In this document: piece after piece, positions 1 to 64,000 of the stretch
Numbering within the stretch: position 1 is the first letter of the stretch
How the letters are laid out: each line of letters begins with the position of its first letter
Notes under the pieces: generated by a model
What the model saw: only the letters and a program-made list of their open reading frames with translations
Databases searched by the model: none
What the model was told of the DNA's origin: nothing
Program-made: the position numbers and the translations under genes
Source of the DNA: a virus
Strand: one strand, 5' to 3'
Virus record (IMG/VR): IMGVR_UViG_3300031707_002920
Span: 21,904 to 85,903 of that record
Length of the DNA: 64,000 nucleotides

Positions 1-155
1 ATAATTACAAGAGAGCATTGATTCGCAAACCATTTGCTCCGAGATTAGATAAGGCAGCTCCGGCTCATTTGGTTAGTAAAATAGCTGCTGAAATTCCACA
101 TAAGACGTGGATCGATTACATTTATTGGAACGTAATATTAGAGCCGTAGGTCAAT

Positions 156-227
156 GCTGGTATAGCTCAATCGTAGAGCAATGGTATTGTAAACCATAGG
201 TTGTGGGTTCAAGTCCTGCTACCAGCT
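156..227 (+). tRNA. tRNA-Thr(TGT)
   Basis: Acceptor GCTGGTA/TACCAGC, anticodon stem ATGGT/ACCAT with loop ATTGTAA, T-loop TTCAAGT. Confidence 0.85.
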
Positions 228-247
228 TTTTAGCAATTGGGGCTTAT

Positions 248-607
248 ATGAATACTACGATAGTAAATCGACAAGTCAAGCCTATTGATAGTATTATATT
301 TTCGATTAAACCTGTAGCTGAAAGACGAAAGCTTGTATTTAGAAAAAAGAAGAAGATTACAGTAGTTGAAGACTATATACAGACTATTGAGAAACGAATT
401 GAATTAGTAAATAAAGATTTTTTGCAAAAGAAACTACTATATAAGTTTGCATTATGCGAATTTGACGGTCAATTTCTACTATATATGGTAATTAATAATG
501 ATAAAGGTGACGTCGTCATGTGCTATACACGCGAAGTCACTCGCGATAATTTTAAAAAAATTTTAGACGAAATGTTTCTAGGCACGGGCTTTATGTTCGA
601 TAGTTAG
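248..607 (+). CDS. hypothetical protein
   Basis: ORF track 203-607; start moved to ATG 248 because the upstream part overlaps the tRNA. Confidence 0.65.
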   Translation: MNTTIVNRQVKPIDSIIFSIKPVAERRKLVFRKKKKITVVEDYIQTIEKRIELVNKDFLQKKLLYKFALCEFDGQFLLYMVINNDKGDVVMCYTREVTRDNFKKILDEMFLGTGFMFDS

Positions 608-616
608 ACAATAAAT

Positions 617-693
617 AGGCGTATCATCCAAACGGTTCAGGATACATGTCTGATAAGCATGAAATAGTAGTTCAATTCTACTTACGCCTACCA
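617..693 (+). tRNA. tRNA-Ile(GAT)
   Basis: AGGCGTA/TACGCCT acceptor, CATGT-CTGATAA-GCATG anticodon arm, encoded CCA. Confidence 0.9.
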
Positions 694-713
694 TTTTTTA
701 CAAAGGATCAACA

Positions 714-923
714 ATGGTTCGCATCTTGTGCGCTGTATGCTTATCGATGTCGTTTTTAAATTGCGCAGCTCATAAGTTGATCATTGATCCGGCAGAGTAT
801 AGCGTAGTAAAATTGTATATGATACCACATGCTATTATTATTAGAGTCGATACTATTAAAGTCGACAATTCAAAAATGTTGCAAATTAAATATTTTGGTA
901 AAGAAAATAAATCAAGAGACTGA
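714..923 (+). CDS. small hypothetical protein with signal-peptide/lipoprotein-like N-terminus
   Basis: AAGGA RBS, hydrophobic N-terminus ending LNC. Confidence 0.55.
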   Translation: MVRILCAVCLSMSFLNCAAHKLIIDPAEYSVVKLYMIPHAIIIRVDTIKVDNSKMLQIKYFGKENKSRD

Positions 924-927
924 TCGA

Positions 928-1000
928 GGGGCTATAGCTCAATTGGGAGAGCCGGTGCTTTGCAGGCACAAGGTTGGAGGTTCAAATCCTCTTAGCTCCA
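928..1000 (+). tRNA. tRNA-Ala(TGC)
   Basis: GGGGCTATAGCTCA start, TTTGCAG anticodon loop, G3:U70 pair, ends TAGCTCCA. Confidence 0.9.
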
Positions 1001-1280
1001 TAAATATAAACTACAAATTCAATTTCTGTTATCATTTATATACAACTATGTCTTATAGAAAAGCAATTAAATCAGTTTATAGGGCAAACTGTCTCTGCTA
1101 ATGAAGTTGATGACATTAAAAATGTCGTTAGTAATTTGTTACGATCGGGTGTTGGTTTAAGTCGATAGCAGAAAATTCTATTCATACAAATATATAACAA
1201 CAATGCGTGTTCAGTGCCACTAGAATTTATTGAAAGCGATGCAGGTTGTTACAACTGCTTAAGGACTAACTTTTTCAGGA

Positions 1281-1496
1281 GTGTTTATGGCTACGAAGCA
1301 CGTCTCTCGCTTACCTCTTTTAGGAAAGCCGCTGCCTGAGTTTGATTATCGAACCTCGCAATCTTCCATAATTGTTGTGGATGATCCTGGAGATAAAGAT
1401 ATGGTAATTGTTAAAAAAGGTGAAAAACCTGTTGGCAGATGTGCCTGCTTTAATAATGGATTCACCCGTGACGGATTACCACTTCCTTTAGAATAA
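1281..1496 (+). CDS. hypothetical protein
   Basis: ORF track, AGGAG just upstream. Confidence 0.5.
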   Translation: MFMATKHVSRLPLLGKPLPEFDYRTSQSSIIVVDDPGDKDMVIVKKGEKPVGRCACFNNGFTRDGLPLPLE

Positions 1497-1565
1497 ATGA
1501 ATAGAGCCTAACACAAAGCAGATGTAAAGAAATTATGATAGTTAAACGTTACAACAAAACGAAAG

Positions 1566-1769
1566 GTGAATCATGCGAGCAAAGGTCATGCAGATTTAAA
1601 TGTCGATGCAATTGAATTCGATAAAAATCCTGAAGATACAACGGAACTTTTACTTGCGAATTTATACACATTACTCTTAATGATGAATATTTTTGTAAAA
1701 TATGACGATGTAAAATGTAAAGAAGAATATAAATTAGAAAATGGAACAACAATTAAATTTATTCGATAA
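1566..1769 (+). CDS. hypothetical protein
   Basis: ORF track, same strand as neighbours. Confidence 0.4.
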   Translation: MNHASKGHADLNVDAIEFDKNPEDTTELLLANLYTLLLMMNIFVKYDDVKCKEEYKLENGTTIKFIR

Positions 1770-1813
1770 TCTTTGAGGTTTATAAAAGGCACTTTCACTC
1801 TCAACAAACCCTT

Positions 1814-1888
1814 GCCCCAGTAGCTCAGCTTGGATAGAGCCACAGTTTTCTAAACTGTACGTCATCGGTTCGAGTCCGATCTGGGGTT
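1814..1888 (+). tRNA. tRNA-Arg(TCT)
   Basis: GCCCCAG/CTGGGGT acceptor, ACAGT-TTTCTAA-ACTGT arm, GGTTCGAGTCC. Confidence 0.9.
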
Positions 1889-1892
1889 TTTT

Positions 1893-2099
1893 ATGAAAAA
1901 ATACGGACGACAGAAACAACATCCAGGTAATTTACCTGACAATCATCCACCGAAAAGATTTCGAAATTGGTGGGAAATTGAATATCATAACGGTAAGTCA
2001 AAGAAGCGTGAATGCAGGCAAGCTGCCATTGATATCATCAAAGAACTAATTGAAAAATCCTCTCTTATTACGAACTTTGATAGTATTATTACTCTTTAA
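1893..2099 (+). CDS. hypothetical protein
   Basis: ORF track; basic phage-type small protein. Confidence 0.5.
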   Translation: MKKYGRQKQHPGNLPDNHPPKRFRNWWEIEYHNGKSKKRECRQAAIDIIKELIEKSSLITNFDSIITL

Positions 2100-2153
2100 T
2101 TATTTTTCGTATGTTTGATAAAATGAACAATTTATATGAAGAGGTAAAAAATT

Positions 2154-2354
2154 ATGGACGAAATTAAAAGGACTCTCATAGAGAAAGCAAAAGAAGAATA
2201 TGGTCATATAAGACCAATTAGGGGTAAATTAGGACAACACATGTCTTTAAATGATTGTTTTACATTACATGATGGTAAACTATTGTTTTGGTTTAATACG
2301 TCAGATGATACTACTAGAATGTTAATTAAAGAGGTTGTAAATGGAAGTAATTGA
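2154..2354 (+). CDS. hypothetical protein
   Basis: GAGG RBS; overlaps start of ACP gene. Confidence 0.7.
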   Translation: MDEIKRTLIEKAKEEYGHIRPIRGKLGQHMSLNDCFTLHDGKLLFWFNTSDDTTRMLIKEVVNGSN

Positions 2355-2568
2355 TAAAATTAAACAAATAATAGCTGATCAATTATGTATAGAAGAATCG
2401 TTTATATTAATGCGTTCAAAATTTGAAGACGATTTAGGATCGGATTCAGTAAGCTTAGTTGAAATAATAATTGCTGTAGAAGACGAATTTAATATTAGTA
2501 TATCTGATGAAAGTCTTCAAAAGATGAAAACAGTTGAAGATTTAGTTAATCATGTTAAAAACATTTAA
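2341..2568 (+). CDS. acpP: acyl carrier protein
   Basis: 75 aa acidic; DDLGSDSVSLVE phosphopantetheine-Ser motif; EDEFNISISDE and TVEDLVN. Confidence 0.9.
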   Translation: MEVIDKIKQIIADQLCIEESFILMRSKFEDDLGSDSVSLVEIIIAVEDEFNISISDESLQKMKTVEDLVNHVKNI

Positions 2569-2588
2569 CGTTCATCAGAGGTGTTATT

Positions 2589-3080
2589 ATGAAAATATTG
2601 TTGTTTGTATTATTACTTTGTATAGGCAGTAACGCTAGTGCTAGCGTTAGTGCTATTAACGACACAGTCGATTCATTAAGAACGTATTCGGGCGCTATTA
2701 AAAAAATTGAAAAATTTTATGCTAAGCAACAACTTGATTATTCTGGTAGAATTTTAACACATGTACTAATTCCTGTTTCAATGTTTCCATTTTTATGTAT
2801 GCCAGATTCGATCACAAAAAATTTGCAACGCGGACAATTAGTATGGATGAATTCATTTGAATTAAATATGAGAAAACGAGTTGATAAATCAAATGAATAT
2901 TTGCAAATTGCAACTGTTAGTTATGTCGGGCTGCCTAATGGGCATCCTGATTTTAAAACATATAGATTATTCTTTTTCGTAAAAAATGTAGCGATGGGAG
3001 ATTGGGAAGAAACAAGAGATCCATTAGTAGTAATACTTGATCTTACAAGTAAATTAGAAGTCACTTATGGTTGTCATTAA
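2589..3080 (+). CDS. hypothetical exported protein
   Basis: Classical signal peptide MKILLFVLLLCIGSNASA. Confidence 0.7.
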   Translation: MKILLFVLLLCIGSNASASVSAINDTVDSLRTYSGAIKKIEKFYAKQQLDYSGRILTHVLIPVSMFPFLCMPDSITKNLQRGQLVWMNSFELNMRKRVDKSNEYLQIATVSYVGLPNGHPDFKTYRLFFFVKNVAMGDWEETRDPLVVILDLTSKLEVTYGCH

Positions 3081-3110
3081 TAATAATCTTATGATTTTTT
3101 AGACAAAAAT

Positions 3111-3813
3111 ATGAAACATCTAATGATAGTCCAAAAAGAATTCTTGAAATATGCGTCAGACGGTCGTTCTATTCCTGTGTCGCAACTTGGCATTCATAGA
3201 CCTGGATCATGGTGGGATGATTTATGATCCTGTGAGCGAGAAAACCCACGGTTTCAACCGTGGGATGAAAGCGAACCAGTACACATAAAAAATAAATTAC
3301 ATTCTTTGTGAAAAATAATGTATATTTAAATCCAGACAGAGATTGTTCCTCAAAGCTGAAAATGCTGGTTGAACACTAAAAATCTCTATCTACTTTTCTC
3401 CTTGCTTCAGACCTAATAAATCTGATTCGGAGATCTCAAAGTTTTTAAAAGAACTCAGACTCGGGCTGGAGTCTGTTGAGCGACCCCCGCATCGCCGCAA
3501 GGCGGCAGCACGGGTGAGGGCTCATAGAAGCCCACGACTTTAGTCGTGGGAGCAGTCACCTTATAAAGAACAGATAGCATATCTTAGAAGACATCCAAAA
3601 TCATTCTGGAAACGATATCTAAAAAAACCACCTAAAGAAGAAACTATTGAACTTTCTACTGAGCCTTTAATTCAACCTACAGACTATTATGGAGAAGATT
3701 GGGACAGTCTAACACGAAAAGAACAACTACAGGAATTAGCTTATCATCAACGAAAACAACTTAAAAAACGACAAAACCTTCAACGGCAACTTATACTAAA
3801 GGGCATGATTTAA
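3111..3813 (+). pseudogene. hypothetical gene interrupted by a mini IS605 element
   Basis: Removing 3226-3559 rejoins ...WWDDL-S-YKEQIAYLRRHPKSFWKR...LKGMI* in one frame. Confidence 0.75.
3226..3559 (+). mobile_element. non-autonomous IS200/IS605 miniature (tnpB deleted), same ends as element 45188-46453
   Basis: Follows TTTAT; left hairpin CCCACGGTTTCAACCGTGGG; right end ACTCAGACTCGGGCTGG...CCCACGACTTTAGTCGTGGGAGCAGTCAC nearly identical to 46346-46453. Confidence 0.9.
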
Positions 3814-4080
3814 CTAAGAAATTAGGGTTAAAGTAATCTTAAGATTAACTTATAATTAATGGTTTTACTACGATATTTATAATGATTATTTATAATAGAA
3901 GTGGTGCTTAGAAGAAAATTTCAGAATTTACTTAATCTCAATTTTCTTCGAATTTCATCCTTCTTTTAAACTAAAAAAGGTTTTAAAATGACGATTCGTA
4001 GGCAGCCGCAACAGCAACGTCGCCCTCAACCAGGACGGTGTATGCTCAAGTGAAGCTGTCGAATTAACGTTATATTTATT

Positions 4081-4113
4081 AAAGGCTTCACTTGAAAAAG
4101 TGGAGCCTTTTTT
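4081..4113 (+). terminator. intrinsic terminator
   Basis: AAAGGCTTCAC...GTGGAGCCTTTTTT hairpin plus U-tract. Confidence 0.7.
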
Positions 4114-4129
4114 ATTGTTGAAATAAGCA

Positions 4130-4204
4130 CGGGACGTAATGCAGTGGGAGCATGCAACATTTGGGATGTTGTAGTCGTCGGTTCGAATCCGACCGTCCCG
4201 ACCA
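4130..4204 (+). tRNA. tRNA-Pro(TGG)
   Basis: CGGGACG/CGTCCCG, CAACA-TTTGGGA-TGTTG, CCA end. Confidence 0.92.
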
Positions 4205-4211
4205 ATTTTAT

Positions 4212-4286
4212 TGGAGTATAGCTCAATGATAGAGCACTGAGCTCTGGACTCAGATGTTTGAGGTTTAAATCCTCATACCCCAGCCA
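4212..4286 (+). tRNA. tRNA-Gln(CTG)
   Basis: TGGAGTA/TACCCCA, CTGAG-CTCTGGA-CTCAG, GCCA end. Confidence 0.85.
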
Positions 4287-4291
4287 AGTTT

Positions 4292-4364
4292 CGGGATGTA
4301 TTTCAAATGGTAGAATTTCTGATCCGGGATCAGAAGGTTAGCAGTTCAAGTCTGCTCATCCCGA
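4292..4364 (+). tRNA. tRNA-Pro(CGG)
   Basis: CGGGATG/CATCCCG, TCTGA-TCCGGGA-TCAGA. Confidence 0.85.
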
Positions 4365-4388
4365 TTACATAAGTGTCTGATTGTAAAA

Positions 4389-4463
4389 CGGAGCGTGGCC
4401 CAGTCGGTTCAGGGCTCCTGAACGGGGTTCAGGAGATCGGCAGTTCGAATCTGCCCGCTCCGA
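4389..4463 (+). tRNA. tRNA-Pro(GGG)
   Basis: CGGAGCG/CGCTCCG, CCTGA-ACGGGGT-TCAGG. Confidence 0.85.
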
Positions 4464-4468
4464 TTAAT

Positions 4469-4543
4469 GTTCCTATAGCTCAACTGGATTAGAGCAGTAG
4501 TTTCCGATACTACAGGTTAACCGTTCAAATCGGTTTAGGAACA
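4469..4543 (+). tRNA. tRNA-Arg(CCG)
   Basis: GTTCCTA/TAGGAAC, GTAGT-TTCCGAT-ACTAC. Confidence 0.88.
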
Positions 4544-4550
4544 ATAAATT

Positions 4551-4624
4551 AGGGGTGTAGCTCAGTTGGCTAGAGCAGCAGATTTTGATTCTGCGAGTCG
4601 TGGGTTCGAGTCCCTCCACCCCCA
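4551..4624 (+). tRNA. tRNA with TTG anticodon (Gln by anticodon; atypical body)
   Basis: AGGGGTG/CACCCCC (A1:C72 mismatch), GCAGA-TTTTGAT-TCTGC. Confidence 0.75.
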
Positions 4625-4631
4625 TTAACAT

Positions 4632-4705
4632 ATCTCTATAGCTCAATGGATTAGAGCAGCGATTTCCTACATCGCAGGTTGAGAGTTCAAATCTCTCTAG
4701 AGATA
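4632..4705 (+). tRNA. tRNA-Arg(CCT)
   Basis: ATCTCTA/TAGAGAT, GCGAT-TTCCTAC-ATCGC. Confidence 0.88.
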
Positions 4706-4720
4706 CTATTTCAATATGCT

Positions 4721-4782
4721 TGTTTCTTAATTCAACGGTAGAATGCAAGCTTTGAAACTTGACACAGAGGTTCGACACCTTT
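4721..4782 (+). pseudogene. degenerate tRNA (Gln-like) lacking 3' acceptor strand
   Basis: D-arm ATTC-AACGGTA-GAAT, CAAG-CTTTGAAA-CTTG, GAGGTTCGACACCT, no acceptor partner. Confidence 0.5.
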
Positions 4783-4809
4783 TGCTATTGCTATTTCTAG
4801 TAAAATGAT

Positions 4810-5133
4810 ATGAACAATGTAATTCAGAAAAACTTGTACAAAACTTGTACAAGATGTAAATTAACAAAACCTATTGAAGAGTTTTATAAACAGGTTCAAG
4901 GAATATATGGTTGCAAGAGTGAGTGTAAAGAGTGTTCAAAAAAATTAACAAGCGACGATTATCAAATACATAAAAAAGAAAGAAATGCTACAAAAAGAAA
5001 ATGGTGCATAAGAAATAGGAAAAGATATAATGAAGTCCATTTAAAATGGGTACACGATAATAGAGAGCATTACAACGCTTATCATAGAGAGTATAAACAA
5101 AGACAAGCTCGTTTATTTGTGCCTGTTTCCTAA
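4810..5133 (+). CDS. Zn-binding protein resembling the N-terminal part of phage HNH/EndoVII homing endonucleases (nuclease domain absent)
   Basis: KTCTRC..KP..EFY...CKEC followed by basic helical repeats; sits inside tRNA cluster. Confidence 0.6.
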   Translation: MNNVIQKNLYKTCTRCKLTKPIEEFYKQVQGIYGCKSECKECSKKLTSDDYQIHKKERNATKRKWCIRNRKRYNEVHLKWVHDNREHYNAYHREYKQRQARLFVPVS

Positions 5134-5191
5134 CAGGATAGGGGATCAGATTACGAATCTGATTGTGAGAGTTCGAATCTCTCCAGGCACA
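5119..5191 (+). tRNA. tRNA-Arg(ACG)
   Basis: GTGCCTG/CAGGCAC, TCAGA-TTACGAA-TCTGA. Confidence 0.88.
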
Positions 5192-5327
5192 CTTTTTTCT
5201 TCATAGTTAATCTCACCTGATTGGTAAATTAAATTTAAAATTTATCATAAGATCAAATTTGAAGAACTGATTAGTTCGTGAAAAATGTATAGAAATTTAT
5301 AAATGTACTAAACTAAAAAGGATCTTT

Positions 5328-6554
5328 ATGAAGAAAAATGTATTAATTATTGGTGCTGGCGGTGTTGCACAAGTAGCAGCTCATAAATGTGCACAAAATA
5401 ATGATATTTTAGGTGATATTTGTATTGCATCTCGTACTAAAAGCAAATGTGAAGAAATAATTAATGGTATTTATCGATTGAATAATTTAAAAGATAAGAC
5501 AAAAATGATATGCTCACGACAAATAGACGCTCTAAACGTGCAGTCTACAATACAATTGATAAAAGATACGAATTCATCAATTGTACTGAATTTAGGATCA
5601 GCGTTTATTAACATGTCAGTTCTTGAAGCATGTATTCAAGCTAAAGTAGATTATTTAGACACTGCGATTCATGAAGAACTTGATAGAGTAGCAACTATTT
5701 GCGAACCACCGCCGTGGTACGCAAATTACGAATGGAAAAGGAAAGATCGTTGTACCGCTGCTAAAATTAATGCTATTTTGGGCGTAGGTTTCGATCCAGG
5801 CGTCGTCAATGCTTATTGTAAGCTTGCTGCAAATGAATATTTTGATAAAATTGATACTATCGATATTATGGATGTAAATGACGGTCGTCATGGTAAGTAT
5901 TTTGCTACTAATTTTGATCCAGAAATTAATTTTAGAGAATTTGTTGGTACGGTATTAACGTGGGTCGATCAAAAATGGGTCCGTAAATCGATGCATTCTG
6001 AAAAAATGATTTATAAATTCCCGATAGTTGGTGAACAGACGATTTATCTTACAGGTCACGACGAATTACATTCATTGTCTAAAAATATAGATGCTAATAG
6101 TATTCGATTTTGGATGGGATTTAGCGATCATTATATTAATTGTTTTACCGTGCTTAAAAATATTGGTCTGTTATCAGAAAAACCAGTAATTGTCGAAGGT
6201 TGCGAAATTAGACCGTTGAAAGTAGTTAAAGCTTGTTTACCTGATCCTAAGACATTAGCACCCGATTATAAAGGTAAAACATGCATCGGCTGTCTAGTGA
6301 AAGGCACAAGAGATAATCAAAATAGAGAATTGTTTATTTATAACATCTGCGATCACGAAGATTGTTATCGTGAAACAGCGTCGCAGGCAATAAGTTATAC
6401 TGCAGGCGTACCGATTGTAGCAGCTGCCATACTTGTTGCGACAGACGTGTGGAGTCCTAAAACCATGGTAAATGTCGAAGAATTGCAGCCTGACGTATTT
6501 CTGCGATTGCTTGATAAGATGGGCCTCCCGACAACGCTAAGCTTTTTAAAATGA
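5328..6554 (+). CDS. carboxy(nor)spermidine dehydrogenase (saccharopine dehydrogenase family)
   Basis: IIGAGGVAQVAAHKCAQNND Rossmann start, GFDPGVVN, FATNFDPEINFRE, SQAISYTAGVP. Confidence 0.88.
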   Translation: MKKNVLIIGAGGVAQVAAHKCAQNNDILGDICIASRTKSKCEEIINGIYRLNNLKDKTKMICSRQIDALNVQSTIQLIKDTNSSIVLNLGSAFINMSVLEACIQAKVDYLDTAIHEELDRVATICEPPPWYANYEWKRKDRCTAAKINAILGVGFDPGVVNAYCKLAANEYFDKIDTIDIMDVNDGRHGKYFATNFDPEINFREFVGTVLTWVDQKWVRKSMHSEKMIYKFPIVGEQTIYLTGHDELHSLSKNIDANSIRFWMGFSDHYINCFTVLKNIGLLSEKPVIVEGCEIRPLKVVKACLPDPKTLAPDYKGKTCIGCLVKGTRDNQNRELFIYNICDHEDCYRETASQAISYTAGVPIVAAAILVATDVWSPKTMVNVEELQPDVFLRLLDKMGLPTTLSFLK

Positions 6555-6564
6555 TTAGATTAAT

Positions 6565-7122
6565 ATGAATGTGTATGTGCTTTCTCGCCAAGAAATTGAA
6601 CATATTATTACGTCGCATTATAAGAAATTTAATAAATGGGCATTGATTTCAATTTATAATATGTCAGGACCATTACTCAATGAGTGTACTAAAGAAATAT
6701 TACGTCTTATTGGTTGTCATAAAACGTTAAGCCTTAAGTTTTCTGATATTTCAAACACTGAATATTATAGATTAATAAATCAGTTTAAGACGAGAGCAGT
6801 CAATAGATTATTTTTATTTTCAACTGTTCAAGCGAAGAAAATAATATCTTTTGTAGATCGTATAAATACTAATACCACTGATCTAGTCGTCCATTGTGAG
6901 GCCGGAATAAGTAGATCTGGAGCTGTCGCATTATTTGCTTGTAGATATTTAAATTTAGATGAACAGCAATTTTGGCAATTAAATAAACGCAAAGGCAAGC
7001 ATAAACAGATTCAGCCTAATCGATATGTGTATGACACGCTATATCACGTGTCGGGTATGAAGAAGTTATATCAAAGTTTTTGGCAAGGCGCTATAAGCGA
7101 CAAACTTACAACAAAAACTTGA
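6565..7122 (+). CDS. protein tyrosine/dual-specificity phosphatase-like
   Basis: HCEAGISRS = HCX5R P-loop; C-terminal PNRYV. Confidence 0.85.
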   Translation: MNVYVLSRQEIEHIITSHYKKFNKWALISIYNMSGPLLNECTKEILRLIGCHKTLSLKFSDISNTEYYRLINQFKTRAVNRLFLFSTVQAKKIISFVDRINTNTTDLVVHCEAGISRSGAVALFACRYLNLDEQQFWQLNKRKGKHKQIQPNRYVYDTLYHVSGMKKLYQSFWQGAISDKLTTKT

Positions 7123-7139
7123 CTAAACAAGGAGGAGTC

Positions 7140-7355
7140 ATGTTTTGTGCATCATGTAATATTGAAGTAGACAATGATGATTTTACATGTGAAGAGTGTG
7201 GTAGCGCTTTATGTGAAACTTGTTATAAAGAAAATGATAGTTTATGTAAAGATTGTGTAAATACATTAGTTAATGATGACGAAGAAGTTAGTGAGTTGGG
7301 AAAATCTAAAAATACAACATTTGATTACGACGCCGCTTTTAACGAAGATGAATAA
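7140..7355 (+). CDS. small Cys-rich Zn-finger protein
   Basis: AGGAGG RBS; CxxC repeats. Confidence 0.7.
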   Translation: MFCASCNIEVDNDDFTCEECGSALCETCYKENDSLCKDCVNTLVNDDEEVSELGKSKNTTFDYDAAFNEDE

Positions 7356-7357
7356 TT

Positions 7358-8023
7358 ATGAATTTTGCGAATTTTATTGAAACATGTCGAGTATTGAGGG
7401 CAACGTCGACTGCAGCTATTGTTAGTTTAGTGTTTGCAGACATCGAGCACGAATATAATATGTCATACAGACATTATCACAACAAATCGCATATTGAAGA
7501 TTGCCAGGCTGAATTAAAACAAATTATAGCAGATGATGCTAAATTGCTTGATTTGTATGAAATAGCAATTATCTCATTTGCGATTTATTATCACGATATT
7601 GTTATGTTATATCAAAACTACGTGTGTTCTTGCGAATGGTTGTCAACGCAACGTTCAGAATATGATTGTTTGCGGTTAGGCATAGACTCCAATGTACAGC
7701 GCGATGCTAGGCTGCTTATATTAGCAACAGAATTAAGTAGGCAAACGACACAATTATTTTTAACATCGTCTAAGCAAAAGATTATAGCTGACATTGATAT
7801 TTCAGTGTTTGGTAAAAATATGCAAGATTTACTAGAAGTAGAGCAACAAATTAGACAAGAACATTTTTACGTACCAAATGATTTATACATTAAAGAACGA
7901 ACTAAGATATTACAATCATTTTTAGATCGACCACATGTTTATCACACTCCATATTTTTGTGAAAAATATGAGAAAATTGCGATTGATAATTTGAAAGAAC
8001 TAATCATTAGTTTAAAAGAGTAA
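7358..8023 (+). CDS. HD-superfamily metal-dependent phosphohydrolase
   Basis: RHYHN..HI, YHDIV, DIDIS, IRQE, ER..IL..FL.R. Confidence 0.85.
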   Translation: MNFANFIETCRVLRATSTAAIVSLVFADIEHEYNMSYRHYHNKSHIEDCQAELKQIIADDAKLLDLYEIAIISFAIYYHDIVMLYQNYVCSCEWLSTQRSEYDCLRLGIDSNVQRDARLLILATELSRQTTQLFLTSSKQKIIADIDISVFGKNMQDLLEVEQQIRQEHFYVPNDLYIKERTKILQSFLDRPHVYHTPYFCEKYEKIAIDNLKELIISLKE

Positions 8024-8024
8024 T

Positions 8025-8378
8025 ATGCGAGGTTACATACGAGTATATGATTGTGAAAATAATATTAGTGTACAATGGACACGATATCCAATAACACGTT
8101 TAAAAATACCGTTTGAAACAGGCATCGCAGAAGCTAACACTATAAATGATAAAGATTGGTGGATTACTCGCGTATTAGTTAATCCTAAATCGCTTCGAAA
8201 TAAAGGTATTGGTTCTCGGATTTTAACTCGATTATGTAAAGAAATTAGAAAGAAGAATTATAAATCAATATCTGTAGCGCCCGGTGGATATGATAACGAT
8301 AAATCTCGACAATTTAAGTTTTATCAAAAAAATGGTTTTCGTATTTCTACTACATCAAAAGAATTATTATTATTATGA
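8025..8378 (+). CDS. GNAT acetyltransferase
   Basis: V.P..RNKGIGSRIL motif A, FYQKNGF. Confidence 0.85.
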   Translation: MRGYIRVYDCENNISVQWTRYPITRLKIPFETGIAEANTINDKDWWITRVLVNPKSLRNKGIGSRILTRLCKEIRKKNYKSISVAPGGYDNDKSRQFKFYQKNGFRISTTSKELLLL

Positions 8379-8845
8379 AAACGCTTGTATTTATATTTTT
8401 AATAGTACTGTGTTGTAATGCATCTGACTCATTAGCTGACTCAATTACAAGTATAATTAATAAAAAAGGTGAAAATTTTATTATCAATTGCTTAGCTGAT
8501 AGGGTCAAATTAGACCTTGATACTATAGACGAGTTTGAATGGACGTATCAATCTTTAAGGACATTTCCTATTAAAACCGGTGATACATTTAATATTCCTG
8601 GTTGCGATGAAGATAAAAATTATAAAACCATTGTAGGATTCAACAATATTATTTATTTATTTGATAATAAAACTGCTATAATTGGTATTAAATATCGGTA
8701 TGCATCATTTAATGATGATGAGCCTTATATATATACGACACTTAAATATGAGATTAAGACAGTTTTAAGTCAATGGCCAATGTGGAAATTTGTAAAATGT
8801 TATTATACGGTGACGTCAAAAAATCAAATTATGGGAATTCAATGA
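8375..8845 (+). CDS. hypothetical exported protein
   Basis: Signal peptide MKTLVFIFLIVLCCNA. Confidence 0.7.
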   Translation: MKTLVFIFLIVLCCNASDSLADSITSIINKKGENFIINCLADRVKLDLDTIDEFEWTYQSLRTFPIKTGDTFNIPGCDEDKNYKTIVGFNNIIYLFDNKTAIIGIKYRYASFNDDEPYIYTTLKYEIKTVLSQWPMWKFVKCYYTVTSKNQIMGIQ

Positions 8846-8892
8846 CAATAATGTTGATTATTTAATTGATAATCACTTTAACACGATAGACC

Positions 8893-9304
8893 GGGGGTGT
8901 AAGGTTTCGACAGATTGGGTGAAGTAACAGTTGCATGTAGAGGAAATCACTGGTTGGCCTCTTAAATCATCCGGTGAACTTTAACTGCCAACACAGGTGC
9001 AGTTCTGGGTGCAAAATTCGCAACACAGTTTGCTGTTCTTTGCGGATTGACCTCCCAGGTCAGCGTTGCTTAATTTAAAAGCAACAGAGTTTTAGTGAGA
9101 GCCACGGTAGCTAAAACTTCAAGTAGTGTGGATAGGACAACCGAATCGCAGTAGAGAAGGGGACCGAAATGACGTCTGCGCCTCTTACTTGTGAAGCTTG
9201 CTGATTCTTAGTAATAAGATAAGAGGAAGTTACAGAATCAGATAAACATGTAGTAACTGTTATAGAGCACATTCTGGACAGGGGTTCAATTCCCCTCACC
9301 TCCA
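8893..9304 (+). ncRNA. ssrA: tmRNA
   Basis: 5' GGGGGTGTAAGGTTTCGAC, 3' GACAGGGGTTCAATTCCCCTCACCTCCA; resume context TTAACT-GCC; tag ANTGAVLGAKFATQFAVLCGLTSQVSVA* at 8987-9073. Confidence 0.92.
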
Positions 9305-9321
9305 TTTTTTCTAAAAATCAA

Positions 9322-10020
9322 ATGATTAAAGACATTCGATTTTTGTCATTCGAAATTGGTACTACTTGTAATCTTTCTAATAAGCATTCTTGGTGCCCTA
9401 TCAACGATCAATTACGATATCCTCTGCACGAATCAAAACTACTCTTAAATGATAATGACATTGTAAAGTTCGCTAAATCAGTGATAAGTCGAGGATTCAA
9501 TGGTGAAATAGCGTTTCATTACTACAACGAACCATGTTTATCGCCCGATCGCATGAAAAATATCATGAATCAATTACCGGTAGCAAAATTTATATTGTGG
9601 ACTAATGGTCTTTTATTAAGAAATCTTGATCAAAAATTAATAAAATCTATGAATCGCGTATGCATATCAATCTACGAACTTGATAAAATGGACTACTTCA
9701 ACAACTTTTGTAAGCAATTTTCTAATATGACAGCATCACTGGCTCCCCACGATGCTCGCGCAAATGTTTATAAAGCGCCCGCTGCTAATCCGGGATTTTG
9801 TATACGACCATCACAGACTGAAATAGCTATAAATGCCTATGGAAACTTAAGGATGTGTTGCTCAGATTTTAGAGGCCAAGTAAGCTTAGGAAATATCACT
9901 CTTGAAGATCATAATTTTTTATTAGATGCTTGGGAAGAAATGGCTATTTTAATACAAGAATATGGATCTCATCTATGTTCTCAGTGCCGTAGCATTCATT
10001 CACCCTGTATAATGACATGA
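9322..10020 (+). CDS. radical SAM-like protein with SPASM/twitch domain
   Basis: FEIGTTCNL..HSWCP, FHYYNEP, LWTNG, C..P...I...G....CC.D, C..C. Confidence 0.75.
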   Translation: MIKDIRFLSFEIGTTCNLSNKHSWCPINDQLRYPLHESKLLLNDNDIVKFAKSVISRGFNGEIAFHYYNEPCLSPDRMKNIMNQLPVAKFILWTNGLLLRNLDQKLIKSMNRVCISIYELDKMDYFNNFCKQFSNMTASLAPHDARANVYKAPAANPGFCIRPSQTEIAINAYGNLRMCCSDFRGQVSLGNITLEDHNFLLDAWEEMAILIQEYGSHLCSQCRSIHSPCIMT

Positions 10021-10796
10021 AAATCGGTGCTACTTTACTTGTATATAATGAAATTGATGTAATACATCAAGTAATGCGTCATTATATTCCCGTGCTCGAT
10101 TATTTTATCGTGCTTAACAATATGAGCACAGATGGAACTCGAGAAGCTGTTCAATCGTACACGCAGTGTTCTAATGTGACTAATGTAATATTATTGGACG
10201 TTATATCGAAGACTTATTGGCAAAAAGAATGGGTGACTCGTGCATGTAAGCATCTCATTCAATTGGGCGCAGACTGGATAATTAATTTGGACGCAGATGA
10301 AATTTATACTGGCAGTATTAGAAATGTTATAGAGCAAGTAGACGCTCAGGGATTTAATCAAATTTATGCGACAGGCGCTTTTTATTATCCTACCATATTT
10401 GACGACGCGTTTGAATTAAATCCGTTTAAACGTATAACTTATCATGATTCATTTGATATTAAGTATAGTAACGATAAGATGATATTTAAAAAAGATGGAT
10501 TTTTGTCTGTCTGTCAAGGCAATCATTGGGCATTCTTTGATGGTATGATAAAACCACGCATGATGCGAACTCAAAATATATTATTACACCATTATCCAGA
10601 TAGGTCGGCGCAGCAATTTGCTTCTAAGTATCGGGGTAAATTCTCTGAACAGAAATTGAAGAATATGGGTGTCGGATGGCAAGCTAAAAATCGTATTTGG
10701 TTAGAAGGAGGCGATGAAGCTTTAATACGATATTATAACGACAATGTTGTCTTGAAAGAGAGGGATATAGTAGAAAGGAAATTAATAAATGATTAA
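10017..10796 (+). CDS. glycosyltransferase family 2
   Basis: YNE.D, NNMSTDGT, WIINLDADE (DxD). Confidence 0.85.
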   Translation: MKIGATLLVYNEIDVIHQVMRHYIPVLDYFIVLNNMSTDGTREAVQSYTQCSNVTNVILLDVISKTYWQKEWVTRACKHLIQLGADWIINLDADEIYTGSIRNVIEQVDAQGFNQIYATGAFYYPTIFDDAFELNPFKRITYHDSFDIKYSNDKMIFKKDGFLSVCQGNHWAFFDGMIKPRMMRTQNILLHHYPDRSAQQFASKYRGKFSEQKLKNMGVGWQAKNRIWLEGGDEALIRYYNDNVVLKERDIVERKLIND

Positions 10797-11382
10797 TATA
10801 GCTATACTTGGTGGAGCATTCGATCCAATTACTAATGGGCATGTTAAAATTGTCGAGGTCGTTTTAAATTCAAATTGTGCCGACGAAGTCTGGATAATGC
10901 CTTGTTATAGACATAAATATAATAAGCAAATGGTGACTGCTAATGATCGTTTAAACATGTGTAAGTTGGCTGTAGGACTTAATACCAGGATTAAAGTATC
11001 AAGTTTTGAGATTCGTTATAGATTTACTGGTGAAGTTTATAATATGTTTAAATTTTTACAATCTAAATTAAGCAGATTAGGGACGTATAGTTTTATTATA
11101 GGTACGGACAATGCTAATACGATTGATCAATGGTTTAACTATCAAGAGCTATTGACTATTGTTAGATTTATCGTCGTCTCGAGACAAGGTGAGATACAAG
11201 ATCCAAAAGTCGACTGGTATTTAAAACGACCTCACATTTATTTACAGAGTAATGATATACCTGAAATCTCATCAACTCAAATAAGAAATGCTATAAAGTC
11301 GCACGATGATGTATTTGTTAGAAAAAATGTAAATCCTGAAGTTTTAGATTATGTTCATAAGAATAAATTTTATATTAGTTAG
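10789..11382 (+). CDS. nadD: nicotinate-nucleotide adenylyltransferase
   Basis: GGAFDPITNGH, FIIGTDN, ISSTQIR. Confidence 0.9.
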   Translation: MINIAILGGAFDPITNGHVKIVEVVLNSNCADEVWIMPCYRHKYNKQMVTANDRLNMCKLAVGLNTRIKVSSFEIRYRFTGEVYNMFKFLQSKLSRLGTYSFIIGTDNANTIDQWFNYQELLTIVRFIVVSRQGEIQDPKVDWYLKRPHIYLQSNDIPEISSTQIRNAIKSHDDVFVRKNVNPEVLDYVHKNKFYIS

Positions 11383-11433
11383 ATAAAAGCATTAATTACA
11401 GGACCTTTTTAAAAATTTAATTAGGAGGATCAC

Positions 11434-11763
11434 ATGGCTATTAAGAAAGCAGTCGTATTACCGAGCGGTGTTGAATTGCCTGAAGCGTACCATAAAGTTA
11501 TTGCTATAAACAATATTCGAAATGGTACTGACAATCGAGTATTGTACGAAGTAGCAGTGTACAAAGATAGCACTGCAAGAACAGCTAATAGAGGATCTGT
11601 TTTACAATTTACTATTCCAGTTACTGGTGACGATACTGCTAGATTTTTTGGAATTGATGTATTGAGTGTTGCGGGCGTTAATCAAGTTAAACAATGTTAC
11701 GAACATTTAAAAACTCAAACAGCTAGAGATATTGATTATAGAGTCGATACTCTTGATGTATAA
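11434..11763 (+). CDS. hypothetical phage protein
   Basis: AGGAGG RBS; followed by terminator. Confidence 0.75.
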   Translation: MAIKKAVVLPSGVELPEAYHKVIAINNIRNGTDNRVLYEVAVYKDSTARTANRGSVLQFTIPVTGDDTARFFGIDVLSVAGVNQVKQCYEHLKTQTARDIDYRVDTLDV

Positions 11764-11790
11764 AAAAACTAAATAAAATCAATTTTAATG

Positions 11791-11824
11791 TAAGCTGTTT
11801 GTCTAAAGATAAACAGCTTTTTTT
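11791..11824 (+). terminator. intrinsic terminator
   Basis: AAGCTGTTT...AAACAGCTTTTTT. Confidence 0.75.
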
Positions 11825-12133
11825 ATGTTAGCTCTCTTAACTATAAAGTTATGTATTTAATCATAATAAAATTTGTTATATAAATTTAATACTGATAAGC
11901 ATTTTCGTATGTCTGTAGTCACGAAACAATTATTTATTTCATCTATATGGCGACATATATGCAAATATGACATGTATATATTTTTAGATTAGCAGAGAGT
12001 GTTTTCAATTTTACAATTACATCTTCGCCAAACTGTCGAGTAAAATACACAATTAAAACTCACAAGTATTAACAAATATTATTATTAGCGATTAATATAG
12101 TCGGTCTTCAAGTTTTAAATTGACAATATAATT

Positions 12134-13270
12134 ATGTATTACTCTAAGTTAGAGTTACAAAAGATTTATCAAAAGATAGATATCGATAAATTTTTTAAAC
12201 ATTACAATACTAAGATAGATAGTCAATTTGGCGATGAACTTAGAATGTGCTGCATCTTACCAGGTCATAAAGATAATTCACCGTCTGCAAGTTTTAACGT
12301 AAAGAAGGGCATATATAATTGTTTTGTTTGTGGTGGAAAAAATTTTTTTACGCTAGTTCAAGAATTAGAAAGTTTGAAATCTTTTAAGAATAGTGTTGAA
12401 TTCGTTAAAAAAATGATCGGTTATGATAGTGATGAGACTACTCAAATAGATAATTTATTAGACGAATTGAAAGATATAAGAAATGAAGAAGACATTGAAT
12501 TAGAAAAACTAGAATATATAGAAATAGATTTTGTCAAGCACTTAGAATTCGAAAATGCTTTTAAATACTTTAGTAAAGTTAAAAAACGCGTTAATAAGCA
12601 AATGATAGATTTTTGGCATTTAAAATATGCAACGAGTGGTTATTACAAGGGTAGATTAATCGTTCCAATTACTGTCGACAATAGAGTCATGTCTTTTGCA
12701 GCTCGTGATATGACCGGTAAAGCAAATAGGTGGTTAAAGTTATTAAAACAAGCAAAAAAAGATAGGCTGACTATAACAGAAATCGCAGAATTAAAAATAA
12801 AGTATGAGTGTAAAAAGATATTATATCCGCCCGTCATCGATAAGGATAGTGAAATAGTTCATAAAGATAACATAATTTATGGTACTCATGTAAAATTTCT
12901 ATTGTTTAATTTTGACAATGCAGTCGGCACAAATAAAGATTATGTTATTTTAGTTGAGGGTGTTTTTGATTGTATGAGATTGTTTTCGTGGGGATTCAAT
13001 GCTGTCGCTCTATGTGGTACAAAGTTGAGTTCATACAACAGGTCATTATTACTCAGACATTTTGATAAAATATTCGTAGCACTCGACAATGATGCTGATA
13101 AGACAAAGAATGCGGGACAAGTGGCTGCACAATCAATTATAGACAGTCTTAAAGCTGAAGTTGATGTTTATAATATAGTTTTACCGTCAAACAAAGATCC
13201 TGATGAATGTACTCTAGAACAATTTACACATTGTTTTAATGAGTCAATGAATGAAAAAATAATTTTTTGA
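12134..13270 (+). CDS. dnaG: DNA primase (CHC2 Zn finger + TOPRIM)
   Basis: C..PGH.D.SPS...YNCFVC; LVEGVFD; ALDND; KDPDE. Confidence 0.9.
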   Translation: MYYSKLELQKIYQKIDIDKFFKHYNTKIDSQFGDELRMCCILPGHKDNSPSASFNVKKGIYNCFVCGGKNFFTLVQELESLKSFKNSVEFVKKMIGYDSDETTQIDNLLDELKDIRNEEDIELEKLEYIEIDFVKHLEFENAFKYFSKVKKRVNKQMIDFWHLKYATSGYYKGRLIVPITVDNRVMSFAARDMTGKANRWLKLLKQAKKDRLTITEIAELKIKYECKKILYPPVIDKDSEIVHKDNIIYGTHVKFLLFNFDNAVGTNKDYVILVEGVFDCMRLFSWGFNAVALCGTKLSSYNRSLLLRHFDKIFVALDNDADKTKNAGQVAAQSIIDSLKAEVDVYNIVLPSNKDPDECTLEQFTHCFNESMNEKIIF

Positions 13271-13388
13271 AAAAAAGTATGTACATCGAACAATTTATAA
13301 ATTATTTATAATTAGTATAGGTTATTTTTGTTTAAATGGATTCTCGCTTCGTCGACTCATTAACAATCTACTGTCGGGAGGGGATTTC

Positions 13389-14135
13389 ATGCCGATTATA
13401 ACTGATGAATCTTTGATTGCACAATACAGATTGCCACAGACTACAGAAACGAAGCAAACACGAATTTTTAAAATATTATTAAATCGCAGACGCGAAAATG
13501 ATAGTAAAAATTCATGGCATATAGTCATTAAAAAATACGTTAAATGGCGCATATCGAAATCAAAACACGGATTTGATATATACGATGAAGACGATCTGTA
13601 CCAGCGCTGTCTATGCTGTTTATACAAGGCTGTATCTGAAAAATTTGATTTCGATTACGGCGTAAAGTTTTCTACTTATATGTACACAGCATTGGAGAAG
13701 ACAGTTAATAGAGTTATGGTCGAACTTCGAAAAAAGAAGCGCACAGTCGAAGTCAATTTTGAAATTGACGGTAAGATCGTCAGTAAACGATTAAGTCCTC
13801 GATCTTTTACGGATAGCTTACAAGAGCCTGTTAATAGCGATGAACATTCAATAACATTGAGCGAAGTAATACCTGACAAAAGTGATGATATATCTGAAGA
13901 TGAAGGCGAAATTGCAGAAGCTATACTTGATAAATGTAAAAAATATCTATCGCCGATGCAATATGACATATTTATAAGAAGTAATATTCAAGGTTTAATT
14001 TCTGGTAAAGAATTGGCAAAAAAATATAATAAATCAGAACCCACAATATCAGCTATTAAAAAACGAAAAATCGCTAGAGCATTAGAGAAAATTAGAAACG
14101 AAACCATTGAAGAGTTCAATCTTGCAGTTCATTAA
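13389..14135 (+). CDS. RNA polymerase sigma-70 family factor
   Basis: DDLYQ...LYKAV.KFD...GVKFSTY region 2; C-terminal HTH ELAKKYNKSEPTIS. Confidence 0.85.
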   Translation: MPIITDESLIAQYRLPQTTETKQTRIFKILLNRRRENDSKNSWHIVIKKYVKWRISKSKHGFDIYDEDDLYQRCLCCLYKAVSEKFDFDYGVKFSTYMYTALEKTVNRVMVELRKKKRTVEVNFEIDGKIVSKRLSPRSFTDSLQEPVNSDEHSITLSEVIPDKSDDISEDEGEIAEAILDKCKKYLSPMQYDIFIRSNIQGLISGKELAKKYNKSEPTISAIKKRKIARALEKIRNETIEEFNLAVH

Positions 14136-14178
14136 CAATTTCGTAAATCAATGAAGAAATTTTGTTAATGAATTATAT

Positions 14179-14691
14179 ATGAGTAAAAACAAAAATTGGT
14201 TCGTTCTTTTCGTAATGCAAGGTAAAGAATTTTATATTAAAGACAAACTTCTCCAACTAGTAGAAGATAAAAAAATTGACGATGTTTTATTACCAACAAT
14301 TAAAGAAATATCTGAAGTCCGCAGGAAGAAAATAGTCAGAAACCTTCCAGTATATCCAAGCTACTTGTTCATCCACGCTTGTCTTACAAGTGACATCAAA
14401 TCAGCGATCCTCGAAACAAACTTCGTAGTAAAATTTTTAGGCGTCAACCATCCACGACCAATTAAAGATGAAGAAATGGACATTGTAAGAGCTATTGCCG
14501 GAAATTGTAAAATTAATAGCGCGTTCAAATTTAAGATCGGTGATATGATAGAAATATTAGGCGGTCATTGTAAAGGACTATCGGGTAGAGTGGTTGATAT
14601 CCTCAACGTCAATAACTTAAAAATAGAAATTCAAATTTTTAATAGGGCTATTTATACTGATTTACGAATAGAAGACGTCAAAGTGGCATAA
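14179..14691 (+). CDS. nusG: transcription termination/antitermination factor NusG
   Basis: NGN (WFVLFV..GKE, YPSYLF) plus KOW (FKIGDMIEILGG..KGLSGRV), IFNR. Confidence 0.88.
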   Translation: MSKNKNWFVLFVMQGKEFYIKDKLLQLVEDKKIDDVLLPTIKEISEVRRKKIVRNLPVYPSYLFIHACLTSDIKSAILETNFVVKFLGVNHPRPIKDEEMDIVRAIAGNCKINSAFKFKIGDMIEILGGHCKGLSGRVVDILNVNNLKIEIQIFNRAIYTDLRIEDVKVA

Positions 14692-14829
14692 GACATCTCA
14701 CAGTCATCAATTTGATAAAAAGAAAATTATACGCATAACACACGATCTTATACTGACTCTTCGATAATTCATTCTAAACTTATAAAAACATTGTAAGATT
14801 TAGTATATACTTTACTTAAGAGGTGTTGT

Positions 14830-15714
14830 ATGAGAATTAAAAAAAAATTAGCTTGCAAAATTTGTAGTGGATTAAATTTTCATCCTGATCAAGTTGAAAT
14901 TTTACTTGAAAAAGCATTTAAGTGTGAATATTGTAATGAGACATTTTTTGACAAAATTAACAAAGATCGAAAATATTGTAATGAATGTCAGTTATTAGCT
15001 AATAATAAAATCACAGGTAGATCACAATGTAGAAATAAAACAACGTCTAATTTCATAAAATATAATGGTATAACATTTAGAAGTTCTTGGGAAGCGCTAG
15101 TCGCACAACGCTTGCATAAATCACTATTCAAATATGAATATGAAAAATATAAGTTTTTTCTTAATGACAAGTTAGGTCACTATATACCTGATTTTTATAT
15201 TCCAGAAAAAGATGTATTTATTGAAGTAAAAAGTCAATGGTTATATAATTCAAGACAAAAAGTTGTAGAATTTAGAAAAAAATATCCTGAAAAAAAGTTA
15301 TATGTTATTGAACCAATGGACGAATTTAGCATGATGATGATGATGCAATATTTATATGGATTATCACATTATGATTTTAATTCAATTGATGAAAAGTATA
15401 TTGAAGATAAAATAAAATATACATGTATGTTAATGATTGATGAGATAATAGAACTTCTTCGTGAAACGAATTATAAAGAACATAAAGAACGCAAACCCAT
15501 TGATAAACAACACTTAATAGAAGAAACAACAGATGTTTTTATTTTTTTAATGAATATATTACACTTATTAAAAATTGATCCTAAAACGTTCATTCATACA
15601 GTTAAACAAAAATATACATTAAATAGATTTAGAATATTGTTTCCAAAAATTAAATTCAAATCAATTTCTTCTTTTGCAACAGATTTTCATATAAGTTCTT
15701 TAAAAAGACAATGA
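14830..15714 (+). CDS. fusion: Zn-ribbon/PD-(D/E)xK nuclease + all-alpha (MazG/dimeric dUTPase-like) NTP pyrophosphatase
   Basis: FRSSWE, YIPDF...FIEVK; DEIIELLRETNYKEHK...IEETTDVFIFLMN. Confidence 0.75.
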   Translation: MRIKKKLACKICSGLNFHPDQVEILLEKAFKCEYCNETFFDKINKDRKYCNECQLLANNKITGRSQCRNKTTSNFIKYNGITFRSSWEALVAQRLHKSLFKYEYEKYKFFLNDKLGHYIPDFYIPEKDVFIEVKSQWLYNSRQKVVEFRKKYPEKKLYVIEPMDEFSMMMMMQYLYGLSHYDFNSIDEKYIEDKIKYTCMLMIDEIIELLRETNYKEHKERKPIDKQHLIEETTDVFIFLMNILHLLKIDPKTFIHTVKQKYTLNRFRILFPKIKFKSISSFATDFHISSLKRQ

Positions 15715-15765
15715 ACTAACTTTTATTTTTAACAAGACATTGTAAATTTATAGGACTATATTATT

Positions 15766-16890
15766 ATGAGAATTGGCTATTCAGCATGGGGATTTATAGG
15801 TGATGGACTCGTAGACTCTCCAGACGGTGGACGTTTAACAAGAGCATTGCTTATTGAACACTTACTTAAAGAAAACTACGACATTATGTGGTTACAAGAA
15901 AATCGTGATGTCGATTATCATAGCATGCCATTATTTAGGCTCTCAGTAAGTAAATCTTACAAAGATGAACAAAGACAAACGCTTTGTAAAATAAAATATG
16001 ATAATGGTTTTCCACAAATTGATGTATTATTCCTTGAATGGCGATGGAAAATACCGGGCAGGAATTGTGACGTTTCTATTGAAGATGCTAAATACACTCC
16101 AGATTATGATAGACAGACGCAATTACTATTACATTACATCAACATGTCAACTAAAATTATCATTTGGGATAAGGATGAAAAACTCACTTTTAATGACGAA
16201 CATTGGCTTGATCATCATAAGAAGCATCAATTTCAAGTCACAATATTGTCGCCTGCGATTTATCCTCCTAAGATAATCTTCGAACGAAAAACGCTATTGT
16301 TTCCGTGTCAGTTAAGTAAGATAAAGGGCACTAAAATAAACAAACGATACGAATATCTTATTGGTTATGTTGGTTCTCAGTATGAGCGCGATGACCAGAT
16401 CTATAAATATATCAATCCTTTTTCTTTTCAATGGGCTCAATTAACTAAACAACTGCAAGTGATATTTGTCGGCAATTGGTTAAAATATGATGATCAGGCT
16501 AAGAGAAATTTAGTCAATTTTCCGCATATTAAATTTGAAGATAGAATCTTACCAAAAGATATGGGAACTATTTATAGTAAATGTTTGGCTTCAGTCTTAT
16601 TATGCAAACAAAACTATGCACGGCATTGTCACATAACACAGAGGATTTATGAACTTGCAATGAACGGCGTGATTGCTATCGGCCTTAAAGAGCAAATAGA
16701 CATTGATAAATTTATTAATAAGTCACTCATAATTTCAGATGCTTATGATCTTGTACAAGTGATCGACATGCTGCGCAGGTCGTCAATTGATTTTCGACAG
16801 CAAATATTAGATGAGCATATCGAAAGATTAGAACCATTTGATATAAACAATGTCATGAACAAGTTTAGAGAAGTACTAAGCCATGCATAG
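15766..16890 (+). CDS. GT-B glycosyltransferase, candidate DNA base glycosyltransferase
   Basis: MRIGYSAWGF.GD...DSPDGG, LFLEWRW, IIWDKD, YVGSQYERD, QRIYE. Confidence 0.7.
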   Translation: MRIGYSAWGFIGDGLVDSPDGGRLTRALLIEHLLKENYDIMWLQENRDVDYHSMPLFRLSVSKSYKDEQRQTLCKIKYDNGFPQIDVLFLEWRWKIPGRNCDVSIEDAKYTPDYDRQTQLLLHYINMSTKIIIWDKDEKLTFNDEHWLDHHKKHQFQVTILSPAIYPPKIIFERKTLLFPCQLSKIKGTKINKRYEYLIGYVGSQYERDDQIYKYINPFSFQWAQLTKQLQVIFVGNWLKYDDQAKRNLVNFPHIKFEDRILPKDMGTIYSKCLASVLLCKQNYARHCHITQRIYELAMNGVIAIGLKEQIDIDKFINKSLIISDAYDLVQVIDMLRRSSIDFRQQILDEHIERLEPFDINNVMNKFREVLSHA

Positions 16891-18502
16891 ATTTGACCAA
16901 AAAAATGTGTCTGATTTCTTTCCGTATCCGACATATAGACAGTATCAATTAGAGACCATTAATAAAATTCAACAACATTTTGTTGATGGTGTTAAAGACA
17001 TTATTATAGAGATGCCTACTGGTTCTGGAAAATCGCCTGTAGCAATTGCATGTGGATTATGGTCAGAGAATTCTTATTGTTTAACTTCACAAAAAATCTT
17101 GCAAGATCAATATATTAAAGATTTCACTGAAGATTACAGGATTTCTGTGTTGAAAGGTCGCAGCAATTATGAGTGCACATTTTTGGGTGATCCTGCAATG
17201 TGTAACGAGTGCTATGAACCTGCCAGAAAGCAATGTTATAAAAACGGAACGTGCCTTTATCAGATTGCTAAGAAAAGAACAATTAATTCTATTATAGCGT
17301 TGATGAATTATTCATACTTTCTGAATGTGACAGATTGTGATCCTAATAAATCGTTCGGTAAGAAGAAATTGTTGATTTGTGACGAGTGTCACTCGCTTGA
17401 GGGCGAGCTTATGGGGCAGGTCGAGTTCATTTTATCAGAATTTATGTTTAAGCGATCAGGGTATCCTGTTGCTATTCCCACATATGAATCATTAGATCAA
17501 TATGAAGCGTGGATAAAAGAAAATATAGAACAAGTGCAAGCGATTTTAAAGAAAAAAAATGATGAGTTAGATAGTTTGAATAGACAGCGAGTGAGTCTTA
17601 GTCGTGAATCTTTTAATTTTAAAAAAATGTCAGGAGAGACGGCTGAACTAGTGTCGCAAGTTGAAGAAATTGATCGTCTTTATCGACGAATGAATACGTT
17701 TTTGAATACTATAGGTTTAGTTGAATGGGTGTTTACGGTCGAAAGAACTGAAAAATTAAAGATGAAGAAAGTGATTTTTAAACCATTGACGATTAATTTA
17801 TTTGCACCCGATTGTTTATTAAATTACGGTGAACAACGACTTTACATGTCAGCTACTATTTTAGATAAAAAGAGTTTTTGTCATAGTCTTGGTATCAATT
17901 GTGATGAAGCTGCTTTTATAAGAGTGCCATCAACGTTTCCTGCTAAAAATCGGAAGATATTTTTTACAAATTCTGGTTTTATGAACTTAGCGAATATCGA
18001 CGATACGTTACCAAATATTGTCAGAGACTTGAAAAAAGCACTGGCATATCATAAGTCTGAAAAAGCACTAGTGCATTGTCATTCATATAAGATTGCAAAT
18101 TACATACAAGAAAATTGTCATGACCATCGGTTGATTTTTCATAATTCAGAGAATCGTGAAAAGATGCTTCAAAAGTTTATGCAATCGACAGATCCTATGG
18201 TTTTAGTTTCGCCGTCTATGACTGAGGGTCTTGATCTTAAAGATGACTTAGCACGTTGGGAAATTATAGTCAAAGTACCGTATTTATATTTGGGTGATAA
18301 ACAAGTATCTAGAAGAATGGCAATTGATCCTGATTGGTACAATTGGCAAACATGCCTGACACTGGTTCAGAGTTACGGTCGCATTTTTAGATCAGAGACT
18401 GATTGGGGAACAGTATATGTATTTGATAGTGGAGCAAGAGGATTTATACAACGTAATGTAAGTATTTTACCACAATGGTTTATCGACGCTTGTCAATTTT
18501 AA
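16883..18502 (+). CDS. DinG/XPD-family SF2 helicase
   Basis: Q motif, MPTGSGKS, KGRSNY.C Cys cluster, DECH, SAT, EGLD, QSYGRIFR. Confidence 0.9.
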   Translation: MHRFDQKNVSDFFPYPTYRQYQLETINKIQQHFVDGVKDIIIEMPTGSGKSPVAIACGLWSENSYCLTSQKILQDQYIKDFTEDYRISVLKGRSNYECTFLGDPAMCNECYEPARKQCYKNGTCLYQIAKKRTINSIIALMNYSYFLNVTDCDPNKSFGKKKLLICDECHSLEGELMGQVEFILSEFMFKRSGYPVAIPTYESLDQYEAWIKENIEQVQAILKKKNDELDSLNRQRVSLSRESFNFKKMSGETAELVSQVEEIDRLYRRMNTFLNTIGLVEWVFTVERTEKLKMKKVIFKPLTINLFAPDCLLNYGEQRLYMSATILDKKSFCHSLGINCDEAAFIRVPSTFPAKNRKIFFTNSGFMNLANIDDTLPNIVRDLKKALAYHKSEKALVHCHSYKIANYIQENCHDHRLIFHNSENREKMLQKFMQSTDPMVLVSPSMTEGLDLKDDLARWEIIVKVPYLYLGDKQVSRRMAIDPDWYNWQTCLTLVQSYGRIFRSETDWGTVYVFDSGARGFIQRNVSILPQWFIDACQF

Positions 18503-18550
18503 GTAGAGCAGCTATATCAATCTACGCAAAGCAGGTTGATTATAAAAGTT

Positions 18551-18766
18551 ATGAGAACTACAATTGAAGTAGCTCCTGATAAACGAAGAATTTGGCGACA
18601 ATGGTGTAAGAAATTTAAATTAAGTAGTGTAAAGTTATTTGATAAATTAATTGAGAAGATCGAGCAACGACAACAACAAGAGTTTTATAATTCATTGCCA
18701 AGACCTATAAAATATGTTAAGCCATTGGAAAATAAAAGAATTAGGAAATTTGTATACAAAAAATAG
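18551..18766 (+). CDS. small basic protein, possibly ribbon-helix-helix-like (copy 1)
   Basis: MRTTIEV strand then helices; immediately upstream of attI-like site. Confidence 0.6.
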   Translation: MRTTIEVAPDKRRIWRQWCKKFKLSSVKLFDKLIEKIEQRQQQEFYNSLPRPIKYVKPLENKRIRKFVYKK

Positions 18767-18777
18767 GTTCATATAAT
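18750..18777 (+). promoter_or_regulatory. sigma70-type promoter (Pc-like) overlapping attI-like site
   Basis: TTGTAT-16 bp-TATAAT; predicted +1 near the GTT at 18783; repeated at 19753-19780. Confidence 0.6.
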
Positions 18778-18789
18778 AACTAGTTGCAC
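18771..18789 (+). other. attI-like recombination site 1
   Basis: ATATAAT-AACTA-GTTGCAC; no hairpin precedes this GTT, and GTTGCACG is complementary to CGTGCAAC at 18961 closing cassette 1. Confidence 0.75.
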
Positions 18790-18822
18790 GCAATAGGCCG
18801 CGAACCATGTTGGAGGTGAATT

Positions 18823-19056
18823 TTGGAAACGAGAATTATTCGTAACGCCAGTTGTAAATGTAGCGATTGCATGGGACCGGAGCGGGGTATCTGCCCTCGT
18901 AAGGGTTTCCAAAATTCACGGAGCACTAAGGAGTCGCGGCCTACAGTCCGGCGAAACGCCCGTGCAACAGACAAAGTGCGCCATGTAGATGATGGCCGTG
19001 TCGTTCCAGTAGATGGGTATGGTCAGCACAGCCACCCCGATTTTTTTCACGATTGA
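18823..19056 (+). CDS. cassette ORF, hypothetical Cys-containing
   Basis: GGAGGTG RBS before TTG; ends inside attC loop. Confidence 0.55.
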   Translation: METRIIRNASCKCSDCMGPERGICPRKGFQNSRSTKESRPTVRRNARATDKVRHVDDGRVVPVDGYGQHSHPDFFHD

Positions 19057-19085
19057 TTACGGCGCACGTTTGTCAACCGTTGTTT
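18962..19085 (+). repeat. attC-like site
   Basis: AAC-A-GACAAA-GTGCGCC...GGCGCAC-G-TTTGTC-AACC-GTT. Confidence 0.85.
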
Positions 19086-19122
19086 GCAATTGTCAATTTC
19101 TCTTATATACTGAGGTGGCGCT

Positions 19123-19362
19123 ATGATGACAGAACGGTGCGGAAGGTGTGCGAATCTAAGTGGGTTATGTGCTATGGTCGGCTGTGGTGGCTTCGTCGAG
19201 AAAGCGCCACTGGAAGCTGTGGAAGAAATTGCCAACAGCACACAACAAACCAATGGCGCAGGGGCTGAAGCCACATTACCGCCCAGGTGCCTCATCACTG
19301 GTTGTTACGACGATGCAGAACCTACATCTGTGTTCTGTGCGTGGCATAATATAGGGCGGTAA
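19123..19362 (+). CDS. cassette ORF, Cys-rich hypothetical
   Basis: GAGG RBS; ORF track. Confidence 0.6.
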   Translation: MMTERCGRCANLSGLCAMVGCGGFVEKAPLEAVEEIANSTQQTNGAGAEATLPPRCLITGCYDDAEPTSVFCAWHNIGR

Positions 19363-19387
19363 CGTCGCCATTGGTCAAACGTTGTAA
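19240..19387 (+). repeat. attC-like site
   Basis: AAC-AA-ACCAATGGCG...CGCCATTGGT-CAAAC-GTT. Confidence 0.8.
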
Positions 19388-19477
19388 GAAATGCTGGCCG
19401 TTCTGAAATTATAGGGCGGCGGCAAAACCAAAACAAGGAGAAAACATGAAACGCATTATCGAGAAGTACGACCACCA
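19381..19477 (+). pseudogene. truncated copy of the cassette at 21274 (5' leader and first codons)
   Basis: Identical to 21274-21370, then fused to repeat copy 2. Confidence 0.9.
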
Positions 19478-19789
19478 ATGGTTTATCGACGCTTGTCAAT
19501 TTTAAGTAGAGCAGCTATATCAATCTACGCAAAGCAGGTTGATTATAAAAGTTATGAGAACTACAATTGAAGTAGCTCCTGATAAACGAAGAATTTGGCG
19601 ACAATGGTGTAAGAAATTTAAATTAAGTAGTGTAAAGTTATTTGATAAATTAATTGAGAAGATCGAGCAACGACAACAACAAGAGTTTTATAATTCATTG
19701 CCAAGACCTATAAAATATGTTAAGCCATTGGAAAATAAAAGAATTAGGAAATTTGTATACAAAAAATAGGTTCATATAATAACTAGTTG
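19476..19789 (+). repeat. 314-bp direct repeat copy 2 with attI-like site 2 (GTT at 19786)
   Basis: Identical to 18473-18786; followed by a different cassette (GTTGTCGG). Confidence 0.95.
19554..19769 (+). CDS. small basic protein (copy 2)
   Basis: Identical to 18551-18766. Confidence 0.6.
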   Translation: MRTTIEVAPDKRRIWRQWCKKFKLSSVKLFDKLIEKIEQRQQQEFYNSLPRPIKYVKPLENKRIRKFVYKK

Positions 19790-19828
19790 TCGGAAATTCC
19801 GCGCAGGTTTTATGATTGGAGGCGGCGC

Positions 19829-20059
19829 ATGAGAGATAGTGATTTCAAACGCAAATTGTTCTGGGAGTGCATCGACAATCTGGGATCGAAGGGGCGTAGC
19901 AGCGCCGCTAAACTGGCGGAACCTGCGCTCCACATCCCACAACAGGGCCAGCACAAAATTTGCCCTCAATGTGGTGGCAATCTTGTGGAGATGTATCAGG
20001 CTGATGTTTACATTTGCAATGATTGCGGTATCAAGGTTACGGGCAAACTTCGTGCGTAG
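19829..20059 (+). CDS. cassette ORF, Zn-ribbon hypothetical
   Basis: GGAGG RBS; CPQC..CNDC encoded in the attC loop. Confidence 0.65.
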   Translation: MRDSDFKRKLFWECIDNLGSKGRSSAAKLAEPALHIPQQGQHKICPQCGGNLVEMYQADVYICNDCGIKVTGKLRA

Positions 20060-20074
20060 CCCGAACCGTTGTAT
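19937..20074 (+). repeat. attC-like site
   Basis: AAC-A-GGGCCA-GCAC...GTGC-G-TAGCCC-GAACC-GTT. Confidence 0.8.
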
Positions 20075-20112
20075 GCAACCGGTCACGCGACCATATTGTA
20101 AAGGGGCGACAA

Positions 20113-20436
20113 ATGACAATCATCCAGGCGTTATCAAGCATTCGCGGTGAGTTGGAGGAAGCGGAGCGCAAGTTCCCCTCGTTTCCTACAGACCCGGTAC
20201 ACGCCGCCGCAATAGTGGTTGAGGAAGCTGGTGAGCTACAACAGGCAGCATTGCAGTTTACGTATGAAGGCGGCGGCTGGGCTGAGTTGCACAACGAGGC
20301 TGTGCAGGTTGGCGCGATGGCGCTCCGCTTTCTTTGTCACATAGATTCGATGAAGAGTCGTCCCTCCGAGCAGGTGGAGCGCGTGCCCGGCAGCATACAA
20401 CAGGGCCAGCACGAAACGGCGGCTGACAAGGGGTAG
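20113..20436 (+). CDS. cassette ORF, MazG-like nucleotide pyrophosphohydrolase
   Basis: HAAAIVVEEAGEL...EAVQVGAMALRFL. Confidence 0.7.
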   Translation: MTIIQALSSIRGELEEAERKFPSFPTDPVHAAAIVVEEAGELQQAALQFTYEGGGWAELHNEAVQVGAMALRFLCHIDSMKSRPSEQVERVPGSIQQGQHETAADKG

Positions 20437-20482
20437 GGGATTATAGGCCGCCGCATCGTGCGAGTGGCCCGGGACGTTGTAA
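20395..20482 (+). repeat. attC-like site
   Basis: AAC-A-GGGCCA-GCACGA...TCGTGC-GAG-TGGCCC-GGGAC-GTT. Confidence 0.85.
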
Positions 20483-20548
20483 GAAATTCGCCCCGCTTTG
20501 AGAATATTTAGGCGAGCGCGAAAACCAAAAACAAAAAAGGAGAAACAA

Positions 20549-20884
20549 ATGCAAGCAGGACCGGTATCGATATTTCAGTCCCCGAATATTGTAAGGGACC
20601 TTCGTGTCTTGCCCGAGTTTAAGACCGTTGCACAACAATTTCGAGATGATTTAGGGCACAAAATGGTGGAGCACAAAAAGAAAATCAAAACTGACGGTAA
20701 TAAACTGTGTGGATTTATTGTGTCTCCTGAGTACAAAGCTATGTTACTTACTTTTTGCCAGGACCTTGTTCAGCTACCTACTATTATGGGTGAGTTACCT
20801 ATGCTGTACGGGATGCCCATTGAAGATGGAGAGGTCTCAAATATCGCGTTCAAATTTGAAAAAGACGCGCTCGCAGGACACTAA
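20549..20884 (+). CDS. cassette ORF, hypothetical
   Basis: AAGGAG RBS. Confidence 0.7.
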   Translation: MQAGPVSIFQSPNIVRDLRVLPEFKTVAQQFRDDLGHKMVEHKKKIKTDGNKLCGFIVSPEYKAMLLTFCQDLVQLPTIMGELPMLYGMPIEDGEVSNIAFKFEKDALAGH

Positions 20885-20902
20885 GGAGGCGGGGCGAACA
20901 TC

Positions 20903-20995
20903 TTACAACACAGCAAGGGATGCCAGAAACGCAGGACATTAAGGATTGAATTTTATTATAGGCGTTTCCAGCACCCGTTGCTGAACGCGTTGGTT
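20903..20995 (+). repeat. attC-like site (86 bp identical to 21726-21811)
   Basis: AAC-A-CAGCAA-GGG...CCC-G-TTGCTG-AACGC-GTT. Confidence 0.85.
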
Positions 20996-21035
20996 GAAAT
21001 TCCAGTCGATTTATTTTATTGAAAGGTTGCGAATT

Positions 21036-21248
21036 ATGTTTGTTCCAATTTGGCTGCTTATCGTCTTATCGGGGTTTGGTTGCTGGGGCACACTTATATT
21101 CATCAATGCCATTCGCAACAGGAAATCTAAGGTGGTATCTCCTTCCGCATTCGCACAACAGGCAAAGTGTGCCATGCTTCCGTGTCTCGGCTATTTAGAA
21201 TCTGAGTGTGAAAATTGTAGCAACTACAATCTGTACCGTAAACCGTAG
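21036..21248 (+). CDS. cassette ORF, membrane-anchored Cys-rich hypothetical
   Basis: AAGG RBS; N-terminal TM helix. Confidence 0.6.
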   Translation: MFVPIWLLIVLSGFGCWGTLIFINAIRNRKSKVVSPSAFAQQAKCAMLPCLGYLESECENCSNYNLYRKP

Positions 21249-21280
21249 CGGCACGGCACACATTTGCCGAACCGTTGTAA
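21153..21280 (+). repeat. attC-like site
   Basis: AAC-A-GGCAAA-GTGTGCC...GGCACAC-A-TTTGCC-GAACC-GTT. Confidence 0.85.
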
Positions 21281-21338
21281 GAAATGCTGGCCGTTCTGAA
21301 ATTATAGGGCGGCGGCAAAACCAAAACAAGGAGAAAAC

Positions 21339-21689
21339 ATGAAACGCATTATCGAGAAGTACGACCACCAGTTTATCAAAGATGGTAAGCGCATTTTCTG
21401 TACCTATGTTACTGTGCCATTTTCAGAGTTGCCTGAAGACTGTGATTTTTCTGGATTGGATGTGTCTATTATCAACGTGCTGTATGATGACTGTCACATC
21501 GCTGTTACGGGGTTTGATAGCAATCAAAACGGTATCTCAGTAGAGATACCCCCTACGCTGAAATTTCTATTTTATAAGGCAAGGGAGCAAGGTCAAGCGG
21601 TGTGTGCTGAATTGCTGACGAAGCATAACTTTGAAACAAACTGCATCAAGTTCAAAAAGGATATAGGGTACAGTAACACGGTAGCATAA
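21339..21689 (+). CDS. cassette ORF, hypothetical
   Basis: AAGGAG RBS. Confidence 0.75.
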   Translation: MKRIIEKYDHQFIKDGKRIFCTYVTVPFSELPEDCDFSGLDVSIINVLYDDCHIAVTGFDSNQNGISVEIPPTLKFLFYKAREQGQAVCAELLTKHNFETNCIKFKKDIGYSNTVA

Positions 21690-21730
21690 GAGAGCCGCCG
21701 CCAAGACATTAGGGATACGGCCAGCACATC

Positions 21731-21821
21731 TTACAACACAGCAAGGGATGCCAGAAACGCAGGACATTAAGGATTGAATTTTATTATAGGCGTTTCCAGC
21801 ACCCGTTGCTGGGCGTTGGTG
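21731..21821 (+). repeat. attC-like site
   Basis: Same body as 20903-20995. Confidence 0.85.
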
Positions 21822-21847
21822 GAAATAAACTTTTCTTTGGAGGTTAT

Positions 21848-22114
21848 ATGTTTGCCGAATTTGACAAGGTGATTAGGTGCCTTGCGTTGGAGTTACCCGA
21901 GTCCGTACATGCCGATGTTGTGGCGAAGTACGGCAAACTGAAAGCTGAGGTGGAAAAGTTTACATCCACCAACAGCGCTATGGATGCAATAAACGCTTAC
22001 ATTAAGGAATATGATAGCAAGCTGATTACTACTCCCGATGAAAAATGTGCATTGGCGGTGTGTGAATTTACGGATAAGTATGCTAATATTTTTAGGCGTT
22101 TACTGCACCAGTAG
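21848..22114 (+). CDS. cassette ORF, hypothetical
   Basis: GGAGG RBS; C-terminal half encoded by attC. Confidence 0.7.
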   Translation: MFAEFDKVIRCLALELPESVHADVVAKYGKLKAEVEKFTSTNSAMDAINAYIKEYDSKLITTPDEKCALAVCEFTDKYANIFRRLLHQ

Positions 22115-22128
22115 CGCAGACGTTGGGT
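21967..22128 (+). repeat. attC-like site
   Basis: AAC-A-GCGCTA-TGG...CCA-G-TAGCGC-AGAC-GTT. Confidence 0.85.
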
Positions 22129-22165
22129 GCAATTCGCGCCCGACCATATGATAGGCGGTTTCGCT

Positions 22166-22453
22166 ATGAAGATATGTCGAAAGTGTAGTATCGTTTACGA
22201 GAATCGTACTTGCCCGCTGTGTAATCTGCGCAAGCACGATAATCTTGTCCACGACTTCATCGAGTCAAAGGGACGAAGTCTTGTTCGGGAGTTGGTAGCC
22301 TATTTGCAGCACCGCGAAACCGCAGCAGATAGCGGAGCGGGCGCGAACAGCACCCAACATTCGCAGCACAAAAGTTGCCCTACATTCAACCGAGATTGTC
22401 ATTTCTCTGTTGTCAAGATACAGTGTACGAATGCCGGAGATTGTCCATGTTAA
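22166..22453 (+). CDS. cassette ORF, Zn-ribbon hypothetical
   Basis: CRKC..CPLC. Confidence 0.65.
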   Translation: MKICRKCSIVYENRTCPLCNLRKHDNLVHDFIESKGRSLVRELVAYLQHRETAADSGAGANSTQHSQHKSCPTFNRDCHFSVVKIQCTNAGDCPC

Positions 22454-22489
22454 ACGGGCAACCTTCGTGCGGTGCGGTGAACGTTGGTG
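22352..22489 (+). repeat. attC-like site
   Basis: AAC...CGCA-GCAC..GTTGCCC / GGGCAAC..GTGC-G-GTGCG...GTT. Confidence 0.75.
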
Positions 22490-22533
22490 TAAATTTCGGT
22501 CGCTCTAAAACACGAATTATAGGAGGCGCAAAA

Positions 22534-22809
22534 ATGTCAGGAACGATTTATCATACGTGTTCGGTATGTGGAAGCGAAATGTATCCGAAGATTGGAGGGC
22601 GATCAAACGGCGACACCATAACAGAGTTTGTCATGGTGCCGTGTAAGATTTGCGCCTCTGAAAAAGAGGAATCCGCTCCCTCCGCATCCACCAACAGCGC
22701 TATGGTGTCATTGTGCTTAAAATGTAAATATACTTTTTCTTGTATAATGGCTGGTGAACACGTGCGAGAATCTTGTCCTACAAATGAGTTCGCACAACGG
22801 CACCAGTAG
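22534..22809 (+). CDS. cassette ORF, Zn-ribbon hypothetical
   Basis: AGGAGG RBS; CSVC..CKIC. Confidence 0.7.
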   Translation: MSGTIYHTCSVCGSEMYPKIGGRSNGDTITEFVMVPCKICASEKEESAPSASTNSAMVSLCLKCKYTFSCIMAGEHVRESCPTNEFAQRHQ

Positions 22810-22823
22810 CGCGGACGGTGGTG
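22689..22823 (+). repeat. attC-like site with mutated core (GGT)
   Basis: AAC-A-GCGCTA-TGG...CCA-G-TAGCGC-GGAC-GGT. Confidence 0.8.
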
Positions 22824-22850
22824 TAAATAAACCGCGCTTGGAGGTTATAG

Positions 22851-23087
22851 GTGGCCGCCGATGAAGTGCTTCGATTTATGATCCGATGGTTTGCGCGACA
22901 CGATACGCCGCCGACGGTTCGCCAGGTATGGAAAGCGGCCACGAAAGCAGCGGAGGCGCGGTTTACATCCACCAACAAAGCAAGTGCGCCATGCCCACAG
23001 TGTGTAGATTTTGGCGCTATTCCGCCGCTTGTCAACTATTGTAAAACCTGTGGCCGTAAGCTACATGAGCACGGCGCACGTTGCTGA
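22851..23087 (+). CDS. cassette ORF, hypothetical
   Basis: GGAGG RBS before GTG. Confidence 0.6.
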   Translation: MAADEVLRFMIRWFARHDTPPTVRQVWKAATKAAEARFTSTNKASAPCPQCVDFGAIPPLVNYCKTCGRKLHEHGARC

Positions 23088-23097
23088 ACCGTTGTAA
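22970..23097 (+). repeat. attC-like site
   Basis: AAC-A-AAGCAA-GTGCGCC...GGCGCAC-G-TTGCTG-AACC-GTT. Confidence 0.85.
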
Positions 23098-23147
23098 GAA
23101 ATGCTCACCATTTTTGAATTTATGGGTGGGCGCAAAAAGGAGACCTA

Positions 23148-23468
23148 ATGCAGAACGTTTACGATGTTTTAAAATACAGGTTGTCTTTTATCTATGTTGT
23201 GTTAGCCTACACCTATTTGGTGTTAGCCTACATTTTTTGTATCATCATTAGTCCTTTGGGATTATTTTTAATGCTTTTTGAAAAACCTAAAATATGTTGT
23301 GTATGTAATAAGCGTATTGGTAAAAAAGAAGCTTGGACAAGTTATATTCATAGACCTGCTCATTATTCGTGTGTAGAAAACAAATGGTCATACTGGTATC
23401 AATTTGGCCCTATGGATAATCCTGATTATTGGCGTTATTTAGGTAGGAGTGCGCCCACAGAACAATAA
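23148..23468 (+). CDS. cassette ORF, membrane protein with CxxC/HxxC
   Basis: AAGGAG RBS; long hydrophobic N-terminus. Confidence 0.7.
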   Translation: MQNVYDVLKYRLSFIYVVLAYTYLVLAYIFCIIISPLGLFLMLFEKPKICCVCNKRIGKKEAWTSYIHRPAHYSCVENKWSYWYQFGPMDNPDYWRYLGRSAPTEQ

Positions 23469-23486
23469 GGAAATGGTGAGCACATC

Positions 23487-23556
23487 TTACAACAAACAAA
23501 TGGTGCCGAAGACTAAATCGTGAGTACACGACTTCACCATTTGTTGGACGTTGTAC
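23487..23556 (+). repeat. attC-like site (short, 70 bp)
   Basis: AAC-A-AACAAATGGTG...CACCATTTGTT-GGAC-GTT. Confidence 0.85.
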
Positions 23557-23600
23557 GCAAGTTTGGCGGTTCTGAATTTGATAGGCCGCCGAGGAGAAAT

Positions 23601-23974
23601 ATGGCATACCTTCATTGTCACAAGTGCGGCTGGTCACAGGATGATTTTTGGTATTGGCGGTGGTCTGGCCTCAAACAGTTTTGGAGGTGGCGGCATATGC
23701 CATTTGGCTATAATCCCGTTTCTCTTATTCTCGAAGATTTTGCCGAATACTGGAAGCCGCGCATGATAGGAATGGACTGTGTTTGGGCGCGTGAAAATGG
23801 TTTTAAAAGTAGTAATATTTTTCTTGGCATATTATGCTTTGGTCAATGGGTCGTCATGCGCGGCGTGTATTTAGTCAACGGTGGTGGTTTGACGATCAGT
23901 TTAAACGGGATTATAAAAACAATAAGGCCAAATGTCCTTCGTGCAAGTCACCAGATGATTTTGATATAGACTAA
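23601..23974 (+). pseudogene. cassette ORF, Zn-ribbon protein with probable 1-nt frameshift near 23820
   Basis: MAYLHCHKCGWSQDDFW... continues in the shifted frame as FSWHIML...KCPSCKSPDDFDID*. Confidence 0.6.
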
Positions 23975-24011
23975 TCGGCGGCAGAAGAATATTGAAACCG
24001 CCAAACCAGAC

Positions 24012-24094
24012 GTACAACAGCCGCAGCTTGAAACGGCTTTACACTAATGATTATGTTTTTGTAGGCCGCATCAAGCGTGCGGCAAACGTTGTAG
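24012..24094 (+). repeat. attC-like site
   Basis: AAC-A-GCCGCA-GCTTGA...TCAAGC-G-TGCGGC-AAAC-GTT. Confidence 0.88.
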
Positions 24095-24143
24095 TCAATG
24101 CCGTGCCGAGTCTTTATTGTAGGTGCGGCCATAAGGAGCAAGT

Positions 24144-24371
24144 ATGTTTTCATGGATGCATCGTGGTAAAGTTGAACGACCTATGTCCGAATTTCATGCC
24201 GAGTATATGGCCACACAGAGAGCAAAAGAGGAGTCGGCACGTCACAGCCTACAACAGCTAAAGGCTGAAATTGCCGCTACTATGCTTCCAGCTATTGTGG
24301 CATTAAGTAAAGGTGATATGATTACAGTCGCTAAATGTATTGACGAACTGCGGCAACTATCAGCCGTTTAG
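24144..24371 (+). CDS. cassette ORF ending QQLKAEIA...LRQLSAV
   Basis: AAGGAG RBS; stop TAG within attC right arm. Confidence 0.65.
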   Translation: MFSWMHRGKVERPMSEFHAEYMATQRAKEESARHSLQQLKAEIAATMLPAIVALSKGDMITVAKCIDELRQLSAV

Positions 24372-24383
24372 CGAACGTTGGTT
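24249..24383 (+). repeat. attC-like site
   Basis: AAC-A-GCTAAA-GGCTGA...TCAGCC-G-TTTAGC-GAAC-GTT. Confidence 0.88.
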
Positions 24384-24420
24384 GAAATTCCAGTCATGCT
24401 TTTTATGTTTGGAGGCGAAC

Positions 24421-24639
24421 ATGCTGTACTTTATCATAGGATGTCTAATAATCGGGTTGTTTATCTCGTTTTCAATAGGTTGGTGGTGTGGCGAACGGCA
24501 TGTTCGCAGAAACACTATGGTAGGCATTCCTTCCACATCAACCAACAGCAAAAGTACGCCATGTAAATGCACCTCAGTGCCGTTGGTAATATCTGAGAAG
24601 TGTAGATGTCGTATCTGTGGTCGAGTGTGGGTTCAGTAA
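24421..24639 (+). CDS. cassette ORF, membrane-anchored Cys-rich hypothetical
   Basis: GGAGG RBS; TM helix. Confidence 0.65.
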   Translation: MLYFIIGCLIIGLFISFSIGWWCGERHVRRNTMVGIPSTSTNSKSTPCKCTSVPLVISEKCRCRICGRVWVQ

Positions 24640-24667
24640 CACGGCGTACATTTTGCGGACGTTGTAA
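24540..24667 (+). repeat. attC-like site
   Basis: AAC-A-GCAAAA-GTACGCC...GGCGTAC-A-TTTTGC-GGAC-GTT. Confidence 0.85.
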
Positions 24668-24725
24668 GAAATGCGGTTGGCTCTGAAAATTATAAGCCGC
24701 CGCTAAAATCAAAACAAGGTATCAC

Positions 24726-25121
24726 ATGAAATTATCATCCTGCTCTCAAAAATTATATGGTAAACCTTTTTCAGATCTCACAGACTCTGAAAAAATAACA
24801 GTTAGAAAAGAAACTGCAAAATTAACTGTAGAAGAAGAACTCGAAAAACAAACCAAACGCGAACAAGAGTGGCATGACAGAATCGAGGATCCTGGACAAT
24901 GGTTCTGCCCCCGATGCGGTCATAAACTAGAACCGGTAAGCAAGGACAATGAAGACTGGGGAGATTTTTGTAGCGGATACCATGAGGAGCACGGCACTTT
25001 CTGGTTTCTATGCTCTAACAAAGACTGCACTTACAGTGAGGCTCCTCTTGTCGTCCATCATCCTGTTTATGGATGGCAATGCAGATCAGGAGATAGTTGG
25101 GCTATTGGTTACGTCAAATAA
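24726..25121 (+). CDS. cassette ORF, Zn-ribbon hypothetical
   Basis: CPRC..CSNKDC. Confidence 0.75.
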   Translation: MKLSSCSQKLYGKPFSDLTDSEKITVRKETAKLTVEEELEKQTKREQEWHDRIEDPGQWFCPRCGHKLEPVSKDNEDWGDFCSGYHEEHGTFWFLCSNKDCTYSEAPLVVHHPVYGWQCRSGDSWAIGYVK

Positions 25122-25162
25122 AGGCAGCGGCGGCGGGAAAGTAAGGAAGCCAACCGCACATC

Positions 25163-25235
25163 TTACAACAAATGCATGGCGGGGAGTACCCGCAAATTTG
25201 GAGTACCAAACTTCGCCATGCATCGGACGTTGTAG
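25163..25235 (+). repeat. attC-like site (near-identical to 26485-26557)
   Basis: AAC-AA-ATGCATGGCG...CGCCATGCAT-CGGAC-GTT. Confidence 0.85.
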
Positions 25236-25266
25236 TCAATTGTCGAGCGCAAAGAAAGGAAATTAT

Positions 25267-25497
25267 ATGCCCGCCGAAGAATTGCTTCCGTGTCGTAAAT
25301 GTGGGGCTCCTGCTGCGCCGATAGCTCCACCGAAAGATGGCTGGTCGTGTTTAATACACTGTTCAAAGTTTTGCGGTTATCATGAGCATGAAGGAACGGT
25401 AGAGAAAACGGTTCTTGCGTGGAATCGGCGGGCGGACACTAAGGAGTGCGCTCGCCAACAGCCTACAACAACCGTATGCCAAAATGTCGACGAGTAA
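25267..25497 (+). CDS. cassette ORF, Lar-like (restriction alleviation) Zn-ribbon protein
   Basis: ELLPCRKCG..A...IHC..C....A WNRR pattern. Confidence 0.65.
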   Translation: MPAEELLPCRKCGAPAAPIAPPKDGWSCLIHCSKFCGYHEHEGTVEKTVLAWNRRADTKECARQQPTTTVCQNVDE

Positions 25498-25739
25498 CCG
25501 ACGTGACTATGAACGCTCAGATTTTCAGTTCCCTGAGAAAACACGGAAAAGATATGTTGGATGTCTCCTGCTTAGCTAAAGAATTAAAAAAGGGTCTTAT
25601 GGGGACGATGTGGGGTGCTCGCGTGTGGGTTCATAGAGATGCTACAGAAATTAGGTGTTACGGAGAAAATAGTGTTGAGTTTGAAAAGCAATTCCCTTTT
25701 CTCAAGGAGTCTAAAAGAGTTCTCAAAATTAAAGACTAA
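25476..25739 (+). CDS. hypothetical protein (possible capsid-protein-like fragment)
   Basis: ORF track; MNAQ..SLRK.G.D.LD...ELKKGLMGTMWGA. Confidence 0.5.
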   Translation: MPKCRRVTDVTMNAQIFSSLRKHGKDMLDVSCLAKELKKGLMGTMWGARVWVHRDATEIRCYGENSVEFEKQFPFLKESKRVLKIKD

Positions 25740-25770
25740 AAGCCACAAACGAAGAGAGAGGAGGGATGTG

Positions 25771-26160
25771 ATGAGCCGGTCGTACTTTACAACACAGAAA
25801 ATTTCACGTAAGATATTTCCTAATAAAGTGGGAGATAGCATCCTACTTAAAAATGGAGAAAAACTAACTATTGGATCAGATAGAAAGGATATATCTGGAT
25901 CATTCTATCTGACGGATGGGATAGCAAGTGTGTGGTTGTATTTCGATAAGGGCCTTCTCTCTATGTACGATATAAACAATACATTTGCATGGAATGGTAC
26001 TGGAGAGCCATTGCTGAAAAAAATCCGATCATACGTGCGCAAACCAAAAGCAAAAGAGGCACGTCCTGTGCCTAAGAGCCGCCACAAGGACACTATGGTA
26101 GCGCGAAAAATAGCAGCCAACAGCCACAGCCCAAAACAGTGGAAGTTGACTAAGGACTAA
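25771..26160 (+). CDS. cassette ORF, hypothetical
   Basis: GGAGG RBS. Confidence 0.65.
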   Translation: MSRSYFTTQKISRKIFPNKVGDSILLKNGEKLTIGSDRKDISGSFYLTDGIASVWLYFDKGLLSMYDINNTFAWNGTGEPLLKKIRSYVRKPKAKEARPVPKSRHKDTMVARKIAANSHSPKQWKLTKD

Positions 26161-26204
26161 TTTTATTATAGTCCGCTGCATCGGGCGTGCGGCGGACGTT
26201 GTAC
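26115..26204 (+). repeat. attC-like site
   Basis: AAC-A-GCCACA-GCCC...GGGC-G-TGCGGC-GGAC-GTT. Confidence 0.8.
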
Positions 26205-26257
26205 AAAATTTAACCGCGTCTTGGATTTATAGCCGGGGCGCAAAACAGGAGAAAAAC

Positions 26258-26479
26258 ATGAAAGACACAGAGTTGAGAATTATCAGCGACGGTACTGTTG
26301 CTGGCACACAGGTGGTGGATTCTAAAGGTAACAGGGTCAAATTAGTACAGAAAATAAAATGGGAGTTATCCCTATCGTCTGGTATATCTAAAGTTACATT
26401 GGAAATTGCCAAAACACCTATTGATGTCATCGCCAAAAAAGCAAGAGCGCCCCGGAGGAACATTAAGGAACGCGGTTAA
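26258..26479 (+). CDS. cassette ORF, hypothetical
   Basis: AGGAG RBS. Confidence 0.75.
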   Translation: MKDTELRIISDGTVAGTQVVDSKGNRVKLVQKIKWELSLSSGISKVTLEIAKTPIDVIAKKARAPRRNIKERG

Positions 26480-26484
26480 ACTTC

Positions 26485-26557
26485 GTACAACAAATGCATG
26501 GCGGGGAGTACCCCCAAATTTGGAGTACCAAACTTCGCCATGCATCAAACGTTGTGC
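26485..26557 (+). repeat. attC-like site
   Basis: Same body as 25163-25235 with one internal difference. Confidence 0.85.
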
Positions 26558-26589
26558 GAAATAACCGGCGAACCATATTGGAGGCGCGA

Positions 26590-26919
26590 ATGATTCACAA
26601 ACACGATCTGCGTACCGCTATCAGCGATCTCGGGCAGGCTCTGGAGCATGTCGAGCACTATAGTGGTAGGCCGGAAGTTTTTTGCCTTAAGCAGCTTTTG
26701 GTCAATCCACTTTCGTACGCGCAGAACAATGGGAGTCGCCGGTTACATCGCACAACAGCGAAAGTGCGCAATGTCAACACAATTTTCAAGAGTCTATTTG
26801 TATTCGCTGTGGTAAAAAATTGTGATGCCACAGCGCACGTTTCGCGAGACGTTGGTTGCAATGGTCTTCTTAAATTTATTATAGGCGGCGCAAATGGCAA
26901 TTCCATTTTTCAAATGTAG
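26590..26919 (+). CDS. cassette ORF, hypothetical (3' end uncertain, reads across attC)
   Basis: GGAGG RBS before ATG 26590. Confidence 0.45.
   Translation: MIHKHDLRTAISDLGQALEHVEHYSGRPEVFCLKQLLVNPLSYAQNNGSRRLHRTTAKVRNVNTIFKSLFVFAVVKNCDATAHVSRDVGCNGLLKFIIGGANGNSIFQM
26750..26857 (+). repeat. attC-like site
   Basis: AAC-A-GCGAAA-GTGCGC...GCGCAC-G-TTTCGC-GAGAC-GTT. Confidence 0.85.
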
Positions 26920-27130
26920 TAAACATGGTGTTGTGAAGTTCAGGGTTATTCACGAGTGCGAGGTATGCGCCGCTGAAAACCGCTGTACTCAGCCCACAGA
27001 CAACCAACATACGCAGCTTGCAATTGCAGCTCTTCGCGGCGCGTTGTCTCGGTTGCCCGTCAATCTTGGCATGGTAGATCAGATATTGGTTGCCTTCGAG
27101 GAAGAGCTGCAACAGCAAGCGAGTGCGTAA
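26894..27130 (+). CDS. cassette ORF; C-terminus shared with 63336-63701
   Basis: QHTQLAIAALRGALSRLP...EELQQQASA. Confidence 0.65.
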   Translation: MAIPFFKCSKHGVVKFRVIHECEVCAAENRCTQPTDNQHTQLAIAALRGALSRLPVNLGMVDQILVAFEEELQQQASA

Positions 27131-27140
27131 AACGTTGGCC
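27002..27140 (+). repeat. attC-like site
   Basis: AAC-A-TACGCA-GCTTGC...GCAAGC-GAG-TGCGTA-AAAC-GTT. Confidence 0.85.
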
Positions 27141-27260
27141 GAAACTCCACGGCCAAAACGAATATAGATAGGCGGCATTATGCGGCCAAAGCGCCGCACT
27201 GCGCATAATCGCGGGCGTTGTACGCAATGGGCTTCTTAAATTTATTGGAGGTGGTTGCTT

Positions 27261-27497
27261 ATGTCAAAATGCAATAGTTGCGGTCGTGAGCCTCTTGAAT
27301 ATGTAACAAGGTGTGTGCGTTGCGGAGCGGCGCAACCACTGGAAAGCAGCGGTACTCAGCCCACAGACGTACAACAGCTAAAGGCCGAAATCGCCATGTG
27401 TGCGGCGTTGCTTGAGCCTTTATTCGGGGCGACTGAGGAACAAAGTAAGGTCATTACCGATGTCACGCAAAGACTGTGGCGACTATCAGCCGTTTAG
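27261..27497 (+). CDS. cassette ORF, Zn-ribbon, ends QQLKAEIA...LWRLSAV
   Basis: GGAGG RBS. Confidence 0.65.
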   Translation: MSKCNSCGREPLEYVTRCVRCGAAQPLESSGTQPTDVQQLKAEIAMCAALLEPLFGATEEQSKVITDVTQRLWRLSAV

Positions 27498-27509
27498 CAA
27501 ACGTTGTAT
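27369..27509 (+). repeat. attC-like site
   Basis: AAC-A-GCTAAA-GGCCGA...TCAGCC-G-TTTAGC-AAAC-GTT. Confidence 0.85.
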
Positions 27510-27541
27510 GCCATTTACATTTTCTCGGAGGTTATAGGCAC

Positions 27542-27763
27542 ATGGCTATATGCGGTACGAATCAATGCGTAGAGTGCGAGCTGTATATACACTGCATACG
27601 ACATGTGCGCGACGTAGTTCCGCCATGTGCAAAAAATGTAAACCAGCTAAAAGCCGAAATTCGCGCATTGCTAAACGACAATTGTGAGTTTTACGAAAGT
27701 AACGCTTCGTTAAGTAACATTAGCGCGTTTTTGTTCAAATTGCGCGAACTATCGGCTGTTTAG
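27542..27763 (+). CDS. cassette ORF, Cys-rich, ends QLKAEI...LRELSAV
   Basis: GGAGG RBS. Confidence 0.65.
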   Translation: MAICGTNQCVECELYIHCIRHVRDVVPPCAKNVNQLKAEIRALLNDNCEFYESNASLSNISAFLFKLRELSAV

Positions 27764-27776
27764 CAAATCGTTGTGC
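27637..27776 (+). repeat. attC-like site with eroded inverse core
   Basis: GCTAAA-AGCCGA...TCGGCT-G-TTTAGC-AAATC-GTT. Confidence 0.75.
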
Positions 27777-27812
27777 GCCATTAGAACCAGTCTTTATATC
27801 GAGAGGTAAAAC

Positions 27813-28046
27813 ATGTTTGCTTTGCAGTTAGTAGCACTCGTGCTGATTCTGTCTGCCGCTGCCCTCATAGTTACGATGCTTTTATTGGGTGTCGTAAGTT
27901 CGTTTTCGTCAAGTAAATGGTTCTGTACATCAATGGGTTGGCATCGTCAGCCAGACTCCATAGGCTTTGATGGCTGCTCGATGCTTGGTTGCTGTCCTCG
28001 GTGCGGCAAACATGTTTTACTGGATAGTCAAGGTAACTGGTTCTAA
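27813..28046 (+). CDS. cassette ORF, membrane-anchored Zn-ribbon
   Basis: GAGG RBS; WFC..MGWH...FDGCS...CPRCGK..L.DSQGNWF. Confidence 0.75.
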   Translation: MFALQLVALVLILSAAALIVTMLLLGVVSSFSSSKWFCTSMGWHRQPDSIGFDGCSMLGCCPRCGKHVLLDSQGNWF

Positions 28047-28077
28047 CAGCGCACAACAAATAGACAAGGAGATTTAT

Positions 28078-28386
28078 ATGGCGCGCAAGATTGTAAAGTT
28101 CGATGTTCAGCAGGTGCCGAATGATTATTGGAGTCAGTGTCACTACATATCGTGGTGTCTGTGCGACGACGGTACTATGTGGGAATTGCAAGATAATGAA
28201 AGCGCGTGGCGTCAGTTGCCTGTACCGGGGTGCGCGCCGGACACTGTGGAAGGCGCAAATTTACATCCACCAAGTGTGCCAGTTTGCCCTTCATGGTGTA
28301 AGGATACGTCAAGTGGTACGTGGGGGTGTTTGAAGGGCAAACCAGCACACATTTTGAAAGGTGGCGATCATGTCAACAGACATTAA
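28078..28386 (+). CDS. cassette-derived ORF, hypothetical
   Basis: AAGGAG RBS; degenerate inverse core TTACATCCACCAAG at 28261. Confidence 0.6.
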   Translation: MARKIVKFDVQQVPNDYWSQCHYISWCLCDDGTMWELQDNESAWRQLPVPGCAPDTVEGANLHPPSVPVCPSWCKDTSSGTWGCLKGKPAHILKGGDHVNRH

Positions 28387-28723
28387 CGTAGGTTTGGGAG
28401 AGTTTAAACTATTAGAGAGATTTGTGGTAGCTATGGAGCGAATCGCCACCAAACTGGAGGAAATCGCTCCTTCCACACCAACTAACAAAAGTGTGCCATT
28501 ATCTAAAACTAGTTATAAATTTCCAGAAACTGGAGTCTTTTTGGATATCCCTGTCAAAGCTCATTGGGTTCATAAAAATGTTAGTGAGATGAAAGAGGTC
28601 CGTATTTTTGGTAACATTTTAAAACTGGCTGAAACTTATGACATAATGATAACGCGGTCAGATTCTGAAAAATTGGTAATTTATATCGATGAGCCAGGAA
28701 AAAAATTCCGAATAAGAGGTTAA
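28370..28723 (+). CDS. cassette-derived ORF, hypothetical
   Basis: Contains attC-type peptide APSTPTNK. Confidence 0.55.
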   Translation: MSTDINVGLGEFKLLERFVVAMERIATKLEEIAPSTPTNKSVPLSKTSYKFPETGVFLDIPVKAHWVHKNVSEMKEVRIFGNILKLAETYDIMITRSDSEKLVIYIDEPGKKFRIRG

Positions 28724-28813
28724 AAGGATATTTTATGATCTGGATAGAGGTAAACAATTTGGAATTATTGTCAATGTGGAAACAATGTGTACTTTTTAGA
28801 ATTGGAGGGTGCA

Positions 28814-29089
28814 ATGAAAGTTTTGCCGTTGTGTGATACGTCTGGACACGATATGGAGATTGTTGCTGAAACAGACTTTGAGGCGGAGTGGCTTAAATGT
28901 CATTTCAAGGTTTGGCGCGGTGTAGATGGATTTGTTGATGATACAACAGTAGGTGGTGTTCGCCTCAAAGTCAAGAGCGCATGGTGGGATTGCACTAGAG
29001 CACTGGCGGAAGCGCACACACAGCCTACAACAGCGCCATGCGGTACGGGGCAGAAGCCCCAAATTGCCGAAGCGTCAACTTCCGCATAG
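28814..29089 (+). CDS. last cassette ORF, hypothetical
   Basis: GGAGG RBS; GCCTACAAC inverse core at 29023, right core degenerate (AAACTTGG). Confidence 0.65.
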   Translation: MKVLPLCDTSGHDMEIVAETDFEAEWLKCHFKVWRGVDGFVDDTTVGGVRLKVKSAWWDCTRALAEAHTQPTTAPCGTGQKPQIAEASTSA

Positions 29090-29372
29090 CGCAAACTTGG
29101 AAGAAAAATGAAACTTACATCGTTTGCGTAACTCAGGCCGGTTCGTGATGCAGCGATGCGTGTCGTTGAGGCTCAAACAGCGCCTCAATGCCGCTATTGT
29201 TTAAGCTTCATTGATGATTCTCATAAATTTATAGTTTTAAACTGTATATAGTAGCTAAAAATGTGTACAATATAAACTAATATCCCACTCAGGTATGTCG
29301 TATTTAAATACTCTGTTTGTGGTAGTTTTTAATGTAATCACATGAATATGAAAAACAAAACAGAAGAAGAAA

Positions 29373-30632
29373 ATGAAACTCGTACACAAATTTAACTATA
29401 GAAAGAAAAACATTGAGCTGGATACTTTGTGTAGAGTGTCTAATGATATCTATAATCAAGCGAATTATACCATAAAACAGGAGCTAAATAAATCTGGTAA
29501 ATGGATACGATATAACGAGCTAGACCAAATAATGAAAGTCACAGAGAATCTAGAGCACGAGATAAATTATAGGAAACTAAAAGCACAGGCGGCTCAGCAA
29601 ACATTAAGGATGCTGGATAAAAACTGGAACTCTTATTTCAGAGCACTCAAACCGTTTAAAAAGGATCCCAATAAATTTACCGGTCAACCGAGACCTCCTA
29701 GATTTCTAAAACGTGGGAGCATAAATTTACTAGTTTATACTAATCAATGCTCCCAAATAAAGGATAATAAAATAGTATTAGAAGAAAACATATCCATAGG
29801 AATACCCGAGGTAGATAAAGATTTTAGTAAATTTAATCAGATAAGAATTTTGCCGAGAAAAAATAGATATGAGATAGAGATAGTCTATAGCGTAGATTGT
29901 GCCAATTTAGAACTAGATCAGAACAATTATTTATCAATAGATTTGGGAGTCAACAATTTAGCGGCTTGTATTTCTAAAGATAAATCTTTTCTTTTAGACG
30001 GCAAACCTATTAAGTCTATAAATCAGTTTTTTAACAAAACTCTTGCAAAGAATAGATCTTTCAGAGACAAAAAAGGAGGCGGAGCATGCCGTAGAAAATC
30101 AAACGAACTAAGTAATTACAGAGAGTTTTTTATCAGGGATCAGTTTCATAAAATGACGAGGCTTCTTGTAAATTATTGCATAGTGAAAAACATTGGTACT
30201 ATAGTTTGTGGGTATAATAAGCGATGGAAAGACTCCATCGATATTGGTAAAGTTTCGAATCAGAAGTTTACCAACATACCTCATAAACTATTTTTGAAGA
30301 TGTTAAAATACAAATGTAATTTAGTAGGCATTGTGTTGATTTGTAAAGAGGAGTCATACACATCTAAGTGCGATGGACTAGCATTAGAGCCCGTAAAAAA
30401 GCACAAAGTTTACTTGGGCAAGAGGATTAAGAGAGGGCTTTTTCAGAGCTCTGTTGGAAAGCTTATCAATGCTGATATTGGTGGGTCTTTAAATACACTT
30501 AGAAAAGTAATCGGTGATGGTTCCTTTATCAGGGATCTAATCGATAGTGTGGTTCTGTTTAACCCAGTGAAGATAAGGTTTGCGGATTTAAGCTGCAAGC
30601 AGACTCTTTCAAATTTTTTGGTTAGATGTTAA
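29373..30632 (+). CDS. tnpB: TnpB (IS200/IS605, IS1341-type, no tnpA)
   Basis: YNQANY, SIDLGVNNL, EESYTSK, RIKRGLF, INADIGGSLN. Confidence 0.9.
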   Translation: MKLVHKFNYRKKNIELDTLCRVSNDIYNQANYTIKQELNKSGKWIRYNELDQIMKVTENLEHEINYRKLKAQAAQQTLRMLDKNWNSYFRALKPFKKDPNKFTGQPRPPRFLKRGSINLLVYTNQCSQIKDNKIVLEENISIGIPEVDKDFSKFNQIRILPRKNRYEIEIVYSVDCANLELDQNNYLSIDLGVNNLAACISKDKSFLLDGKPIKSINQFFNKTLAKNRSFRDKKGGGACRRKSNELSNYREFFIRDQFHKMTRLLVNYCIVKNIGTIVCGYNKRWKDSIDIGKVSNQKFTNIPHKLFLKMLKYKCNLVGIVLICKEESYTSKCDGLALEPVKKHKVYLGKRIKRGLFQSSVGKLINADIGGSLNTLRKVIGDGSFIRDLIDSVVLFNPVKIRFADLSCKQTLSNFLVRC

Positions 30633-30837
30633 AAGGTGAATACATTTTTTAACATTATTAACGAAAAGGATAACATGTCTAAAAGATATCGCAAATGTGA
30701 TGATCACGATATAAAAGATTTTTCATATCTTCTACAAACTTACGGGATTCATTGGGAAAATGCTGATAAAATTCTCAAAGCAAAGACGGCGCATGAAAAA
30801 GAAAAAAATGAAGTAAATAAGTAAGAAAGATTGTGCT

Positions 30838-31806
30838 ATGCTGCGTTGTCAAGAATCTGCGAAGCTTCAGCTCAAGCAAAGTTTCAAAAAAGTCATTCTG
30901 ATAGATGCAAATCATTTATTGAGCAGGACATTTCATGTACCGTCATTTCAAAATTTAAAAGCTACAATTGATGGCAATGAAGTGTTCACTGGCGCTACGT
31001 ACGGTTTCTTATGGTCGCTCAAAAAAATAGTAGATACACATAGGCAACTTAATGATGTATTAATAGTCGTCTGGGACGGTGGCGGTAAAAATTTCAGGCA
31101 CGAACTTAGTGCAGACTATAAAGCTACTAGGGCTAAAAAAACACCAGAATTCTTGTTCCAAGTCGGTCTGACTAGGGACGTACTGAAAACATTAGGAATA
31201 ATGCAGTGTCAGATGCCTAATACAGAAGCTGATGACATTATCGGCGTATTGACAAAGCAAGCTAGATTGAAAGGTTATAAAGTCCTCATCATTTCGGGCG
31301 ATAAGGATTTCAACCAATTAGTCAGTAACAATGTTTCAGTATTACATCCCGGTTCTGGTCAAAGTGAAGATAAATTGATGACCCCTGATGTGATTAAAGA
31401 AGAGTATGGTATTTCGCCCAATCAATTTATCGATTGGTTAACTTTACAAGGAGATGGTTCGGATAATATCGCCGGAATCGAGGGTATAGGTAAAAAGACT
31501 GCGTCAGAATTGATTCAATGTAATGGTACGATAGAGAATATAATTAGTTCTGATATTCATTACAAGTTTAATCGGAAAGGGTTAAAAAAAGAAATAAGTG
31601 ATAACTTGCAACAAAAGATAAACGCATCTAAAGATAAGCTTAAATTATCAAAACAATTAGTGACAATTAAGACGGATATAAAAGATTTAGACGTTAATGT
31701 AGAACAAAGTAAGCCAGACTTCTCTCATTTAAGAGATTTATTTAAGACGTATAAGTTTTCTACGATCTTGCAAAAATTCAATGAATTCATAACTACGTTT
31801 TCATGA
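30838..31806 (+). CDS. 5'-3' exonuclease / flap endonuclease (PolI N-terminal-like)
   Basis: LIDAN, YKATR, EADDIIG, SGDKDFNQL, GDGSDNIAGIEGIGKKTA. Confidence 0.92.
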   Translation: MLRCQESAKLQLKQSFKKVILIDANHLLSRTFHVPSFQNLKATIDGNEVFTGATYGFLWSLKKIVDTHRQLNDVLIVVWDGGGKNFRHELSADYKATRAKKTPEFLFQVGLTRDVLKTLGIMQCQMPNTEADDIIGVLTKQARLKGYKVLIISGDKDFNQLVSNNVSVLHPGSGQSEDKLMTPDVIKEEYGISPNQFIDWLTLQGDGSDNIAGIEGIGKKTASELIQCNGTIENIISSDIHYKFNRKGLKKEISDNLQQKINASKDKLKLSKQLVTIKTDIKDLDVNVEQSKPDFSHLRDLFKTYKFSTILQKFNEFITTFS

Positions 31807-31835
31807 TACAATGTTTGATCTAATAAAGAAGAAAA

Positions 31836-32027
31836 ATGTCAGAAATAATTTGTAAAGGATGCAATAGAAGAACAATAACATCACTATCTATAGGGCCCTT
31901 TGAAAAAGAAGCCATAGAATGTTATGTAGCTCTTGAAAATGGACAAATTGTTAAAGGATGTGGCTACGAACGTGCGGATATTTTTTATAAAGAACTTGCT
32001 GATAAATATTTGAAAGATAATGCGTAG
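31836..32027 (+). CDS. hypothetical protein
   Basis: ORF track. Confidence 0.55.
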   Translation: MSEIICKGCNRRTITSLSIGPFEKEAIECYVALENGQIVKGCGYERADIFYKELADKYLKDNA

Positions 32028-32208
32028 TTAAGTGCATTCAAATATTTTTTTGCGAGAATATTATCTGCATGACATCTTTGAAGCTGTTAACACTTACTAC
32101 TACGATGCAATAAAATATGTAAAATTTATAGCGCAAGCAGTATAGAATAAAACCGTAGTATAAAAGTTGGTTGTAGTATAACTTTTAACTTAACAGCAGG
32201 AGGTTTTC

Positions 32209-32586
32209 ATGGCTAAAGAAGGGAAAGTCAAGAAACAACGTCGGTCAAAGGCTGAACAATTCCGTATGCCTGATCTCATTACGGTTGTTCAAGATGTAAC
32301 CAGTCTTTCACGTCGTGAGTCGAAAGTAGCTATTCAGGCTGTGGTTTATGCTATTAAGAAAGGTTTGATAGAGAAAGGTTACGTAAAGATCCCAGGTTTT
32401 GGCAAGTTTGTCAAGATTCATAAGAAAGCTACAGAGCGCAAATCATTCGGTAAAATGACCAAGATTCCTGAAAAAGATGTTGTGAAATTCCGCCCGCTAA
32501 AGAGTCTGAAGCTGCTTGTCAACGGTGCTATTGAGCTTGAAAAGTATGTTGAAGAAGAAGAGACAGCCGGCGACGACAAAAAGTAA
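32209..32586 (+). CDS. HU/IHF-family DNA-binding protein
   Basis: VKIPGFGKF...IP.K.VVKFRP.KSLK. Confidence 0.88.
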   Translation: MAKEGKVKKQRRSKAEQFRMPDLITVVQDVTSLSRRESKVAIQAVVYAIKKGLIEKGYVKIPGFGKFVKIHKKATERKSFGKMTKIPEKDVVKFRPLKSLKLLVNGAIELEKYVEEEETAGDDKK

Positions 32587-32617
32587 ATTGATCCTTAAAG
32601 ATTAACATCGATTCACA

Positions 32618-32650
32618 AAGGCTGGTGCATTTTTGCATCAGCTTTTTTTT
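32618..32650 (+). terminator. intrinsic terminator
   Basis: GCTGGTGCA...TGCATCAGCTTTTTTT. Confidence 0.75.
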
Positions 32651-32749
32651 CGTAAAGTAGAAGACCAAAATTGTAAAGAATTTTCTTAAATTATGAAGCA
32701 GGAATCTTGAATGCTTCCAATAAGCACTTAGAAAGTAGCAGGTTTTTGA

Positions 32750-33754
32750 ATGAATGAATTTAATTGTACAATGGCAACTTCATTTGAGCACGCATATATT
32801 CAGGCAATTGATGCATTAATGAGACTAGGTCAGACGTCATATCCAAGAGGTTTGGAAACAAAAGAATTAATATCATATATGCTTGGATTTGAAAATTCTA
32901 GAAAACGGTTGATATTTAATCCTGAAAGAAAAATCAATTTGGCTTTTATGCTCGCAGAATGTTTATGGATTATGAACGGTCGCGAAGATGTCGACATGAT
33001 TTCATTTTATAATTCAAAAATTAGTCAATTTTCAGATAATAGTCACACTTTTCATGGTGCTTACGGACCAAGACTTCGAAGATTACCTGATAAAAATCTA
33101 ATACCTCTTGACCAATTTCGATTAGTCATTGATAAATTAAAATCTGATTCTGATAGTCGACAAGCTATTTGCAACATATTTTTAGCAGGATCAGATTATG
33201 TTATTACAAAAGATGTACCATGCACGATAAGCTTTCAATTTTTACTTAGACGTAATAAATTGAACATGATAGCTAGCATGCGATCGAACGATGTACTTTT
33301 GGGGCTTAGCACTGACGTATATAATTTTTCGACAATTCAAGAAGTGATGGCTTCAGAGCTTGAAGTTGAACTGGGTTGGTATTATCACGTCGATGGTTCG
33401 TTACACATTTACAAAAAAGATTTTGAATGGGCGCAAAGAATATTAGCTAATAGTAGCAGAACAGTCAGCGAAATATTAGAAATGCCGCCGATGCCGACAC
33501 ATTCTCTACAATATGTGAAAATGCTCGGCGAATTTGAAGAACAGTTAAGGACTCGGACTGTGTTTATGGACGATTTGCCAGAATATTGGCATAAATGGTT
33601 GTTAGTGTTTGCGTGTTATAAATATCTTAAAGAAAATAATATTGATAAAGCAGAAGATTGTAATGACCGTATTGGTAAAGATCATCCATTTTATGTTTTT
33701 ATGAAGAGGAGTATTGATAGAAAACTTGCAAAACGAGCAGGTGAACATGAATGA
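32750..33754 (+). CDS. thymidylate synthase-fold enzyme, probable dCMP hydroxymethylase
   Basis: GAYGPR, DSRQA, DVPCT, MRSND...GLSTD (Asp at specificity position), SLHIY. Confidence 0.8.
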   Translation: MNEFNCTMATSFEHAYIQAIDALMRLGQTSYPRGLETKELISYMLGFENSRKRLIFNPERKINLAFMLAECLWIMNGREDVDMISFYNSKISQFSDNSHTFHGAYGPRLRRLPDKNLIPLDQFRLVIDKLKSDSDSRQAICNIFLAGSDYVITKDVPCTISFQFLLRRNKLNMIASMRSNDVLLGLSTDVYNFSTIQEVMASELEVELGWYYHVDGSLHIYKKDFEWAQRILANSSRTVSEILEMPPMPTHSLQYVKMLGEFEEQLRTRTVFMDDLPEYWHKWLLVFACYKYLKENNIDKAEDCNDRIGKDHPFYVFMKRSIDRKLAKRAGEHE

Positions 33755-33948
33755 TTCATTTTTAACAGCACTTACAGCACTTTTTAAAAAATATTCAAAA
33801 AAACAATTAGCGACAATGTCATTTGTAGAATTTACGATCTTGCGAGCGGGAAAGCCCACGACTTCAGTCGTGGGATGAAAGCGAGCAATAGATAAGTCGA
33901 ACTCTTCTATGAAAATATAGTATATTAGATAAACGGGAGGTATCTAAT

Positions 33949-34344
33949 ATGCCAAGATGGGACAAGTCAAACAAGGCGACCTATAATTTGGGATACCACT
34001 TAATCTGGTGCCCCAAGTACCGACGCAAAGTCTTGGTTGGAGATGTAGAGAAAAGACTCAAAGAGCTGTTCCATGAAAAGGCAAAGGAGCTTTCTATTTC
34101 TATTGAGAAAATGGAAGTCATGCCCGATCATGTTCATCTTTTCGTTAAATGCTCTCCAGTCAATTCTCCTCATCTGATCGTAAAGCACCTCAAGGGATAC
34201 AGTTCGAGAGTGATGAGGATAGAGTTCCCAAAATTGAAATCAAGACTCCCGTCACTGTGGACCCGATCCTACTACTGTGAATCGATAGGTCACATTTCAG
34301 AAGAGACAATCAAAAAGTACATCGACGACCAAAAGAACAAATGA
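33949..34344 (+). CDS. tnpA: Y1 HUH transposase
   Basis: YHLIWCPKYRR, PDHVH, LWTRSYY, YIDDQ. Confidence 0.95.
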   Translation: MPRWDKSNKATYNLGYHLIWCPKYRRKVLVGDVEKRLKELFHEKAKELSISIEKMEVMPDHVHLFVKCSPVNSPHLIVKHLKGYSSRVMRIEFPKLKSRLPSLWTRSYYCESIGHISEETIKKYIDDQKNK

Positions 34345-35366
34345 TCCTCACAATCAAAATCAAACATGGAGTAGACCTATCTGTCGAGCTTGAAAAGGCT
34401 CGCCGGATAGCTGTGTTTGCTTTGAAGACTGGATCACGTAGCTCGAAGGACGTTAAACACTTCGGTCTGAAATCAGCGCTGTCAAATCAGGTGCTCAAAA
34501 AGTACAGCGCGAATAAAAAGCTCAAGAGAGTCAGTCGTGTCAAGCTCACGGTGCCTAACCAGTCTGTCAAGGCTGAATCTGAACAACTCTCTATCCCCTG
34601 TCTGAAGCTCAAACTCCCCACTGAGCACTTCAGGTATGAGTTTCAGAAAATCAACCAGATAGAACTCGACAAGACATACGCCTATATTACCGGAGAGGTC
34701 AAAGAGCCGGATCTGATTAAGTCTGAGAAGCACCTTGGTGTTGATCTGAATACCAAAGGCCACTGTGCTGTTATTGGAATTCCTTCTACTGGTGATGTTA
34801 TTAAGCTTGGAAAGAAAGCTCTCCACATTCACACCAAGTACAAAAGCATCAGAAGGAAACTACAGAGCAAGAAGAAGTATAGGAAGCTCAATCAGATCAA
34901 GCGAAGAGAGTCAAATATCGTCCGAGATTTGAATCACAAGATTTCAAAGAAGATAATCTTAACTGCAAAGGAGAATGGCTGCTCGATTAAGTTGGAGAAT
35001 CTCAAGGGAATTCGAAACAACAAAAAACAAGCTCGATCTTTTAAGTACTCCTTATCCTCTTGGTCTTATTTCCAACTACTGACGATGATTCAGTACAAGG
35101 CCAAAAAGTTTGGAGTAGATGTAGGCTTAGTTGATCCCCGCTACACTTCAAAAACGTGTAGTAGATGCGGGACTATAGGCATACGGCAAGATAAGAGCTT
35201 CACGTGTCCGTCATGTGGGCACGTAGATCATGCGGATGCTAATGCTGCCTTTAACATTGCAGCATGGCCTCTAATTGATCCATTGCATACAGACAGAGAT
35301 GTATGTAAAGGGAGCACTGATGCCCCGCAATGTGGAGTAGCCTTATCGAGCGGCGTAGCCGCATGA
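34341..35366 (+). CDS. tnpB: TnpB
   Basis: GVDLN, LENL, YTSKTCSRCG..CPSCG, ADANAAFNI. Confidence 0.92.
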   Translation: MILTIKIKHGVDLSVELEKARRIAVFALKTGSRSSKDVKHFGLKSALSNQVLKKYSANKKLKRVSRVKLTVPNQSVKAESEQLSIPCLKLKLPTEHFRYEFQKINQIELDKTYAYITGEVKEPDLIKSEKHLGVDLNTKGHCAVIGIPSTGDVIKLGKKALHIHTKYKSIRRKLQSKKKYRKLNQIKRRESNIVRDLNHKISKKIILTAKENGCSIKLENLKGIRNNKKQARSFKYSLSSWSYFQLLTMIQYKAKKFGVDVGLVDPRYTSKTCSRCGTIGIRQDKSFTCPSCGHVDHADANAAFNIAAWPLIDPLHTDRDVCKGSTDAPQCGVALSSGVAA

Positions 35367-35550
35367 TGAGCGCAATGGACACAAGAACCCCACGACTTTA
35401 GTCGTGGGAGTACGTCAGATAAAATAACTAAGCGTATTCTTTTATTTAAGCAATATTTAAAAAATTATAGTAGATAAAAACGTATACTATATAAATTATT
35501 ATCATACTCAAGCGCATTACGTTCAGCATTCTGTTTGCGAAAAGGATAAC

Positions 35551-37824
35551 ATGGACAAAGAAGAAATTAGACAGTTATTATATAAAACAGGCGATAAAAA
35601 AGATTTCGTCCATCTTCACTTACATAGTGATTTTTCGCTTAAAGATGGTATTGGTAAACCCAACCAATACGCTAAAAAAGCGCTTGAGATCGGAATGTCT
35701 GCATTAGCAATAACAGATCATGGTAGTATTGGCGCACATCCGTCATTTTTTATGTACTGTAGGTCGGTCAATTTGAAGCCGATTGTCGGTGTCGAAATGT
35801 ACATGCAAAATAGACGGTCAGAAGTAGAAGAATATGACAGGACGATTGATGAATTGAATAAAAAAATCAAGATTTTAAAACAATTTATCAAACGTAAAAG
35901 CGCGAGCAGACAAGTGTTTGAATCGTATGCTGATATCATTAGACAAATACTTGATATGCCAAGTGCTGAATTTGAAGATATTAATACATTAGATTTTTCA
36001 GAAGTTAAAGAAAAAATTAATGAGATAATTAAACATCGGCAGATCGAAGAAAAAGAGTATTCTAAAAATAGGGATATACTTAAGAAGAACCAGCATATTA
36101 TATTGATCGCCAAAAATGAAATTGGTCGAAAAAACATTACAAAAATCGTAAGCGATGCTGCCAGAAATGGATTTTATTATAAACCGCGTACTGCATTAGA
36201 TTTTATAGTCGAAAATAAAAGCGGTATAATCGTTACCACTGCGTGTCTCGCAGGTATAATTAATAACGAGATGTTACAGTTTGAAGACGAAAAGGCAGCA
36301 AGGACAATGGGATTAAATGTAGCTAAAAAGTATAAAGACATTTTCGGCGATGATTTTTATATTGAAATAATGATGATTGATATCGACAAGCAACGATTAG
36401 TAAATAAATTGTTATTAGAAATTGCAAAAGAATTAGATATAAAGTTTATCGTGACGAACGACGTCCACTACATTGACAAAGACGGCGCAAAAGCTCAAGA
36501 GATATCTTTAATGCTCGGCTCTAAAGATGAAGGCGAGCAGGTTACGATGAAAGATAAGAAGAGATTGAATGCCATGAGAGAGATATTAGATGCTATAGGA
36601 GAAAATAATTCGCCTGAACACGTTAGGGCAGTATATAACGATTTTATTGAGCTCGATCGGTTTAAAGAATTCAAGTCATCGAATAAAGAAACTAGTATCG
36701 TTTTTGATGAAATAATGGATATTGTTGTTGGTAAGAAAAAATTTAAAAAAGTGTGGGAGTTTTCTACTAAAGATTTTTGGTTTAAAGATCGACATCAGAT
36801 GATTGATGCTTATATAGATCAAGGTCATCATGAATATATTGAGATTGATGATTTTAGACAAGCGTTAGATAATACAATTAAAGTAGCAAATAAAGTCGAG
36901 ACATGGGATTGGGATACTACGGAGAAGTTACCAAAAATAGATACTGGTAATTTAAGTAGTTACGATTTTTTAGTTTCACTAACTAGAGAAGGTTGGTCAC
37001 GTAAAGCTGAAGAGCACTGGTATGATGAAAGTAGTGAATATGCTAAACGAGTTAAATATGAATTGAGCGTAATTAGACGGACGCAGATGGCAGATTATTT
37101 CCTCATTGTTGCAGATTATATTAAGTATGCTAAGTCCCATAATGTGCTGGTAGGCGGAGCAAGAGGGTGTTTCGTTCCAGACTCTTTAATTAGAATGGCA
37201 GATAATACAGTAAAGTCAATTCAAGATGTGCAAGTTGGAGATAATGTAAAAAATCTTTTTTTGCACGATGTTGAAGTTTGTAATAAATTCATTTATGAAA
37301 TCGAGGAAAATATTGTAGAATTAAAATTTGATGACAAGATCATTAAATGCACATGTGATCATAAGTTTTTAACTAAAAATAGAGGTTGGGTAAAAGCAAT
37401 AAATTTAACTGACACTGATGAAGTAGTATTATTTGATTTAGGATTTAAAAATTTAAGTGAATTTCAACGAGAAATTGTTCCAATTTCAAAAACAATCAAA
37501 TTAACATCTAAAAAAATAATTCCTTATAAAGGTAAAGTGTTTGATTTAGCTGTTAAATCAGATGATAAGTCTTATAATGTGCAAGATATTGTTGTTCATA
37601 ATTCTTCGTGCGGGAGCCTTGTCTGTTATTTACTTGATATCACGAACATTGATCCTTTGAAGCATGATTTGTTGTTTGAAAGATTTTTGAGTATGTCTAG
37701 GAGTATGGCTATATATGATTTAACAGTGTCTACATTTAAAGAAATAGATGACAAAGTTGAGTTATTTTTAGGCGATGACTTTGAAGATTGGTCGAATAAT
37801 AGACTTGTGAGGTTAAACGAATGA
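35551..37824 (+). CDS. dnaE: DNA polymerase III alpha, N-terminal gene (PHP + start of palm), one intein
   Basis: FVHLHLHS.FS..DG, AITDHG, TNDVHY, RG|S.CGSLV.Y...IDP....LLFERFL. Confidence 0.92.
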   Translation: MDKEEIRQLLYKTGDKKDFVHLHLHSDFSLKDGIGKPNQYAKKALEIGMSALAITDHGSIGAHPSFFMYCRSVNLKPIVGVEMYMQNRRSEVEEYDRTIDELNKKIKILKQFIKRKSASRQVFESYADIIRQILDMPSAEFEDINTLDFSEVKEKINEIIKHRQIEEKEYSKNRDILKKNQHIILIAKNEIGRKNITKIVSDAARNGFYYKPRTALDFIVENKSGIIVTTACLAGIINNEMLQFEDEKAARTMGLNVAKKYKDIFGDDFYIEIMMIDIDKQRLVNKLLLEIAKELDIKFIVTNDVHYIDKDGAKAQEISLMLGSKDEGEQVTMKDKKRLNAMREILDAIGENNSPEHVRAVYNDFIELDRFKEFKSSNKETSIVFDEIMDIVVGKKKFKKVWEFSTKDFWFKDRHQMIDAYIDQGHHEYIEIDDFRQALDNTIKVANKVETWDWDTTEKLPKIDTGNLSSYDFLVSLTREGWSRKAEEHWYDESSEYAKRVKYELSVIRRTQMADYFLIVADYIKYAKSHNVLVGGARGCFVPDSLIRMADNTVKSIQDVQVGDNVKNLFLHDVEVCNKFIYEIEENIVELKFDDKIIKCTCDHKFLTKNRGWVKAINLTDTDEVVLFDLGFKNLSEFQREIVPISKTIKLTSKKIIPYKGKVFDLAVKSDDKSYNVQDIVVHNSSCGSLVCYLLDITNIDPLKHDLLFERFLSMSRSMAIYDLTVSTFKEIDDKVELFLGDDFEDWSNNRLVRLNE
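37168..37602 (+). mobile_element. mini-intein 1 (145 aa)
   Basis: GARG|CFVPD...TCDHKF...VVHN|S. Confidence 0.9.
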
Positions 37825-38015
37825 AATTTCGTTTTTTAAAAGATGTCACAGTTTATAGTTGCATAATAATATAGATTTTAGTAAGTTATCATCATTTTTG
37901 AATAATTAAATTATGAACATGCGATGAGCCACAATTCACAAGGTTTTAACTCTCGATGGTTATGCTCACTAAAAATAATTGTTGACAATAAACTGGAGTG
38001 TTATACATTAAGATT

Positions 38016-41000
38016 ATGAATAAAGCCATAACAAAATTAGATTATATACAATATCTTTGTGAGCGAAAGTTAAAAAATTTATCATTAGAAAACGATGAAT
38101 ACATTCAACAACTTGAAAGAGAACTTACAAATATTGACGTGCAAGATTTGCAAGATTATGTGATTAATTTGATTAAAAACAAGACAAAAATTGACAGACA
38201 TGGTTCGTTAATCTATTATCTTATTGGCGTGTCTGATATCGATCCAATTAAAAATAAAATACCTATTAAAGTTAAAAAACAGTCTTCGTTTCCCGATATT
38301 GACTCAGATTTTAGCATGAATGAAAGGGAAGAAGTCGTAAAGTATTTCATTAATAAATATGGAAGTGATCACGTCGCGCCGATTGGATCGTATGGTCAAA
38401 TGAAAATGAAAATGGTTATGAGAGATATTGCTAGGATTTTTGATGTAGATTTAAATGACACGAATGAAGTTGTAAAAAATCTTGGCGAAGATGTTGATGC
38501 AATGACAGAAGAAGAATTTGATGTAGCAATTGCTATCGAACCAGGCGAAGACGGTTTCAGGAACGATTTATATGAATTGAGAAAATATCTCGAACGACAT
38601 CCTGAAGTACGAGAAATATTATTCAAACTTAAAGGTCAATTGCGACATCTTACCAAACATCCTGCCGGCGTGGTTGCGACTCCTACCAAAATTGATGAGA
38701 CGATTCCATTAATGAGGCACAAAGACGAACTTATAACTAGTTGGGTTGACGGCATTACTCGAAAAGATTTACAATCTTCGGGCTTCATAAAATTCGATAT
38801 TTTGGGACTTAAGACATTGACGATTATTAAAGAAATTCTTGAACTTATTAGGAATCGTAAGTCGTATAATAAAAATGCAGACTTTGATCTTCAGTCAATT
38901 GATAGAGGTCAAATAACGTCATTACTTTATGAAGAATTTTCAAGCAAATTACCGTTAGACGGTAATGACATTATTTATGAAAGATTCAGAAATACAGATA
39001 CTAATGGCATTTTTCAATTTGAATGTATTGCCGGCGATTCATGGATCGGTAATTATAGAATAAAAGAGTTATACAAAGACTTTTTGAGAGGACCGGTACA
39101 TAAAATTGGATGTGTAGACATTAAGAAAAAAAGAAAAATTAGACAAATTGTTTACGCGATGAAGAAACAAGAAAGAGAAGTATATCGAGTGGTTGTCGAT
39201 TATGATAATAGATGCATTGAAACTTCTATTTTGCACGAATATTATACTCCGAAAAGTTGGAAAAAGCTGCAAGATTTGAAAATCGGTGATAAGATACTTA
39301 TCGACACTGAAAGATGTAGGACTCAATATTATTGTCCTGTCTCACAAACAGTGATGGATGTGTTAGGCATTAAAACTGGTTGTGAAGAATGTATTAAAAA
39401 CGGCAAGAGAATCTGTAAAACGCAAGTATTGAAAAAATTTAGACAAGTTAAAATTCGATATAAATTCGTTAAAATAAAGCAAATTGATTTTGTGGGCCTG
39501 AAAGAGGTTTATGATATTGGATTTTCAAACAAGCAACATCGCAATTACGTCGCAAATGGGTTCGTAGTTCATAATAGTAATTTAATGAAATCATTACTCA
39601 GAGAGATTAAGCCGACTACATTTAATGATATTACTTCTACTACTGCGTTAGGTCGACCGGGACCTTTAGACATGGGCATGCATCATGAATATGCTCAGAG
39701 AAAAAATGGGAAAAAGTTTGATTTTGGATCGCCATTAATTGAAAAATGTTTAAAAGACAGTTTTGGCATATTAACATATCAAGAAGACGTAATGAGACTA
39801 TGCAACATCGTCGCAGGATTTCCATTAGATTTAACTGATACAGTTAGAAAAAATTTGATGAAATCTATCAGAGATAAAGATGCGAAAGATAAAGAAGCAA
39901 AACAGAGAAAAGAAATTCATGAAAAATTCATCAGAGGCTGTGTTGAGCGAGGCCTTAAAGAGCAAATTGCTGAATCGTGGTGGCAAAGTTGTGTATCATT
40001 TGCTCGCTACGGGTTCAATAAGTGTTTAACTGGCGATACTGTTCTTACAAGATGTAACGGCAATCAACATACAAAAAGAAATATTACAATTAGAGAACTA
40101 TATTCAGCCTATAGATCAGACACAAAGGTCGGACAAAAGTATAGAAGATCTGGTTATCCAATAATACATTCAATGATTGATGGTAGAATTAAGATTGAAA
40201 AAATAAAAGATATAGTTTACAATGGTAGAAAGCCAGTATTTAGAATCACAACAGATAATGGGTTCAGTATTAAAGCTACTGACATTCATAGATTTTTAAG
40301 TGAGTTTGGTTGGAAGATGGTTAAAGATTTCAACATTAGTGATTTGATAGCAATTACATTACAAGAATATGATGACTATAAACGAATAGGTTATTATGAT
40401 ATGGATCGAACAAAACGATATGAAAAAGGGTTTGAAGTAACTTATGCAAAAATTGTCAGTATTGAACTTGTTGGTATTGAAGATGTTTATGATGTTGAAA
40501 TGTATGGCGATGAACACAATTTTGTAGCAAATGGATTTATAAGTCATAATTCTCACGCTGTAGCGTACACTGTTCTCAGTTATCAAATGATGTGGTTTAA
40601 AGTGTATTATCCGTTAGAATTTTATGTAGTGTTGTTATCAAATTCAATTAAAGAGAAGTTCGTCGATTATTTTTCCGAGATAATGGGTAAGGGCATCAAC
40701 ATTGTTCCGGCAAATATTAATAAATCAAAAGAAGGATTTACAATACACGGTGAAGATAATAGCATAATGTTTGGATTGGGATATGTCATAGGAGTAGGGC
40801 CGGCAATTATTAATGTAATCACTCAGACACAACCGTTTGATTCATTTATAGATTTTTGGCATAAAACAGAGAGGATTAAAAAAATTGGTAAATCTGCTAT
40901 TGTCGCACTAATAAGTGCTCATGCATTTGATGACTTTGGAGCTCAAAATGAGATGTTAGAAAAGTATTATAAAGTCATTAGACAAGATACAAAATGGGAA

Positions 41001-41528
41001 CGTGATATTGATTATAATGACCGTAGATATGAACACGAGCAATTTGTTGAAGCGTATAGTTTAGATTGGCGAACAAAATTATCAGATAAACAAAAGGCAG
41101 AAGTAACTAAGCTAAATGCTAAATTGTTGACAAAATTAGTGCAACCTAAAGCTAACATGAAAAAAACGATATGGGGCATTATTACTGGTATAATCGAAAA
41201 AACTAGTAAAAACGATAATAATTATTTTTATGTGATGTTGACAGATTCAAAATTTAATATTGTAAAAATCAGAATTCCTTGTTATAATAAAAGATGTAAA
41301 TACGCATTTATTCTTAATCAAGAGTCAGGAAAATATAGGAAAGTACCAGTTCAAGACGTTATTAAAATGGATAATATTTTAGTAGGAGATGCCGAAACAA
41401 GCGAATATATGGATAGAATATTTATTGATTTGTTTGACATTTGTTGCGTGGGTAACGTATATGAGAAAACGATAGAACAAATAGAAAAATTAGCAAAATA
41501 TGACAAGATAGCTGCAGAAGAAGAATAA
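38016..41528 (+). CDS. dnaE: DNA polymerase III alpha, C-terminal gene, two inteins
   Basis: PDIDSDF, KFDILGL, ALGRPGP, YQE, YGFNK|SHAVAY, OB-fold tail. Confidence 0.92.
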   Translation: MNKAITKLDYIQYLCERKLKNLSLENDEYIQQLERELTNIDVQDLQDYVINLIKNKTKIDRHGSLIYYLIGVSDIDPIKNKIPIKVKKQSSFPDIDSDFSMNEREEVVKYFINKYGSDHVAPIGSYGQMKMKMVMRDIARIFDVDLNDTNEVVKNLGEDVDAMTEEEFDVAIAIEPGEDGFRNDLYELRKYLERHPEVREILFKLKGQLRHLTKHPAGVVATPTKIDETIPLMRHKDELITSWVDGITRKDLQSSGFIKFDILGLKTLTIIKEILELIRNRKSYNKNADFDLQSIDRGQITSLLYEEFSSKLPLDGNDIIYERFRNTDTNGIFQFECIAGDSWIGNYRIKELYKDFLRGPVHKIGCVDIKKKRKIRQIVYAMKKQEREVYRVVVDYDNRCIETSILHEYYTPKSWKKLQDLKIGDKILIDTERCRTQYYCPVSQTVMDVLGIKTGCEECIKNGKRICKTQVLKKFRQVKIRYKFVKIKQIDFVGLKEVYDIGFSNKQHRNYVANGFVVHNSNLMKSLLREIKPTTFNDITSTTALGRPGPLDMGMHHEYAQRKNGKKFDFGSPLIEKCLKDSFGILTYQEDVMRLCNIVAGFPLDLTDTVRKNLMKSIRDKDAKDKEAKQRKEIHEKFIRGCVERGLKEQIAESWWQSCVSFARYGFNKCLTGDTVLTRCNGNQHTKRNITIRELYSAYRSDTKVGQKYRRSGYPIIHSMIDGRIKIEKIKDIVYNGRKPVFRITTDNGFSIKATDIHRFLSEFGWKMVKDFNISDLIAITLQEYDDYKRIGYYDMDRTKRYEKGFEVTYAKIVSIELVGIEDVYDVEMYGDEHNFVANGFISHNSHAVAYTVLSYQMMWFKVYYPLEFYVVLLSNSIKEKFVDYFSEIMGKGINIVPANINKSKEGFTIHGEDNSIMFGLGYVIGVGPAIINVITQTQPFDSFIDFWHKTERIKKIGKSAIVALISAHAFDDFGAQNEMLEKYYKVIRQDTKWERDIDYNDRRYEHEQFVEAYSLDWRTKLSDKQKAEVTKLNAKLLTKLVQPKANMKKTIWGIITGIIEKTSKNDNNYFYVMLTDSKFNIVKIRIPCYNKRCKYAFILNQESGKYRKVPVQDVIKMDNILVGDAETSEYMDRIFIDLFDICCVGNVYEKTIEQIEKLAKYDKIAAEEE
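39024..39575 (+). mobile_element. mini-intein 2 (184 aa)
   Basis: IFQFE|CIAGD...VVHN|S. Confidence 0.88.
40023..40550 (+). mobile_element. mini-intein 3 (176 aa)
   Basis: YGFNK|CLTGD...ATDIHRF...ISHN|S. Confidence 0.9.
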
Positions 41529-41577
41529 TTTACTTTAACGTCTTAAATTTGATGTGTTTTTCTGTATATAATATATC

Positions 41578-42138
41578 ATGATGGGAAAAAAAGGCAAACA
41601 AGTAGATTCATTTAAAGTACAATTGTCAGTTCGACAAGAGACATTAGAGATTGATATAAATGACAAATTATATATTCCATCAATCGATGTTTTAACACCT
41701 GCAAAAGCATGTAATATGATGGCTGAGAATCCTGCATTACATGCAAGATGGAACGTGCTTGCTAACGAAGCAGCGATGGATTTTGATAAAGAAAAAATGG
41801 AATTTGATATATGGGTTAAAGAAAGATCAAAACATTATAGAGAAGATTTAGCTGATGTGCTAGGTGGCAAAAGGATAACAGATAAAATGGTTGAAGAATC
41901 TGTGATGACTGATCCAGAATACATGAGGCGTTATAAACAAGTTTTAGAGAAAAAGAAAGATGCTGCAAATATAAGGTCTATTTCATTTGGATTCGGTGAA
42001 CGGGGCGAACGATTAGTCAACATTGTATCAATGATGAAGTCTGAAAAACCATCATCAAATATTAGAAGACAAGACGATGATGATAAAAATGCATTTACTG
42101 ACAGCCCATATCCTATGGATGATACGACTGAAGATTAG
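41578..42138 (+). CDS. putative UvsY-like recombination mediator
   Basis: Helical protein with K.IT.K.VE..V..DPEY, adjacent to SSB and RecA. Confidence 0.5.
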   Translation: MMGKKGKQVDSFKVQLSVRQETLEIDINDKLYIPSIDVLTPAKACNMMAENPALHARWNVLANEAAMDFDKEKMEFDIWVKERSKHYREDLADVLGGKRITDKMVEESVMTDPEYMRRYKQVLEKKKDAANIRSISFGFGERGERLVNIVSMMKSEKPSSNIRRQDDDDKNAFTDSPYPMDDTTED

Positions 42139-42178
42139 AAAAATATGAAAACAAACACAATTAACAAAGGAGTCAGTT

Positions 42179-43441
42179 ATGCACGATGATAACCCGTGGG
42201 CAAAAGAATATGAAGAAAATGCACCGAGAACTAGACGATCTGATATTACAGGTATGACGTGGAAACAGGGTGACAACACTATTCGCATCCTTCCGAATCC
42301 AAAGGGTGGTTTGCCGTTCGTAAAATATACTGTACACTGGATTCCAATGAAGACTAGTAAGAATAATCGGCCAATCATTCACGATGTTAAATTTAAATGT
42401 CCGGTTTGCGAGTTCGTAGGATCATTATGGAGCGAAGTGTATCGGCTTAAAGAAGAAGAAGGAATGACTGATAAAGATCCAGAAATTCAGAAACTGTTAA
42501 AACAAATTGGTGTTTTTCGTGGTAAAAAGACGTATGATATGAATGTCATACATCGAGAAGATTATCGCGCAGACGATTCTAAAATTAAAATTAAAAGATT
42601 AGTTGCAGGACCGACTATTTGGAAACCGATTATCGAACTCGGTAATAGTTCAAAATGGGGGAATCCTTCGACTGCAAGCGCGAAAGGGTATGACTTAACG
42701 ATAACTGTAGATGGTGAAAAACTAAAAAGAGAATATACAGTGCTTCCTGATTCTGAAAGAAAAGCGTTGACAGACGAAGAAATGACGGCTGTTAAAGAAC
42801 GCGCTTATGATCTTGCAAAATTAAGAGTGTTTTCGTCACCTACAGAGATGCTGGATGTCATTGAAAATTCTAAACCACCGCTTGATGGTATCAGTCTGAA
42901 AAAATTGAGAAAATTAATAAAAGGTGATGATGAAGAAGAAACGTCGACGGTTGGTCATGTAAATGAAGAAGATACTCAAGAACGTGCAACTGATACTGAC
43001 GATGATGACGACGATACAACTCCGGCGACTGCTACAGCGTCAATTGCAAAGGCACCGGCACCGGCAAAAGCAACGCCTGATGACGACGATGACAAGGACG
43101 TACCAGATCCAGATGATGACGATGATGACGACAAGACAAAAAAAGAAGTAGCAGAATCGAAAAAAGATTCAAAAGCATTTACAGAAGCAAATGAACCGGC
43201 GGCTGAGTCTGACGATGCTACTGTGACTTTAAATAATATGGATTGTCGTGGTACTTATGATCCTGAAGATATCGGTTGTCAAGATTGCTCATTAGCTAAT
43301 GAATGTCAAGAATTGAAAAAAGAAAAAGAAAAAGCAGCTGTGCCAAAGACGATGGGCAAACAAGGGAAAGCTGGTAAGCAGACCGAAACTACACCTGATG
43401 CAAAACCGGTCGATTCTCCAAAACGTAAATTACCGTTTTAA
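42179..43441 (+). CDS. single-stranded DNA-binding protein (gp32-like) with long acidic tail
   Basis: IRILP, HW, CPVC, GYDLTI...Y; Asp-rich C-terminus. Confidence 0.75.
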   Translation: MHDDNPWAKEYEENAPRTRRSDITGMTWKQGDNTIRILPNPKGGLPFVKYTVHWIPMKTSKNNRPIIHDVKFKCPVCEFVGSLWSEVYRLKEEEGMTDKDPEIQKLLKQIGVFRGKKTYDMNVIHREDYRADDSKIKIKRLVAGPTIWKPIIELGNSSKWGNPSTASAKGYDLTITVDGEKLKREYTVLPDSERKALTDEEMTAVKERAYDLAKLRVFSSPTEMLDVIENSKPPLDGISLKKLRKLIKGDDEEETSTVGHVNEEDTQERATDTDDDDDDTTPATATASIAKAPAPAKATPDDDDDKDVPDPDDDDDDDKTKKEVAESKKDSKAFTEANEPAAESDDATVTLNNMDCRGTYDPEDIGCQDCSLANECQELKKEKEKAAVPKTMGKQGKAGKQTETTPDAKPVDSPKRKLPF

Positions 43442-43449
43442 ATTCAACA

Positions 43450-43485
43450 AAAGTGAGTATTAATTTATAGTACTCACTTTTTTTT
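43450..43485 (+). terminator. intrinsic terminator
   Basis: AAAGTGAGTA...TACTCACTTTTTTTT. Confidence 0.7.
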
Positions 43486-43500
43486 GAAAAGGAGATTAAT

Positions 43501-44850
43501 ATGTCTAATGATGAAAATATTGAAATCGAAAGTGAAGAAGAGTCTTTAGATGAAAGTTCGGGAAGACGTAAAAAAGAACGAAAACTAATGACTGTGACTG
43601 CTGCTGCTATAATACAAAAACGTTTTGGTCGATCGATTGTACCTGCTGGCAATAAATATAAAGATTTACCGAAAGCGATATCTACTGGTTCAATACTTCT
43701 CGATAATGCGATAGGACCTTGTAAGGGCTATCCATACGGTTCGGTAATCGAAGTTTTTGGCTGGGAAGGCGCAGGCAAAACGTTAATGCTTTATCTTGCA
43801 ATCGCTGAATCTCAGAGAAATTGTCCTGAAAAACCATGTGTATTAATTGATGCTGAACGTCAATTTCAATTTCAGGCAAAATGGGCTGCCCAAGTCGGTG
43901 TTGACATTGAGAAATTAATTGTTATTCCCGTGTCCACAGCTGAAGAGGCATTTGACATAATGCATGCTCTCGTTCTTGGCGAACACGAAGTCGATAAAAA
44001 GACTAATCAAGTCGTTCGAGTCATTACGCCCGGTAATTATGCGATCATCGGTATTGATAGCGTCACCCAATTAGTGTCGACCACTGACGCGACAAAAGGT
44101 ATGGAACAAACTAGACAGAGAGGGACACAAGCATCTGCTATCGGTCTCGGTCTTAAAAAAGTTACATCAGCAATGGCCAGGTCAGACGTCGATTCAAAAA
44201 CCATATTGTATTTCATCAATCAACTAAGGAAAAATCCAAATAAGCGATTTGGCAATCCCGAATACAGAACAGGCGGAAACGCACTACCTTTTTATGATAC
44301 GATTGCAATTAAAGTGGCAAAAGTATGGGATTCAGAGGTAAGAAATGAAAATAGTGAAATAATATCTCACGATGTAAAAGTCACATTTGAGAAGAATAAA
44401 GCAGGTTCAATGCCAGAAGAAGCAATAGTATTTACATTGAAACATGATGGTACAGGCGTTGATAACCAAAAAGAATTATTTGATGTCGCAATGTTGAATG
44501 GTATTTTGAAAGAATTTGAAGTACAAAAAGACGACAAAGTCGTTTTACGATATAATTTTGTTAATGAAAATGGCGAGAAATTATATCCTGATCTTAAAGA
44601 CTTTGGCAAAAAGAAGTTTGAAACAGTTTTAGATGAAAATCCAAAGATTAAAGATAGAATTCAACTATTGATTGAAGATAAAAAAATATTTGTTAAAAAA
44701 GACAATGTAAAAGAGACTATTCCTGAATCAGTATATTCTGACAGTGAAGAAGACGAAACAGAAACAATTGAAGACGCTGAAGAAAATCTTGAAGATAAAG
44801 AATCTAGAAGAGACAGACGAGAAAAGAAAAGATCACTCAAGATCAAATAA
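43501..44850 (+). CDS. recA: RecA/UvsX recombinase
   Basis: ISTGSILLD.AIG..GYP, GWEGAGKT, IDAE, IDSV, FINQLR, TGGNAL.FY, KNK. Confidence 0.92.
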   Translation: MSNDENIEIESEEESLDESSGRRKKERKLMTVTAAAIIQKRFGRSIVPAGNKYKDLPKAISTGSILLDNAIGPCKGYPYGSVIEVFGWEGAGKTLMLYLAIAESQRNCPEKPCVLIDAERQFQFQAKWAAQVGVDIEKLIVIPVSTAEEAFDIMHALVLGEHEVDKKTNQVVRVITPGNYAIIGIDSVTQLVSTTDATKGMEQTRQRGTQASAIGLGLKKVTSAMARSDVDSKTILYFINQLRKNPNKRFGNPEYRTGGNALPFYDTIAIKVAKVWDSEVRNENSEIISHDVKVTFEKNKAGSMPEEAIVFTLKHDGTGVDNQKELFDVAMLNGILKEFEVQKDDKVVLRYNFVNENGEKLYPDLKDFGKKKFETVLDENPKIKDRIQLLIEDKKIFVKKDNVKETIPESVYSDSEEDETETIEDAEENLEDKESRRDRREKKRSLKIK

Positions 44851-44852
44851 TT

Positions 44853-45197
44853 ATGGATAAGCATCAAATCCTTTATCAACTATCTCAAGTATATTGTCGA
44901 TTAATGCCATCTAACATTTCGGGCGTAGGCGTCTTTGCGATCAAACTAATTCCCCAAGGAACTGATCCTTTTGTCGGATGCTTCTCTGACGAGTATATAG
45001 AGGTAACATCACAAGAATTACAGACAGTTGATCTCGCTGTGCAAGCATATGTTAAAGACATTTGCGCTTTCCAAGAGGGTAAGTATTTTTTACCATCGTG
45101 CGGGATACCACGAATTGATATGTCATTTTTTCTAAACCACTCTTTCCATCCTAACATGCAATCATTCGATTTGGGTGATAAATTTATGCTCCTGTGA
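44853..45197 (+). pseudogene. SET-domain protein truncated by tnpB element
   Basis: S.I.GVGVFAI..IP.GT, FLNHS..PN; IS starts after TTTAT at 45187. Confidence 0.75.
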
Positions 45198-46453
45198 GCG
45201 AGAAAACCCACGGTTTTAACCGTGGGATGAAAGCGAACCAGTACTATCTATTAAAAATAGTCATACTCTTTGTGCAAAATGTAGTATATTACCTCTAATG
45301 CGCAAAACTTTCAAATACCGATTATACCCCACCAAACTTCAAATCACCAAAATGAATAACATTTTGGAACAAACTCGTTGGGTCTACAATGAAACTCTTG
45401 CACTCAGAAAAAACGCCTGGGAAATTGAAAAGAAATCTATATCCCTTTATGATACAGCTAATAAACTTCCTGAATGGAAAGCCAATAAACCTGAGCTGAG
45501 TGACGTGTATTCTCAGGTACTTCAGAATGCCCAGATACGCGTAGATCTTGCTTTCAAAGCCTTCTGGAGACGCTGTAAATCTGGAGAGAACCCTGGTTTC
45601 CCTCGGTTCAAAGGAAAGGGATGGTACGACTCTATCACCTACCCCCAGTCTGGATTCAGACTTCACTCTGACGGAGTCTACCTCTCTAAAATAGACCGAG
45701 TTCCTATTGTTTTTCATAGACCTCTTGAGGGTACCATCAAAACCTGTACAGTTAAAAAGACTCCTACCGGAAAATGGTTTGTGTATTTCTCTTGTGAAAC
45801 AAAAAGACCAGAGTCCCTTCCAAAAACTGAGAAAATAGTTGGAATTGATCTTGGACTTCTCACCTACGTTCAATGTTCTGACGGGTCGAAGATAGATAAA
45901 CCTCGCTTTTTCAAACAGGAGCAAGAGGCTCTTGCTCAAGTTCAGAGAAGATTTTCTAAAAACAAGAGCCCCATAAACAAACACTCTGTAGCTCTTGTGC
46001 ATGAGCGCATTAGAAACAAGAGAGAGGACTTTTGCCACAAAGTTTCGAAAAAACTGGTTGATAAGTATGATTTTATCGCACATGAAAATCTGAACGTGAA
46101 AGATATGTTGGAGCAGAAGAAATTCAGTAAGAGTATCTCTGATGCTGCCTGGAGTACACTGATACAGTTTCTGATCTACAAAGCTGAAAACGCTGGTAGA
46201 ATCAGAGTAGCAGTGGACCCAAGGGGTACGAGTCAGAGATGCTCTCAGTGTGGGTCGGTGGTGAGTAAAGATTTAAGTGTTAGAGTACATCACTGTCCTC
46301 ATTGCGGTTTCAAAACGGGTAGAGACCTGAACTCTGCACTTGAAATACTCAGACTCGGGCTGGAGTCTGTTGAGCGACCCCCGCATCGCCGTAAGGCGAA
46401 AGCACTGGTGAGGGCTCATAGAAGCCCACGACTTTAGTCGTGGGAGCAGTCAC
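45188..46453 (+). mobile_element. IS200/IS605 element with tnpB only
   Basis: TTTAT target, terminal hairpins, TCAC right end. Confidence 0.9.
45298..46437 (+). CDS. tnpB: TnpB
   Basis: FKYRLYPT, GIDLGL, HENL, TSQRCSQCG..CPHCG, RDLNSA. Confidence 0.95.
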   Translation: MRKTFKYRLYPTKLQITKMNNILEQTRWVYNETLALRKNAWEIEKKSISLYDTANKLPEWKANKPELSDVYSQVLQNAQIRVDLAFKAFWRRCKSGENPGFPRFKGKGWYDSITYPQSGFRLHSDGVYLSKIDRVPIVFHRPLEGTIKTCTVKKTPTGKWFVYFSCETKRPESLPKTEKIVGIDLGLLTYVQCSDGSKIDKPRFFKQEQEALAQVQRRFSKNKSPINKHSVALVHERIRNKREDFCHKVSKKLVDKYDFIAHENLNVKDMLEQKKFSKSISDAAWSTLIQFLIYKAENAGRIRVAVDPRGTSQRCSQCGSVVSKDLSVRVHHCPHCGFKTGRDLNSALEILRLGLESVERPPHRRKAKALVRAHRSPRL

Positions 46454-46505
46454 ACAACATATATAGATATAGACATAAACAAACGAGAATTTTTGCTAAA
46501 GACAC

Positions 46506-46991
46506 ATGATGGGAAGTTGCATGGCAGGGACTTGTAAATATTGTGGTTTTAGCGGCACTCACGAAATGCTGGCAGATCATGCATGTCATTGTCCTGCTGA
46601 AACATCTCCATCTGACGCCATAGCGAAAAAGATGACGAATGTTAAGTTTATAGGAAGTTTTCAAGGACTTCTTGCAAAAGGACATATTTTTACAGTTACG
46701 TCGATACAAACGACCATTTACAAAAATAAAGAAAAGAGTGCTAATCGTAGATGTTGGGGTTGGTTTCCAACAGAAAAAGAAGCTAAGCACGCAGTCGACA
46801 TAAATGCAGGTGATATGATGGAAATATCTTATACGTATGTAGTCATTGAAAAGCATCCTGCAGGAATTTTAGTAGAACCTGTAGTAATTGCTTGGTATAA
46901 ATGGACAGGTCGATATCCCAAAGGCAAAATTTGGAAACGATGCAAAGCTCCAGAATGGGCTGAAGGTACAATTGGGTGGGGGTTTGGATGA
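46506..46991 (+). CDS. hypothetical protein
   Basis: ORF track; RCWGWF...E..Y.YVVIE phage-type motif. Confidence 0.65.
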   Translation: MMGSCMAGTCKYCGFSGTHEMLADHACHCPAETSPSDAIAKKMTNVKFIGSFQGLLAKGHIFTVTSIQTTIYKNKEKSANRRCWGWFPTEKEAKHAVDINAGDMMEISYTYVVIEKHPAGILVEPVVIAWYKWTGRYPKGKIWKRCKAPEWAEGTIGWGFG

Positions 46992-47758
46992 ATGTTGATG
47001 ACGTCGAATTACTTCTTAGATATCAAAAGACTACTACAGGTCGGCTAAAATTTGCCGCAGCAATTATAAATCCAATTAAAAATCAAATCTCAAAACTATC
47101 GCTGGCTAGAAAATTATTAAATACTTACAATCTCGTTGCCGGTCAATTGTCACCCGTTATTTTTGAAAATAGTCTATATCTCGGTGAAGAATGCACAATA
47201 CGTACTTCAAGTTGTGCGCGACAATATTTGCCAGAATTTGAGATTAATTACAGTTATTTTATACCCTTTAATATTCGCTACAACTGCAAGTGTTTACATA
47301 ATTTACTCCAAATTGATAATGAGATTTCTAAAAATATTGCAAAGACAGAATCTGATTCATGTGAAAAGATATTACACGCCTTTTATCAATCGACAAACGA
47401 AATTAATTCATGTAACATCCACGATCTAGTAAATTATAGATATATTTTTTGTAATAATTCTACTATATATGGTCAATTATTATTGAGTAATAATCGTCTA
47501 ATGACAATTATTAGATCAAATTTTGTTGAACCAGAAATTATATTTGCTATTAGCGATTTAGACGGTATAATTATAGATAGAAGATTAGAACCGGAAGTTT
47601 TACTAACTGATAATCCGGCTGAAACTTTACTTGGCTATACTTATGCTGAAACTATTGGGATGATGATTAAGCGACCAACAGAATGCGTAAAGTTTGTCGA
47701 TAAAGACATATACGAGCAAACACATACGAACAAATTTAAATGGATGGTGCATTCATGA
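46988..47758 (+). CDS. hypothetical protein, possible diverged major-capsid paralogue
   Basis: GRLKFAAAIINPIK...LARKLL, PEFEI, GY...E.IGM. Confidence 0.5.
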   Translation: MNVDDVELLLRYQKTTTGRLKFAAAIINPIKNQISKLSLARKLLNTYNLVAGQLSPVIFENSLYLGEECTIRTSSCARQYLPEFEINYSYFIPFNIRYNCKCLHNLLQIDNEISKNIAKTESDSCEKILHAFYQSTNEINSCNIHDLVNYRYIFCNNSTIYGQLLLSNNRLMTIIRSNFVEPEIIFAISDLDGIIIDRRLEPEVLLTDNPAETLLGYTYAETIGMMIKRPTECVKFVDKDIYEQTHTNKFKWMVHS

Positions 47759-48507
47759 AGATTCTGGGCGTTGACATTTCCTCGAGATCGACTGGTTGGT
47801 CGCTTTTAGATGGCGACAAGATACTTGATTTTGGTAAAGTAAATCCGACGGGTAAATTATCGTCTGCTAATAAATTGTTTTTATTCGCAGTTGAATTAAA
47901 GCGAATTATTGAAAGATGTAAGCCTGATGAAATTGCTATCGAAGATGTCGTGCAAGTGAAAAGCGTAAAAGTTGCAAAAATATTAGCGCGTTTTAACGGC
48001 GTGGCTATTATCGAATCGTATCGATATTTACAACGAGATCCTACTTTATTTGAACCTAGTGCATGGAAAAAGCAAATGGACAATTGTACAGGCGGTTCGA
48101 AGAAGAGCGAAGTTCAATTAGCTGTCTGTAGGAAATATAAATTTCTAACTAGTGACAGGTTACAATATTTTCAAGAAAAAATCGATGCTGCTAGATCAAA
48201 ATTTAAAGATTCAAATGAAGAATCAGGTAATAGTCTTAAAGACTTAAAAAAGCAACTAAAGAAGTGCCTTAAAAAAGATCCAGATAATAAAAACAAGATT
48301 AGTGAATTAACGAAACAAATTGAAAGCGCATCGAATATTTCTACTAAAAGTAGAAAGTTAAAAAAGAAAGAAATGAATGAAGCGTTTGATAAAATTAGTA
48401 TGGACATCTATACAGAATCTTCAATAAATGAAGATATAGCAGATTCTATAGGTGTTGCTTACGCATTTCAGAAGCTTGGTTCAAGTCAATCAAGGGATGA
48501 AGAATGA
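47755..48507 (+). CDS. ruvC: RuvC-like Holliday junction resolvase
   Basis: ILGVDISSRSTGW, IAIED, P..WKK, EDIADSIGVA. Confidence 0.85.
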   Translation: MKILGVDISSRSTGWSLLDGDKILDFGKVNPTGKLSSANKLFLFAVELKRIIERCKPDEIAIEDVVQVKSVKVAKILARFNGVAIIESYRYLQRDPTLFEPSAWKKQMDNCTGGSKKSEVQLAVCRKYKFLTSDRLQYFQEKIDAARSKFKDSNEESGNSLKDLKKQLKKCLKKDPDNKNKISELTKQIESASNISTKSRKLKKKEMNEAFDKISMDIYTESSINEDIADSIGVAYAFQKLGSSQSRDEE

Positions 48508-49565
48508 TTCGAGATGAATATAGCCCGTATAAAGTAGTTCACCATCCAGAAAAAATTGCGCAATTAAAAAATAAACAGCAAACTTATCCTATACAGGTTC
48601 AATTAGTACCTACTAATGAATGCTGTCAGTCGTGCACATTTTGTGCATACCGCATGAAAGACTACCCGTCAAATGAACGATTTAATGATAAAGATACGTT
48701 ATCGTATGAAAAAATAGTCGAAACATTAGATTGTATGAAAGAAATGAATGTAAAAGCGATACATATCACGGGCGGTGGAGAACCATTAGTTCATCCGAGG
48801 ATATACGACATATTTAAAGCTACAAATGATAAGACGGTAGAGTTAGCATTAGTGTCAAATGGCCAATTATTGACCGAACAAATGTGTGAATTGTTGGGCA
48901 ACGCTTCATGGGTTAGGATTTCTATAGATTGCTTTTCACCAAAGCTATATGCATTTTTAAGAAATGTGCACCAAAATATATATGATAGAGTCATAAACAA
49001 TATTAAATTGCTCGTTAAATATCGACAATCTTGTATATTGGGTATAGGTTTTGTAGTTGAGCGAGAAAATTATAAAGAAATATACGATGCCGCAAAATTC
49101 TTTAAAGATATCGGCGTCGATAACTTTAGAATATCAGCTGCATTTACACCCATGGGTTATGAATATTTTAGCGGATTTGAACAAGAAGCTAGAGATTTAG
49201 CAAAAAGAGCTGAAAGTCTGTCTGACAATAATTTTACGGTATTTAACTTGTTCAATGACAGAGTTCGTGATTGCTTCGAAGGCACTCAAAATTATGCATT
49301 TTGTCCCACAAAAGAGTTACTGACGTACGTGGGTGCTGATTATAATGTGTACACATGTTGTACGTTTGCTTATAATTCTCTTGGATATATTGGTTCGATA
49401 AAAAATCAATCTTTCAAGCAATTATGGGACAGCGACCAAAAACAGATGTTATTTGCAAAACACGTGCCCGCACAAAATTGCAAGTGCGTGTGTATGTATA
49501 AAAATAAAAATGATTTCATAAACTATTGTATTAAGCGTGACGCTAGACACATTAACTTCATATGA
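48504..49565 (+). CDS. radical SAM/SPASM protein
   Basis: CCQSCTFC (CX3CX2C), GGGEP, SNG, C.....GAD..VY.CC. Confidence 0.9.
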   Translation: MIRDEYSPYKVVHHPEKIAQLKNKQQTYPIQVQLVPTNECCQSCTFCAYRMKDYPSNERFNDKDTLSYEKIVETLDCMKEMNVKAIHITGGGEPLVHPRIYDIFKATNDKTVELALVSNGQLLTEQMCELLGNASWVRISIDCFSPKLYAFLRNVHQNIYDRVINNIKLLVKYRQSCILGIGFVVERENYKEIYDAAKFFKDIGVDNFRISAAFTPMGYEYFSGFEQEARDLAKRAESLSDNNFTVFNLFNDRVRDCFEGTQNYAFCPTKELLTYVGADYNVYTCCTFAYNSLGYIGSIKNQSFKQLWDSDQKQMLFAKHVPAQNCKCVCMYKNKNDFINYCIKRDARHINFI

Positions 49566-50173
49566 TAGATTTAAGACGACATTGGCAAAATGTACACGTG
49601 ACAGGAAATACGTATTGGTTGACGGGATCTAATCCCGAGTATGTATATGACGTTCACCACCTGTCTGATTTGTTAAAAAACAAAGATTTGAATATAACAG
49701 AGATTGGTATTGGCAAAGGCGATTCTATTAAGTATTTAGCGGCGTTTAATAACGTTATTGCTATCGACATTGTGCCCGATGCATTTGAAAAAATCGCTAA
49801 CTGTAGCAGGACAATTTTAATTAACGATTTTAATATTGTAGAATCTAACTCTCAAGATTTAATATTATGTCATTTAGTTATACAACATTGTTCTAAAGAC
49901 ATGGTTCGACACTTAATAAATAATTCTATTAGATGTCTTAAAAAACAAGGCATCTTTTCGTTCCAATTTGCATATTTGCCAAATGATTGTAATATGATTG
50001 AAGATCATAAAAAATATATTGAAGACGGACTGCTTTATTTTTATTCTTTACACGAGATAATACAAATCGTAAAAGAGTTTAATGGCAAGATTGATGACGT
50101 GTTTGGACCGATAATACATAAATTGGAATCTAACATTCATTGGTATATTGTGCATTGTAAAATAGAAATGTGA
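49562..50173 (+). CDS. class I SAM methyltransferase
   Basis: EIGIGKG, DLILCHLVIQH, LKKQGIF. Confidence 0.85.
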   Translation: MIDLRRHWQNVHVTGNTYWLTGSNPEYVYDVHHLSDLLKNKDLNITEIGIGKGDSIKYLAAFNNVIAIDIVPDAFEKIANCSRTILINDFNIVESNSQDLILCHLVIQHCSKDMVRHLINNSIRCLKKQGIFSFQFAYLPNDCNMIEDHKKYIEDGLLYFYSLHEIIQIVKEFNGKIDDVFGPIIHKLESNIHWYIVHCKIEM

Positions 50174-50649
50174 TTATGGACGGCACAAACGAGTTTATAC
50201 GGCAGCACGTAATGCCCAATGATAGTGTGCTGGACATCGGTTGTGGTGATAAGCATCGGACTGCTTATTTGACGGATAATAAAGTCGTGTCGCTCGATGC
50301 TTGGGAAAAAGTTAATCCTGACATATTGTTAGATTTAGAAGTCAGTTCATTACCGTTTAAAGAAAATTCGTTCGATGTCATTCTAATGATAGACTTTATC
50401 GAACATCTTAGCAAAATTTCAGGCAAGCGCATATTAGAAGAAGCTTATAAGATTTGTCGAAAAAAGATTATATTGTTAACGCCGTTGTGGTGGTCGGATA
50501 ATTCTGAAAATGTCAATAATCCGGCTTTGTGGTGTTATAAAAATCAGTTTGATTATCATAAAAGCTTATGGACAGTCGAAGATTTTTCAAGTTGGACGTC
50601 AATACCTTGTGGACAATATTACTTGGGAATTTGGTACAAAGTAAAATGA
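50170..50649 (+). CDS. class I SAM methyltransferase
   Basis: VLDIGCG, LPF.ENSFDVI...DFIEHL. Confidence 0.85.
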   Translation: MIMDGTNEFIRQHVMPNDSVLDIGCGDKHRTAYLTDNKVVSLDAWEKVNPDILLDLEVSSLPFKENSFDVILMIDFIEHLSKISGKRILEEAYKICRKKIILLTPLWWSDNSENVNNPALWCYKNQFDYHKSLWTVEDFSSWTSIPCGQYYLGIWYKVK

Positions 50650-51801
50650 AAATGATAACGGGCCGCAATCCACGGCATTTTAATGCCGGTGGTTAGGCCC
50701 CCAAGATTATTGATTTTTCTCAAGCGATTGCGTATATTTAAACTATGGCAAAAAGAAAAAATCCAAATAAATTCGGCAAATCAGTGTCCAGTTCTGGGCA
50801 CTATCAACTTCGACGACAAATCTCTTACAAAAGCAGTATATGCGGTAGGAGATTTTTAGAAATTGATTCACGAAATTCCACCAGGATTTGTTCGTACTGT
50901 GGGTCCTTAACTGGCCCTACTGGATGGACAGGACTGTCGGTAAGAGAATGGGTGTGTTCGGCTTGTGGTGCCGTATTGGATCGAGATGTAAACTCGGCCA
51001 TAAACACCCTTATCGGGGCGGGTGCCGCCCACGAGGTGCTACATGCAGCAGCATGATTGCAGTCAAGAATCTGCGGGGATTTATCCCCGGCAGAGGCTCA
51101 AATATAGTTTTATAATGCCATATTACAATCGCGAGAGTTTAGAATATACGTTATTGTCATTTAAATGTTTATATGAGCATCGACACGACTTTGAAGTCAT
51201 CGTAGTCGAAGAGAAGAAAAATGTGATGAATGATGAGTATCATAGTAAATTAATGAATATAATTTCTATATTTAACGAAATAATGTCGATTCAGCATTTG
51301 ACGTATTTAACGGCAGAATTGTTTAATCCTTCGCCGTTGTTTAATTTAGGCGTCGATCATGCTAAAGGTCAGTATATGGTATTGACTAATCCTGAGTGTT
51401 ATCATGCTGCAGATATATTACAAGGTTTTGACGAAGAATTTGATAAAAATAGTAATTGTTATGTAGTTTGTTCGTGTATTAACGTCATCCAATGTGCATC
51501 CAAAGATTTTGTCCAACAACAGTGGCTTCAACATTCTATTCACAATAATAGACTTTTACATTTTTGTTCGTGTATTTCTAGAGAAAATTATATTAAAATC
51601 GGCGGATTTGATGAAGAATACGCAAAAGGTATTGCTTATGATGATGATGATTTTAGAAACACAGTCCAAATAAATAATATACAAATAATACCTCGTGACG
51701 ATTTATTGATTTATCATATTAGTCACGATGTCAAATATCAATACAACGTTGATTTATGGAATGTTAATGCAAAATATTATGTAAGCAAGTGGCAAAGATA
51801 A
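50646..51801 (+). pseudogene. glycosyltransferase family 2 with IS miniature after codon 3 (could restart at ATG 51115)
   Basis: Removing 50657-51101 gives MKMIYSFIMPYYNR...; GGFDEEY, YDDDDF. Confidence 0.75.
50657..51101 (+). mobile_element. internally deleted IS200/IS605 element with tnpB 3' remnant (50745-51056)
   Basis: After ATGAT; terminal hairpins; ends TCAA; STRICSYCG..CSACG..DRDVNSAIN. Confidence 0.85.
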
Positions 51802-52520
51802 TGATAGACATTTACATGACAAGTTTTTTTAGAAAGCATTTTACAGTTGAAGCTGTGAAGAAAATTCACAATAGGACTGAATCTGGTACTTTTCAAATTC
51901 ATATTTTTGATAATGGCAGCGACTTTGAAACACAGTGTGAGCTCTTTAAACTTTTACAGACAAAATTAATAGTGTCATTACATTTAGATTCTAGAAATAC
52001 TGGTTGTCTTTATAACAAATTAATTTTTAATTCTATGACAGAATCGACAAGTAAATATTATGTAGTAACAGATAATGATGTTTTACCGCCCGACTTAAAA
52101 CCTTCGTGGTTAACGCAGATGATTAATATCATGGATAATCATCTCGAATTAGCATTTTTAGCGCCGCAATTACCACCGGTCAGTTTACAACAACCGTACG
52201 AGATACATGATGATATTGTTTATTGTCAAGCTGTCGGTAACACGTTTAAATTAGTTAGGCGAGATACTTTTCCGATAATTGAACAAAAATTAGACGCTTT
52301 CGGAGATGATGGATTAGTTTGTAAAATAGTCGCCGGACAAAAAATGAAAGTCGCATTTTGCAAAAATATATTTTGCTGGCATGCAGGACAATGTACTAAT
52401 TGGGGATATAATACGAGCGAATTAGCGTTAGATAAACGAAAATGCGGTTATGGACAACCGTTTATTTATCAACCTGTAAATGAATTAACATACGAACCGC
52501 CTGCACATTTAAAGCTTTAA
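51801..52520 (+). CDS. glycosyltransferase family 2-like
   Basis: IDIYMTSFFR, FDNGS, VTDND. Confidence 0.75.
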   Translation: MIDIYMTSFFRKHFTVEAVKKIHNRTESGTFQIHIFDNGSDFETQCELFKLLQTKLIVSLHLDSRNTGCLYNKLIFNSMTESTSKYYVVTDNDVLPPDLKPSWLTQMINIMDNHLELAFLAPQLPPVSLQQPYEIHDDIVYCQAVGNTFKLVRRDTFPIIEQKLDAFGDDGLVCKIVAGQKMKVAFCKNIFCWHAGQCTNWGYNTSELALDKRKCGYGQPFIYQPVNELTYEPPAHLKL

Positions 52521-52550
52521 ATAGTTAAATAAACTGATTTGATATTAGTG

Positions 52551-52579
52551 AAAGCAGATGAAAAACATCTGCTTTTTTT
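52551..52579 (+). terminator. intrinsic terminator
   Basis: AAAGCAGATG-AAAAA-CATCTGCTTTTTT. Confidence 0.75.
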
Positions 52580-52606
52580 ATGTGAATTTGAAGAGAAAAT
52601 TTAAAT

Positions 52607-52993
52607 ATGATTATTAATATGAAAACGGAAAAACTTAAAATTAGTGAAGACGGCACCGTTCCATTAATAATAAACGACGTAAAAGTCACATATGCAGAAA
52701 GTGAATTGAATACTAATTGGTTACTTAACAAAATACTTTGTGCTAAAAATTTGCAAATTACGCAAATTGACGATAAACAATTGCAAAAATTTTTAGAAAT
52801 TCTTTGCATTAGTAAACTAAAAATGCCAGATGGAACTGACTCATTAGAGTGGTTGAAGAAACGTATAGCTAAACGGTATGAACAATCTCAAAACCAACGA
52901 GGAATGACGTGGGACATTATTTCTCATAGATATCGATTTATACTTGAACAAATCGACATACTGCTGGCTACAAGAAGTGTAAATGATAGTTAA
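52607..52993 (+). CDS. hypothetical protein
   Basis: ORF track. Confidence 0.6.
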   Translation: MIINMKTEKLKISEDGTVPLIINDVKVTYAESELNTNWLLNKILCAKNLQITQIDDKQLQKFLEILCISKLKMPDGTDSLEWLKKRIAKRYEQSQNQRGMTWDIISHRYRFILEQIDILLATRSVNDS

Positions 52994-53057
52994 AATCGAG
53001 TTTATCAAAATTGTAATTATGTTACAAAAATTAATTAAAATTTAACAATTTGTAAAC

Positions 53058-55652
53058 ATGGGAGAAATGATGATTTTTAAGACGGCGATTGCGTATGAAA
53101 ATTGGCGCAAAAAATATAGATATAAAGACGAACAACCAATTGAAACGTTCATGCGATGTGCGAAGGCATTAGCTGCTATCGAAAATGATCCTCAAAAATG
53201 GTATAAGCAATTTCTTAAAGTGCTACTTAAATTTGACGGTGATATAGAAATTGATGAAAAAGGTTATCCTAATAAATACCCTGTCGGATTAAATGCGACT
53301 CTTGGCGGTCGAATCACCGCTAATATCGGTACTTCATTTAAAAATGCCACATTGATGAATTGCTTTGTAAATGGCCCGGTTTCAGGCGCTACAATTAACT
53401 ACAATAGAAAATCTGTAGATAAAACTATCAATTATGATGTTACGATTAAGACTGATGAAAATACAGATGATTTGTCTAATATTTTTCTTACGATTTTAGA
53501 ACAAGCAAAAACGCTTGCAGCTGAAGGTGGTTATGGCATTAACTTCGGCTTCATTCGACCTCGTGGTGCGATAATCAAAGGTACTGGAGTAAAGCATCCT
53601 GGCGTACTGTCGTATATGAAATTATGGGATTCAGTTTCAAATTGTATGGTAAAAGGTAACGATGACGGATATATTGATAAATTAAAAAACTATTTGTCAA
53701 ATGAACAAATTGAAGATTCAAAAATTGTAATTAAAAGTATGACAAGGCGCGGAGCTATGATGGGATGCTTACCCGTATGGCACCCAGACATCGAAGAATT
53801 TGTAAAAGCAAAACAGACTAAAGGTGTATTGACGAAGTTTAATATATCTGTACTGATTGATGACAAGTTCATGAATGCAGTTTTAAACGATGATTTTTAC
53901 GATTTGTTTTTTAAAGACAAAGTTTATAAAAAAATTAAAGCTCGTGATCTTTATGATTTAATAACATTGTCGACATATAATAGAGCTGAACCAGGTGTAC
54001 TTTTTTATGATAACATGCAGAAAAACAATCCGGTGTCATACTTAGGATCGTGCAGTGCTACAAATCCCTGCGGTGAAGTTCCGGGCATAGGTGACATTAC
54101 AACTGTTTGTTTGCTTGGCTCTTTAAATGTTACACAATACATTTATATCGATTCTGATAAGACAGTAAAATTTGATTATGATAAATATATCGCTGACATT
54201 ATGGTGTTCGTAAGAATGCTCGATAATGTTAACGATATAACAAGCGCACCTTTACCATCATATAAATATGTTATCAAAAAATTGAGACAATTCGGTATGG
54301 GGCTTAATGGTCTTGGATCGGCATTAATGATGATGGGAATACCATATAATTCAGATAAAGCTGTACAATTTACAAAGAAATTATGTGAATTAAAAGAAAA
54401 TTATACGTGGCAAGCATCAGCTTCATTAGCAAACGAAAAGGGCCAGTGTGAAGCATATGATGCAGAGAAATTTCAAAACACAAAATATTTTAAATCAGAT
54501 CGACTGTGGGAAGAAACCAAAGATTTGATTCGAAAATATGGTGTAAGAAACGCTAAAACCACAACAAACCCACCGCTGGGCAACAGCTCTGTCGTTTGCG
54601 ATAATGTGTCTAATGCAATTGAACCAGTATTTTCTCTGCAATACGAACGCAAGACCGTGTGCAAATGGCCTGAAGGACTTAATGAAGATAATGTGAAAGA
54701 CACATTAAAACATTGTAAAGAAAAAGATTATGAATATTGGAAAGGCACTTATAATAATGCGACATATTATTATGAACCTCATAATAGAGGACTTTGTGAA
54801 ATTAATATCGTAAGAGATTACGGTTATCAATGGTTATTAGATAATTTTCCAAATAAAGATCATTCTTCATATTTAGTGACCACGAGAGATCTTTCAGCTA
54901 AAAATCATATTGACATTCAACACATTGTTCAATATTATTGCAATCAATCAGTATCAAAAACTTGCAATTTGCCAAAAGATTATCCATTTGAAGATTTTAA
55001 ACAACTATATATTGAAGCTTGGAAAAATGAATTAAACGGTTTTACTGTTTACCGCGATAGTTGCATGGAATCTGTTATCTCGAGCTTAGAAGATGCTAAT
55101 AGAGAACAAAAAATAATAAGCAAAGATATTAAATTACCAGAAGAATTTCTTAATGGACCATGTCGTATTATTAAACGTGAAGGTATGAAATTCTACATTC
55201 ATTTCAGTTATTTACCAGAAGATCCCGAAATGAAATATCCAATTTGTTTATGGATATATAGCAATTCGAAAGAAGTGGGCAGGACAAAAGTTTGTAATAA
55301 TGCTGCTAGGAAATTAGCTCAATTAGCGCTTCAAAAGGGAATTACGATTGAAATAATTCAACAATGTATCGATAAGGCACGTACAGATTATTCTTATAAT
55401 AGATTGGGTAGAATGATATCGTTGTGCTTGCGTCACAATATTAAACGTGAAGAGATATTAGTCACATTAAAAGGTATTGAAGGCGATAATGTTTCGACAT
55501 TATTGACCGCCGTTAGAAAATTTATTGCATTAACAATCAAAGACGGCACTTTACTTAAAGGCATGATTTGTGAAGAATGTAAAGGAGACAAAATAATACT
55601 TGAAACAGGATGTTATAAGTGTCAAGATTGTGGTGCGAGCGTTTGCGGATAA
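53058..55652 (+). CDS. nrdJ: class II (B12-dependent) ribonucleotide reductase
   Basis: NCFV, RRGAMM, AEPG, TNPCGE, CLLGS, SVSKT.N, C-terminal Zn ribbon; no nrdB adjacent. Confidence 0.88.
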   Translation: MGEMMIFKTAIAYENWRKKYRYKDEQPIETFMRCAKALAAIENDPQKWYKQFLKVLLKFDGDIEIDEKGYPNKYPVGLNATLGGRITANIGTSFKNATLMNCFVNGPVSGATINYNRKSVDKTINYDVTIKTDENTDDLSNIFLTILEQAKTLAAEGGYGINFGFIRPRGAIIKGTGVKHPGVLSYMKLWDSVSNCMVKGNDDGYIDKLKNYLSNEQIEDSKIVIKSMTRRGAMMGCLPVWHPDIEEFVKAKQTKGVLTKFNISVLIDDKFMNAVLNDDFYDLFFKDKVYKKIKARDLYDLITLSTYNRAEPGVLFYDNMQKNNPVSYLGSCSATNPCGEVPGIGDITTVCLLGSLNVTQYIYIDSDKTVKFDYDKYIADIMVFVRMLDNVNDITSAPLPSYKYVIKKLRQFGMGLNGLGSALMMMGIPYNSDKAVQFTKKLCELKENYTWQASASLANEKGQCEAYDAEKFQNTKYFKSDRLWEETKDLIRKYGVRNAKTTTNPPLGNSSVVCDNVSNAIEPVFSLQYERKTVCKWPEGLNEDNVKDTLKHCKEKDYEYWKGTYNNATYYYEPHNRGLCEINIVRDYGYQWLLDNFPNKDHSSYLVTTRDLSAKNHIDIQHIVQYYCNQSVSKTCNLPKDYPFEDFKQLYIEAWKNELNGFTVYRDSCMESVISSLEDANREQKIISKDIKLPEEFLNGPCRIIKREGMKFYIHFSYLPEDPEMKYPICLWIYSNSKEVGRTKVCNNAARKLAQLALQKGITIEIIQQCIDKARTDYSYNRLGRMISLCLRHNIKREEILVTLKGIEGDNVSTLLTAVRKFIALTIKDGTLLKGMICEECKGDKIILETGCYKCQDCGASVCG

Positions 55653-55672
55653 ATTAAAACGAAAGGACGAAT

Positions 55673-56158
55673 ATGTACGTAAAAAAGATGTTTGCAGATG
55701 CAAAATTACCAGAAAGATGTCACTCTACAGATTCAGGTGCAGATGTATTCGTTTATCGATTTGAGAAATTATTTGGTTTGCATCAAATTAGAGAAGACGA
55801 CGACTTACACAATCAAAAGAGTTTAATATTGCGCCCGTTAGAGCGCGTGCTTATTCATACCGGTATAATTGTGACTTATGGGAAAGGATATGAAATTCAA
55901 GTACGACCTCGAAGCGGTAATGCTTTAAAGCGCGGATTGACTATTTTGAACACGCCAGGGACAATCGATGAATCATATAGAGGTTTAGTCGGAGTTATAA
56001 TTGTTAATGTCGGAAATGATATTCAAGAGATCAATGTCGGGGAAAAAATTGCTCAATTAGTTGTTTGTCCGGTTATTACATCTGACATTATAGAAGTTGA
56101 TGACATTGACAAGACGACCAGAAATGATAAAGGTTTTGGTAGTTCAGGAAACATTTAA
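55673..56158 (+). CDS. dut: trimeric dUTPase
   Basis: GAD, RPRSG, PGTIDE.YRG, IAQLV, R...GFGSSG. Confidence 0.95.
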   Translation: MYVKKMFADAKLPERCHSTDSGADVFVYRFEKLFGLHQIREDDDLHNQKSLILRPLERVLIHTGIIVTYGKGYEIQVRPRSGNALKRGLTILNTPGTIDESYRGLVGVIIVNVGNDIQEINVGEKIAQLVVCPVITSDIIEVDDIDKTTRNDKGFGSSGNI

Positions 56159-56418
56159 CAGGGAGAGTAGTTATGTCAATTTGTAAAAGTTGCCATAAGC
56201 AGTATGCTTCTGGAGAAGTTGATGACGGATATTGTTCAAATGAATGTTGGGAAAAAGAAAATTGTGGTGAACCTGAATTACCTGAACCAATAATGGAAGA
56301 AGAACTTGCATAGCTTAGCAAAGAAATTGTTAGAGCTAAAAGCTTGAAAAATATTGTCATTGTATCTTAAGATCGCGTATGCGTAAATCATTTGATCAAT
56401 TGAGTATATAATTTTACT

Positions 56419-57627
56419 ATGAGTTTAGTCATAGTATCAGATCCACATATTGGCGAATATAGTTATGGACGTACAGATCCTACTACAGGATTAAATACTC
56501 GTCTACTTGATTTACTTAATAATTTTGATCAAACTATCACATACGCAATTGATGTTAAAGCTGCTGCTTACATTATCGTAGGTGACATTTACAGAGTCAA
56601 ACATCCTAATTCTAAAATAAGAAAGCAGTTTGCATCAAAGCTCAAGCGTCTTATAAAAGCTAATATACTGGTAATATTGATGACCGGTAATCACGACATG
56701 ACTGCTACATCTGACGGTGCTCATGCAATGTCAGAAATGGAAGAATTATCAGATCTTATCGATAATCTTACGATAGTATCTTCGCCTCAAATAATTCCAG
56801 TCAATGATGATGAACTCTATTTACTACCATTTGTAAATAGGGGTGAACAAGGATTGTTAACACCTCAAGAATTTCTTGAATATCAAAGAAAATGTATTGA
56901 TGATTTCAATCTTAAAACGAATAAAAGTCGATTTAAGAATAAATTGTTTTTTGGACATTTTGGAACTGATAAGTCAGTCATTGGTAATAGTTTTGATTTA
57001 GACATGTCTGATAATGAGCATGAAAATAAAGTCTCGTTGTCAGCGTTTGACGGTGGCGATTGGACGAAAGTTTATTTAGGACACATACATAAACAGCAGG
57101 AATTTAATAAAATCGCACGTCATGTAGGTTCTTTATGTCGAGTCGATTTCACCGAAGAAAAAGAACAAAAAGGATTCTATCATTACAATAAAGGACTTGA
57201 CCAATTCATACATCTTGATGATCGACAGTTTTTAACATTAGAATTAAAATTGCTAGATGAAAATTACAAAACTACATTGGTTGATTTTCAAACCATGTTA
57301 AATGATTTAAACGACAATGACAAGTTAAAAACTGCGATTGTTAAATTAAAAGTCGATGTGCTACAGACATACTATACTGCTATAAAACTCGATAGAATCG
57401 AATCATTTTTACGAGAAAATTGCTGGCACTTTACAGGCGCTAGTATTAATGTAAGTTCGAAAGAAGTAATTGACGATAATGTTAGTAAAATCACTAATAT
57501 AGACGCACCCGATGAAGCGTTGAAGAAATTTGTCGATAAACATTCTGATAGGTTTAAAGACATTAAAGATAAAATGGTAGATAAAGGTATTGATATTCTT
57601 AAACAGGTCAAATCATTTAGGAGTTAA
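56419..57627 (+). CDS. SbcD/Mre11-like nuclease
   Basis: SDPH, GD, GNHD, GH, LGHIH..Q, GSL...DF.E. Confidence 0.9.
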   Translation: MSLVIVSDPHIGEYSYGRTDPTTGLNTRLLDLLNNFDQTITYAIDVKAAAYIIVGDIYRVKHPNSKIRKQFASKLKRLIKANILVILMTGNHDMTATSDGAHAMSEMEELSDLIDNLTIVSSPQIIPVNDDELYLLPFVNRGEQGLLTPQEFLEYQRKCIDDFNLKTNKSRFKNKLFFGHFGTDKSVIGNSFDLDMSDNEHENKVSLSAFDGGDWTKVYLGHIHKQQEFNKIARHVGSLCRVDFTEEKEQKGFYHYNKGLDQFIHLDDRQFLTLELKLLDENYKTTLVDFQTMLNDLNDNDKLKTAIVKLKVDVLQTYYTAIKLDRIESFLRENCWHFTGASINVSSKEVIDDNVSKITNIDAPDEALKKFVDKHSDRFKDIKDKMVDKGIDILKQVKSFRS

Positions 57628-57628
57628 T

Positions 57629-58192
57629 ATGGTTCTTACAGGTCTTGAAATTATTGAACAAGTTAAACAAGGTAATATCTATATTGAAGATTTTGATCCT
57701 GCAAGAGTTAATCCTAATTCTTATAATCTTAAGTTATATAATGAGCTGCTTGTTTATGATGATCGTTATTTAGAACGTATTGCTTGTGGCGCACCGTTTT
57801 TAGATATGAAAAAGAAAAATGTTACAAGACGAATAATCATACCTGAAGATGGGTTTATTTTGTCACCCGGAGAATTGTATTTAGGTAGAACAGTAGAAAT
57901 GACAAAGACTATTGGATTCGTACCGCAAATTCAGGGTCGCAGTTCTATAGGTAGGCTCGGTATTGATGTACATAAAACTGCTGGTTGGGGTGATGATGGA
58001 TTTGAGAATTATTGGACATTAGAAATCGTCGCTACAAAACTAGTGAAAATTTATCCGTTCGTTGAGTTCTGTCAGATTATATATATGAAGACATTTGGTG
58101 ATGCTTCTTTGAAATATAAAGGTAAGTATCATAAAGTAAATGCTAATGCTATTGATGGCAGCAAACTTTATGAAGAGTTTAAAAAACTATAA
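57629..58192 (+). CDS. dcd: dCTP deaminase
   Basis: NPNSYNL, GRSSIGRLG, H.TAG.GD.GF...WTLE. Confidence 0.92.
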   Translation: MVLTGLEIIEQVKQGNIYIEDFDPARVNPNSYNLKLYNELLVYDDRYLERIACGAPFLDMKKKNVTRRIIIPEDGFILSPGELYLGRTVEMTKTIGFVPQIQGRSSIGRLGIDVHKTAGWGDDGFENYWTLEIVATKLVKIYPFVEFCQIIYMKTFGDASLKYKGKYHKVNANAIDGSKLYEEFKKL

Positions 58193-58221
58193 GTCATTAA
58201 TCTATGAGATTTTGATTGATT

Positions 58222-58470
58222 ATGATAATAAATCGCAGCTATTTAAAAGATTTTGCTGATGGCTGTTGCATTACAGCTATAGAAGATTTGACTATTGATG
58301 TCAATATCAATAATCTTAAATTTTATATTCATAAAGGATCAAAATTAAAATTATGTAAGTTTTTCAACGAACATTTTTTAGTAATACCATTATGTTGTGG
58401 TGTTGACATTTTACAACCAATTAATAAATTTACGTTAGAAGAAAAGTTTAATAGATTTTTCGATGACTAA
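58222..58470 (+). CDS. hypothetical protein
   Basis: ORF track. Confidence 0.45.
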   Translation: MIINRSYLKDFADGCCITAIEDLTIDVNINNLKFYIHKGSKLKLCKFFNEHFLVIPLCCGVDILQPINKFTLEEKFNRFFDD

Positions 58471-58482
58471 AAAGGAGATATC

Positions 58483-58674
58483 ATGAAATATAAAGTAATA
58501 GTGCATCACGATGGTTCATGGAATTGTGATGTTTTAAATCACGAAAAGCATCAATGCAGTGAAATCGTAAATGTTATTGGGTCGTTTGGTGAAATCAAAG
58601 CTGTAAAAGACAAGCGCGATGAAGTTCCCGTCAAAGATTCGATTCATATAATAGGAGGTGCGAATGTCTACTAG
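58483..58674 (+). CDS. small protein, DUF2997-like
   Basis: V..DG....V......C; precedes Ycf35-like gene. Confidence 0.5.
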   Translation: MKYKVIVHHDGSWNCDVLNHEKHQCSEIVNVIGSFGEIKAVKDKRDEVPVKDSIHIIGGANVY

Positions 58675-58975
58675 CGTTATTGGTTTAACTGAAATTCGCA
58701 ATACTGCGATTTTAAAACAAACTCTTACTGAGCTTGGTATCAGTTATAGAGAAGTTAATGCAGAAACTTTAACTTGGGGTGAAGGTTATCAAAAAATGAT
58801 GATTAATACTAATACTGGTGAAATCAAATACGATAATATGTATAATGAAAGTGTTAATCATATTAAACAAAATTACAGTAAAAATTTTATCATCGCAGAG
58901 ATTGCTAAAAAAGGTCATCGTATAAGTTCTATTAATAATGTCAATAATACAATAGAAATTATTGCAAGTTACTAA
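58664..58975 (+). CDS. Ycf35/DUF1257-like protein
   Basis: TEIRN..IL...L.ELG, IKQ.YS......K.G. Confidence 0.6.
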   Translation: MSTSVIGLTEIRNTAILKQTLTELGISYREVNAETLTWGEGYQKMMINTNTGEIKYDNMYNESVNHIKQNYSKNFIIAEIAKKGHRISSINNVNNTIEIIASY

Positions 58976-59157
58976 TGCAAACTGTCGTTTCAGAACAAAA
59001 ATTTATCATTCAACCTGACGGTACTATAATTGTTGAATGGGTTAATCCTGATTTTTCTGATGTTATAATAGACGCACTTTATTCTGAAAAAGAAAAAGAA
59101 GAAATTTATAAATTAAGTAAGAAAACAAAGCTTAAACCTAAAATTTGGTGCGGTTAA
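58975..59157 (+). CDS. hypothetical protein
   Basis: Coupled TAATG start. Confidence 0.6.
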   Translation: MQTVVSEQKFIIQPDGTIIVEWVNPDFSDVIIDALYSEKEKEEIYKLSKKTKLKPKIWCG

Positions 59158-59159
59158 CT

Positions 59160-59702
59160 ATGAGAACATTAAATACAAACGTTTTATGCAATACTAAGTT
59201 TGTTAATCTTAATGAGACGCATTATGAAGACAATAAAAAAGAAATACAAACTTGGGTATGGGCACAACGATCAAACGAAGTAAAAGCAGTCATGATTGTC
59301 GCTACTGTAAACGGTCGATTAGTAGTTACAAAAGAATTTAGAGTCCCCATTGGTGATTATGAATGGGGTTGTCCTGCAGGATTAATAAATGAAAATGAAA
59401 CGGTATTACAGGCAGCTTCTAGAGAATTTGAAGAAGAGACGGGATTAAAAATTGTTCGATTTCTTAGAGATCCAAGTCCATTGACGTATAATAGTGCTGG
59501 ATTAACTGATGAAAGTATTTACATTATATTCGCAAATGCAGAAGGTAAAGTTAATAGTTCAAATGCCGGTGATTCTGAAGATATAACTGTTTATCTTATG
59601 GATCAAAAAGAAGTTCGCGATTTATTAAATAATACTGAATGTAAAAAAGGCGCAAAATCGTATTTGATATTTTTATACTTCTCTAAGTATGGCACGATCT
59701 AA
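59160..59702 (+). CDS. Nudix hydrolase (ADP-ribose pyrophosphatase-like)
   Basis: PAGLINENE....AASREFEEETG. Confidence 0.9.
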   Translation: MRTLNTNVLCNTKFVNLNETHYEDNKKEIQTWVWAQRSNEVKAVMIVATVNGRLVVTKEFRVPIGDYEWGCPAGLINENETVLQAASREFEEETGLKIVRFLRDPSPLTYNSAGLTDESIYIIFANAEGKVNSSNAGDSEDITVYLMDQKEVRDLLNNTECKKGAKSYLIFLYFSKYGTI

Positions 59703-59937
59703 GCATATAGTTTCTTCGTCTAGATTACCACGACCGTGCTCAAGATGTCCCGTTGAGAAATTTATGTGCGGCCGATGTTTTGGTGATGTATTATCTTTCT
59801 TTTTACCCAATATAATAGAAAATTCTTGAAAAATATCCAGCAATTATCTATCTATAAAAATACACTATAAACACATTTGATAAATAATTTCGAATATAGT
59901 ATATTACTGATATACTATATAGCAAAACCACTAAAAA

Positions 59938-61433
59938 TGATAACCATAAAACTCCCCTATCAATCTTCAAAAAATAATAAAGAGATTATTATGAAGCTCA
60001 TGAAGCAGCAAAATAGCTGCATGCATCATATTTTTAACAAAATAAAAGATAGTGAAAACAGTCTGGACCAAAAAGATCTAACGGTTTTAGTAAATAGCAT
60101 GAATAATATAGATGACATAGATAGCTGGTTTAAACAGTCAGCAGTCTTTACAGCTAACTCTAAATACGGAATTTTAAAAGAAAACATAAAACAAATAGAG
60201 AGCCACAATAAAGAAAATCCTGGTAACAAAAAGAGAATACCGAACTCGGTACTATTTGGAGGAAAGAAACTTTTTATAGATAGAGTTTTAAAAAAGATAA
60301 AGAAAAAAGATTTTAAACTAATGCGGCTGGATCCTTTGATTTCTGTTGGAGAAACGTGCAAAGAAGGTAATAGAAAATACTTGTTTGATGTGATAGAAAA
60401 TAATCTGATCATGTTTTATCCAGATAGGCATACTGAGATAGAAATCAAACTCCCTAAATTAAGAAAGAATTATAAAAGAGATCTCTATAAAATTCAAAAT
60501 TTGGTGGAAAATAAAAAAATGCCGGTACAGATTGGGATCGATCTTTCTCATATATACATATCTTATGATGAAGATAATTTAAAAGAAAATGCATGCTGCC
60601 CCTATATATATAAAAGATTTATGGCTATAGACATGAATCCAAATGAGATAGGGTACTCTATAGTAGACTGGATAGATGAAAATAATTTTAATATTGTAAC
60701 TACCGGTATTTTATCCATTAGAAAAATAAATGATGAGCAATTCAAACTGAGAGCCCCTTCAAATGATCCTAGAAATATTTATTTGAATAATAAAAGAGAG
60801 TATGAGATATTCGAAATATCCAAAGAACTTGTTGAGATAGCTAAATACTATCAGGTAAGTACTTTTGGTTTGGAGAATTTAGATTTATATTCTAAAGATT
60901 ATACTAAAGGTAATAAAAATAATAGGTTGATAAACAATTTCTGGGCTTATAATAGATTTTCAAAAAACTTGATAAAGAGATTAGTCATAAATAGTATAAA
61001 ATATTACGAAGTTCCTGCTGCATATAGTTCATTTATAGGTAATTTGGTTCATAGTAATTATCCGGATGCAGTAGCGGCTTCTATAGAAATAAATCGTAGA
61101 GTTTATTTGTCTTTTATAGAGGATTCTTCAACAAAGGCAAGAGTTAAATTTCATGGGTTAAAGAAAAATAAGATAAAGGCACGTCCTAAGAAAATTGCTA
61201 TATTTCCTGAGTTTAAGGAAGTTAAAGATGCTCTTATTCATACATTGGAAGTAATGAATTTGAGGCCTCTAAAATCTTTGACAGACTCGGACTCATGGAA
61301 AGACTTATATAGCAAAGTAAAAAACTTTAAATTGAGATATAGAGTTTCCTTGGACTTATTCAAGTTCGAGGTTTTCAGTTTAGGTAATAGAAAATCTTTG
61401 GTACAGAGTATGGGATGTTTTTCTATTATTTAA
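59938..61433 (+). CDS. large divergent TnpB-like RuvC protein
   Basis: AIDMNP (RuvC-I), GLENL (RuvC-II), AYSSFIG..PDAVAASIEI (RuvC-III); similar hairpins at ~59716 and ~61447. Confidence 0.8.
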
Positions 61434-61491
61434 GTATCTTATGTTCTCGTGAATTAGCACGATATTTTTTACGACAGAAGAAGAAAAAATT

Positions 61492-63204
61492 ATGAATATG
61501 ACTTCAATAGATTATTTGCAATCTAAATTAGACCAAATAACGCCCGTAATTTATGTTCTCACAGACGATGAGCACAGGTCTATTTTAGGTATCGATAATA
61601 TGTCACAAAGACAATCTAATAAATTTGCTACAGAAGTTTACGTCTATAAATCGACAATTGGTATTAAGTCTATTGCAAATTATAAAAGAGATATTGACGA
61701 AAAAAAAGGCGAAATTGATAGTGCGACGATAGATATTCATAATACATTAATTCATATTTATACGCAGAATAAAAAAGATCGTCGTCAGATCTATATAATC
61801 ACTGAAGCTGATTATCATTTAGAAGACGCGCAGGTTGTTCGACGAATAAAAGATTTTGTTATTCAGGCTGACAATAGTGATAGTAATTTAAAGATTATAA
61901 TACTAATGTCGTCAAAATTACATTTACCAGAAAAATTAGAAAAGTATATTGATGTATTTACGTATCCATATCCAACAGAAAATGAAATTAAAGAAGAAAT
62001 AAATTCTTGGGTTGCAAAATTTAATGGTGCTATTAGAGATAAGAAAAAGCAGGTTGAAATACGGACTGACTTTGAAATTATCAATTCTTTAAAAGGCATT
62101 GTAGTATCACAAATTCACCAAACGATAACTGCATGTATTGATATTACAAGGAGAGACGATAAATCAGGTAAAGGCCGGCTCGATCCATCGATTATCAATA
62201 TGTTGAAAAGAGAAGCTATTAATAAATCGACTCATTTGAAATTTAAAGAATCAAAAATTTCATTTAAAGATGTTGGTGGATTAGGTAGGTTAAAAAAATG
62301 GCTTAAAAAAATGTATGGCGGGTGGACTAATGACGGGCAAAAATTCGGTTTGCCTTTAATAAAAGGGTGTTTACTTATAGGCTTGCCAGGGTGCGGCAAA
62401 TCTTTAATTTGCGAAGCTCTTGCAAATGAATGGAATTTAAATTTGATTGAATTTGATCCATCAAAAGTATATTCATCAAGAGTTGGTGAGAGTGAAGGTA
62501 ACATGCGTATGGCTTTAGCGAGGATAGAAAGTATGGCGCCAGCTCTGCTTTTCATTGATGAAGTAGAAAAAGCATTTGCAGGTTTACAAAGTTCTTCATT
62601 CTCTGATGCTGGGACAACAGCTCGTACGATTGGTATATATCTGATTTGGATGAATAATAATAATTCATGGATATTTAATATGGCTACATGTAATCAAATA
62701 CATTTTTTACCGCCTGAATTAGTATCGAGATATGATGCTGTATTTTATGTTGGTCCGCCTGATACTAATGAAAGAAAAGAAATATTACAGATTCAAATTC
62801 GAAATAACAATAGAGATCCTTCAAAATTTAATTTAGACGAATTAGCAAGTGTTTGCGATCGTTTAGCAGGTCGCGAAATAAAACATGCAGTTAATGAGGC
62901 AATGTATGACGCATTTGGTTTATATAAAACTGATGGTCAAACTGATTTAAACACTGATGTTTTGAAAGAGACGTTAAAAAGAAAAATACCTGTGACTAAA
63001 ACAATGGAAAAGCAATTAGAATATTTGATTAAATGGGTTGGATATGACAAAGAACGTCGTGACGGAGTGAGGGCAAGATTTGCCAATAATGAAATAGATG
63101 ATATCGATGCATTATTTACTGAAATATTAACAAATACAGATGCAAATGAACAAGCAGGTACAAATTATGGACTGGGAATTGATCCAAATATACCGAATTT
63201 TTAG
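61492..63204 (+). CDS. Ycf46-like AAA+ ATPase
   Basis: VGGL..LK.WL, GLPGCGKS, FIDEVEK, ATCN...LPPE..R.D. Confidence 0.88.
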   Translation: MNMTSIDYLQSKLDQITPVIYVLTDDEHRSILGIDNMSQRQSNKFATEVYVYKSTIGIKSIANYKRDIDEKKGEIDSATIDIHNTLIHIYTQNKKDRRQIYIITEADYHLEDAQVVRRIKDFVIQADNSDSNLKIIILMSSKLHLPEKLEKYIDVFTYPYPTENEIKEEINSWVAKFNGAIRDKKKQVEIRTDFEIINSLKGIVVSQIHQTITACIDITRRDDKSGKGRLDPSIINMLKREAINKSTHLKFKESKISFKDVGGLGRLKKWLKKMYGGWTNDGQKFGLPLIKGCLLIGLPGCGKSLICEALANEWNLNLIEFDPSKVYSSRVGESEGNMRMALARIESMAPALLFIDEVEKAFAGLQSSSFSDAGTTARTIGIYLIWMNNNNSWIFNMATCNQIHFLPPELVSRYDAVFYVGPPDTNERKEILQIQIRNNNRDPSKFNLDELASVCDRLAGREIKHAVNEAMYDAFGLYKTDGQTDLNTDVLKETLKRKIPVTKTMEKQLEYLIKWVGYDKERRDGVRARFANNEIDDIDALFTEILTNTDANEQAGTNYGLGIDPNIPNF

Positions 63205-63276
63205 AGAAAGAGTCATAATGAACGAAGAGAAAATGTAAGGGTTTAATAGGCTGTACTTCGAGCGAGTGCTGTAAAC

Positions 63277-63620
63277 GTTGTTTGTAATGTCCGATAAGAG
63301 TGTTATTATAAGCCAGGCGAGAAGGGTGGTAGATTGTGAGTGATGATGAAATATTAGTTCCGATAGTGCGCGAGTCTTTGCGAGCGATAGTTGCAGATGA
63401 GGAAAGTTGTCGTCTTCTCAAACAAGCGTTAATCAATAGTGGTGTAATTGTCGCCCAGCAGAACACTGTGAAATCACCGGGCACAGACAAACAACATACA
63501 CAGCTTGCAATTACAGCTCTTCGCAGTGCGCTATCTCGGTTGCCTATCAAACTTAATATGGTAGATCAAATATTGGTTGCCTTCGATGAGGAGTTGCAAC
63601 AGCAAACGAGTGCGTTAAGG
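63277..63620 (+). mobile_element. isolated decayed gene cassette related to the main array
   Basis: AAAC-GTTGTTTG core at 63277, CAAACAAC inverse core at 63488, attC body homologous to 27002-27130. Confidence 0.75.
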
Positions 63621-63701
63621 ATGCCACCATGCCCATCATTTAACTCGTGTCATAACGATAGAAAAAATGACAAGTGTTTTGCTGGTCATCCATTTCAGTA
63701 A
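63336..63701 (+). CDS. cassette-derived hypothetical protein
   Basis: Contains QHTQLAI.ALR.ALSRLP..L.MVDQILVAF.EELQQQ module. Confidence 0.6.
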   Translation: MSDDEILVPIVRESLRAIVADEESCRLLKQALINSGVIVAQQNTVKSPGTDKQHTQLAITALRSALSRLPIKLNMVDQILVAFDEELQQQTSALRMPPCPSFNSCHNDRKNDKCFAGHPFQ

Positions 63702-64000
63702 GCGCTTCATGTAGGCACGGCAGGCTTGCGCCATGGCACCTTTATACATCGCACAGCACGCACTAGTAAGGAGGTGATATGACAGTTTGTAAAGGATGTG
63801 GTAGAAACAGCACATGACTCAGGAGCATTTTAAAGATTTCTTCATGGTAACTAACAGATCTATTTATGATCCGGCCTGCCTTGACGCCGGAAGCACAAGA
63901 ATTCGTTTCAAAACTATAAGGAGGGCCAATGAAATTTCAGCGCACCATCAAACGGCAACTTTACGTTTCGCTCACAGCCATCGAGAGGGATACGGCGGTA

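Follow-up and report, generated by a model that had tools for sequence, protein, structure and literature searches.

Illegitimate recombination gives rise to tandem duplications in large lytic phages, as is known from the T4 type. T4-type phages also carry promoter-early stem-loop cassettes, or PeSLs (Arbiol et al. 2010, PMC2839356; Comeau et al. 2014, PMC4122927), whose crossovers lie at varied places within the element and have been ascribed to homologous recombination (PMC2839356). In addition, CALINs, which are clusters of attC sites without an integrase, have been described from phages, where they were defined by at least two attC sites (Qi et al. 2023, PMC9892861). Here, we analyzed a window of 64,000 nucleotides from the contig of a huge sediment phage. 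In it, an exact repeat ends at the upstream edge of a 10.3-kb array of about 28 small ORFs, which has a GC content of 41 to 50% versus about 33% in the backbone. As in integrons and CALINs, the units are co-oriented with one ORF each (270 to 570 bp), an imperfect hairpin running from AAC to GTT (here 70 to 160 nt) closes each of them, exchange occurs at GTT, each cassette begins with bases complementary to its own AAC end, and the cassettes are ORFans, with DNA methyltransferases in arrays related to this one. Unrelated ORFs share hairpin families, as in chromosomal integrons, and there is no integrase near this array, as in CALINs; a complete integron has intI, the gene of a tyrosine recombinase with the IntI-specific insertion, next to its array and beside the attI site that takes up cassettes, and no intI stands beside the entry site here. 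Compared with the phage CALINs (PMC9892861), this array differs by its location in a huge phage and by its approximately 23 sites, and in contrast to integrons and CALINs, each cassette has a promoter-like stretch. The features are, in order:

16883 to 18502, plus strand: DinG/Rad3-type helicase gene of the backbone (Pfam Helicase_C_2, ResIII, and DEAD)
18473 to 18786, plus strand: repeat copy 1 (A1), comprising the helicase 3' end, a 71-aa ORF (18551 to 18766), TATAAT (18772 to 18777), the AACTAGTT palindrome (18778 to 18785), and the first-cassette GTTG (18783 to 18786); identical to 19476 to 19789
18783 to 19078, plus strand: cassette c1, with no convincing ORF, self-complementary ends, and an attC-like hairpin at 18962 to 19085
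19079 to 19380, plus strand: cassette c2, with an ORF at 19123 to 19362 (79 aa) and a hairpin at 19240 to 19387 overlapping the 3' part of the ORF
19381 to 19477, plus strand: Z', a truncated cassette Z with the 5' arm, ribosome-binding site, and first 11 codons; the same as 21274 to 21370
19476 to 19477, no strand: new junction, with codon 11 of Z fused in frame to the terminal codons of the helicase gene
19476 to 19789, plus strand: repeat copy 2 (A2), identical to A1, with the 71-aa ORF copy (19554 to 19769), TATAAT (19775 to 19780), AACTAGTT (19781 to 19788), and GTTG (19786 to 19789)
19786 to 21273, plus strand: cassettes c3 to c6, with internal borders at 20068, 20476, and 20989 and ORFs at 19829 to 20059 (zinc ribbon), 20113 to 20436, 20549 to 20884, and 21036 to 21248
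21274 to 21814, plus strand: full cassette Z, with an ORF at 21339 to 21689 (116 aa) and the 3' arm and hairpin at 21695 to 21821
21815 to 29100, plus strand: remaining array of about 20 further units
29373 to 30632, plus strand: TnpB (IS605 OrfB-type) gene directly 3' of the array (Pfam OrfB_IS605 and Cas12f1-like_TNB)

Direct comparison showed that 18473 to 18786, which begins with the last 30 bases of the helicase gene (18473 to 18502), matches 19476 to 19789 at 314 of 314 bases without extension at either side. Both copies end in AACTAGTTG, the next base is C at 18787 and T at 19790, and the sequence thereafter is unrelated; an exact repeat of this length cannot have arisen by chance in 64 kb. 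A second pair, 19380 to 19477 and 21273 to 21370, is identical at 98 of 98 bases, and the bases to its left differ (..GGTCAAA/C versus ..GCCGAAC/C; slashes in motifs mark a border or exchange point). A repeat search returned the same two pairs. The preliminary description had reported the 314-bp identity followed by different cassettes, which holds in full, and had begun the second identity at 19381; that identity is real and is one base longer on the left. Together, the two repeats delimit a 1,003-bp tandem duplication. Within the 412 bases compared across the repeat copies and Z'/Z there are no differences, and the duplication events are thus recent.

The new junction reads GACCACCA joined directly to ATGGTTTATCGACG, with two bases in common within a loose microhomology of 14 nt between GACCACCAGTTTATC in cassette Z and TACCACAATGGTTTATC in the helicase gene. 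This fusion through loose microhomology, which had been noticed earlier and is borne out by aligning the two partners at the junction, identifies 19476/19477 as a product of illegitimate recombination and not of a site-specific event. A few-base imperfect junction, a head-to-tail repeat, and double depth are shared with the illegitimate tandem duplications of large lytic phages. Unlike in those, the copies here differ by whole cassettes, which makes the event informative. The two attI-like sites noted earlier are one site copied by an illegitimate event and not two independent ones. The entry junction AACTA/GTTG is fixed, and its two copies precede two different cassettes, making it a candidate insertion site. 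It is attI-like by position only, as a AACTAGTT palindrome behind TATAAT; the likeness goes no further, as the site has no hairpin (the 3' part of the repeat does not fold; z, +1.07), no adjoining integrase, and no conservation in other arrays. A hidden AT-rich hairpin flagged there by a scanner was rejected as unfolded on the same z score. The 71-aa ORF had no family match, and neither this ORF nor the entry-site 26-mer had a match in IMG/VR.

The attC-like hairpins that separate the units follow the form YACAAC-A-stem...stem-RRAC/GTTGK, and the border motif occurs 14 times in forward and 0 times in reverse orientation in the contig. The left CAACA is present in 19 of 19 tabulated sites and the right GTTG in 17 of 19; site 22816 is degenerate (GGTGG), and so is the last array border (AAAC/TTGG, near 29094). 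Full R''/R' 7-mers (RYYYAAC and GTTRRRY) fit loosely, for example as TTACAAC and GTTGTAA. Site lengths range from 70 to 162 nt, where attC sites, with an imperfect stem and a variable terminal structure, span about 55 to 150 nt, and 9-nt stems with at most one error are found at 17 sites. Compared with shuffled sequence, two of the three hairpins tested gave fold z scores of −2.9 to −6.0; those of the c2 hairpin were −2.9 (plus strand) and −4.4 (minus strand), and those of the c1 hairpin were −1.0 and −1.8. A search of 18000 to 31000 against Rfam returned no match. In contrast to integrons and CALINs, the spacer is one-sided, with 1 nt after CAAC and 4 to 5 nt before GTTG, and the two ends of a cassette show complementarity along about 45 nt, with covariation. 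Canonical attC sites have an unpaired central spacer on both sides and carry their extrahelical bases, which set strand choice, on the L'' arm; the array hairpins show the mirror arrangement, with 0 to 1 bulged bases per hairpin, on the L' arm in this reading.

To locate the exchange points, segments at least 93% identical were compared among approximately 50 metagenome array loci. Left ends started 1 to 4 bases before the G of GTTG in 24 of 36 cases, and 10 of 30 right ends stopped 2 to 5 bases after it, against a random expectation of about 5% for an 11-nt window; the sequence beyond the breakpoints is unrelated. A second class of breakpoint lies directly after CAACA (5 of 30 right ends). 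Cassette Z stands behind four different hairpins (in the window, L070, L100, and L140), and the identical sequence begins at (A)CGTTG. Likewise, contigs of runs X1 and X3 carry c1 after a different hairpin, joined at 18783, and c3 lies behind other sequence in a 1,745-bp contig of run X4, joined at 19786; both repeat copies end exactly at a cassette border, as had been supposed. These comparisons agree with the earlier placement of the crossover at GTT and put cassette exchange at the C/GTTG core and, less often, at CAAC/A; crossover is not confined to the G/TT of R'. The CAAC/A point, often inside an ORF, sets the array apart from integrons and CALINs. Most shared cassettes, but not all, bear out the earlier view that a hairpin moves together with the ORF upstream of it: ORF module c9 has three different hairpin modules attached at CAAC/A. 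ORF modules and hairpin modules appear to recombine separately. As a separate observation, the site design departs from attC in the one-sided spacer, the few bulges on the other arm, and the CAAC/A exchange, and this speaks against the integron-like history preferred below.

We also searched for an enzyme that could move the cassettes. Profiles for IntI (TIGR02249) and Phage_integrase (PF00589) had no match on the 85.9-kb contig, which represents about 43% of the genome; no tyrosine recombinase recurred among 130 ORFs flanking related arrays, and no recombinase match exceeded the cutoff in the two relatives. A weak Phage_integrase match in the 416-kb relative proved to be a type IB topoisomerase, a gene missing from this contig. 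IS200/IS605 TnpA was rejected as the cassette recombinase because the hairpins of the resident IS at 33.8 to 35.4 kb, CCCACGACTT(C/T)AGTCGTGGG, are unrelated to those of the array. The phage does encode RecA/UvsX-like, gp32-like, and endonuclease I-like proteins. The likely agent of cassette exchange would be a structure-specific recombinase supplied in trans, none being encoded on the 86 kb. The lack of a recombinase in these searches also counts against the history preferred below.

A different account dispenses with a site-specific recombinase: PeSL-like units would be shuffled by phage recombination or junction-resolving enzymes acting on short conserved or cruciform-forming sequence. The array has much in common with PeSLs, namely repeated intergenic stem-loop and promoter-like units flanking ORFans in the variable part of a large phage of lytic type, with genes gained, lost, and swapped between units and small circles as a plausible intermediate. 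A stem-loop followed by a −35/−10-like stretch precedes each ORF, as in PeSLs (PMC2839356, PMC4122927), and −35-like GCAAT/TTGAAA and TATAGG boxes recur ahead of the cassette ORFs. The RecA-like, gp32-like, and endonuclease I-like proteins of the phage, the lack of a recombinase gene on the contig and among ORFs flanking related arrays, and exchange at both hairpin feet (CAAC/A and C/GTTG), as expected from cutting the base of an extruded cruciform, all favor this account. However, PeSL crossovers varied within the element (PMC2839356), whereas two-thirds of the left ends here fall within 4 bases, and the unrelated sequence past the breakpoints leaves homology of only 5 to 7 bases. Moreover, the stems of PeSLs are terminators of the form GGGG...CCCC, accompanied by consensus sigma-70 promoters; the present array has breakpoints on a 5-base core, long variable stems without T-runs, and a TATAGG −10-like box, and generic sigma-70 and terminator scans were not enriched at the borders, where few promoters were found. 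We regard shuffling of this kind as unlikely.

The duplication at the upstream edge of this integron-like array probably has a two-variant origin. Two genome copies would have differed between the entry site (AACTA/GTTG) and Z, one with c1-c2 and the other with c3-c6, owing to an earlier cassette replacement at the C/GTTG core, the 3' foot of the attC-like hairpins, as in integrons and without microhomology. These copies would then have recombined illegitimately, codon 11 of Z with the helicase 3' end, through loose microhomology; by an equivalent route, a 1-kb circle could have formed in the same way and integrated by homology. The product would be helicase-A-c1-c2-Z'::helicase'-A-c3-c4-c5-c6-Z, an order that retains both proximal cassette sets in one genome. 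The earlier proposal that two array variants with different cassette orders were joined agrees with this simplest history, which needs versions differing between the entry site and Z, although the join itself was illegitimate. The repeat, the junction, the cassette borders, and the clustering of breakpoints are observed directly, and from them we infer the two-variant history, a polar mode of acquisition at the entry site, and which type of recombinase acts.

Duplication first and replacement second would lead to the same arrangement: a helicase-A-c3-c6-Z genome would have duplicated the helicase'-to-Z' segment in tandem, after which c1-c2 would have replaced c3-c6 of the first copy. Because replicating phage DNA forms concatemers and this phage has RecA/UvsX-like and gp32-like proteins, tandem duplications are to be expected. 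Nevertheless, this order takes at least one extra event, a 1.9-kb duplicated intermediate that must persist, and a replacement limited to one copy, and copy 1 holds no remnants of c3-c6. We consider it unlikely.

Assembly support for the two-variant product was evaluated by comparing assembled contigs of sequencing runs, not raw reads, with the window; run X1, which has the largest share, is probably the sample from which the contig itself was assembled, and the comparison covered the runs ahead of X5, the shares of X5 to X24 being small. In run X1, a 14,973-bp backbone contig with a depth of 41.1 stops at 18502. This point lies 30 bases inside the repeat, where a break is expected at k=31 for a repeat that can be entered a second way. 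The c1 contig (depth, 46.8) begins at 18757, 30 bases before the repeat end, and the c3 contig has a depth of 45.0. For the repeat, a bin average gives an estimated depth of about 80, approximately 2-fold that of the flanks (41 to 47), with no molecule observed spanning both copies. The run X1 contigs thus describe a repeat with two entries, two exits, and double depth, and both unitig topology and depth fit a duplication that is real in the assembly. The preliminary description had further raised population-level shuffling; within this phage, the depths instead fit one dominant arrangement, and the alternative joints come from genomes without this backbone. Many contig joints with sides shorter than 30 bases were shared motifs in other genomes and were not counted as within-phage shuffling.

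The window is a short-read metagenome assembly, the 314-bp exact repeat exceeds usual k-mers, and the evidence comes from contigs, so two coexisting strains (helicase-A-c1-c2-Z... and helicase-A-c3...) might have been threaded into one contig, with no genome carrying two copies of A. Two strains would split the depth, yet the helicase (41.1), c1/c2 (46.8), and c3/c4 (45.0) are at full depth, and the approximately 2-fold depth of the repeat makes a collapse of two strains an unlikely source of it. Only 2 bases are shared at Z'::helicase, a junction that a de Bruijn assembler cannot invent, and the stop at 18502 shows the second repeat entry in the reads. An assembly artefact is very improbable. 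Even less credible is a separate circular molecule of the 1,003-bp unit (A-c1-c2-Z') coassembled into the contig: A to c1-c2-Z' to A is a cycle in the assembly graph and PeSL minicircles exist in T4-type phages (PMC2839356), but a by-product is not expected at genome depth (46.8 versus 41), and reported minicircles amount to about 1 in 100,000 virions (PMC2839356).

Helicase homologues in syntenic position are 82% identical in L004 and 68% identical in L005; among cultured phages, the nearest are jumbo phages, for example Bacillus phage G (helicase identity, 35%). The two closest relatives of the contig have no array, and backbone synteny with relatives resumes at about 30680 (tblastx). An empty site for a solitary cassette upstream of the window was sought, and the relatives proved not to be syntenic there. 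The cassette pool is common to many sediment phage contigs, and homologues of cassette Z form only 7 clusters, all metagenomic. Among GenBank phages, neither the stretch from the helicase gene to c6 nor 8 kb of the array had a DNA match. Unlike cassettes of integrons and CALINs, this family is almost absent from bacterial and archaeal genomes, with one match, a 4.5-kb MAG contig, among representative genomes of 185,579 species; elsewhere in that MAG, the border motif occurs at chance level only, and the other 12 of the 13 pattern matches were due to chance. Scans of IMG/VR with the hairpin-plus-core and 5'-arm patterns likewise gave only chance matches in coding sequence.

Commonly, integron arrays are compared between strains, and the order and site of events are then inferred; here, a single molecule retains two alternative sets of proximal cassettes between identical fixed flanks. 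The absence of point differences in the 412 flanking bases indicates that cassettes at the entry edge turn over quickly compared with mutation, and this structure also fixes the exchange point to a 5-base core. We tentatively raise the possibility that sediment huge phages run their own IntI-independent, integron-like gene capture, with new cassettes entering at the fixed AACTA/GTTG behind TATAAT. ORF modules (GTTG...CAAC) would have covarying self-complementary ends and their own promoter, hairpin modules (CAAC...GTTG) would often encode the C terminus of a protein, and the two kinds of module would assort separately, using the two halves of the CAAC/GTTG core. If so, the duplication would preserve two independent histories of acquisition at the entry site, and hairpins that assort separately from ORFs would reveal how attC-type sites attach to genes. 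If confirmed, this would bear both on that attachment and on accessory-gene renewal in large phages.

The 314 bases at 18473-18786 recur at 19476-19789 (314/314 matches), as the preliminary description had reported, and neither side of the identity extends further. A second identity, noted earlier between 19381-19477 and 21274-21370, was confirmed and in fact starts at 19380 and 21273 (98/98 bases). Because these two repeat pairs share two bases, at 19476/19477, the copies lie head to tail with a period of 1,003 bp, and the second copy runs into different DNA. The new junction puts the first 11 codons of the ORF (MKRIIEKYDHQ) of cassette Z (21274-21814) in frame with the final codons of the helicase gene that lies upstream. 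The loose microhomology previously described for the fusion at ~19476 is seen between the two parents, ACCACCAGTTTATC in Z and ACCACAATGGTTTATC in the helicase gene, and argues for illegitimate rather than site-specific recombination. As an event, the duplication is ordinary, and its value lies in what it preserves.

Support for the duplication was drawn from contigs matched to the window, with depths per contig and no spanning molecule among them. Sequencing run X1, which holds 87% of the sampled words, is probably the source sample of the virus contig. Its backbone contig (14,973 bp; depth, 41.1) stops at 18502, 30 bases inside the repeat, which is how a k=31 graph behaves when there is a second entry into the repeat. 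The X1 contig with cassette c1 starts at 18757, 30 bases ahead of the repeat end, at a depth of 46.8; the contig with c3 and c4 has a depth of 45.0, and the repeat itself has a depth of ~80, as estimated from bin averages. Most simply read, each genome carries two copies in tandem. A free 1-kb circle maintained at genome depth is unlikely. Two strains sharing one helicase gene and merged by assembly could not yield full depth on all three flanks, and no assembler can produce a junction from two shared bases.

Both repeat copies terminate in TATAAT-AACTAGTT-G, with GTTG at 18783-18786 and 19786-19789. Contigs of X1 and X3 also have c1, which there follows another hairpin and is joined at 18783, and c3 is also found within a 1,745-bp contig of X4, joined at 19786; the repeat end is thus a true cassette border. 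The two sites had been called attI-like, which applies by position only: the entry site shows no folding (z, +1.07), no integrase lies next to it, and it was not found next to other arrays. Five bases separate a perfect TATAAT (18772-18777 and 19775-19780) from the entry GTTG downstream, and a TTGTAT precedes the TATAAT by 16 bases. The TATAAT could be a promoter reading into the first cassette; a generic scan did not list it.

As a minimal account, two array versions, A-c1-c2-Z and A-c3-c4-c5-c6-Z (A being the fixed segment with the helicase 3' end, a 71-amino-acid [aa] ORF, and the entry site), would have differed in entire cassettes lying between two GTTG borders, and one illegitimate crossover, or integration of a circle, would then have joined them. 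The joining of two variants, as first proposed, is what this account needs; alternatively, the duplication came first and cassettes were then replaced in one copy, a route that likewise requires cassette exchange at GTTG. The flanks show 0 differences in 412 bases, indicating that cassette turnover is fast relative to point mutation. Different proximal cassettes with the same distal Z form, in this single case, the pattern that polar insertion at the entry site would give.

The array contains ~28 small ORFs, all in the same orientation, in units of 267 to 568 bp. Each unit opens with GTTGK, downstream of which come a −35-like GCAAT/TTGAAA, a TATAGG box, and a ribosome-binding site, and ends in a hairpin of 70 to 162 nt, YACAAC-A-stem...stem-RRAC(C)/GTTG. 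Compared with shuffled sequence, folding was much better for two of three hairpins tested (z, −2.9 to −6.0), and all three were slightly more stable on the minus strand. In attC sites, extrahelical bases set the choice of strand. In 11/16 tabulated ORF-bearing cassettes, the left CAACA falls within the ORF. Its translation is QQ or TN at the tabulated sites and, by eye from the sequence, PTT in c17 and c28; CAACA is thus a DNA signal rather than a peptide motif. In one cassette family, the cassette ends are complementary over ~45 nt, giving three stems that covary, with conserved internal loops. Duplexes of a cassette's own 5' and 3' arms averaged −22.0 kcal/mol versus −9.2 for arms from different cassettes, and in 12 of the 16 distinct cassettes the own partner arm had the top rank. 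A solitary cassette outside the array (20727-21027 of the full virus contig, ~0.9 to 1.2 kb upstream of the window start) has 5' and 3' arms almost equal to those of c16 (24661-25170), a different ORF between them, and a partial hairpin on its left. c13 (23601-23974) appears frameshifted, with the N-terminal CHKCG and C-terminal CPSC of one zinc-ribbon protein in different frames.

A 5'-arm pattern retrieved 89 stretches from metagenomes, and 80 were analyzed; 49 of the 80, with three added by eye, carry arrays built from this array's cassette and hairpin families but ordered differently. Z is preceded by four different hairpins (in the window and in contigs L070, L100, and L140), and in all four contexts identity begins at (A)CGTTG and the leftward sequence is unrelated. 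In an all-against-all array comparison of segments at least 93% identical, which included non-independent contigs and carried an expectation of ~5% for an 11-base window, 24/36 informative left ends began 1 to 4 bases before the G of GTTG and 10/30 right ends stopped 2 to 5 bases past it. A crossover at GTT, as originally placed, agrees with these left ends, but a second, rarer exchange point lies directly after CAACA (5/30 right ends). The N-terminal ORF module of c9, shared by three arrays at an identity of at least 96%, is joined at CAAC/A to three different hairpin modules:

22122-22482, window
3481-3719, contig L113 (re-oriented copy)
1944-2167, contig L141 (re-oriented copy)

Moreover, one hairpin (25158-25233 and 26480-26555, 93% identical) sits behind two unrelated ORFs. 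Thus, the hairpin usually, but not always as had been claimed, moves with its upstream ORF. The hairpin arms code for protein C termini, e.g., QLKAEI...LSAV in c14, c23, and c24, so that site-directed exchange swaps protein tails too.

Tight breakpoint clustering and the absence of flanking homology lead us to favor a site-directed reaction. Exchange at both hairpin feet would fit a recombinase able to use either strand and also a promoter-early stem-loop (PeSL)-like model, in which the phage's own enzymes cut the base of an extruded cruciform. No gene for such a recombinase was found: IntI and Phage_integrase had no match on the virus contig, and neither gave a hit above the cutoff in the closest relatives; a weak hit in one relative was rejected as a type IB topoisomerase. 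The 130 ORFs flanking related arrays included IS607 TnpA, TnpB, NAD-salvage enzymes, RNA ligase, patatin, and DNA methyltransferases, with no recurrent tyrosine recombinase among them. The hairpins of the resident IS605 element are unrelated to those of the array.

The virus contig (85.9 kb; IMG/VR; sediment metagenome) is a fragment with an estimated completeness of 43%. Its backbone is that of a huge lytic-type phage, with primase, helicase, endonuclease I-like, 5'-3' exonuclease, thymidylate synthase, intein-bearing Pol III alpha, gp32-like, RecA/UvsX-like, and several TnpB genes. Among cultured phages, those most closely related to it are jumbo phages, the closest being Bacillus phage G (helicase identity, 35%). 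The interval from the helicase gene to the exonuclease block holds the 71-aa ORF, a 10.3-kb stretch with a GC content of 41 to 50% versus ~33% for the genome, and a TnpB gene. The two closest relatives (helicase identities, 82% and 68%; contigs, 62.8 kb and 416 kb) keep synteny on both sides of the array, and the array interval there measures only 2.6 kb and 1 kb. In the virus contig, the border motif CGTTGKNNGMAAT is found 14 times in the forward direction and 0 times in reverse; each of these relatives has it once.

Several other features of this region were observed. One X1 contig connects 29274 to 30649 via 37 other bases, without the TnpB gene, and another contig reads directly into that gene; the former could come from a variant without TnpB or from a paralogous locus. 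Pol III alpha (35551-41528) is divided over two ORFs, with an intein-splicing domain match. A complete IS200/IS605-type element spans 33800-35410 (TnpA, 33949-34344; TnpB, 34341-35366), with near-identical end hairpins at ~33855-33874 and ~35389-35408. A 518-aa ORF (59877-61433) has a weak TnpB-related match (TIGR01766; E, 4e-5), and 80% identical copies directly adjoin cassette arrays in two metagenome contigs:

L122:2123-3613, minus strand
L140:~3043-3519 (re-oriented copy)

In outline, the array has the structure of a CALIN, an attC cluster without an integrase. It differs in its one-sided spacer, long covarying cassette ends, promoter-like boxes in each cassette, second exchange point, and phage-restricted cassette pool. 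This pool had no match among 50,697 GenBank phage records and one real hit among representative genomes of 185,579 bacterial and archaeal species, a 4.5-kb contig (L156) binned with a Prolixibacteraceae MAG and also bearing a group II intron. L156 carries an array-family cassette (1552-2240) and, ~55 bases past the cassette border, the intron (2296-4279; RF02005, 103 bits) with a reverse-transcriptase ORF; elsewhere in its MAG, the border motif occurs at chance level only. Since phage CALINs (PMC9892861) and PeSLs (PMC2839356, PMC4122927) have already been published, the array is a variant of what is known, not a new kind. Related array contigs code for N6-adenine and C5-cytosine DNA methyltransferases, a PARP-like protein, and an Mrr-type nuclease, at the following positions:

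L116:3385-4245
L127:1002-1829
L123:1822-2868
L095:1326-2198
L089:3091-4104

Such cargo is suggestive of phage-host conflict.

Follow-up and report, generated by a model that had tools for sequence, protein, structure and literature searches.

Several described systems resemble the locus reported here. Clusters of attC sites without an integrase (CALINs) have already been published from phages, where they were detected with IntegronFinder, comprise as few as two attC sites, and are recombined by IntI1 (PMC9892861); the view taken in a first-pass annotation of our DNA, that integrons are normally a matter of chromosomes and plasmids, is thus out of date. The PeSLs of T4-type phages are conserved promoter-terminator sequences that are thought to recombine by homology (PMC2839356, PMC4122927). 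We found no paper describing the present system, though phage CALINs are published. It lies in a 64,000-nucleotide window (positions 21,904 to 85,903 of the 85.9-kb IMG/VR phage record IMGVR_UViG_3300031707_002920, rated 43% complete by CheckV), and we interpret it, with a probability of about 0.75, as an orphan array of about 25 mobile cassettes belonging to a phage-borne, integron-like site-specific recombination system with no recombinase in cis.

Array and flanking genes

The array occupies positions 18783-29096 of the window, some 10 kb, and carries 28 short + strand ORFs in about 25 units. These ORFs span 18823-29089 and have RBS-like sequences, and GC content over 19-29 kb was 0.41-0.50 compared with about 0.33 in the flanks, so that the roughly 28 co-oriented ORFs and the GC-rich composition given in the annotation were both borne out. 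Most of the array proteins had no detectable function.

The left backbone flank is a DNA helicase gene (16883-18502, + strand; phrog_2488, E = 1.9e-117) that is 82% and 68% identical in relatives L001 and L002. Two syntenic backbone relatives lack the array, which is an insertion with respect to them: they have 2.8 kb and 1.5 kb of ordinary genes there instead, and array sites reached background counts only. To the right, a TnpB-like gene (29373-30632, + strand; PF01385, E = 1.3e-15, and PF07282) falls outside the cassette system, and in G002 the TnpB homologue is nowhere near the array.

The window contains three TnpB genes, one directly after the array, together with a Y1 transposase gene at 33949-34344, and in G001 a Y1 gene abuts an array. 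An IS200/IS605-type Y1 (HUH) transposase might accordingly move the units via single-stranded hairpins, in the manner of palindrome-associated transposable elements. We give this little credence: the hairpins at the ends of the IS element (CCCACGACTTyAGTCGTGGG, at 33855 and 35388) do not resemble those of the cassettes, the stems of the cassette sites vary in sequence, and there is no Y1 gene in G002-G006.

Structure of the recombination sites

Folding and alignment identified 22 sites, each running from a CAAC box to a GTTG box, in agreement with the more than 20 AAC-to-GTT hairpins reported earlier. In each site the boxes pair, the spacer is asymmetric (1 nt vs 4-5 nt), the 6-bp stem covaries, a single base is bulged out of the GTT arm, and the tip is variable, often coding for the C-terminus of the protein. 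In the 22-site alignment the box-adjacent stem was 89% paired compared with 68% in shuffles (0/500), the same stem slid out of register was only 22-46% paired, and five of the six stem pairs showed changes on both sides. Such sequence-variable stems fit a structure-based rather than a sequence-specific recognition. A simple site detector found 12 sites in the array, none on either strand of the rest of the 85.9-kb record, and five singletons in 1.06 Mb of unrelated viral loci. The strand complementary to the ORFs folded more stably in all nine of nine sites, and for the site of the 23091-23549 unit the single-stranded fold z-scores were -4.0 (+ strand) and -5.8 (- strand). As for the claim that these are integron-type sites, the AAC and GTT boxes do fold together, but the unpaired bases are on the opposite arm from those of a canonical attC.

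The ends of each unit proved complementary to one another, as had been noted at first reading. When the 6 nt preceding the AAC were compared, as reverse complement, with the 6 nt that follow the opening GTT of their own unit, 5.0 of 6 positions agreed; against the adjacent next unit the value was 3.1/6, and against other units 3.05/6 (permutation, 0/100000). This own-end pairing reaches past the 9-nt box into two further unit-specific stems (score 12.9 for own ends vs 6.5; 0/20000). The initial observation of an array of this architecture is confirmed.

Cassettes of the array

All units are on the + strand. Cassette 1 (18783-19078; ORF 18823-19056) has a CGTGCAAC box at 18961-18968, a hairpin leading to GTT 19079, and an 8-nt match between its own start and end; in cassette 2 (19079-19380; ORF 19123-19362) the AAC box ends at 19246. 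After the repeat described below come a cassette at 19786-20067 with a zinc-ribbon ORF (19829-20059; AAC box ending at 19943) and one at 20068-20475, whose own ends match over 9 nt (GCATACAAC box, 20393-20401) and whose ORF (20113-20436) matches PHROG families of unknown function (best E = 4.6e-18). The cassettes at 20476-20988 (ORF 20549-20884) and 21274-21814 (ORF 21339-21689) both have a TCTTACAAC box, at 20901-20909 and 21729-21737, and a hairpin of type D4, and between them lies 20989-21273, with a membrane-like ORF (21036-21248) and an AAC box ending at 21159. In the unit at 21815-22121 the ORF (21848-22114) continues across the TCCACCAAC box (21965-21973) and enters the hairpin. There follow 22122-22482 (ORF 22166-22453; GCACCCAAC box, 22350-22358), 22483-22816 (ORF 22534-22809; AAC box ending at 22695), and 22817-23090 (ORF 22851-23087; AAC box ending at 22976), the last with a degenerate opening box, GGT at 22817.

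The next cassettes are 23091-23549 (ORF 23148-23468; TCTTACAAC box, 23485-23493; 57-nt hairpin), 23550-24087 (ORF 23601-23969; CGTACAAC box, 24011-24018), 24088-24376, where the hairpin (CAACAGCTAAAGGCTGAAAT...) codes for the C-terminus of ORF 24144-24371, 24377-24660 (ORF 24421-24639; TCAACCAAC box, 24538-24546), and 24661-25228 (ORF 24726-25121; TCTTACAAC box, 25161-25169; hairpin type D8). A compound unit at 25229-26197 begins with a Lar-like ORF (25267-25497) and a CTACAAC box at 25463-25469 without a hairpin, and continues with ORFs 25509-25739 and 25771-26160 and a hairpin to GTT 26198. It is followed by 26198-26550 (ORF 26258-26479; GTACAAC box, 26485-26491; hairpin type D8), 26551-26850 (TCGCACAAC box, 26748-26756), whose ORF (26590-26919) extends past the next GTT, 26851-27133 (ORF 26894-27130; CAACCAAC box, 27001-27008), an ORF-less unit of 83 nt between two GTT boxes (27134-27216), 27217-27502 (ORF 27261-27497; CGTACAAC box, 27368-27375), and 27503-27769 (ORF 27542-27763), which has a degenerate closing box. 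The terminal compound unit (27770-29095) holds ORF 27813-28046 with a GCGCACAAC box at 28049-28057 lacking a hairpin, then ORFs 28078-28386, 28370-28723, and 28814-29089, and ends with a last box at 29024-29031, its hairpin, and a degenerate CTT at 29096.

The cassettes probably carry accessory genes, anti-defence genes being prominent among them, and sister cassettes encode Tad3, an Acb2/Tad1-like protein, and N6/N4 and C5 methylases. Within the window, ORF 25267-25497 is only weakly Lar-like (PF14354, E = 3.3e-5; 24.5 bits, below the Pfam cut-off of 28.6), and an anti-defence role for these cassettes is an inference.

Recurrence in other phages and metagenomes

Cassettes and hairpins of the array were also present in at least 25 other viral contigs, mostly unrelated (GC 25-61%, up to 467 kb), as well as in 38 metagenome contigs. 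Hairpin type D8 alone occurred in four other viral contigs and 38 metagenome contigs, and the hairpin type of the 24088-24376 unit matched 22 stretches in about 19 other viral records. From one contig to another, homology sets in 1-4 nt ahead of a GTT and stops 3-4 nt past the next. The zinc-ribbon cassette at 19786-20067, for example, is 99% identical in metagenome contig L178, from GTT to the next GTTG; the 21274-21814 cassette is common to L149 (95% identity) and the 22122-22482 cassette to L175 (97%, from GTT-3). L145 and L150 both carry the whole 26198-26550 unit at 95.5% identity, with homology extending from GTT-2 as far as GTT+3 of the next box, and in G002 its frame contains a different ORF. 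A homologue of the Lar-like 25229 cassette, which here follows an attC, is the first after attI in L221, where it is joined exactly at GTT. Homologues of the 20476-20988 cassette (61-98% identity) were seen only on contigs of up to 1.9 kb, and a run X5 unitig covers 20499-20908 without phage backbone.

Sequencing runs gave a similar picture. In runs X1 and X3 cassette 1 is joined at 18783 to a preceding hairpin rather than to attI; the 21815-22121 cassette was present in four of four sediment runs, and loose unitig ends at 21813/21814 had several different upstream contexts. Unitigs of the 22122 cassette spanned 22119-22359 (X2) and 22121-22359 (X5). Single array cassettes occurred in 16 other sediment runs, and in three of these that were examined the backbone flanks were uncovered and the unitigs broke at the boxes. 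These comparisons support the view that the units act as mobile cassettes with GTT as their boundary: shared cassettes break exactly there, and whole units recur in different contexts in other phages and metagenomes, which upholds the earlier idea of a shufflable accessory-gene platform. Exchange of hairpins relative to the ORF bodies also takes place, at the AAC box, and crossover at GTT alone does not account for this. No circular junction was observed directly. A 1.9-kb contig, L162, has identical ends, perhaps only as an artefact of a repeat.

If the units were regulatory cassettes of the PeSL type, known from hyperplastic regions in T4-type phages, their ORFs would be shuffled by homologous recombination between terminator stem-loop and early-promoter modules. 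The locus does offer a variable stretch of small ORFs flanked by core replication genes, with a hairpin and a promoter-like motif before each ORF, and PeSLs are reported to mediate modular shuffling (PMC2839356, PMC4122927). We nevertheless regard this as improbable. Terminator-like sites numbered 13 against 10.9 expected, and none of the 13 listed coincided with a cassette hairpin. The stems are diverse, with compensatory changes, and only the 4-nt boxes are common, which is too short for homologous exchange. Breakpoints exactly at GTT, unit-specific pairing of starts and ends, which has no role in such a scheme, and the same units in unrelated backbones of 25-61% GC also speak against it.

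The start of the array

The array opens at an attI-like site (18767-18786, + strand; GTTCATATAATAACTA followed by GTTG, with the palindrome AACTAGTT), in which no hairpin precedes the crossover GTT at 18783, itself 5 nt downstream of a perfect TATAAT (18772-18777). Of the hairpin-less GTT overlapped by a promoter that had been proposed, the absence of a hairpin and the -10 box stood, but the -35 is weak and the promoter is absent from the list of a sigma-70 scan. This start (...TATAATAACTA, then GTTG) has a 20-nt identity to a site just downstream of the gene for a 263-aa tyrosine recombinase in another phage, L221, and because of that identity we take GTT 18783, on sequence grounds, to be a true attI-type site. 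Near-identical attI cores open arrays in L200, L204, and L122.

An exact 300-bp direct repeat lies in this region. Copy 1 (18473-18772, + strand) comprises the 3' end of the helicase gene, a 76-aa ORF (18536-18766) with no family match and no relation to the recombinase, and the approach to attI; copy 2 (19476-19775, + strand) is 100% identical, although the repeat is without independent confirmation. Fused to copy 2 is a truncated copy (19381-19475, + strand) of the 21274 cassette, with 19377-19477 being 99% identical to 21270-21370 and the identity starting at GTT, and a second attI-like site follows at 19770-19789 (+ strand; GTT at 19786).

None of the Logan contigs listed bridged the fusion or the repeat, Logan unitigs break at every cassette junction, and GC jumps at both borders, all of which would suit an assembly chimera of phage and foreign DNA or some other artefact. 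We find this scarcely tenable, since depth in the source run X1 was alike for unique array pieces (38-50) and backbone (41), arrays of the same type lie inside other, mutually unrelated phage records, among them a 213-kb record that has terminal repeats and is rated 100% complete, and the conserved attI core opens arrays in other phages as well.

The associated recombinase

Homologues of the L221 recombinase in G013 and L222 are encoded directly upstream of co-oriented arrays, and an attI core at these recombinase-linked arrays is common to the window. The array-linked enzymes are Xer-like proteins of 266-305 aa, and the closest solved relative is XerC-like (XerA-type; PDB 4a8e, E = 6e-29). 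Around 76 loci of other tyrosine recombinases the detector gave only five single hits in 802 kb. The 85.9-kb record itself yielded no recombinase of any class, and six of the seven array-bearing phages that are at least 92% complete yielded no tyrosine recombinase; action in trans is therefore inferred, and the enzyme link depends on just three loci plus a single identical attI core.

A canonical integron fragment, that is, a CALIN in which a host IntI inserted bacterial cassettes, perhaps at a secondary GTT site, would share the AAC/GTT boxes, the folding imperfect palindrome, the GTT crossover, and the lack of an integrase in cis; published phage CALINs are recombined by IntI1 (PMC9892861), and IntI can insert cassettes outside att sites (bioRxiv 10.1101/2022.09.11.507474). 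This remains possible but unlikely. Two hairpin types used as probes had no match in 185,579 species genomes, yet many in phage and metagenome contigs; the enzyme beside the identical attI is not IntI (125.5 bits against an IntI-profile cut-off of 265, and, in the region of the IntI insertion, some 50 residues fewer than in VchIntIA); and the cassettes have their own leaders and long end clamps. The term integron-like holds for the cassettes, the GTT boundaries, and the attI-type site, but the system is not canonical, its enzyme being Xer-like without the IntI insertion, co-oriented, and absent from this fragment.

Proposed mechanism

Our preferred reading is that of an orphan cassette array. 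Every cassette has a small ORF, preceded by a 5' leader that bears an RBS and a promoter-like motif, together with a folding recombination site. A circle would be released when two GTT boxes recombine, through circular and single-stranded intermediates that are themselves inferred, and in the circle the end box would pair with the bases at the start of the same cassette. Tyrosine recombinases are able to act on single-stranded DNA that has folded, as for CTX phage with XerCD. The circle would be re-inserted at attI (TATAATAACTA followed by GTTG), whose -10 box would read into the array. The catalyst would most likely be the small Xer-like recombinase coded directly upstream of the same attI in a few other phages or proviruses, its catalysis being inferred; here it would have to act in trans from a co-resident prophage or co-infecting phage, or else be coded in the unsequenced 57% of the genome.

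Comparison with known systems

With IS200/IS605 and REP/RAYT elements the locus shares mobility by DNA hairpins and a Y1 transposase in the window, but IS hairpins are sequence-specific and differ from the cassette sites, and most array phages have no Y1 enzyme. PeSL cassettes (PMC2839356, PMC4122927) likewise consist of small accessory ORFs that lie between core genes, in a hyperplastic region, with a stem-loop and promoter-like element per ORF and modular shuffling between phages, whereas the stems here covary, lack T-runs, and are exchanged at a fixed GTT. The array family's recombinase is nearest to XerC-like 4a8e, but in contrast to Xer/dif there is no dif-like site here, and many cassettes are stockpiled at one attI without dimer resolution or single-element integration. 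CALINs, including the phage ones (Qi et al. 2023, PMC9892861), are also site arrays without a nearby integrase in virulent-type phages, with DNA methylases among the cargo of the latter, but the present array has about 25 units and its own attI, and belongs to a family with a non-IntI recombinase. Integrons, especially sedentary chromosomal ones, resemble it in the one-way array of small cassettes ending in AAC/GTT-closed imperfect palindromes, the GTT crossover, the complementarity of the end box to the bases with which the same cassette starts, the array-opening attI, which lacks a hairpin and has an outward promoter, and the better folding of the ORF-complementary strand, as for attC bottom strands (PMC5027507). 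The phage arrays differ from integrons in their 266-305-aa Xer-like recombinase, without the IntI insertion and encoded co-oriented and directly upstream rather than divergently, in the unpaired bases on the arm of the cut AAC, in cassettes that have leaders of their own and unit-specific end pairing over about 45 nt, and in being carried by phages.

Phage backbone and layout of the array

The window represents bases 21904-85903 of an 85.9-kb IMG/VR record with an estimated completeness of 43% (CheckV), and all of its large genes lie on the + strand. The backbone genes comprise a primase, a helicase (16883-18502), an exonuclease, ThyX and a split family-B DNA polymerase. Among cultured phages, the helicase is closest to those of jumbo phages (28-35% identity), and the nearest contigs by this gene, L001 (82%) and L002 (68%; part of a 416-kb record), share synteny with the window. 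The polymerase is encoded by two ORFs (35551-37824 and 37998-41528), both assigned to phrog_405, the first matching the N-terminal and the second the C-terminal part of the profile. Twelve tRNA genes were located within 156-9304, including a Pro/Gln/Arg block at 4130-5192, together with a tmRNA of 412 nt (8893-9304) with a 28-residue tag.

The first-pass annotation had described about 28 short co-oriented ORFs separated by more than 20 hairpins running from AAC to GTT, in a region richer in GC than the backbone, and our counts agree with this description. The array (18783-29096) contains 28 + strand ORFs in about 25 units, 22 units or compound units close with a CAAC box and a hairpin reaching the next GTTG, and GC content is 0.41-0.50 inside and approximately 0.33 outside. 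Units start with GTTG throughout, and every one carries a conserved leader in which GTTGnnnnnAAT is followed by a TATAGG-like sequence and an RBS. Few leaders passed a sigma-70 consensus scan, and a canonical promoter per cassette is not supported; there was no RNA dataset among the sequencing runs listed as containing array sequence. At 21965-22121, 22689-22816, 24249-24376 and 27368-27502 the ORF continues across the CAAC box, and in many cassettes the recombination site encodes the C-terminal part of the protein along with conserved peptide motifs (e.g. STNSAM and QQLKAEI). Site DNA read through by cassette ORFs is under a dual constraint, as coding sequence and as recombination site.

Structure of the cassette sites

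The design of the sites is constant and their sequence variable. The 5' side consists of CAAC, one nucleotide and a 6-bp stem running on into a longer stem, the tip is variable (20-120 nt) and often codes for the C-terminus of the ORF, and the return arm completes the stem with a single bulge, most often a G, before 4-5 unpaired nucleotides and GTTG. Across 22 aligned sites the CAAC and GTTG boxes were near-invariant, pairing was 89% as compared to 68% in shuffled alignments (0/500) and 22-46% with the partners slid; the inner stem was 88% paired, and five of its six pairs covaried, with changes on both sides. The sites match the attC type in being imperfect palindromes whose outer and inner boxes both pair and whose structure is better conserved than their sequence. 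A crude site detector found 12 sites in the array and none in the rest of the 85.9-kb record on either strand, with a background of five singletons per 1.06 Mb of unrelated viral DNA (a set of chance single matches of a 15-nt cassette-start pattern).

The ends of most units had been claimed to be self-complementary, which held up well: the 6 nt before AAC matched the reverse complement of the unit's own 6 nt after GTT at 5.0 of 6 positions, compared with 3.1 for the adjacent unit and 3.05 for other units (permutation, 0/100000). This own-end pairing runs on over about 45 nt, where a conserved internal loop is flanked by two more stems specific to the unit (score 12.9 versus 6.5; permutation, 0/20000).

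Two other kinds of mobile hairpin were weighed against these features. Promoter-stem-loop (PeSL) cassettes of T4-type phages, which combine an early promoter with a terminator stem-loop and are shuffled by homology, do not fit, as terminator-like sites were not in excess (13 found, 10.9 expected), the cassette hairpins are not terminator-like, their stems are diverse and covarying, and breakpoints fall at a fixed triplet. The second possibility is that the hairpins are IS200/IS605-derived elements moved by a resident Y1 transposase. The window does encode a complete element of this type (33949-35366), located between ThyX and the DNA polymerase, with a 131-aa Y1 transposase (PF01797, E = 9e-41) and an overlapping TnpB gene. 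What this explanation calls for was not met, however, since the end hairpins of the element (GCCCACGACTTCAGTCGTGGGA near 33855 and CCCCACGACTTTAGTCGTGGGA near 35388) are quite unlike the cassette sites and Y1 is absent from the viral records G002-G006. Two further, solo TnpB genes (29373-30632 and 45298-46437) have OrfB_IS605 and Cas12f1-like TNB domains; the former immediately follows the array, and the unrelated 170-kb phage G002 encodes a homologue of it at 53% identity.

Breakpoints and the attI-like start site

Breakpoints away from GTT would have counted against a cassette array, and most of those observed were at GTT. Homology between contigs starts 1-4 nt ahead of GTT and ends 3-4 nt past the next GTT, or 10-12 nt past it where the next units share their first bases; a minority of homologies end at the unit's AAC box, and hairpins can also be swapped at AAC. 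The unit at 26198-26550 is 95.5% identical from GTT to GTT in contigs L145 and L150, and L178 carries the unit at 19786-20067 at 99% identity, again with GTT at both ends. Because homology is bounded from GTT to GTT, the unit consists of an ORF plus its downstream hairpin, as in integron cassettes. The unit at 26198-26550 and the locus L139:10990-11320 of G002 have a common frame (GTTGTACAAAAT ... CTTCGTACAAC plus a hairpin of the D8 type) around unrelated ORFs, and therefore frame and cargo appear to evolve separately. Circle junctions were not seen among our data, and circular intermediates are inferred. The self-pairing cassette ends open the circle model to direct test.

The array had been said to start at a hairpin-less GTT overlapped by a promoter. 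We found this GTT 5 nt after a perfect TATAAT; the -35 element is weak, and promoter activity is predicted. The attI core, TATAATAACTAGTTG, contains the TATAAT and a palindrome, AACTAGTT. In L221, a phage with a recombinase gene directly upstream of its array, the junction between the two reads ...GTTCATATAATAACTA followed immediately by GTTG, and is identical over 20 nt to window positions 18767-18786 and to a repeat copy at 19770-19789. This second copy sits on a 300-bp duplication; neither the duplication nor a truncated-cassette fusion at 19476 was confirmed by Logan contigs. Near-identical cores occur at the array starts of L200, L204 and L122 and a looser version in G013 and L222, the core being conserved at array starts in four further phages besides L221. 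Directly after its attI, L221 carries a homologue of the window's Lar-like cassette (25229); the window copy is preceded by a hairpin instead, and the two copies diverge exactly at GTT. Comparing attI- and attC-preceded copies of one cassette is the classical means of placing the integron crossover.

Distribution of arrays and cassettes

In the backbone relatives L001 and L002, the gap between helicase and exonuclease holds 2.8 kb and 1.5 kb, respectively, of ordinary AT-rich genes, and the site pattern occurs at background counts only in the whole records (63 and 416 kb). Relative to these syntenic contigs the array is an insertion. One sediment run covered 92% of the array and sixteen others 6-14%; in the three of these sixteen that were examined, single cassettes were present without cover of the phage backbone. 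Unitigs and loose ends in the sediment runs examined terminate at GTT and AAC boxes, and several different sequences lie upstream of 21814 in one run. A phage/host chimera, which would have refuted a phage-borne array, is disfavoured: unique array pieces had a depth of 38-50 in the main run and the backbone 41, a match that argues against chimeric assembly.

Using three hairpin sequences as probes, we found this array type in at least 25 other viral records (8-467 kb), one of which is 213 kb long with terminal repeats and rated 100% complete, and in 38 metagenome contigs. Two hairpin probes had zero matches in 185,579 species genomes, which does not exclude other hairpin types in bacteria. Backbone genes were almost unshared among six array-bearing records compared, except for the related pair G003/G004, and the GC content of array-flanking DNA ranged from about 25% to 61%. 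In the metagenome contigs L153 and L152, D8-type hairpins adjoin DNA of 56-61% GC encoding an M42 peptidase among others, with GATG in place of GTTG after the hairpin in L153; these junctions may mark the end of an array, in either a bacterial genome or a phage of high GC content. Another metagenome contig (L162, 1918 bp) consists of four cassettes, one with an N6/N4 DNA methylase, and its first and last 118 bp are identical; either several cassettes were assembled as a circle, or a repeated cassette produced an artefact.

A recombinase linked to arrays

The 85.9-kb record contains no recombinase and has no match to TIGR02249 or PF00589, and six of the seven array-bearing phages with a completeness rating of 92% or more likewise yielded no tyrosine recombinase, from which we infer that the enzyme acts on the window's array in trans. 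Other array-bearing phages gave no matches to PF00239 (serine recombinase) or PF01797 (Y1), those searched had no recombinase of the tyrosine, serine or Y1 class in common, and a comparison of 67 large ORFs flanking metagenome arrays to Pfam gave no integrase among the matches listed (25 families, with 18 others unlisted).

Three of 21 further records had a PF00589 match, each about 0.7-2.5 kb from hairpins. In G013, a 268-aa recombinase gene ends 7 nt ahead of the first GTTG of a co-oriented array. This protein scored 130 bits on XerA (cut-off 220) and 125.5 bits on the integron-integrase model TIGR02249 (cut-off 265), lower on XerC and XerD, and its best solved relative is the XerC-like (XerA-type) PDB 4a8e. 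Its alignment to VchIntIA fell into two pieces and set 37 residues against 87 of IntI4; judging from this alignment, the insertion of about 50 residues without counterpart is taken to be the IntI-specific one. The G013 enzyme heads a clade with about 33 members, 266-305 aa long and 43-100% identical, in which the catalytic R, HxxR, H and Y are retained; recombinases outside the clade are at 34% identity or less. A single-protein search returned only the query itself, and an alignment-based profile search of viral contigs returned the clade members L221 (54%) and L222 (49%), each with an array directly 3'. By comparison, the detector matched only five times, each time singly, across 76 loci of other tyrosine recombinases. 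The contexts of about 30 recombinase homologues on short contigs, and those of cassette homologues, lie outside this analysis. The recombinases of G026 and G028 were rejected as array enzymes, being of other types; that of G028 was read as an ordinary phage integrase, with a tRNA-gene-like sequence (by eye) directly after it.

Cassette cargo and overall reading

Cassette frames of sister arrays encode Tad3 (L175, 114-790), an Acb2/Tad1-hairpin-domain protein (L166 and G003) and N6/N4 and C5 DNA methylases (L162, L178, G006 and G013), and genes for nicotinate phosphoribosyltransferase and NAD synthase adjoin some of the cargo-bearing arrays. The nine-cassette array L175:72-8335 opens with the cassette for Tad3, a Thoeris inhibitor, and is followed by nicotinate phosphoribosyltransferase, radical SAM enzyme and NAD synthase genes; it looks like a counter-defence island. 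In the window, ORF 25267-25497 aligns to the full length of the Lar profile with a score below the cut-off, one ORF matches PHROGs of unknown function, several encode zinc ribbons, and the rest are ORFans.

The data also leave room for a bolder reading, with a probability of roughly one half, of community-level counter-defence shuffling, in which sediment phages of disparate lineages and GC content share one pool of self-expressed, largely anti-defence cassettes through a phage-specific integron analogue with its own attI, sites of inverse attC asymmetry and a small Xer-like recombinase that is encoded by a minority of phages or proviruses and serves many orphan arrays in trans. If so, phages own integron-type machinery to acquire, stockpile and reshuffle small accessory genes, with Tad3, the Acb2/Tad1-like protein, orphan methylases and the Lar-like protein among the counter-defence cargo. 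Such a system would account mechanistically for the hypervariable, ORFan-rich regions found in large phages, would allow anti-defence genes to be mined as whatever occupies a cassette frame, and would add a new pair of recombinase and site acting on folded DNA. It would also mirror bacterial integrons, which, according to two recent preprints, stockpile anti-phage defence cassettes (bioRxiv 10.1101/2024.07.02.601686, 10.1101/2024.07.02.601719).

Comparison with integrons and CALINs

Phage CALINs and their recombination by IntI1 have already been published (PMC9892861). A CALIN requires at least two IntegronFinder attC sites and no integrase nearby; the window has 22 sites defined structurally, and the 85.9-kb record has no integrase. 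Full-text literature searches brought up no paper that describes phage arrays working with a recombinase other than IntI.

The arrays could still be ordinary cassettes handled by a host IntI, but several differences disfavour this explanation, in addition to the absence of the two probed hairpins from bacterial species genomes. The enzyme linked to phage arrays is not IntI and lies upstream of the array in the same orientation. Integron cassettes are mostly promoterless and share a common Pc; each phage unit has its own leader, although few of the leaders resemble a sigma-70 promoter, and the phage cassettes have long end clamps. The sites also differ in asymmetry. Placing the crossover at the GTT of the + strand puts the cut AAC, by inference, on the - strand. 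In canonical attC sites the extrahelical bases lie on the arm opposite the cleaved 5'-AAC-3' and set the choice of strand (PMC5027507); in the phage sites the bulged base and 3-4 extra spacer bases lie on the cut AAC's own 5' arm, and this attC criterion is not met.

The phage-specific analogue that we favour departs from the integron also in having no IntI-type integrase beside the window's array, and agrees with it in several other respects. The - strand fold was more stable than the + strand fold in nine of nine sites, a likeness to the reported attC bottom strands. An attI with a promoter into the cassettes stands at the head of the array, the site itself being present and its promoter activity predicted only, and the integron boundary, placed between the G and the TT, with a closing box that is the complement of the bases opening the same cassette, is matched here.

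Follow-up and report, generated by a model that had tools for sequence, protein, structure and literature searches.

The window analyzed here, a 64,000-nucleotide stretch of an 85.9-kb phage record that is ~43% complete, carries on its plus strand an array in which about 25 gene cassettes share one orientation, each running from a GTTG to a hairpin site that ends right before the next GTTG. A sequence-only reading had placed the hairpins between 18962 and 27776; sites do occupy that span, but the array itself extends from 18783 to ~29096. Cassette GC content is 43 to 59% versus 32% in the phage, except in the cassette holding a low-GC 314-bp duplicate (33%). To the left lies a helicase gene (16883 to 18502, plus strand), which served as an anchor for finding array-less relatives. 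Relatives whose helicases are 82% and 68% identical lack such sites, which marks the array as inserted into this phage.

The array starts at an attI-like region (18473 to 18786, plus strand) that comprises the helicase gene end, a 76-amino-acid open reading frame, and TATAATAACTA|GTTG, with the junction between backbone and first cassette at 18782/18783 and a sigma-70-like -10 box at the array start. The same A|GTTG left junction occurs in loci L123, L204, L191, and L126, and the first cassette is also found behind the end of another site (runs X1 and X3). An identical second copy of the region (19476 to 19789, plus strand) is followed by a different first cassette and splits a copy of the cassette called A below (19381 to 19477). 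The return to low-GC phage DNA falls at the last site, where the G of GTTG is missing, and a TnpB gene (OrfB_IS605/Cas12f-like; 29373 to 30632, plus strand) follows; it is not a recombinase for these sites. A PF00589 search of the 85.9-kb, ~43% complete record returned no tyrosine recombinase.

Twenty-three hairpin sites, all on the plus strand, punctuate the array. Site 1 (18962 to 19085; 69.1 bits) reads AAC-A-GACAAA-GTGCGCC...GGCGCAC-G-TTTGTC-AACC-GTTG. Sites 5 (20903 to 20995) and 7 (21731 to 21821) share one G-bulged structure, hairpin B, and the latter closes cassette A (21274 to 21814). A bulged G is likewise present in site 8 (21967 to 22128), which an open reading frame reads through, and in sites 10 (22689 to 22822; 57.3 bits), 11 (22970 to 23097), 13 (24012 to 24094), 14 (24249 to 24383), 17 (26115 to 26204; one L-stem mismatch, 69.4 bits), 19 (26750 to 26857; 75.5 bits), 21 (27369 to 27509), and 22 (27637 to 27776; left spacer CA). 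The arms of site 14, a type also present in L204, encode QQLKAEI...LSAV*. Site 3 (19937 to 20074; 76.1 bits), with a mismatched L stem, and site 9 (22352 to 22489; 45.7 bits), with an L stem of 4 bp, each have one additional base in the right arm. The bulge is A in sites 6 (21153 to 21280) and 15 (24540 to 24667) and GAG, again on the right arm, in sites 4 (20395 to 20482; 61.5 bits) and 20 (27002 to 27140). No bulge is present in site 2 (19240 to 19387; 10-bp stem, 62.9 bits), the short site 12 (23487 to 23556), site 16 (25163 to 25235), or its near-copy, site 18 (26485 to 26557), and in the last, site 23 (29025 to 29102; 40.7 bits), a C.A mismatch replaces it. Between sites 20 and 21, an 83-nt unit (27134 to 27216, plus strand) without an open reading frame or CAAC box, bearing an atypical hairpin and GGGC before the GTTG at 27217, is probably a remnant.

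When these 23 sites were combined with those of 14 sediment-metagenome contigs, the resulting 76 distinct sites (alignment A3) followed a single covarying plan, CAAC-A-6 bp-6 bp...6 bp-(G/A bulge)-6 bp-RRAC-GTTG. Folding single sites with the AAC/GTT pairing forced reproduced the proposed arrangement of AAC, an A, and a 6-bp stem in most of them: AAC, one unpaired position, 6 bp, and 6 to 7 bp on the 5' arm, then 6 to 7 bp, one unpaired base, 6 bp, 4 to 5 unpaired nucleotides, and GTT on the 3' arm. A recount of the bulge in the window agreed with the earlier description of mostly G, two A, and two GAG, at 14 of 23 sites with G, two with A (21157 and 24544), two with GAG (20399 and 27006), and five with a mismatch or no bulge (19244, 23491, 25167, 26489, and 29029). 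In the wider family, A is common (22/76) and 10 sites have no bulge.

That the stems covary, as the sequence-only reading had held, is borne out by pairing of 92.6% of the paired cells in A3 versus 28 to 38% when partners were slid, and by 318 double-change cells versus 34 to 64; a hand-made alignment, A2, gave 87.6% versus 28 to 40% and 87 versus 13 to 26. A strict template (CAAC-N-6 bp...6 bp-N3-6-GTTG, perfect stem) matched 13 times on the plus strand, always within the array, and twice on the minus strand, once outside it, against a chance expectation of ~0.34 matches over both strands of the 85.9-kb record. The hairpin geometry is thus confirmed as real and far above chance. The claimed spacer asymmetry of 1 versus 4 to 5 nt also held: the left spacer is A in 76/76 sites, and the right one, with consensus RRAC, has 4 nt at 52 sites and 5 at another 18. 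The AAC (R'') and GTT (R') triplets framing covarying stems are those of an integron hairpin. The cores are GTTG(T/G), as described, with a conserved AAAT/CAAT further on, unlike the classical GTTRRRY: among 68 sites, GTTRRRY or RYYYAAC fits one, and R' reads GTTGT in 39, GTTGG in 20, and GTTGC in 5. R' is degenerate in two window sites, GGTG at 22816 (site 10) and CTTG at 29096 (site 23), and terminal structures vary among sites and are often protein coding.

The unpaired nucleotides are distributed as a mirror image of those in classical attC sites. Over 68 sites, 244 extra nucleotides lie on the right arm versus 29 on the left, and the right (3') arm of the coding strand has more of them in 62, in line with the right-arm, top-strand bulge first reported. 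The same analysis of three real class 1 attC sites, those of aadA1 (R100), aac(6')-Ib-cr, and aac(6')-IIc, placed the extras on the left arm (R''/L''), where 3 bp precede a first extra base and 6 bp separate it from a second, with spacers of 5 versus 5 to 6 nt. This layout, which is consistent with that of Nivina et al. 2016 (PMC5027507), confirmed the assumption of left-arm extras and near-symmetric spacers in canonical sites. An integron site carries extrahelical bases on L'', the 3' arm of the bottom strand (G, 6 bp, T), and an unpaired central spacer of 5 to 6 nt per arm; here the bulge is mostly on the opposite, R'/L' arm, the spacers are 1 nt (A) versus 4 to 5 nt, and 6 bp rather than 3 bp separate spacer from bulge. 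When both strands were folded, as had been suggested, the minus strand was more stable in 60/68 sites, by 1.85 kcal/mol on average, and classical sites show the same bottom-strand trend (PMC5027507). On the plus strand, A.C/C.A cells outnumber G.T/T.G cells, 33 versus 17.

Scoring with a de novo and a class 1 model, along lines proposed at the outset, showed that each fails on the other's class. A home-made model built from three class 1 sites, standing in for that of IntegronFinder, gave class 1 sites 36 to 83 bits, two of these sites lying outside its training set, and had zero matches in the phage array; this supports the suggestion that attC models may miss this site class, insofar as a home-made model can represent them. 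In the reverse direction, class 1 arrays scored no higher than 13.8 bits with the phage-site model, and the few marginal R1 matches at class 1 sites fall on the opposite strand.

Cassette A defines the mobile unit. It is 92 to 99% identical in 15 metagenome contigs and occurs in at least 8 contexts, where similarity starts within CGTTG, upstream hairpins differ, and the same downstream hairpin is present in 7. This recurrence places cassette borders at the right-hand GTTG, and the mirroring is therefore real and no artefact of strand naming. As in an integron, the border is at the R' GTT, at a resolution short of the exact phosphate, and the downstream hairpin accompanies the open reading frame whose 3' end it occupies. 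The two ends of a cassette also belong together: sequence on the 5' side of a cassette's CAAC is complementary to the 5' end of that cassette with a match frequency of ~0.65, versus ~0.2 for the neighboring cassette. This complementarity, spanning ~19 nt, sets these cassettes apart from classical ones. The spacer beside GTTG varies among copies of one hairpin (AACGC, GGC, GGGAC, and AGAC) regardless of which cassette lies upstream or downstream, a variation that a simple fixed crossover fails to explain.

Arrays of these sites were found beside tyrosine recombinase genes, where the sequence-only reading had recommended looking, in three strong cases. In L123, L204, and L191, the array begins 0 to 45 nt past the stop of a co-oriented Xer-like recombinase gene: the L123 stop codon overlaps the first GTTG of 8 sites, the first GTTG of L204 lies 6 nt past a double stop and leads into 7 sites, and the first cassette of L191, which has 3 sites, starts ~45 nt past the stop. 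These recombinases are only 34 to 42% identical to each other. In L206, L198, and L201 to L203, weaker matches to the sites occur immediately upstream of, and on the opposite strand to, similar recombinase genes. Every recombinase beside strong arrays or weaker matches lacks the two inserts specific to IntI, which are 31 and 10 residues long in IntI1 of R100; VchIntIA has 73 residues at the place where array-side recombinases have 31. An integron integrase is recognized by an IntI-specific segment, intI_Cterm, close to patch III (Cury et al. 2016, PMC4889954), which the adjoining recombinases do not have. One scored 171.6 bits with TIGR02249 (cutoff, 265), and scores with the XerC, XerD, and XerA NCBIfam models (161 to 178 bits) were all below cutoffs of 220 to 335. 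The best solved relative, Pyrococcus XerA (PDB 4A8E), aligns end to end without large gaps. A scan of 18 loci revealed no IntI, and such sites were absent from 26 reference-genome loci with more distant homologues. This sequence-based comparison supports the predicted distinct recombinase specificity.

We put the probability at roughly 70% that these are attC-type sites, imperfect hairpins acting as folded single strands in an integron-like cassette system related to, yet distinct from, classical integrons. On this best reading, the system uses a different recombinase lineage and the array here is an enzyme-less one imported into a phage; it could have been acquired whole. The placement of the sites beside a recombinase simpler than the integron integrase points to an integron variant absent from the literature searched, in which no description of such a system was found. 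Inside a short CAAC/GTTG R box, the loop of 1 by 4 to 5 nt (A opposite RRAC) and the bulged purine of the 3' arm put the extras on the crossover-side arm, as opposed to the far arm that carries them in classical attC sites. An Xer-like recombinase would excise and insert cassettes by exchange at GTTG, most likely acting on the folded bottom (noncoding) strand, and the asymmetric loop and bulge would dictate which strand is used and in what orientation, the part that flipped-out bases play for IntI. The phage array may have been built by site-specific insertion at the attI-like site (TATAATAACTA|GTTG), with an enzyme presumably supplied in trans by the host, a coresident element, or the unsequenced part of the phage. 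We give slightly better than even odds to a broader proposal, that small insert-less Xer-like recombinases reading mirror-image attC sites form a separate integron-like lineage common to sediment bacteria and very large phages, with the bulge and 4- to 5-nt loop on the crossover-side arm and with the phages using the system as a store for dozens of small accessory genes. If true, cassettes can be recombined on folded single-stranded DNA without the IntI-specific domain, and a whole class of arrays has escaped standard integron finders.

Several known systems share part of this organization. Like the classical attC sites of aadA1/aadA7 and VCR used by IntI, these are imperfect hairpins framed by AAC and GTT, with R and L helices, an unpaired spacer, bulges, and a variable terminal structure (55 to 183 nt), occurring once per cassette at the 3' end of the open reading frame. 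In the inverted integron-integrase group (e.g., Treponema), the integrase gene is co-oriented with the cassettes (Cury et al. 2016, PMC4889954), and the recombinase genes of L123, L204, and L191 are likewise upstream in the same direction, with the 3' end at the insertion site; unlike them, the enzymes of that group are IntI with the IntI-specific region. Xer recombinases also act on folded single-stranded DNA, as in CTX phage integration at dif. An Xer-type enzyme using a single-stranded hairpin thus has a precedent; unlike Xer/dif, however, these sites are attC-like, arrayed, and one per cassette, with no evident 28-bp dif-like site (two 11-bp arms and a 6-bp center), and the junctions show only the 6-bp palindrome AACGTT.

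The main competing view, that these are ordinary attC sites within natural variation in a plain phage CALIN recombined by a conventional host IntI elsewhere, we consider unlikely. CALINs, for which the definition requires two or more attC sites spaced by under 4 kb on a single strand and no integrase in the vicinity, are known from phages; those described by Qi et al. 2023 (PMC9892861) were detected by means of the standard attC model, have few sites each where this array has ~25 cassettes, and are recombined by IntI1, which acted on 5/6 phage sites tested. The layout of 23 sites on a record without a PF00589 match would fit if the sites count as attC by the standard model; the framing triplets, variable-length hairpins, co-oriented cassettes, and more stable bottom strand are classical features, and IntI enzymes are promiscuous. 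Against this stand extras on the opposite arm in 62/68 sites with 1 versus 4 to 5 nt spacers, the lone GTTRRRY fit, the site class invisible to the home-made class 1 model, and recombinases that invariably lack IntI inserts, with no IntI seen in the 18 loci scanned.

Two other explanations seem less probable than ordinary attC sites. Hairpins functioning as RNA (terminators, processing sites, or translational control) in a phage small-gene family would account for the position of every site on the coding-strand side of cotranscribed genes, for the many sites overlapping reading-frame ends, and for the -10 box, and we judge this very unlikely. Such hairpins would not be expected to bound one cassette in at least 8 unrelated contexts at GTTG, to occur in genomes of both 32% and 51 to 53% GC, or to adjoin a recombinase three times; moreover, the RNA-sense strand folds less stably, G.U-type cells are rarer than A.C, and no U-run follows the hairpins. 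Least probable of all is that an HUH (Y1) transposase mobilizes the units as nonautonomous elements with hairpin ends, of the IS200/IS605 or another type. The ends of IS200/IS605 elements are indeed single-strand hairpins, and TnpB genes lie at 29373 to 30632, at 34341 to 35366, and near the L123 platform. Such elements have a Y1 TnpA and separate left and right hairpins, whereas we found TnpB only, with no TnpA seen among the open reading frames scanned in the window and loci, and a single composite site in each strictly head-to-tail unit. The TnpB gene at 34341 to 35366 adjoins no array, and the two ends of a unit pair together, as fits a circular cassette.

The array at window 18783..29096 (+ strand) is built on one hairpin plan. 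About 25 junctions of the form C-GTTG-N4-(A/C)AAT emerged from reading the sequence and listing every GTTG, and a best-stem search at each junction returned the same plan as folds in which AAC and GTT were forced to pair, the AAC-A-6 bp hairpin proposed by the sequence-only reading. On the left arm, AAC is followed by one unpaired A, a 6-bp helix, and directly by a second helix of 6 to 7 bp, with a variable terminal part beyond. The right arm consists of the return of the second helix, one unpaired base, the 6-bp return, four or five unpaired bases ending in C, and GTT. Among the 23 window sites the right-arm bulge is G in 14, A in 2, GAG in 2, and absent or a mismatch in 5, just as had been described (mostly G, with A in two and GAG in two). 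The stems covary though their sequences differ: in a MAFFT alignment of the window sites, for which we assigned the structure, 87.6% of cells pair, compared with 28 to 40% when partners are slid. Such differing, covarying stems and the variable unit lengths rule out CRISPR repeats.

A covariance model of phage-type sites built from that alignment (R1) recovered every window site at 40 to 76 bits. It also located about 55 more in 14 metagenome contigs, without exception on the same strand as the cassette genes. Over 76 distinct sites, pairing reaches 92.6% of cells (28 to 38% in slid controls), and double-change cells number 318 versus 34 to 64 in the controls, so that the covariation first noticed by eye holds in the larger set. 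The left spacer is A in all 76 sites; 52 sites have a right spacer of 4 nt and 18 one of 5 nt, with consensus RRAC, which preserves the 1-nt versus 4-5-nt asymmetry claimed for the window. As for the bulge, 38 sites have G, 22 have A, 4 have GAG, and 10 have none. A single site in 68 conforms to GTTRRRY or RYYYAAC, in line with the earlier statement that the cores are not strict GTTRRRY. A strict template of the site gave 13 matches on the + strand, all within the array, and 2 on the - strand, one of them outside it, against a chance expectation of about 0.34 for the entire record. Viral contigs scanned with a 14-nt pattern, CACATCTTACAACA, contained nothing beyond isolated chance matches. The geometry is therefore confirmed as a property of the sites.

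Whether such a site is truly mirrored relative to attC, or only named from the other strand, is decided by where a cassette starts and ends. Cassette A (window 21274-21814) occurs at 92 to 99% identity in 15 JGI metagenome loci from sediment samples, located by a contig scan; the protein it encodes (21339-21689) has relatives in metagenomes only, and its family was not found in viral contigs. In every one of these loci, similarity to the window starts at the GTTG at 21274. Upstream lie eight different sequences, including seven different hairpins and one recombinase gene, and in seven further contexts the cassette A ORF is followed by the same downstream hairpin and then by different cassettes. 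In addition, the first ~19 nt after GTTG are complementary to the stretch 5' of the cassette's own CAAC, with a per-position match of ~0.65, compared with ~0.2 for a neighboring cassette. In most cassettes between 20476 and 26850 this end-to-end pairing contains a conserved 2 x 2 AA/CA mismatch (GTTG-N4-AAAT ... ACAT-N4-CAAC). Pairing of a cassette's own ends fits a unit able to close into a circle, and the R helix of such a closed cassette would far exceed in length that of the junction sites in the array. Together, the borders at GTTG and the pairing of own ends define the cassette as GTTG...ORF...CAAC-hairpin, with the coding strand as the top strand, the same layout as in classical integrons.

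The ends of cassettes show further variation. Hairpin 'B', which ends cassette A, is separated from the following GTTG by a 3- to 5-nt spacer that varies by copy (AACGC, GGC, GGGAC, AGAC, or TAAAC; window 20975-20993 and 21805-21819, and contigs L121, L122, L124, L125, L123, and L128). This spacer loop tracks neither the upstream nor the downstream cassette, for which a simple fixed crossover would not account. Several unrelated cassette ORFs extend across the entire hairpin site and for this reason have a C-terminal module in common, QQLKAEI...LSAV* (window 24144-24371, 27255-27497, and 27542-27763; contig L204, 8858-9091). As the CAACA box falls in different frames in different cassettes, its conservation is at the DNA level.

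With orientation fixed in this way, the comparison with attC is direct. The attC sites of aadA1 (R100), aac(6')-Ib-cr, and aac(6')-IIc all have a left arm in which one extra base follows 3 bp and another follows the next 6 bp, and spacers of 5 nt versus 5 to 6 nt. These left-arm extra bases agree with Nivina et al. 2016 (PMC5027507), and all three sites bear out the canonical description, left-arm extra bases with near-symmetric spacers, against which the array had been contrasted. In the same arm-against-arm alignment, phage-type sites carry 244 extra bases on the right arm versus 29 on the left, and the right arm is the richer one in 62 of 68 sites. Since cassette borders and ORFs fix the top strand, these right-arm extras mean that the geometry is truly mirrored with respect to the ORF and the crossover; the same borders and ORFs rule out an inverted array in which the + strand would be the classical bottom strand.

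Covariance models also separated the two classes. Unfiltered, R1 reached at most 13.8 bits on five class 1 integron loci, and its few marginal matches on class 1 attC sites were on the opposite strand. The reverse comparison used a home-made class 1 attC model (R2), which is not the IntegronFinder model; strict RYYYAAC/GTTRRRY patterns located only a few class 1 sites, so R2 rests on three seeds and is narrow. Its seeds, and a further copy of one seed, scored 66 to 83 bits; the catB3 and cmlA4 sites, both outside the seed set, scored 36 to 51 bits, and the wrong strand 15 to 18 bits. With this narrow model neither the array nor contig L123 gave a match, and L121 gave a single one of 11.3 bits.

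Folding points to the minus strand as the probable acting strand. With DNA energy parameters, the mean advantage of the minus (non-coding) strand over the 68 sites is 1.85 kcal/mol, much like the 2.1 kcal/mol for the bottom strand of classical attC (PMC5027507), and 60 of the sites fold more stably on that strand; mispaired cells would form G.T on the minus strand more often than on the plus strand (33 versus 17). Were the minus strand the substrate, with integron-type cutting at CAA|C, the cut arm would carry both the 4-5-nt loop and the bulge (a C in this strand), right next to the crossover. In integrons, by contrast, the flipped-out bases are on the other arm.

No candidate enzyme for such sites was found on the phage record: PF00589 had no match there, and a tyrosine-recombinase profile found none in the phage or its two relatives and, among the 15 metagenome loci, gave a hit in L123 alone. 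In this 51% GC contig, which also has type I-E cas genes upstream, the stop codon of a 293-aa tyrosine recombinase overlaps the first GTTG (...GGGTAGTTGTAAG...), with eight same-class sites behind it; the product of the last visible cassette (L123 12487-12853) is DNA methyltransferase-like and has a DPPY motif. The recombinase has the catalytic R, K, HxxR, H, and Y, and its best solved relative is archaeal XerA, with an end-to-end alignment. It has 31 residues where VchIntIA has 73, lacks blocks of 31 and 10 residues present in IntI1 of R100, and falls under the NCBIfam cut-offs for integron integrase, XerA, XerC, and XerD. Its close relatives (P0009-P0014, 59 to 83% identity) are found in metagenomes only, and a single-sequence AlphaFold model (pLDDT 45.8) was too poor for use.

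R1 found no sites at 26 reference-genome loci with more distant recombinase homologues. The link reappeared when a family alignment search of viral contigs yielded 80 loci over which R1 was run. In L204, GTTGTGTGGAAAT lies 6 nt downstream of the double stop of a 266-aa recombinase gene and precedes seven sites of up to 65 bits; in L191, a 275-aa recombinase gene is followed after ~45 nt by three sites. Weaker matches lie just upstream of the recombinase gene, on the other strand, in L206, L198, and L201-203, the classical divergent layout. All of the recombinases beside these strong or weaker matches are without the IntI inserts. Those of L123, L204, and L191 are mutually only 34 to 42% identical, which implies that the association of site and recombinase is old. 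Left junctions are all A|GTTG and between-cassette junctions C|GTTG, and the phage left junction, CATATAATAACTA|GTTG, resembles that of L204, CGTATAATAAGAA|GTTG. These strong arrays adjoining insert-less enzymes give comparative support to the distinct recombinase specificity suggested earlier.

Cassettes of this kind appear in other settings as well. Public runs contain them in other orders and contexts, for example with 27222 joined back to 26197 and, in two runs, with the first cassette after the end of another site; these are joints in contigs and carry no cut sites or strand. Summed cassette depth is up to 6 times that of the phage backbone, probably owing to other genomes. The same site class also forms arrays in two further contigs: L116 (1-2340; 32% GC, phage-like), where a deaminase-like gene and a tRNA come next, and L126 (9411-12470; 53% GC), which has the phage-like genes DUF5131 and AAA_24. 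Cassettes are thus common to very different genomes in these sediments.

Such movement makes it unlikely that the hairpins act at the RNA level, as do the weaker fold of the plus strand and the lack of a U-run after the hairpins. An origin of the units in IS200/IS605-type elements might be suggested by neighbors, as TnpB (OrfB_IS605/Cas12f-like) genes adjoin the array on its right flank (29373-30632), lie a few kilobases beyond it (34341-35366), and occur close to the recombinase and array of L123 (6434-7522). However, TnpB genes alone were seen among the ORFs scanned, with no TnpA gene, and each unit has one composite site, making this origin unlikely too. It is less likely that the sites are ordinary attC served by an unseen IntI: they share the AAC/GTT hairpin with attC but depart from it in every structural feature tested beyond that hairpin, and no IntI was seen. 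The comparative evidence thus supports reading the array as an integron-like system that differs from classical integrons and probably has a distinct specificity.

The IntI-specific insert contacts flipped-out attC bases and is regarded as what enables cassette recombination on single-stranded hairpins. In the present system the enzymes lack the insert and the site is asymmetric in the opposite sense; nevertheless, there is clear movement of cassettes among genomes, those of phages and of higher GC included. Qi et al. 2023 (PMC9892861) described phages carrying integron parts and small groups of attC sites, which the standard model had detected and IntI1 recombined. In Cury et al. 2016 (PMC4889954), IntI is defined by its specific region, and recombinases near attC that lack the region were concluded not to be integron integrases, which is also how the field treats them. 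The full-text literature searched yielded neither a mirrored attC class nor arrays served by recombinases without the insert. If confirmed, the system would offer a natural contrast for testing strand and orientation choice in integrons, require new site and enzyme models in integron surveys, give large phages a known route of accessory-gene acquisition, and provide synthetic biology with a second structure-specific recombination system.

The phage record, an IMG/VR virus entry whose final 64 kb form the window, is 85.9 kb long, an estimated 43% complete, and 32% GC, with its large ORFs all on one strand. It encodes a primase, helicases, a 5'-3' exonuclease, and thymidylate synthase, and 12 tRNA genes and a tmRNA gene (28-residue tag peptide) cluster at the window start (156-9304). 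The array occupies a 43-59% GC stretch between the helicase gene on its left (16883-18502) and the TnpB gene on its right. Two related phage contigs, one of 416 kb, with helicases 82% and 68% identical, have ordinary low-GC genes at this position and no phage-type sites, so the array is an insertion particular to this phage. Two identical 314-bp stretches (18473-18786 and 19476-19789) each contain the helicase 3' end, a 76-aa basic ORF, and an attI-like junction; different first cassettes follow them, and a copy of cassette A is interrupted by the second, the two sharing a short CCA(C)CAATGG at that point. In both the phage (18740-18786) and L204 (7745-7768), the first GTTG is preceded at 7 nt by a sigma-70-like -10 box (TATAAT), which in the phage has TTGTAT 16 nt upstream; this may be a promoter directed into the cassettes. 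The contig ends in a second cassette-like locus (63240-64000), and repeated cassettes may have stopped the assembly there. Its junction, ...TGTAAAC|GTTGTTTGTAAT, is at 63277, and at 63485-63627 the cassette end of 27006-27134 recurs in diverged form, with a degenerate R' and an R1 score of 19.2 bits.
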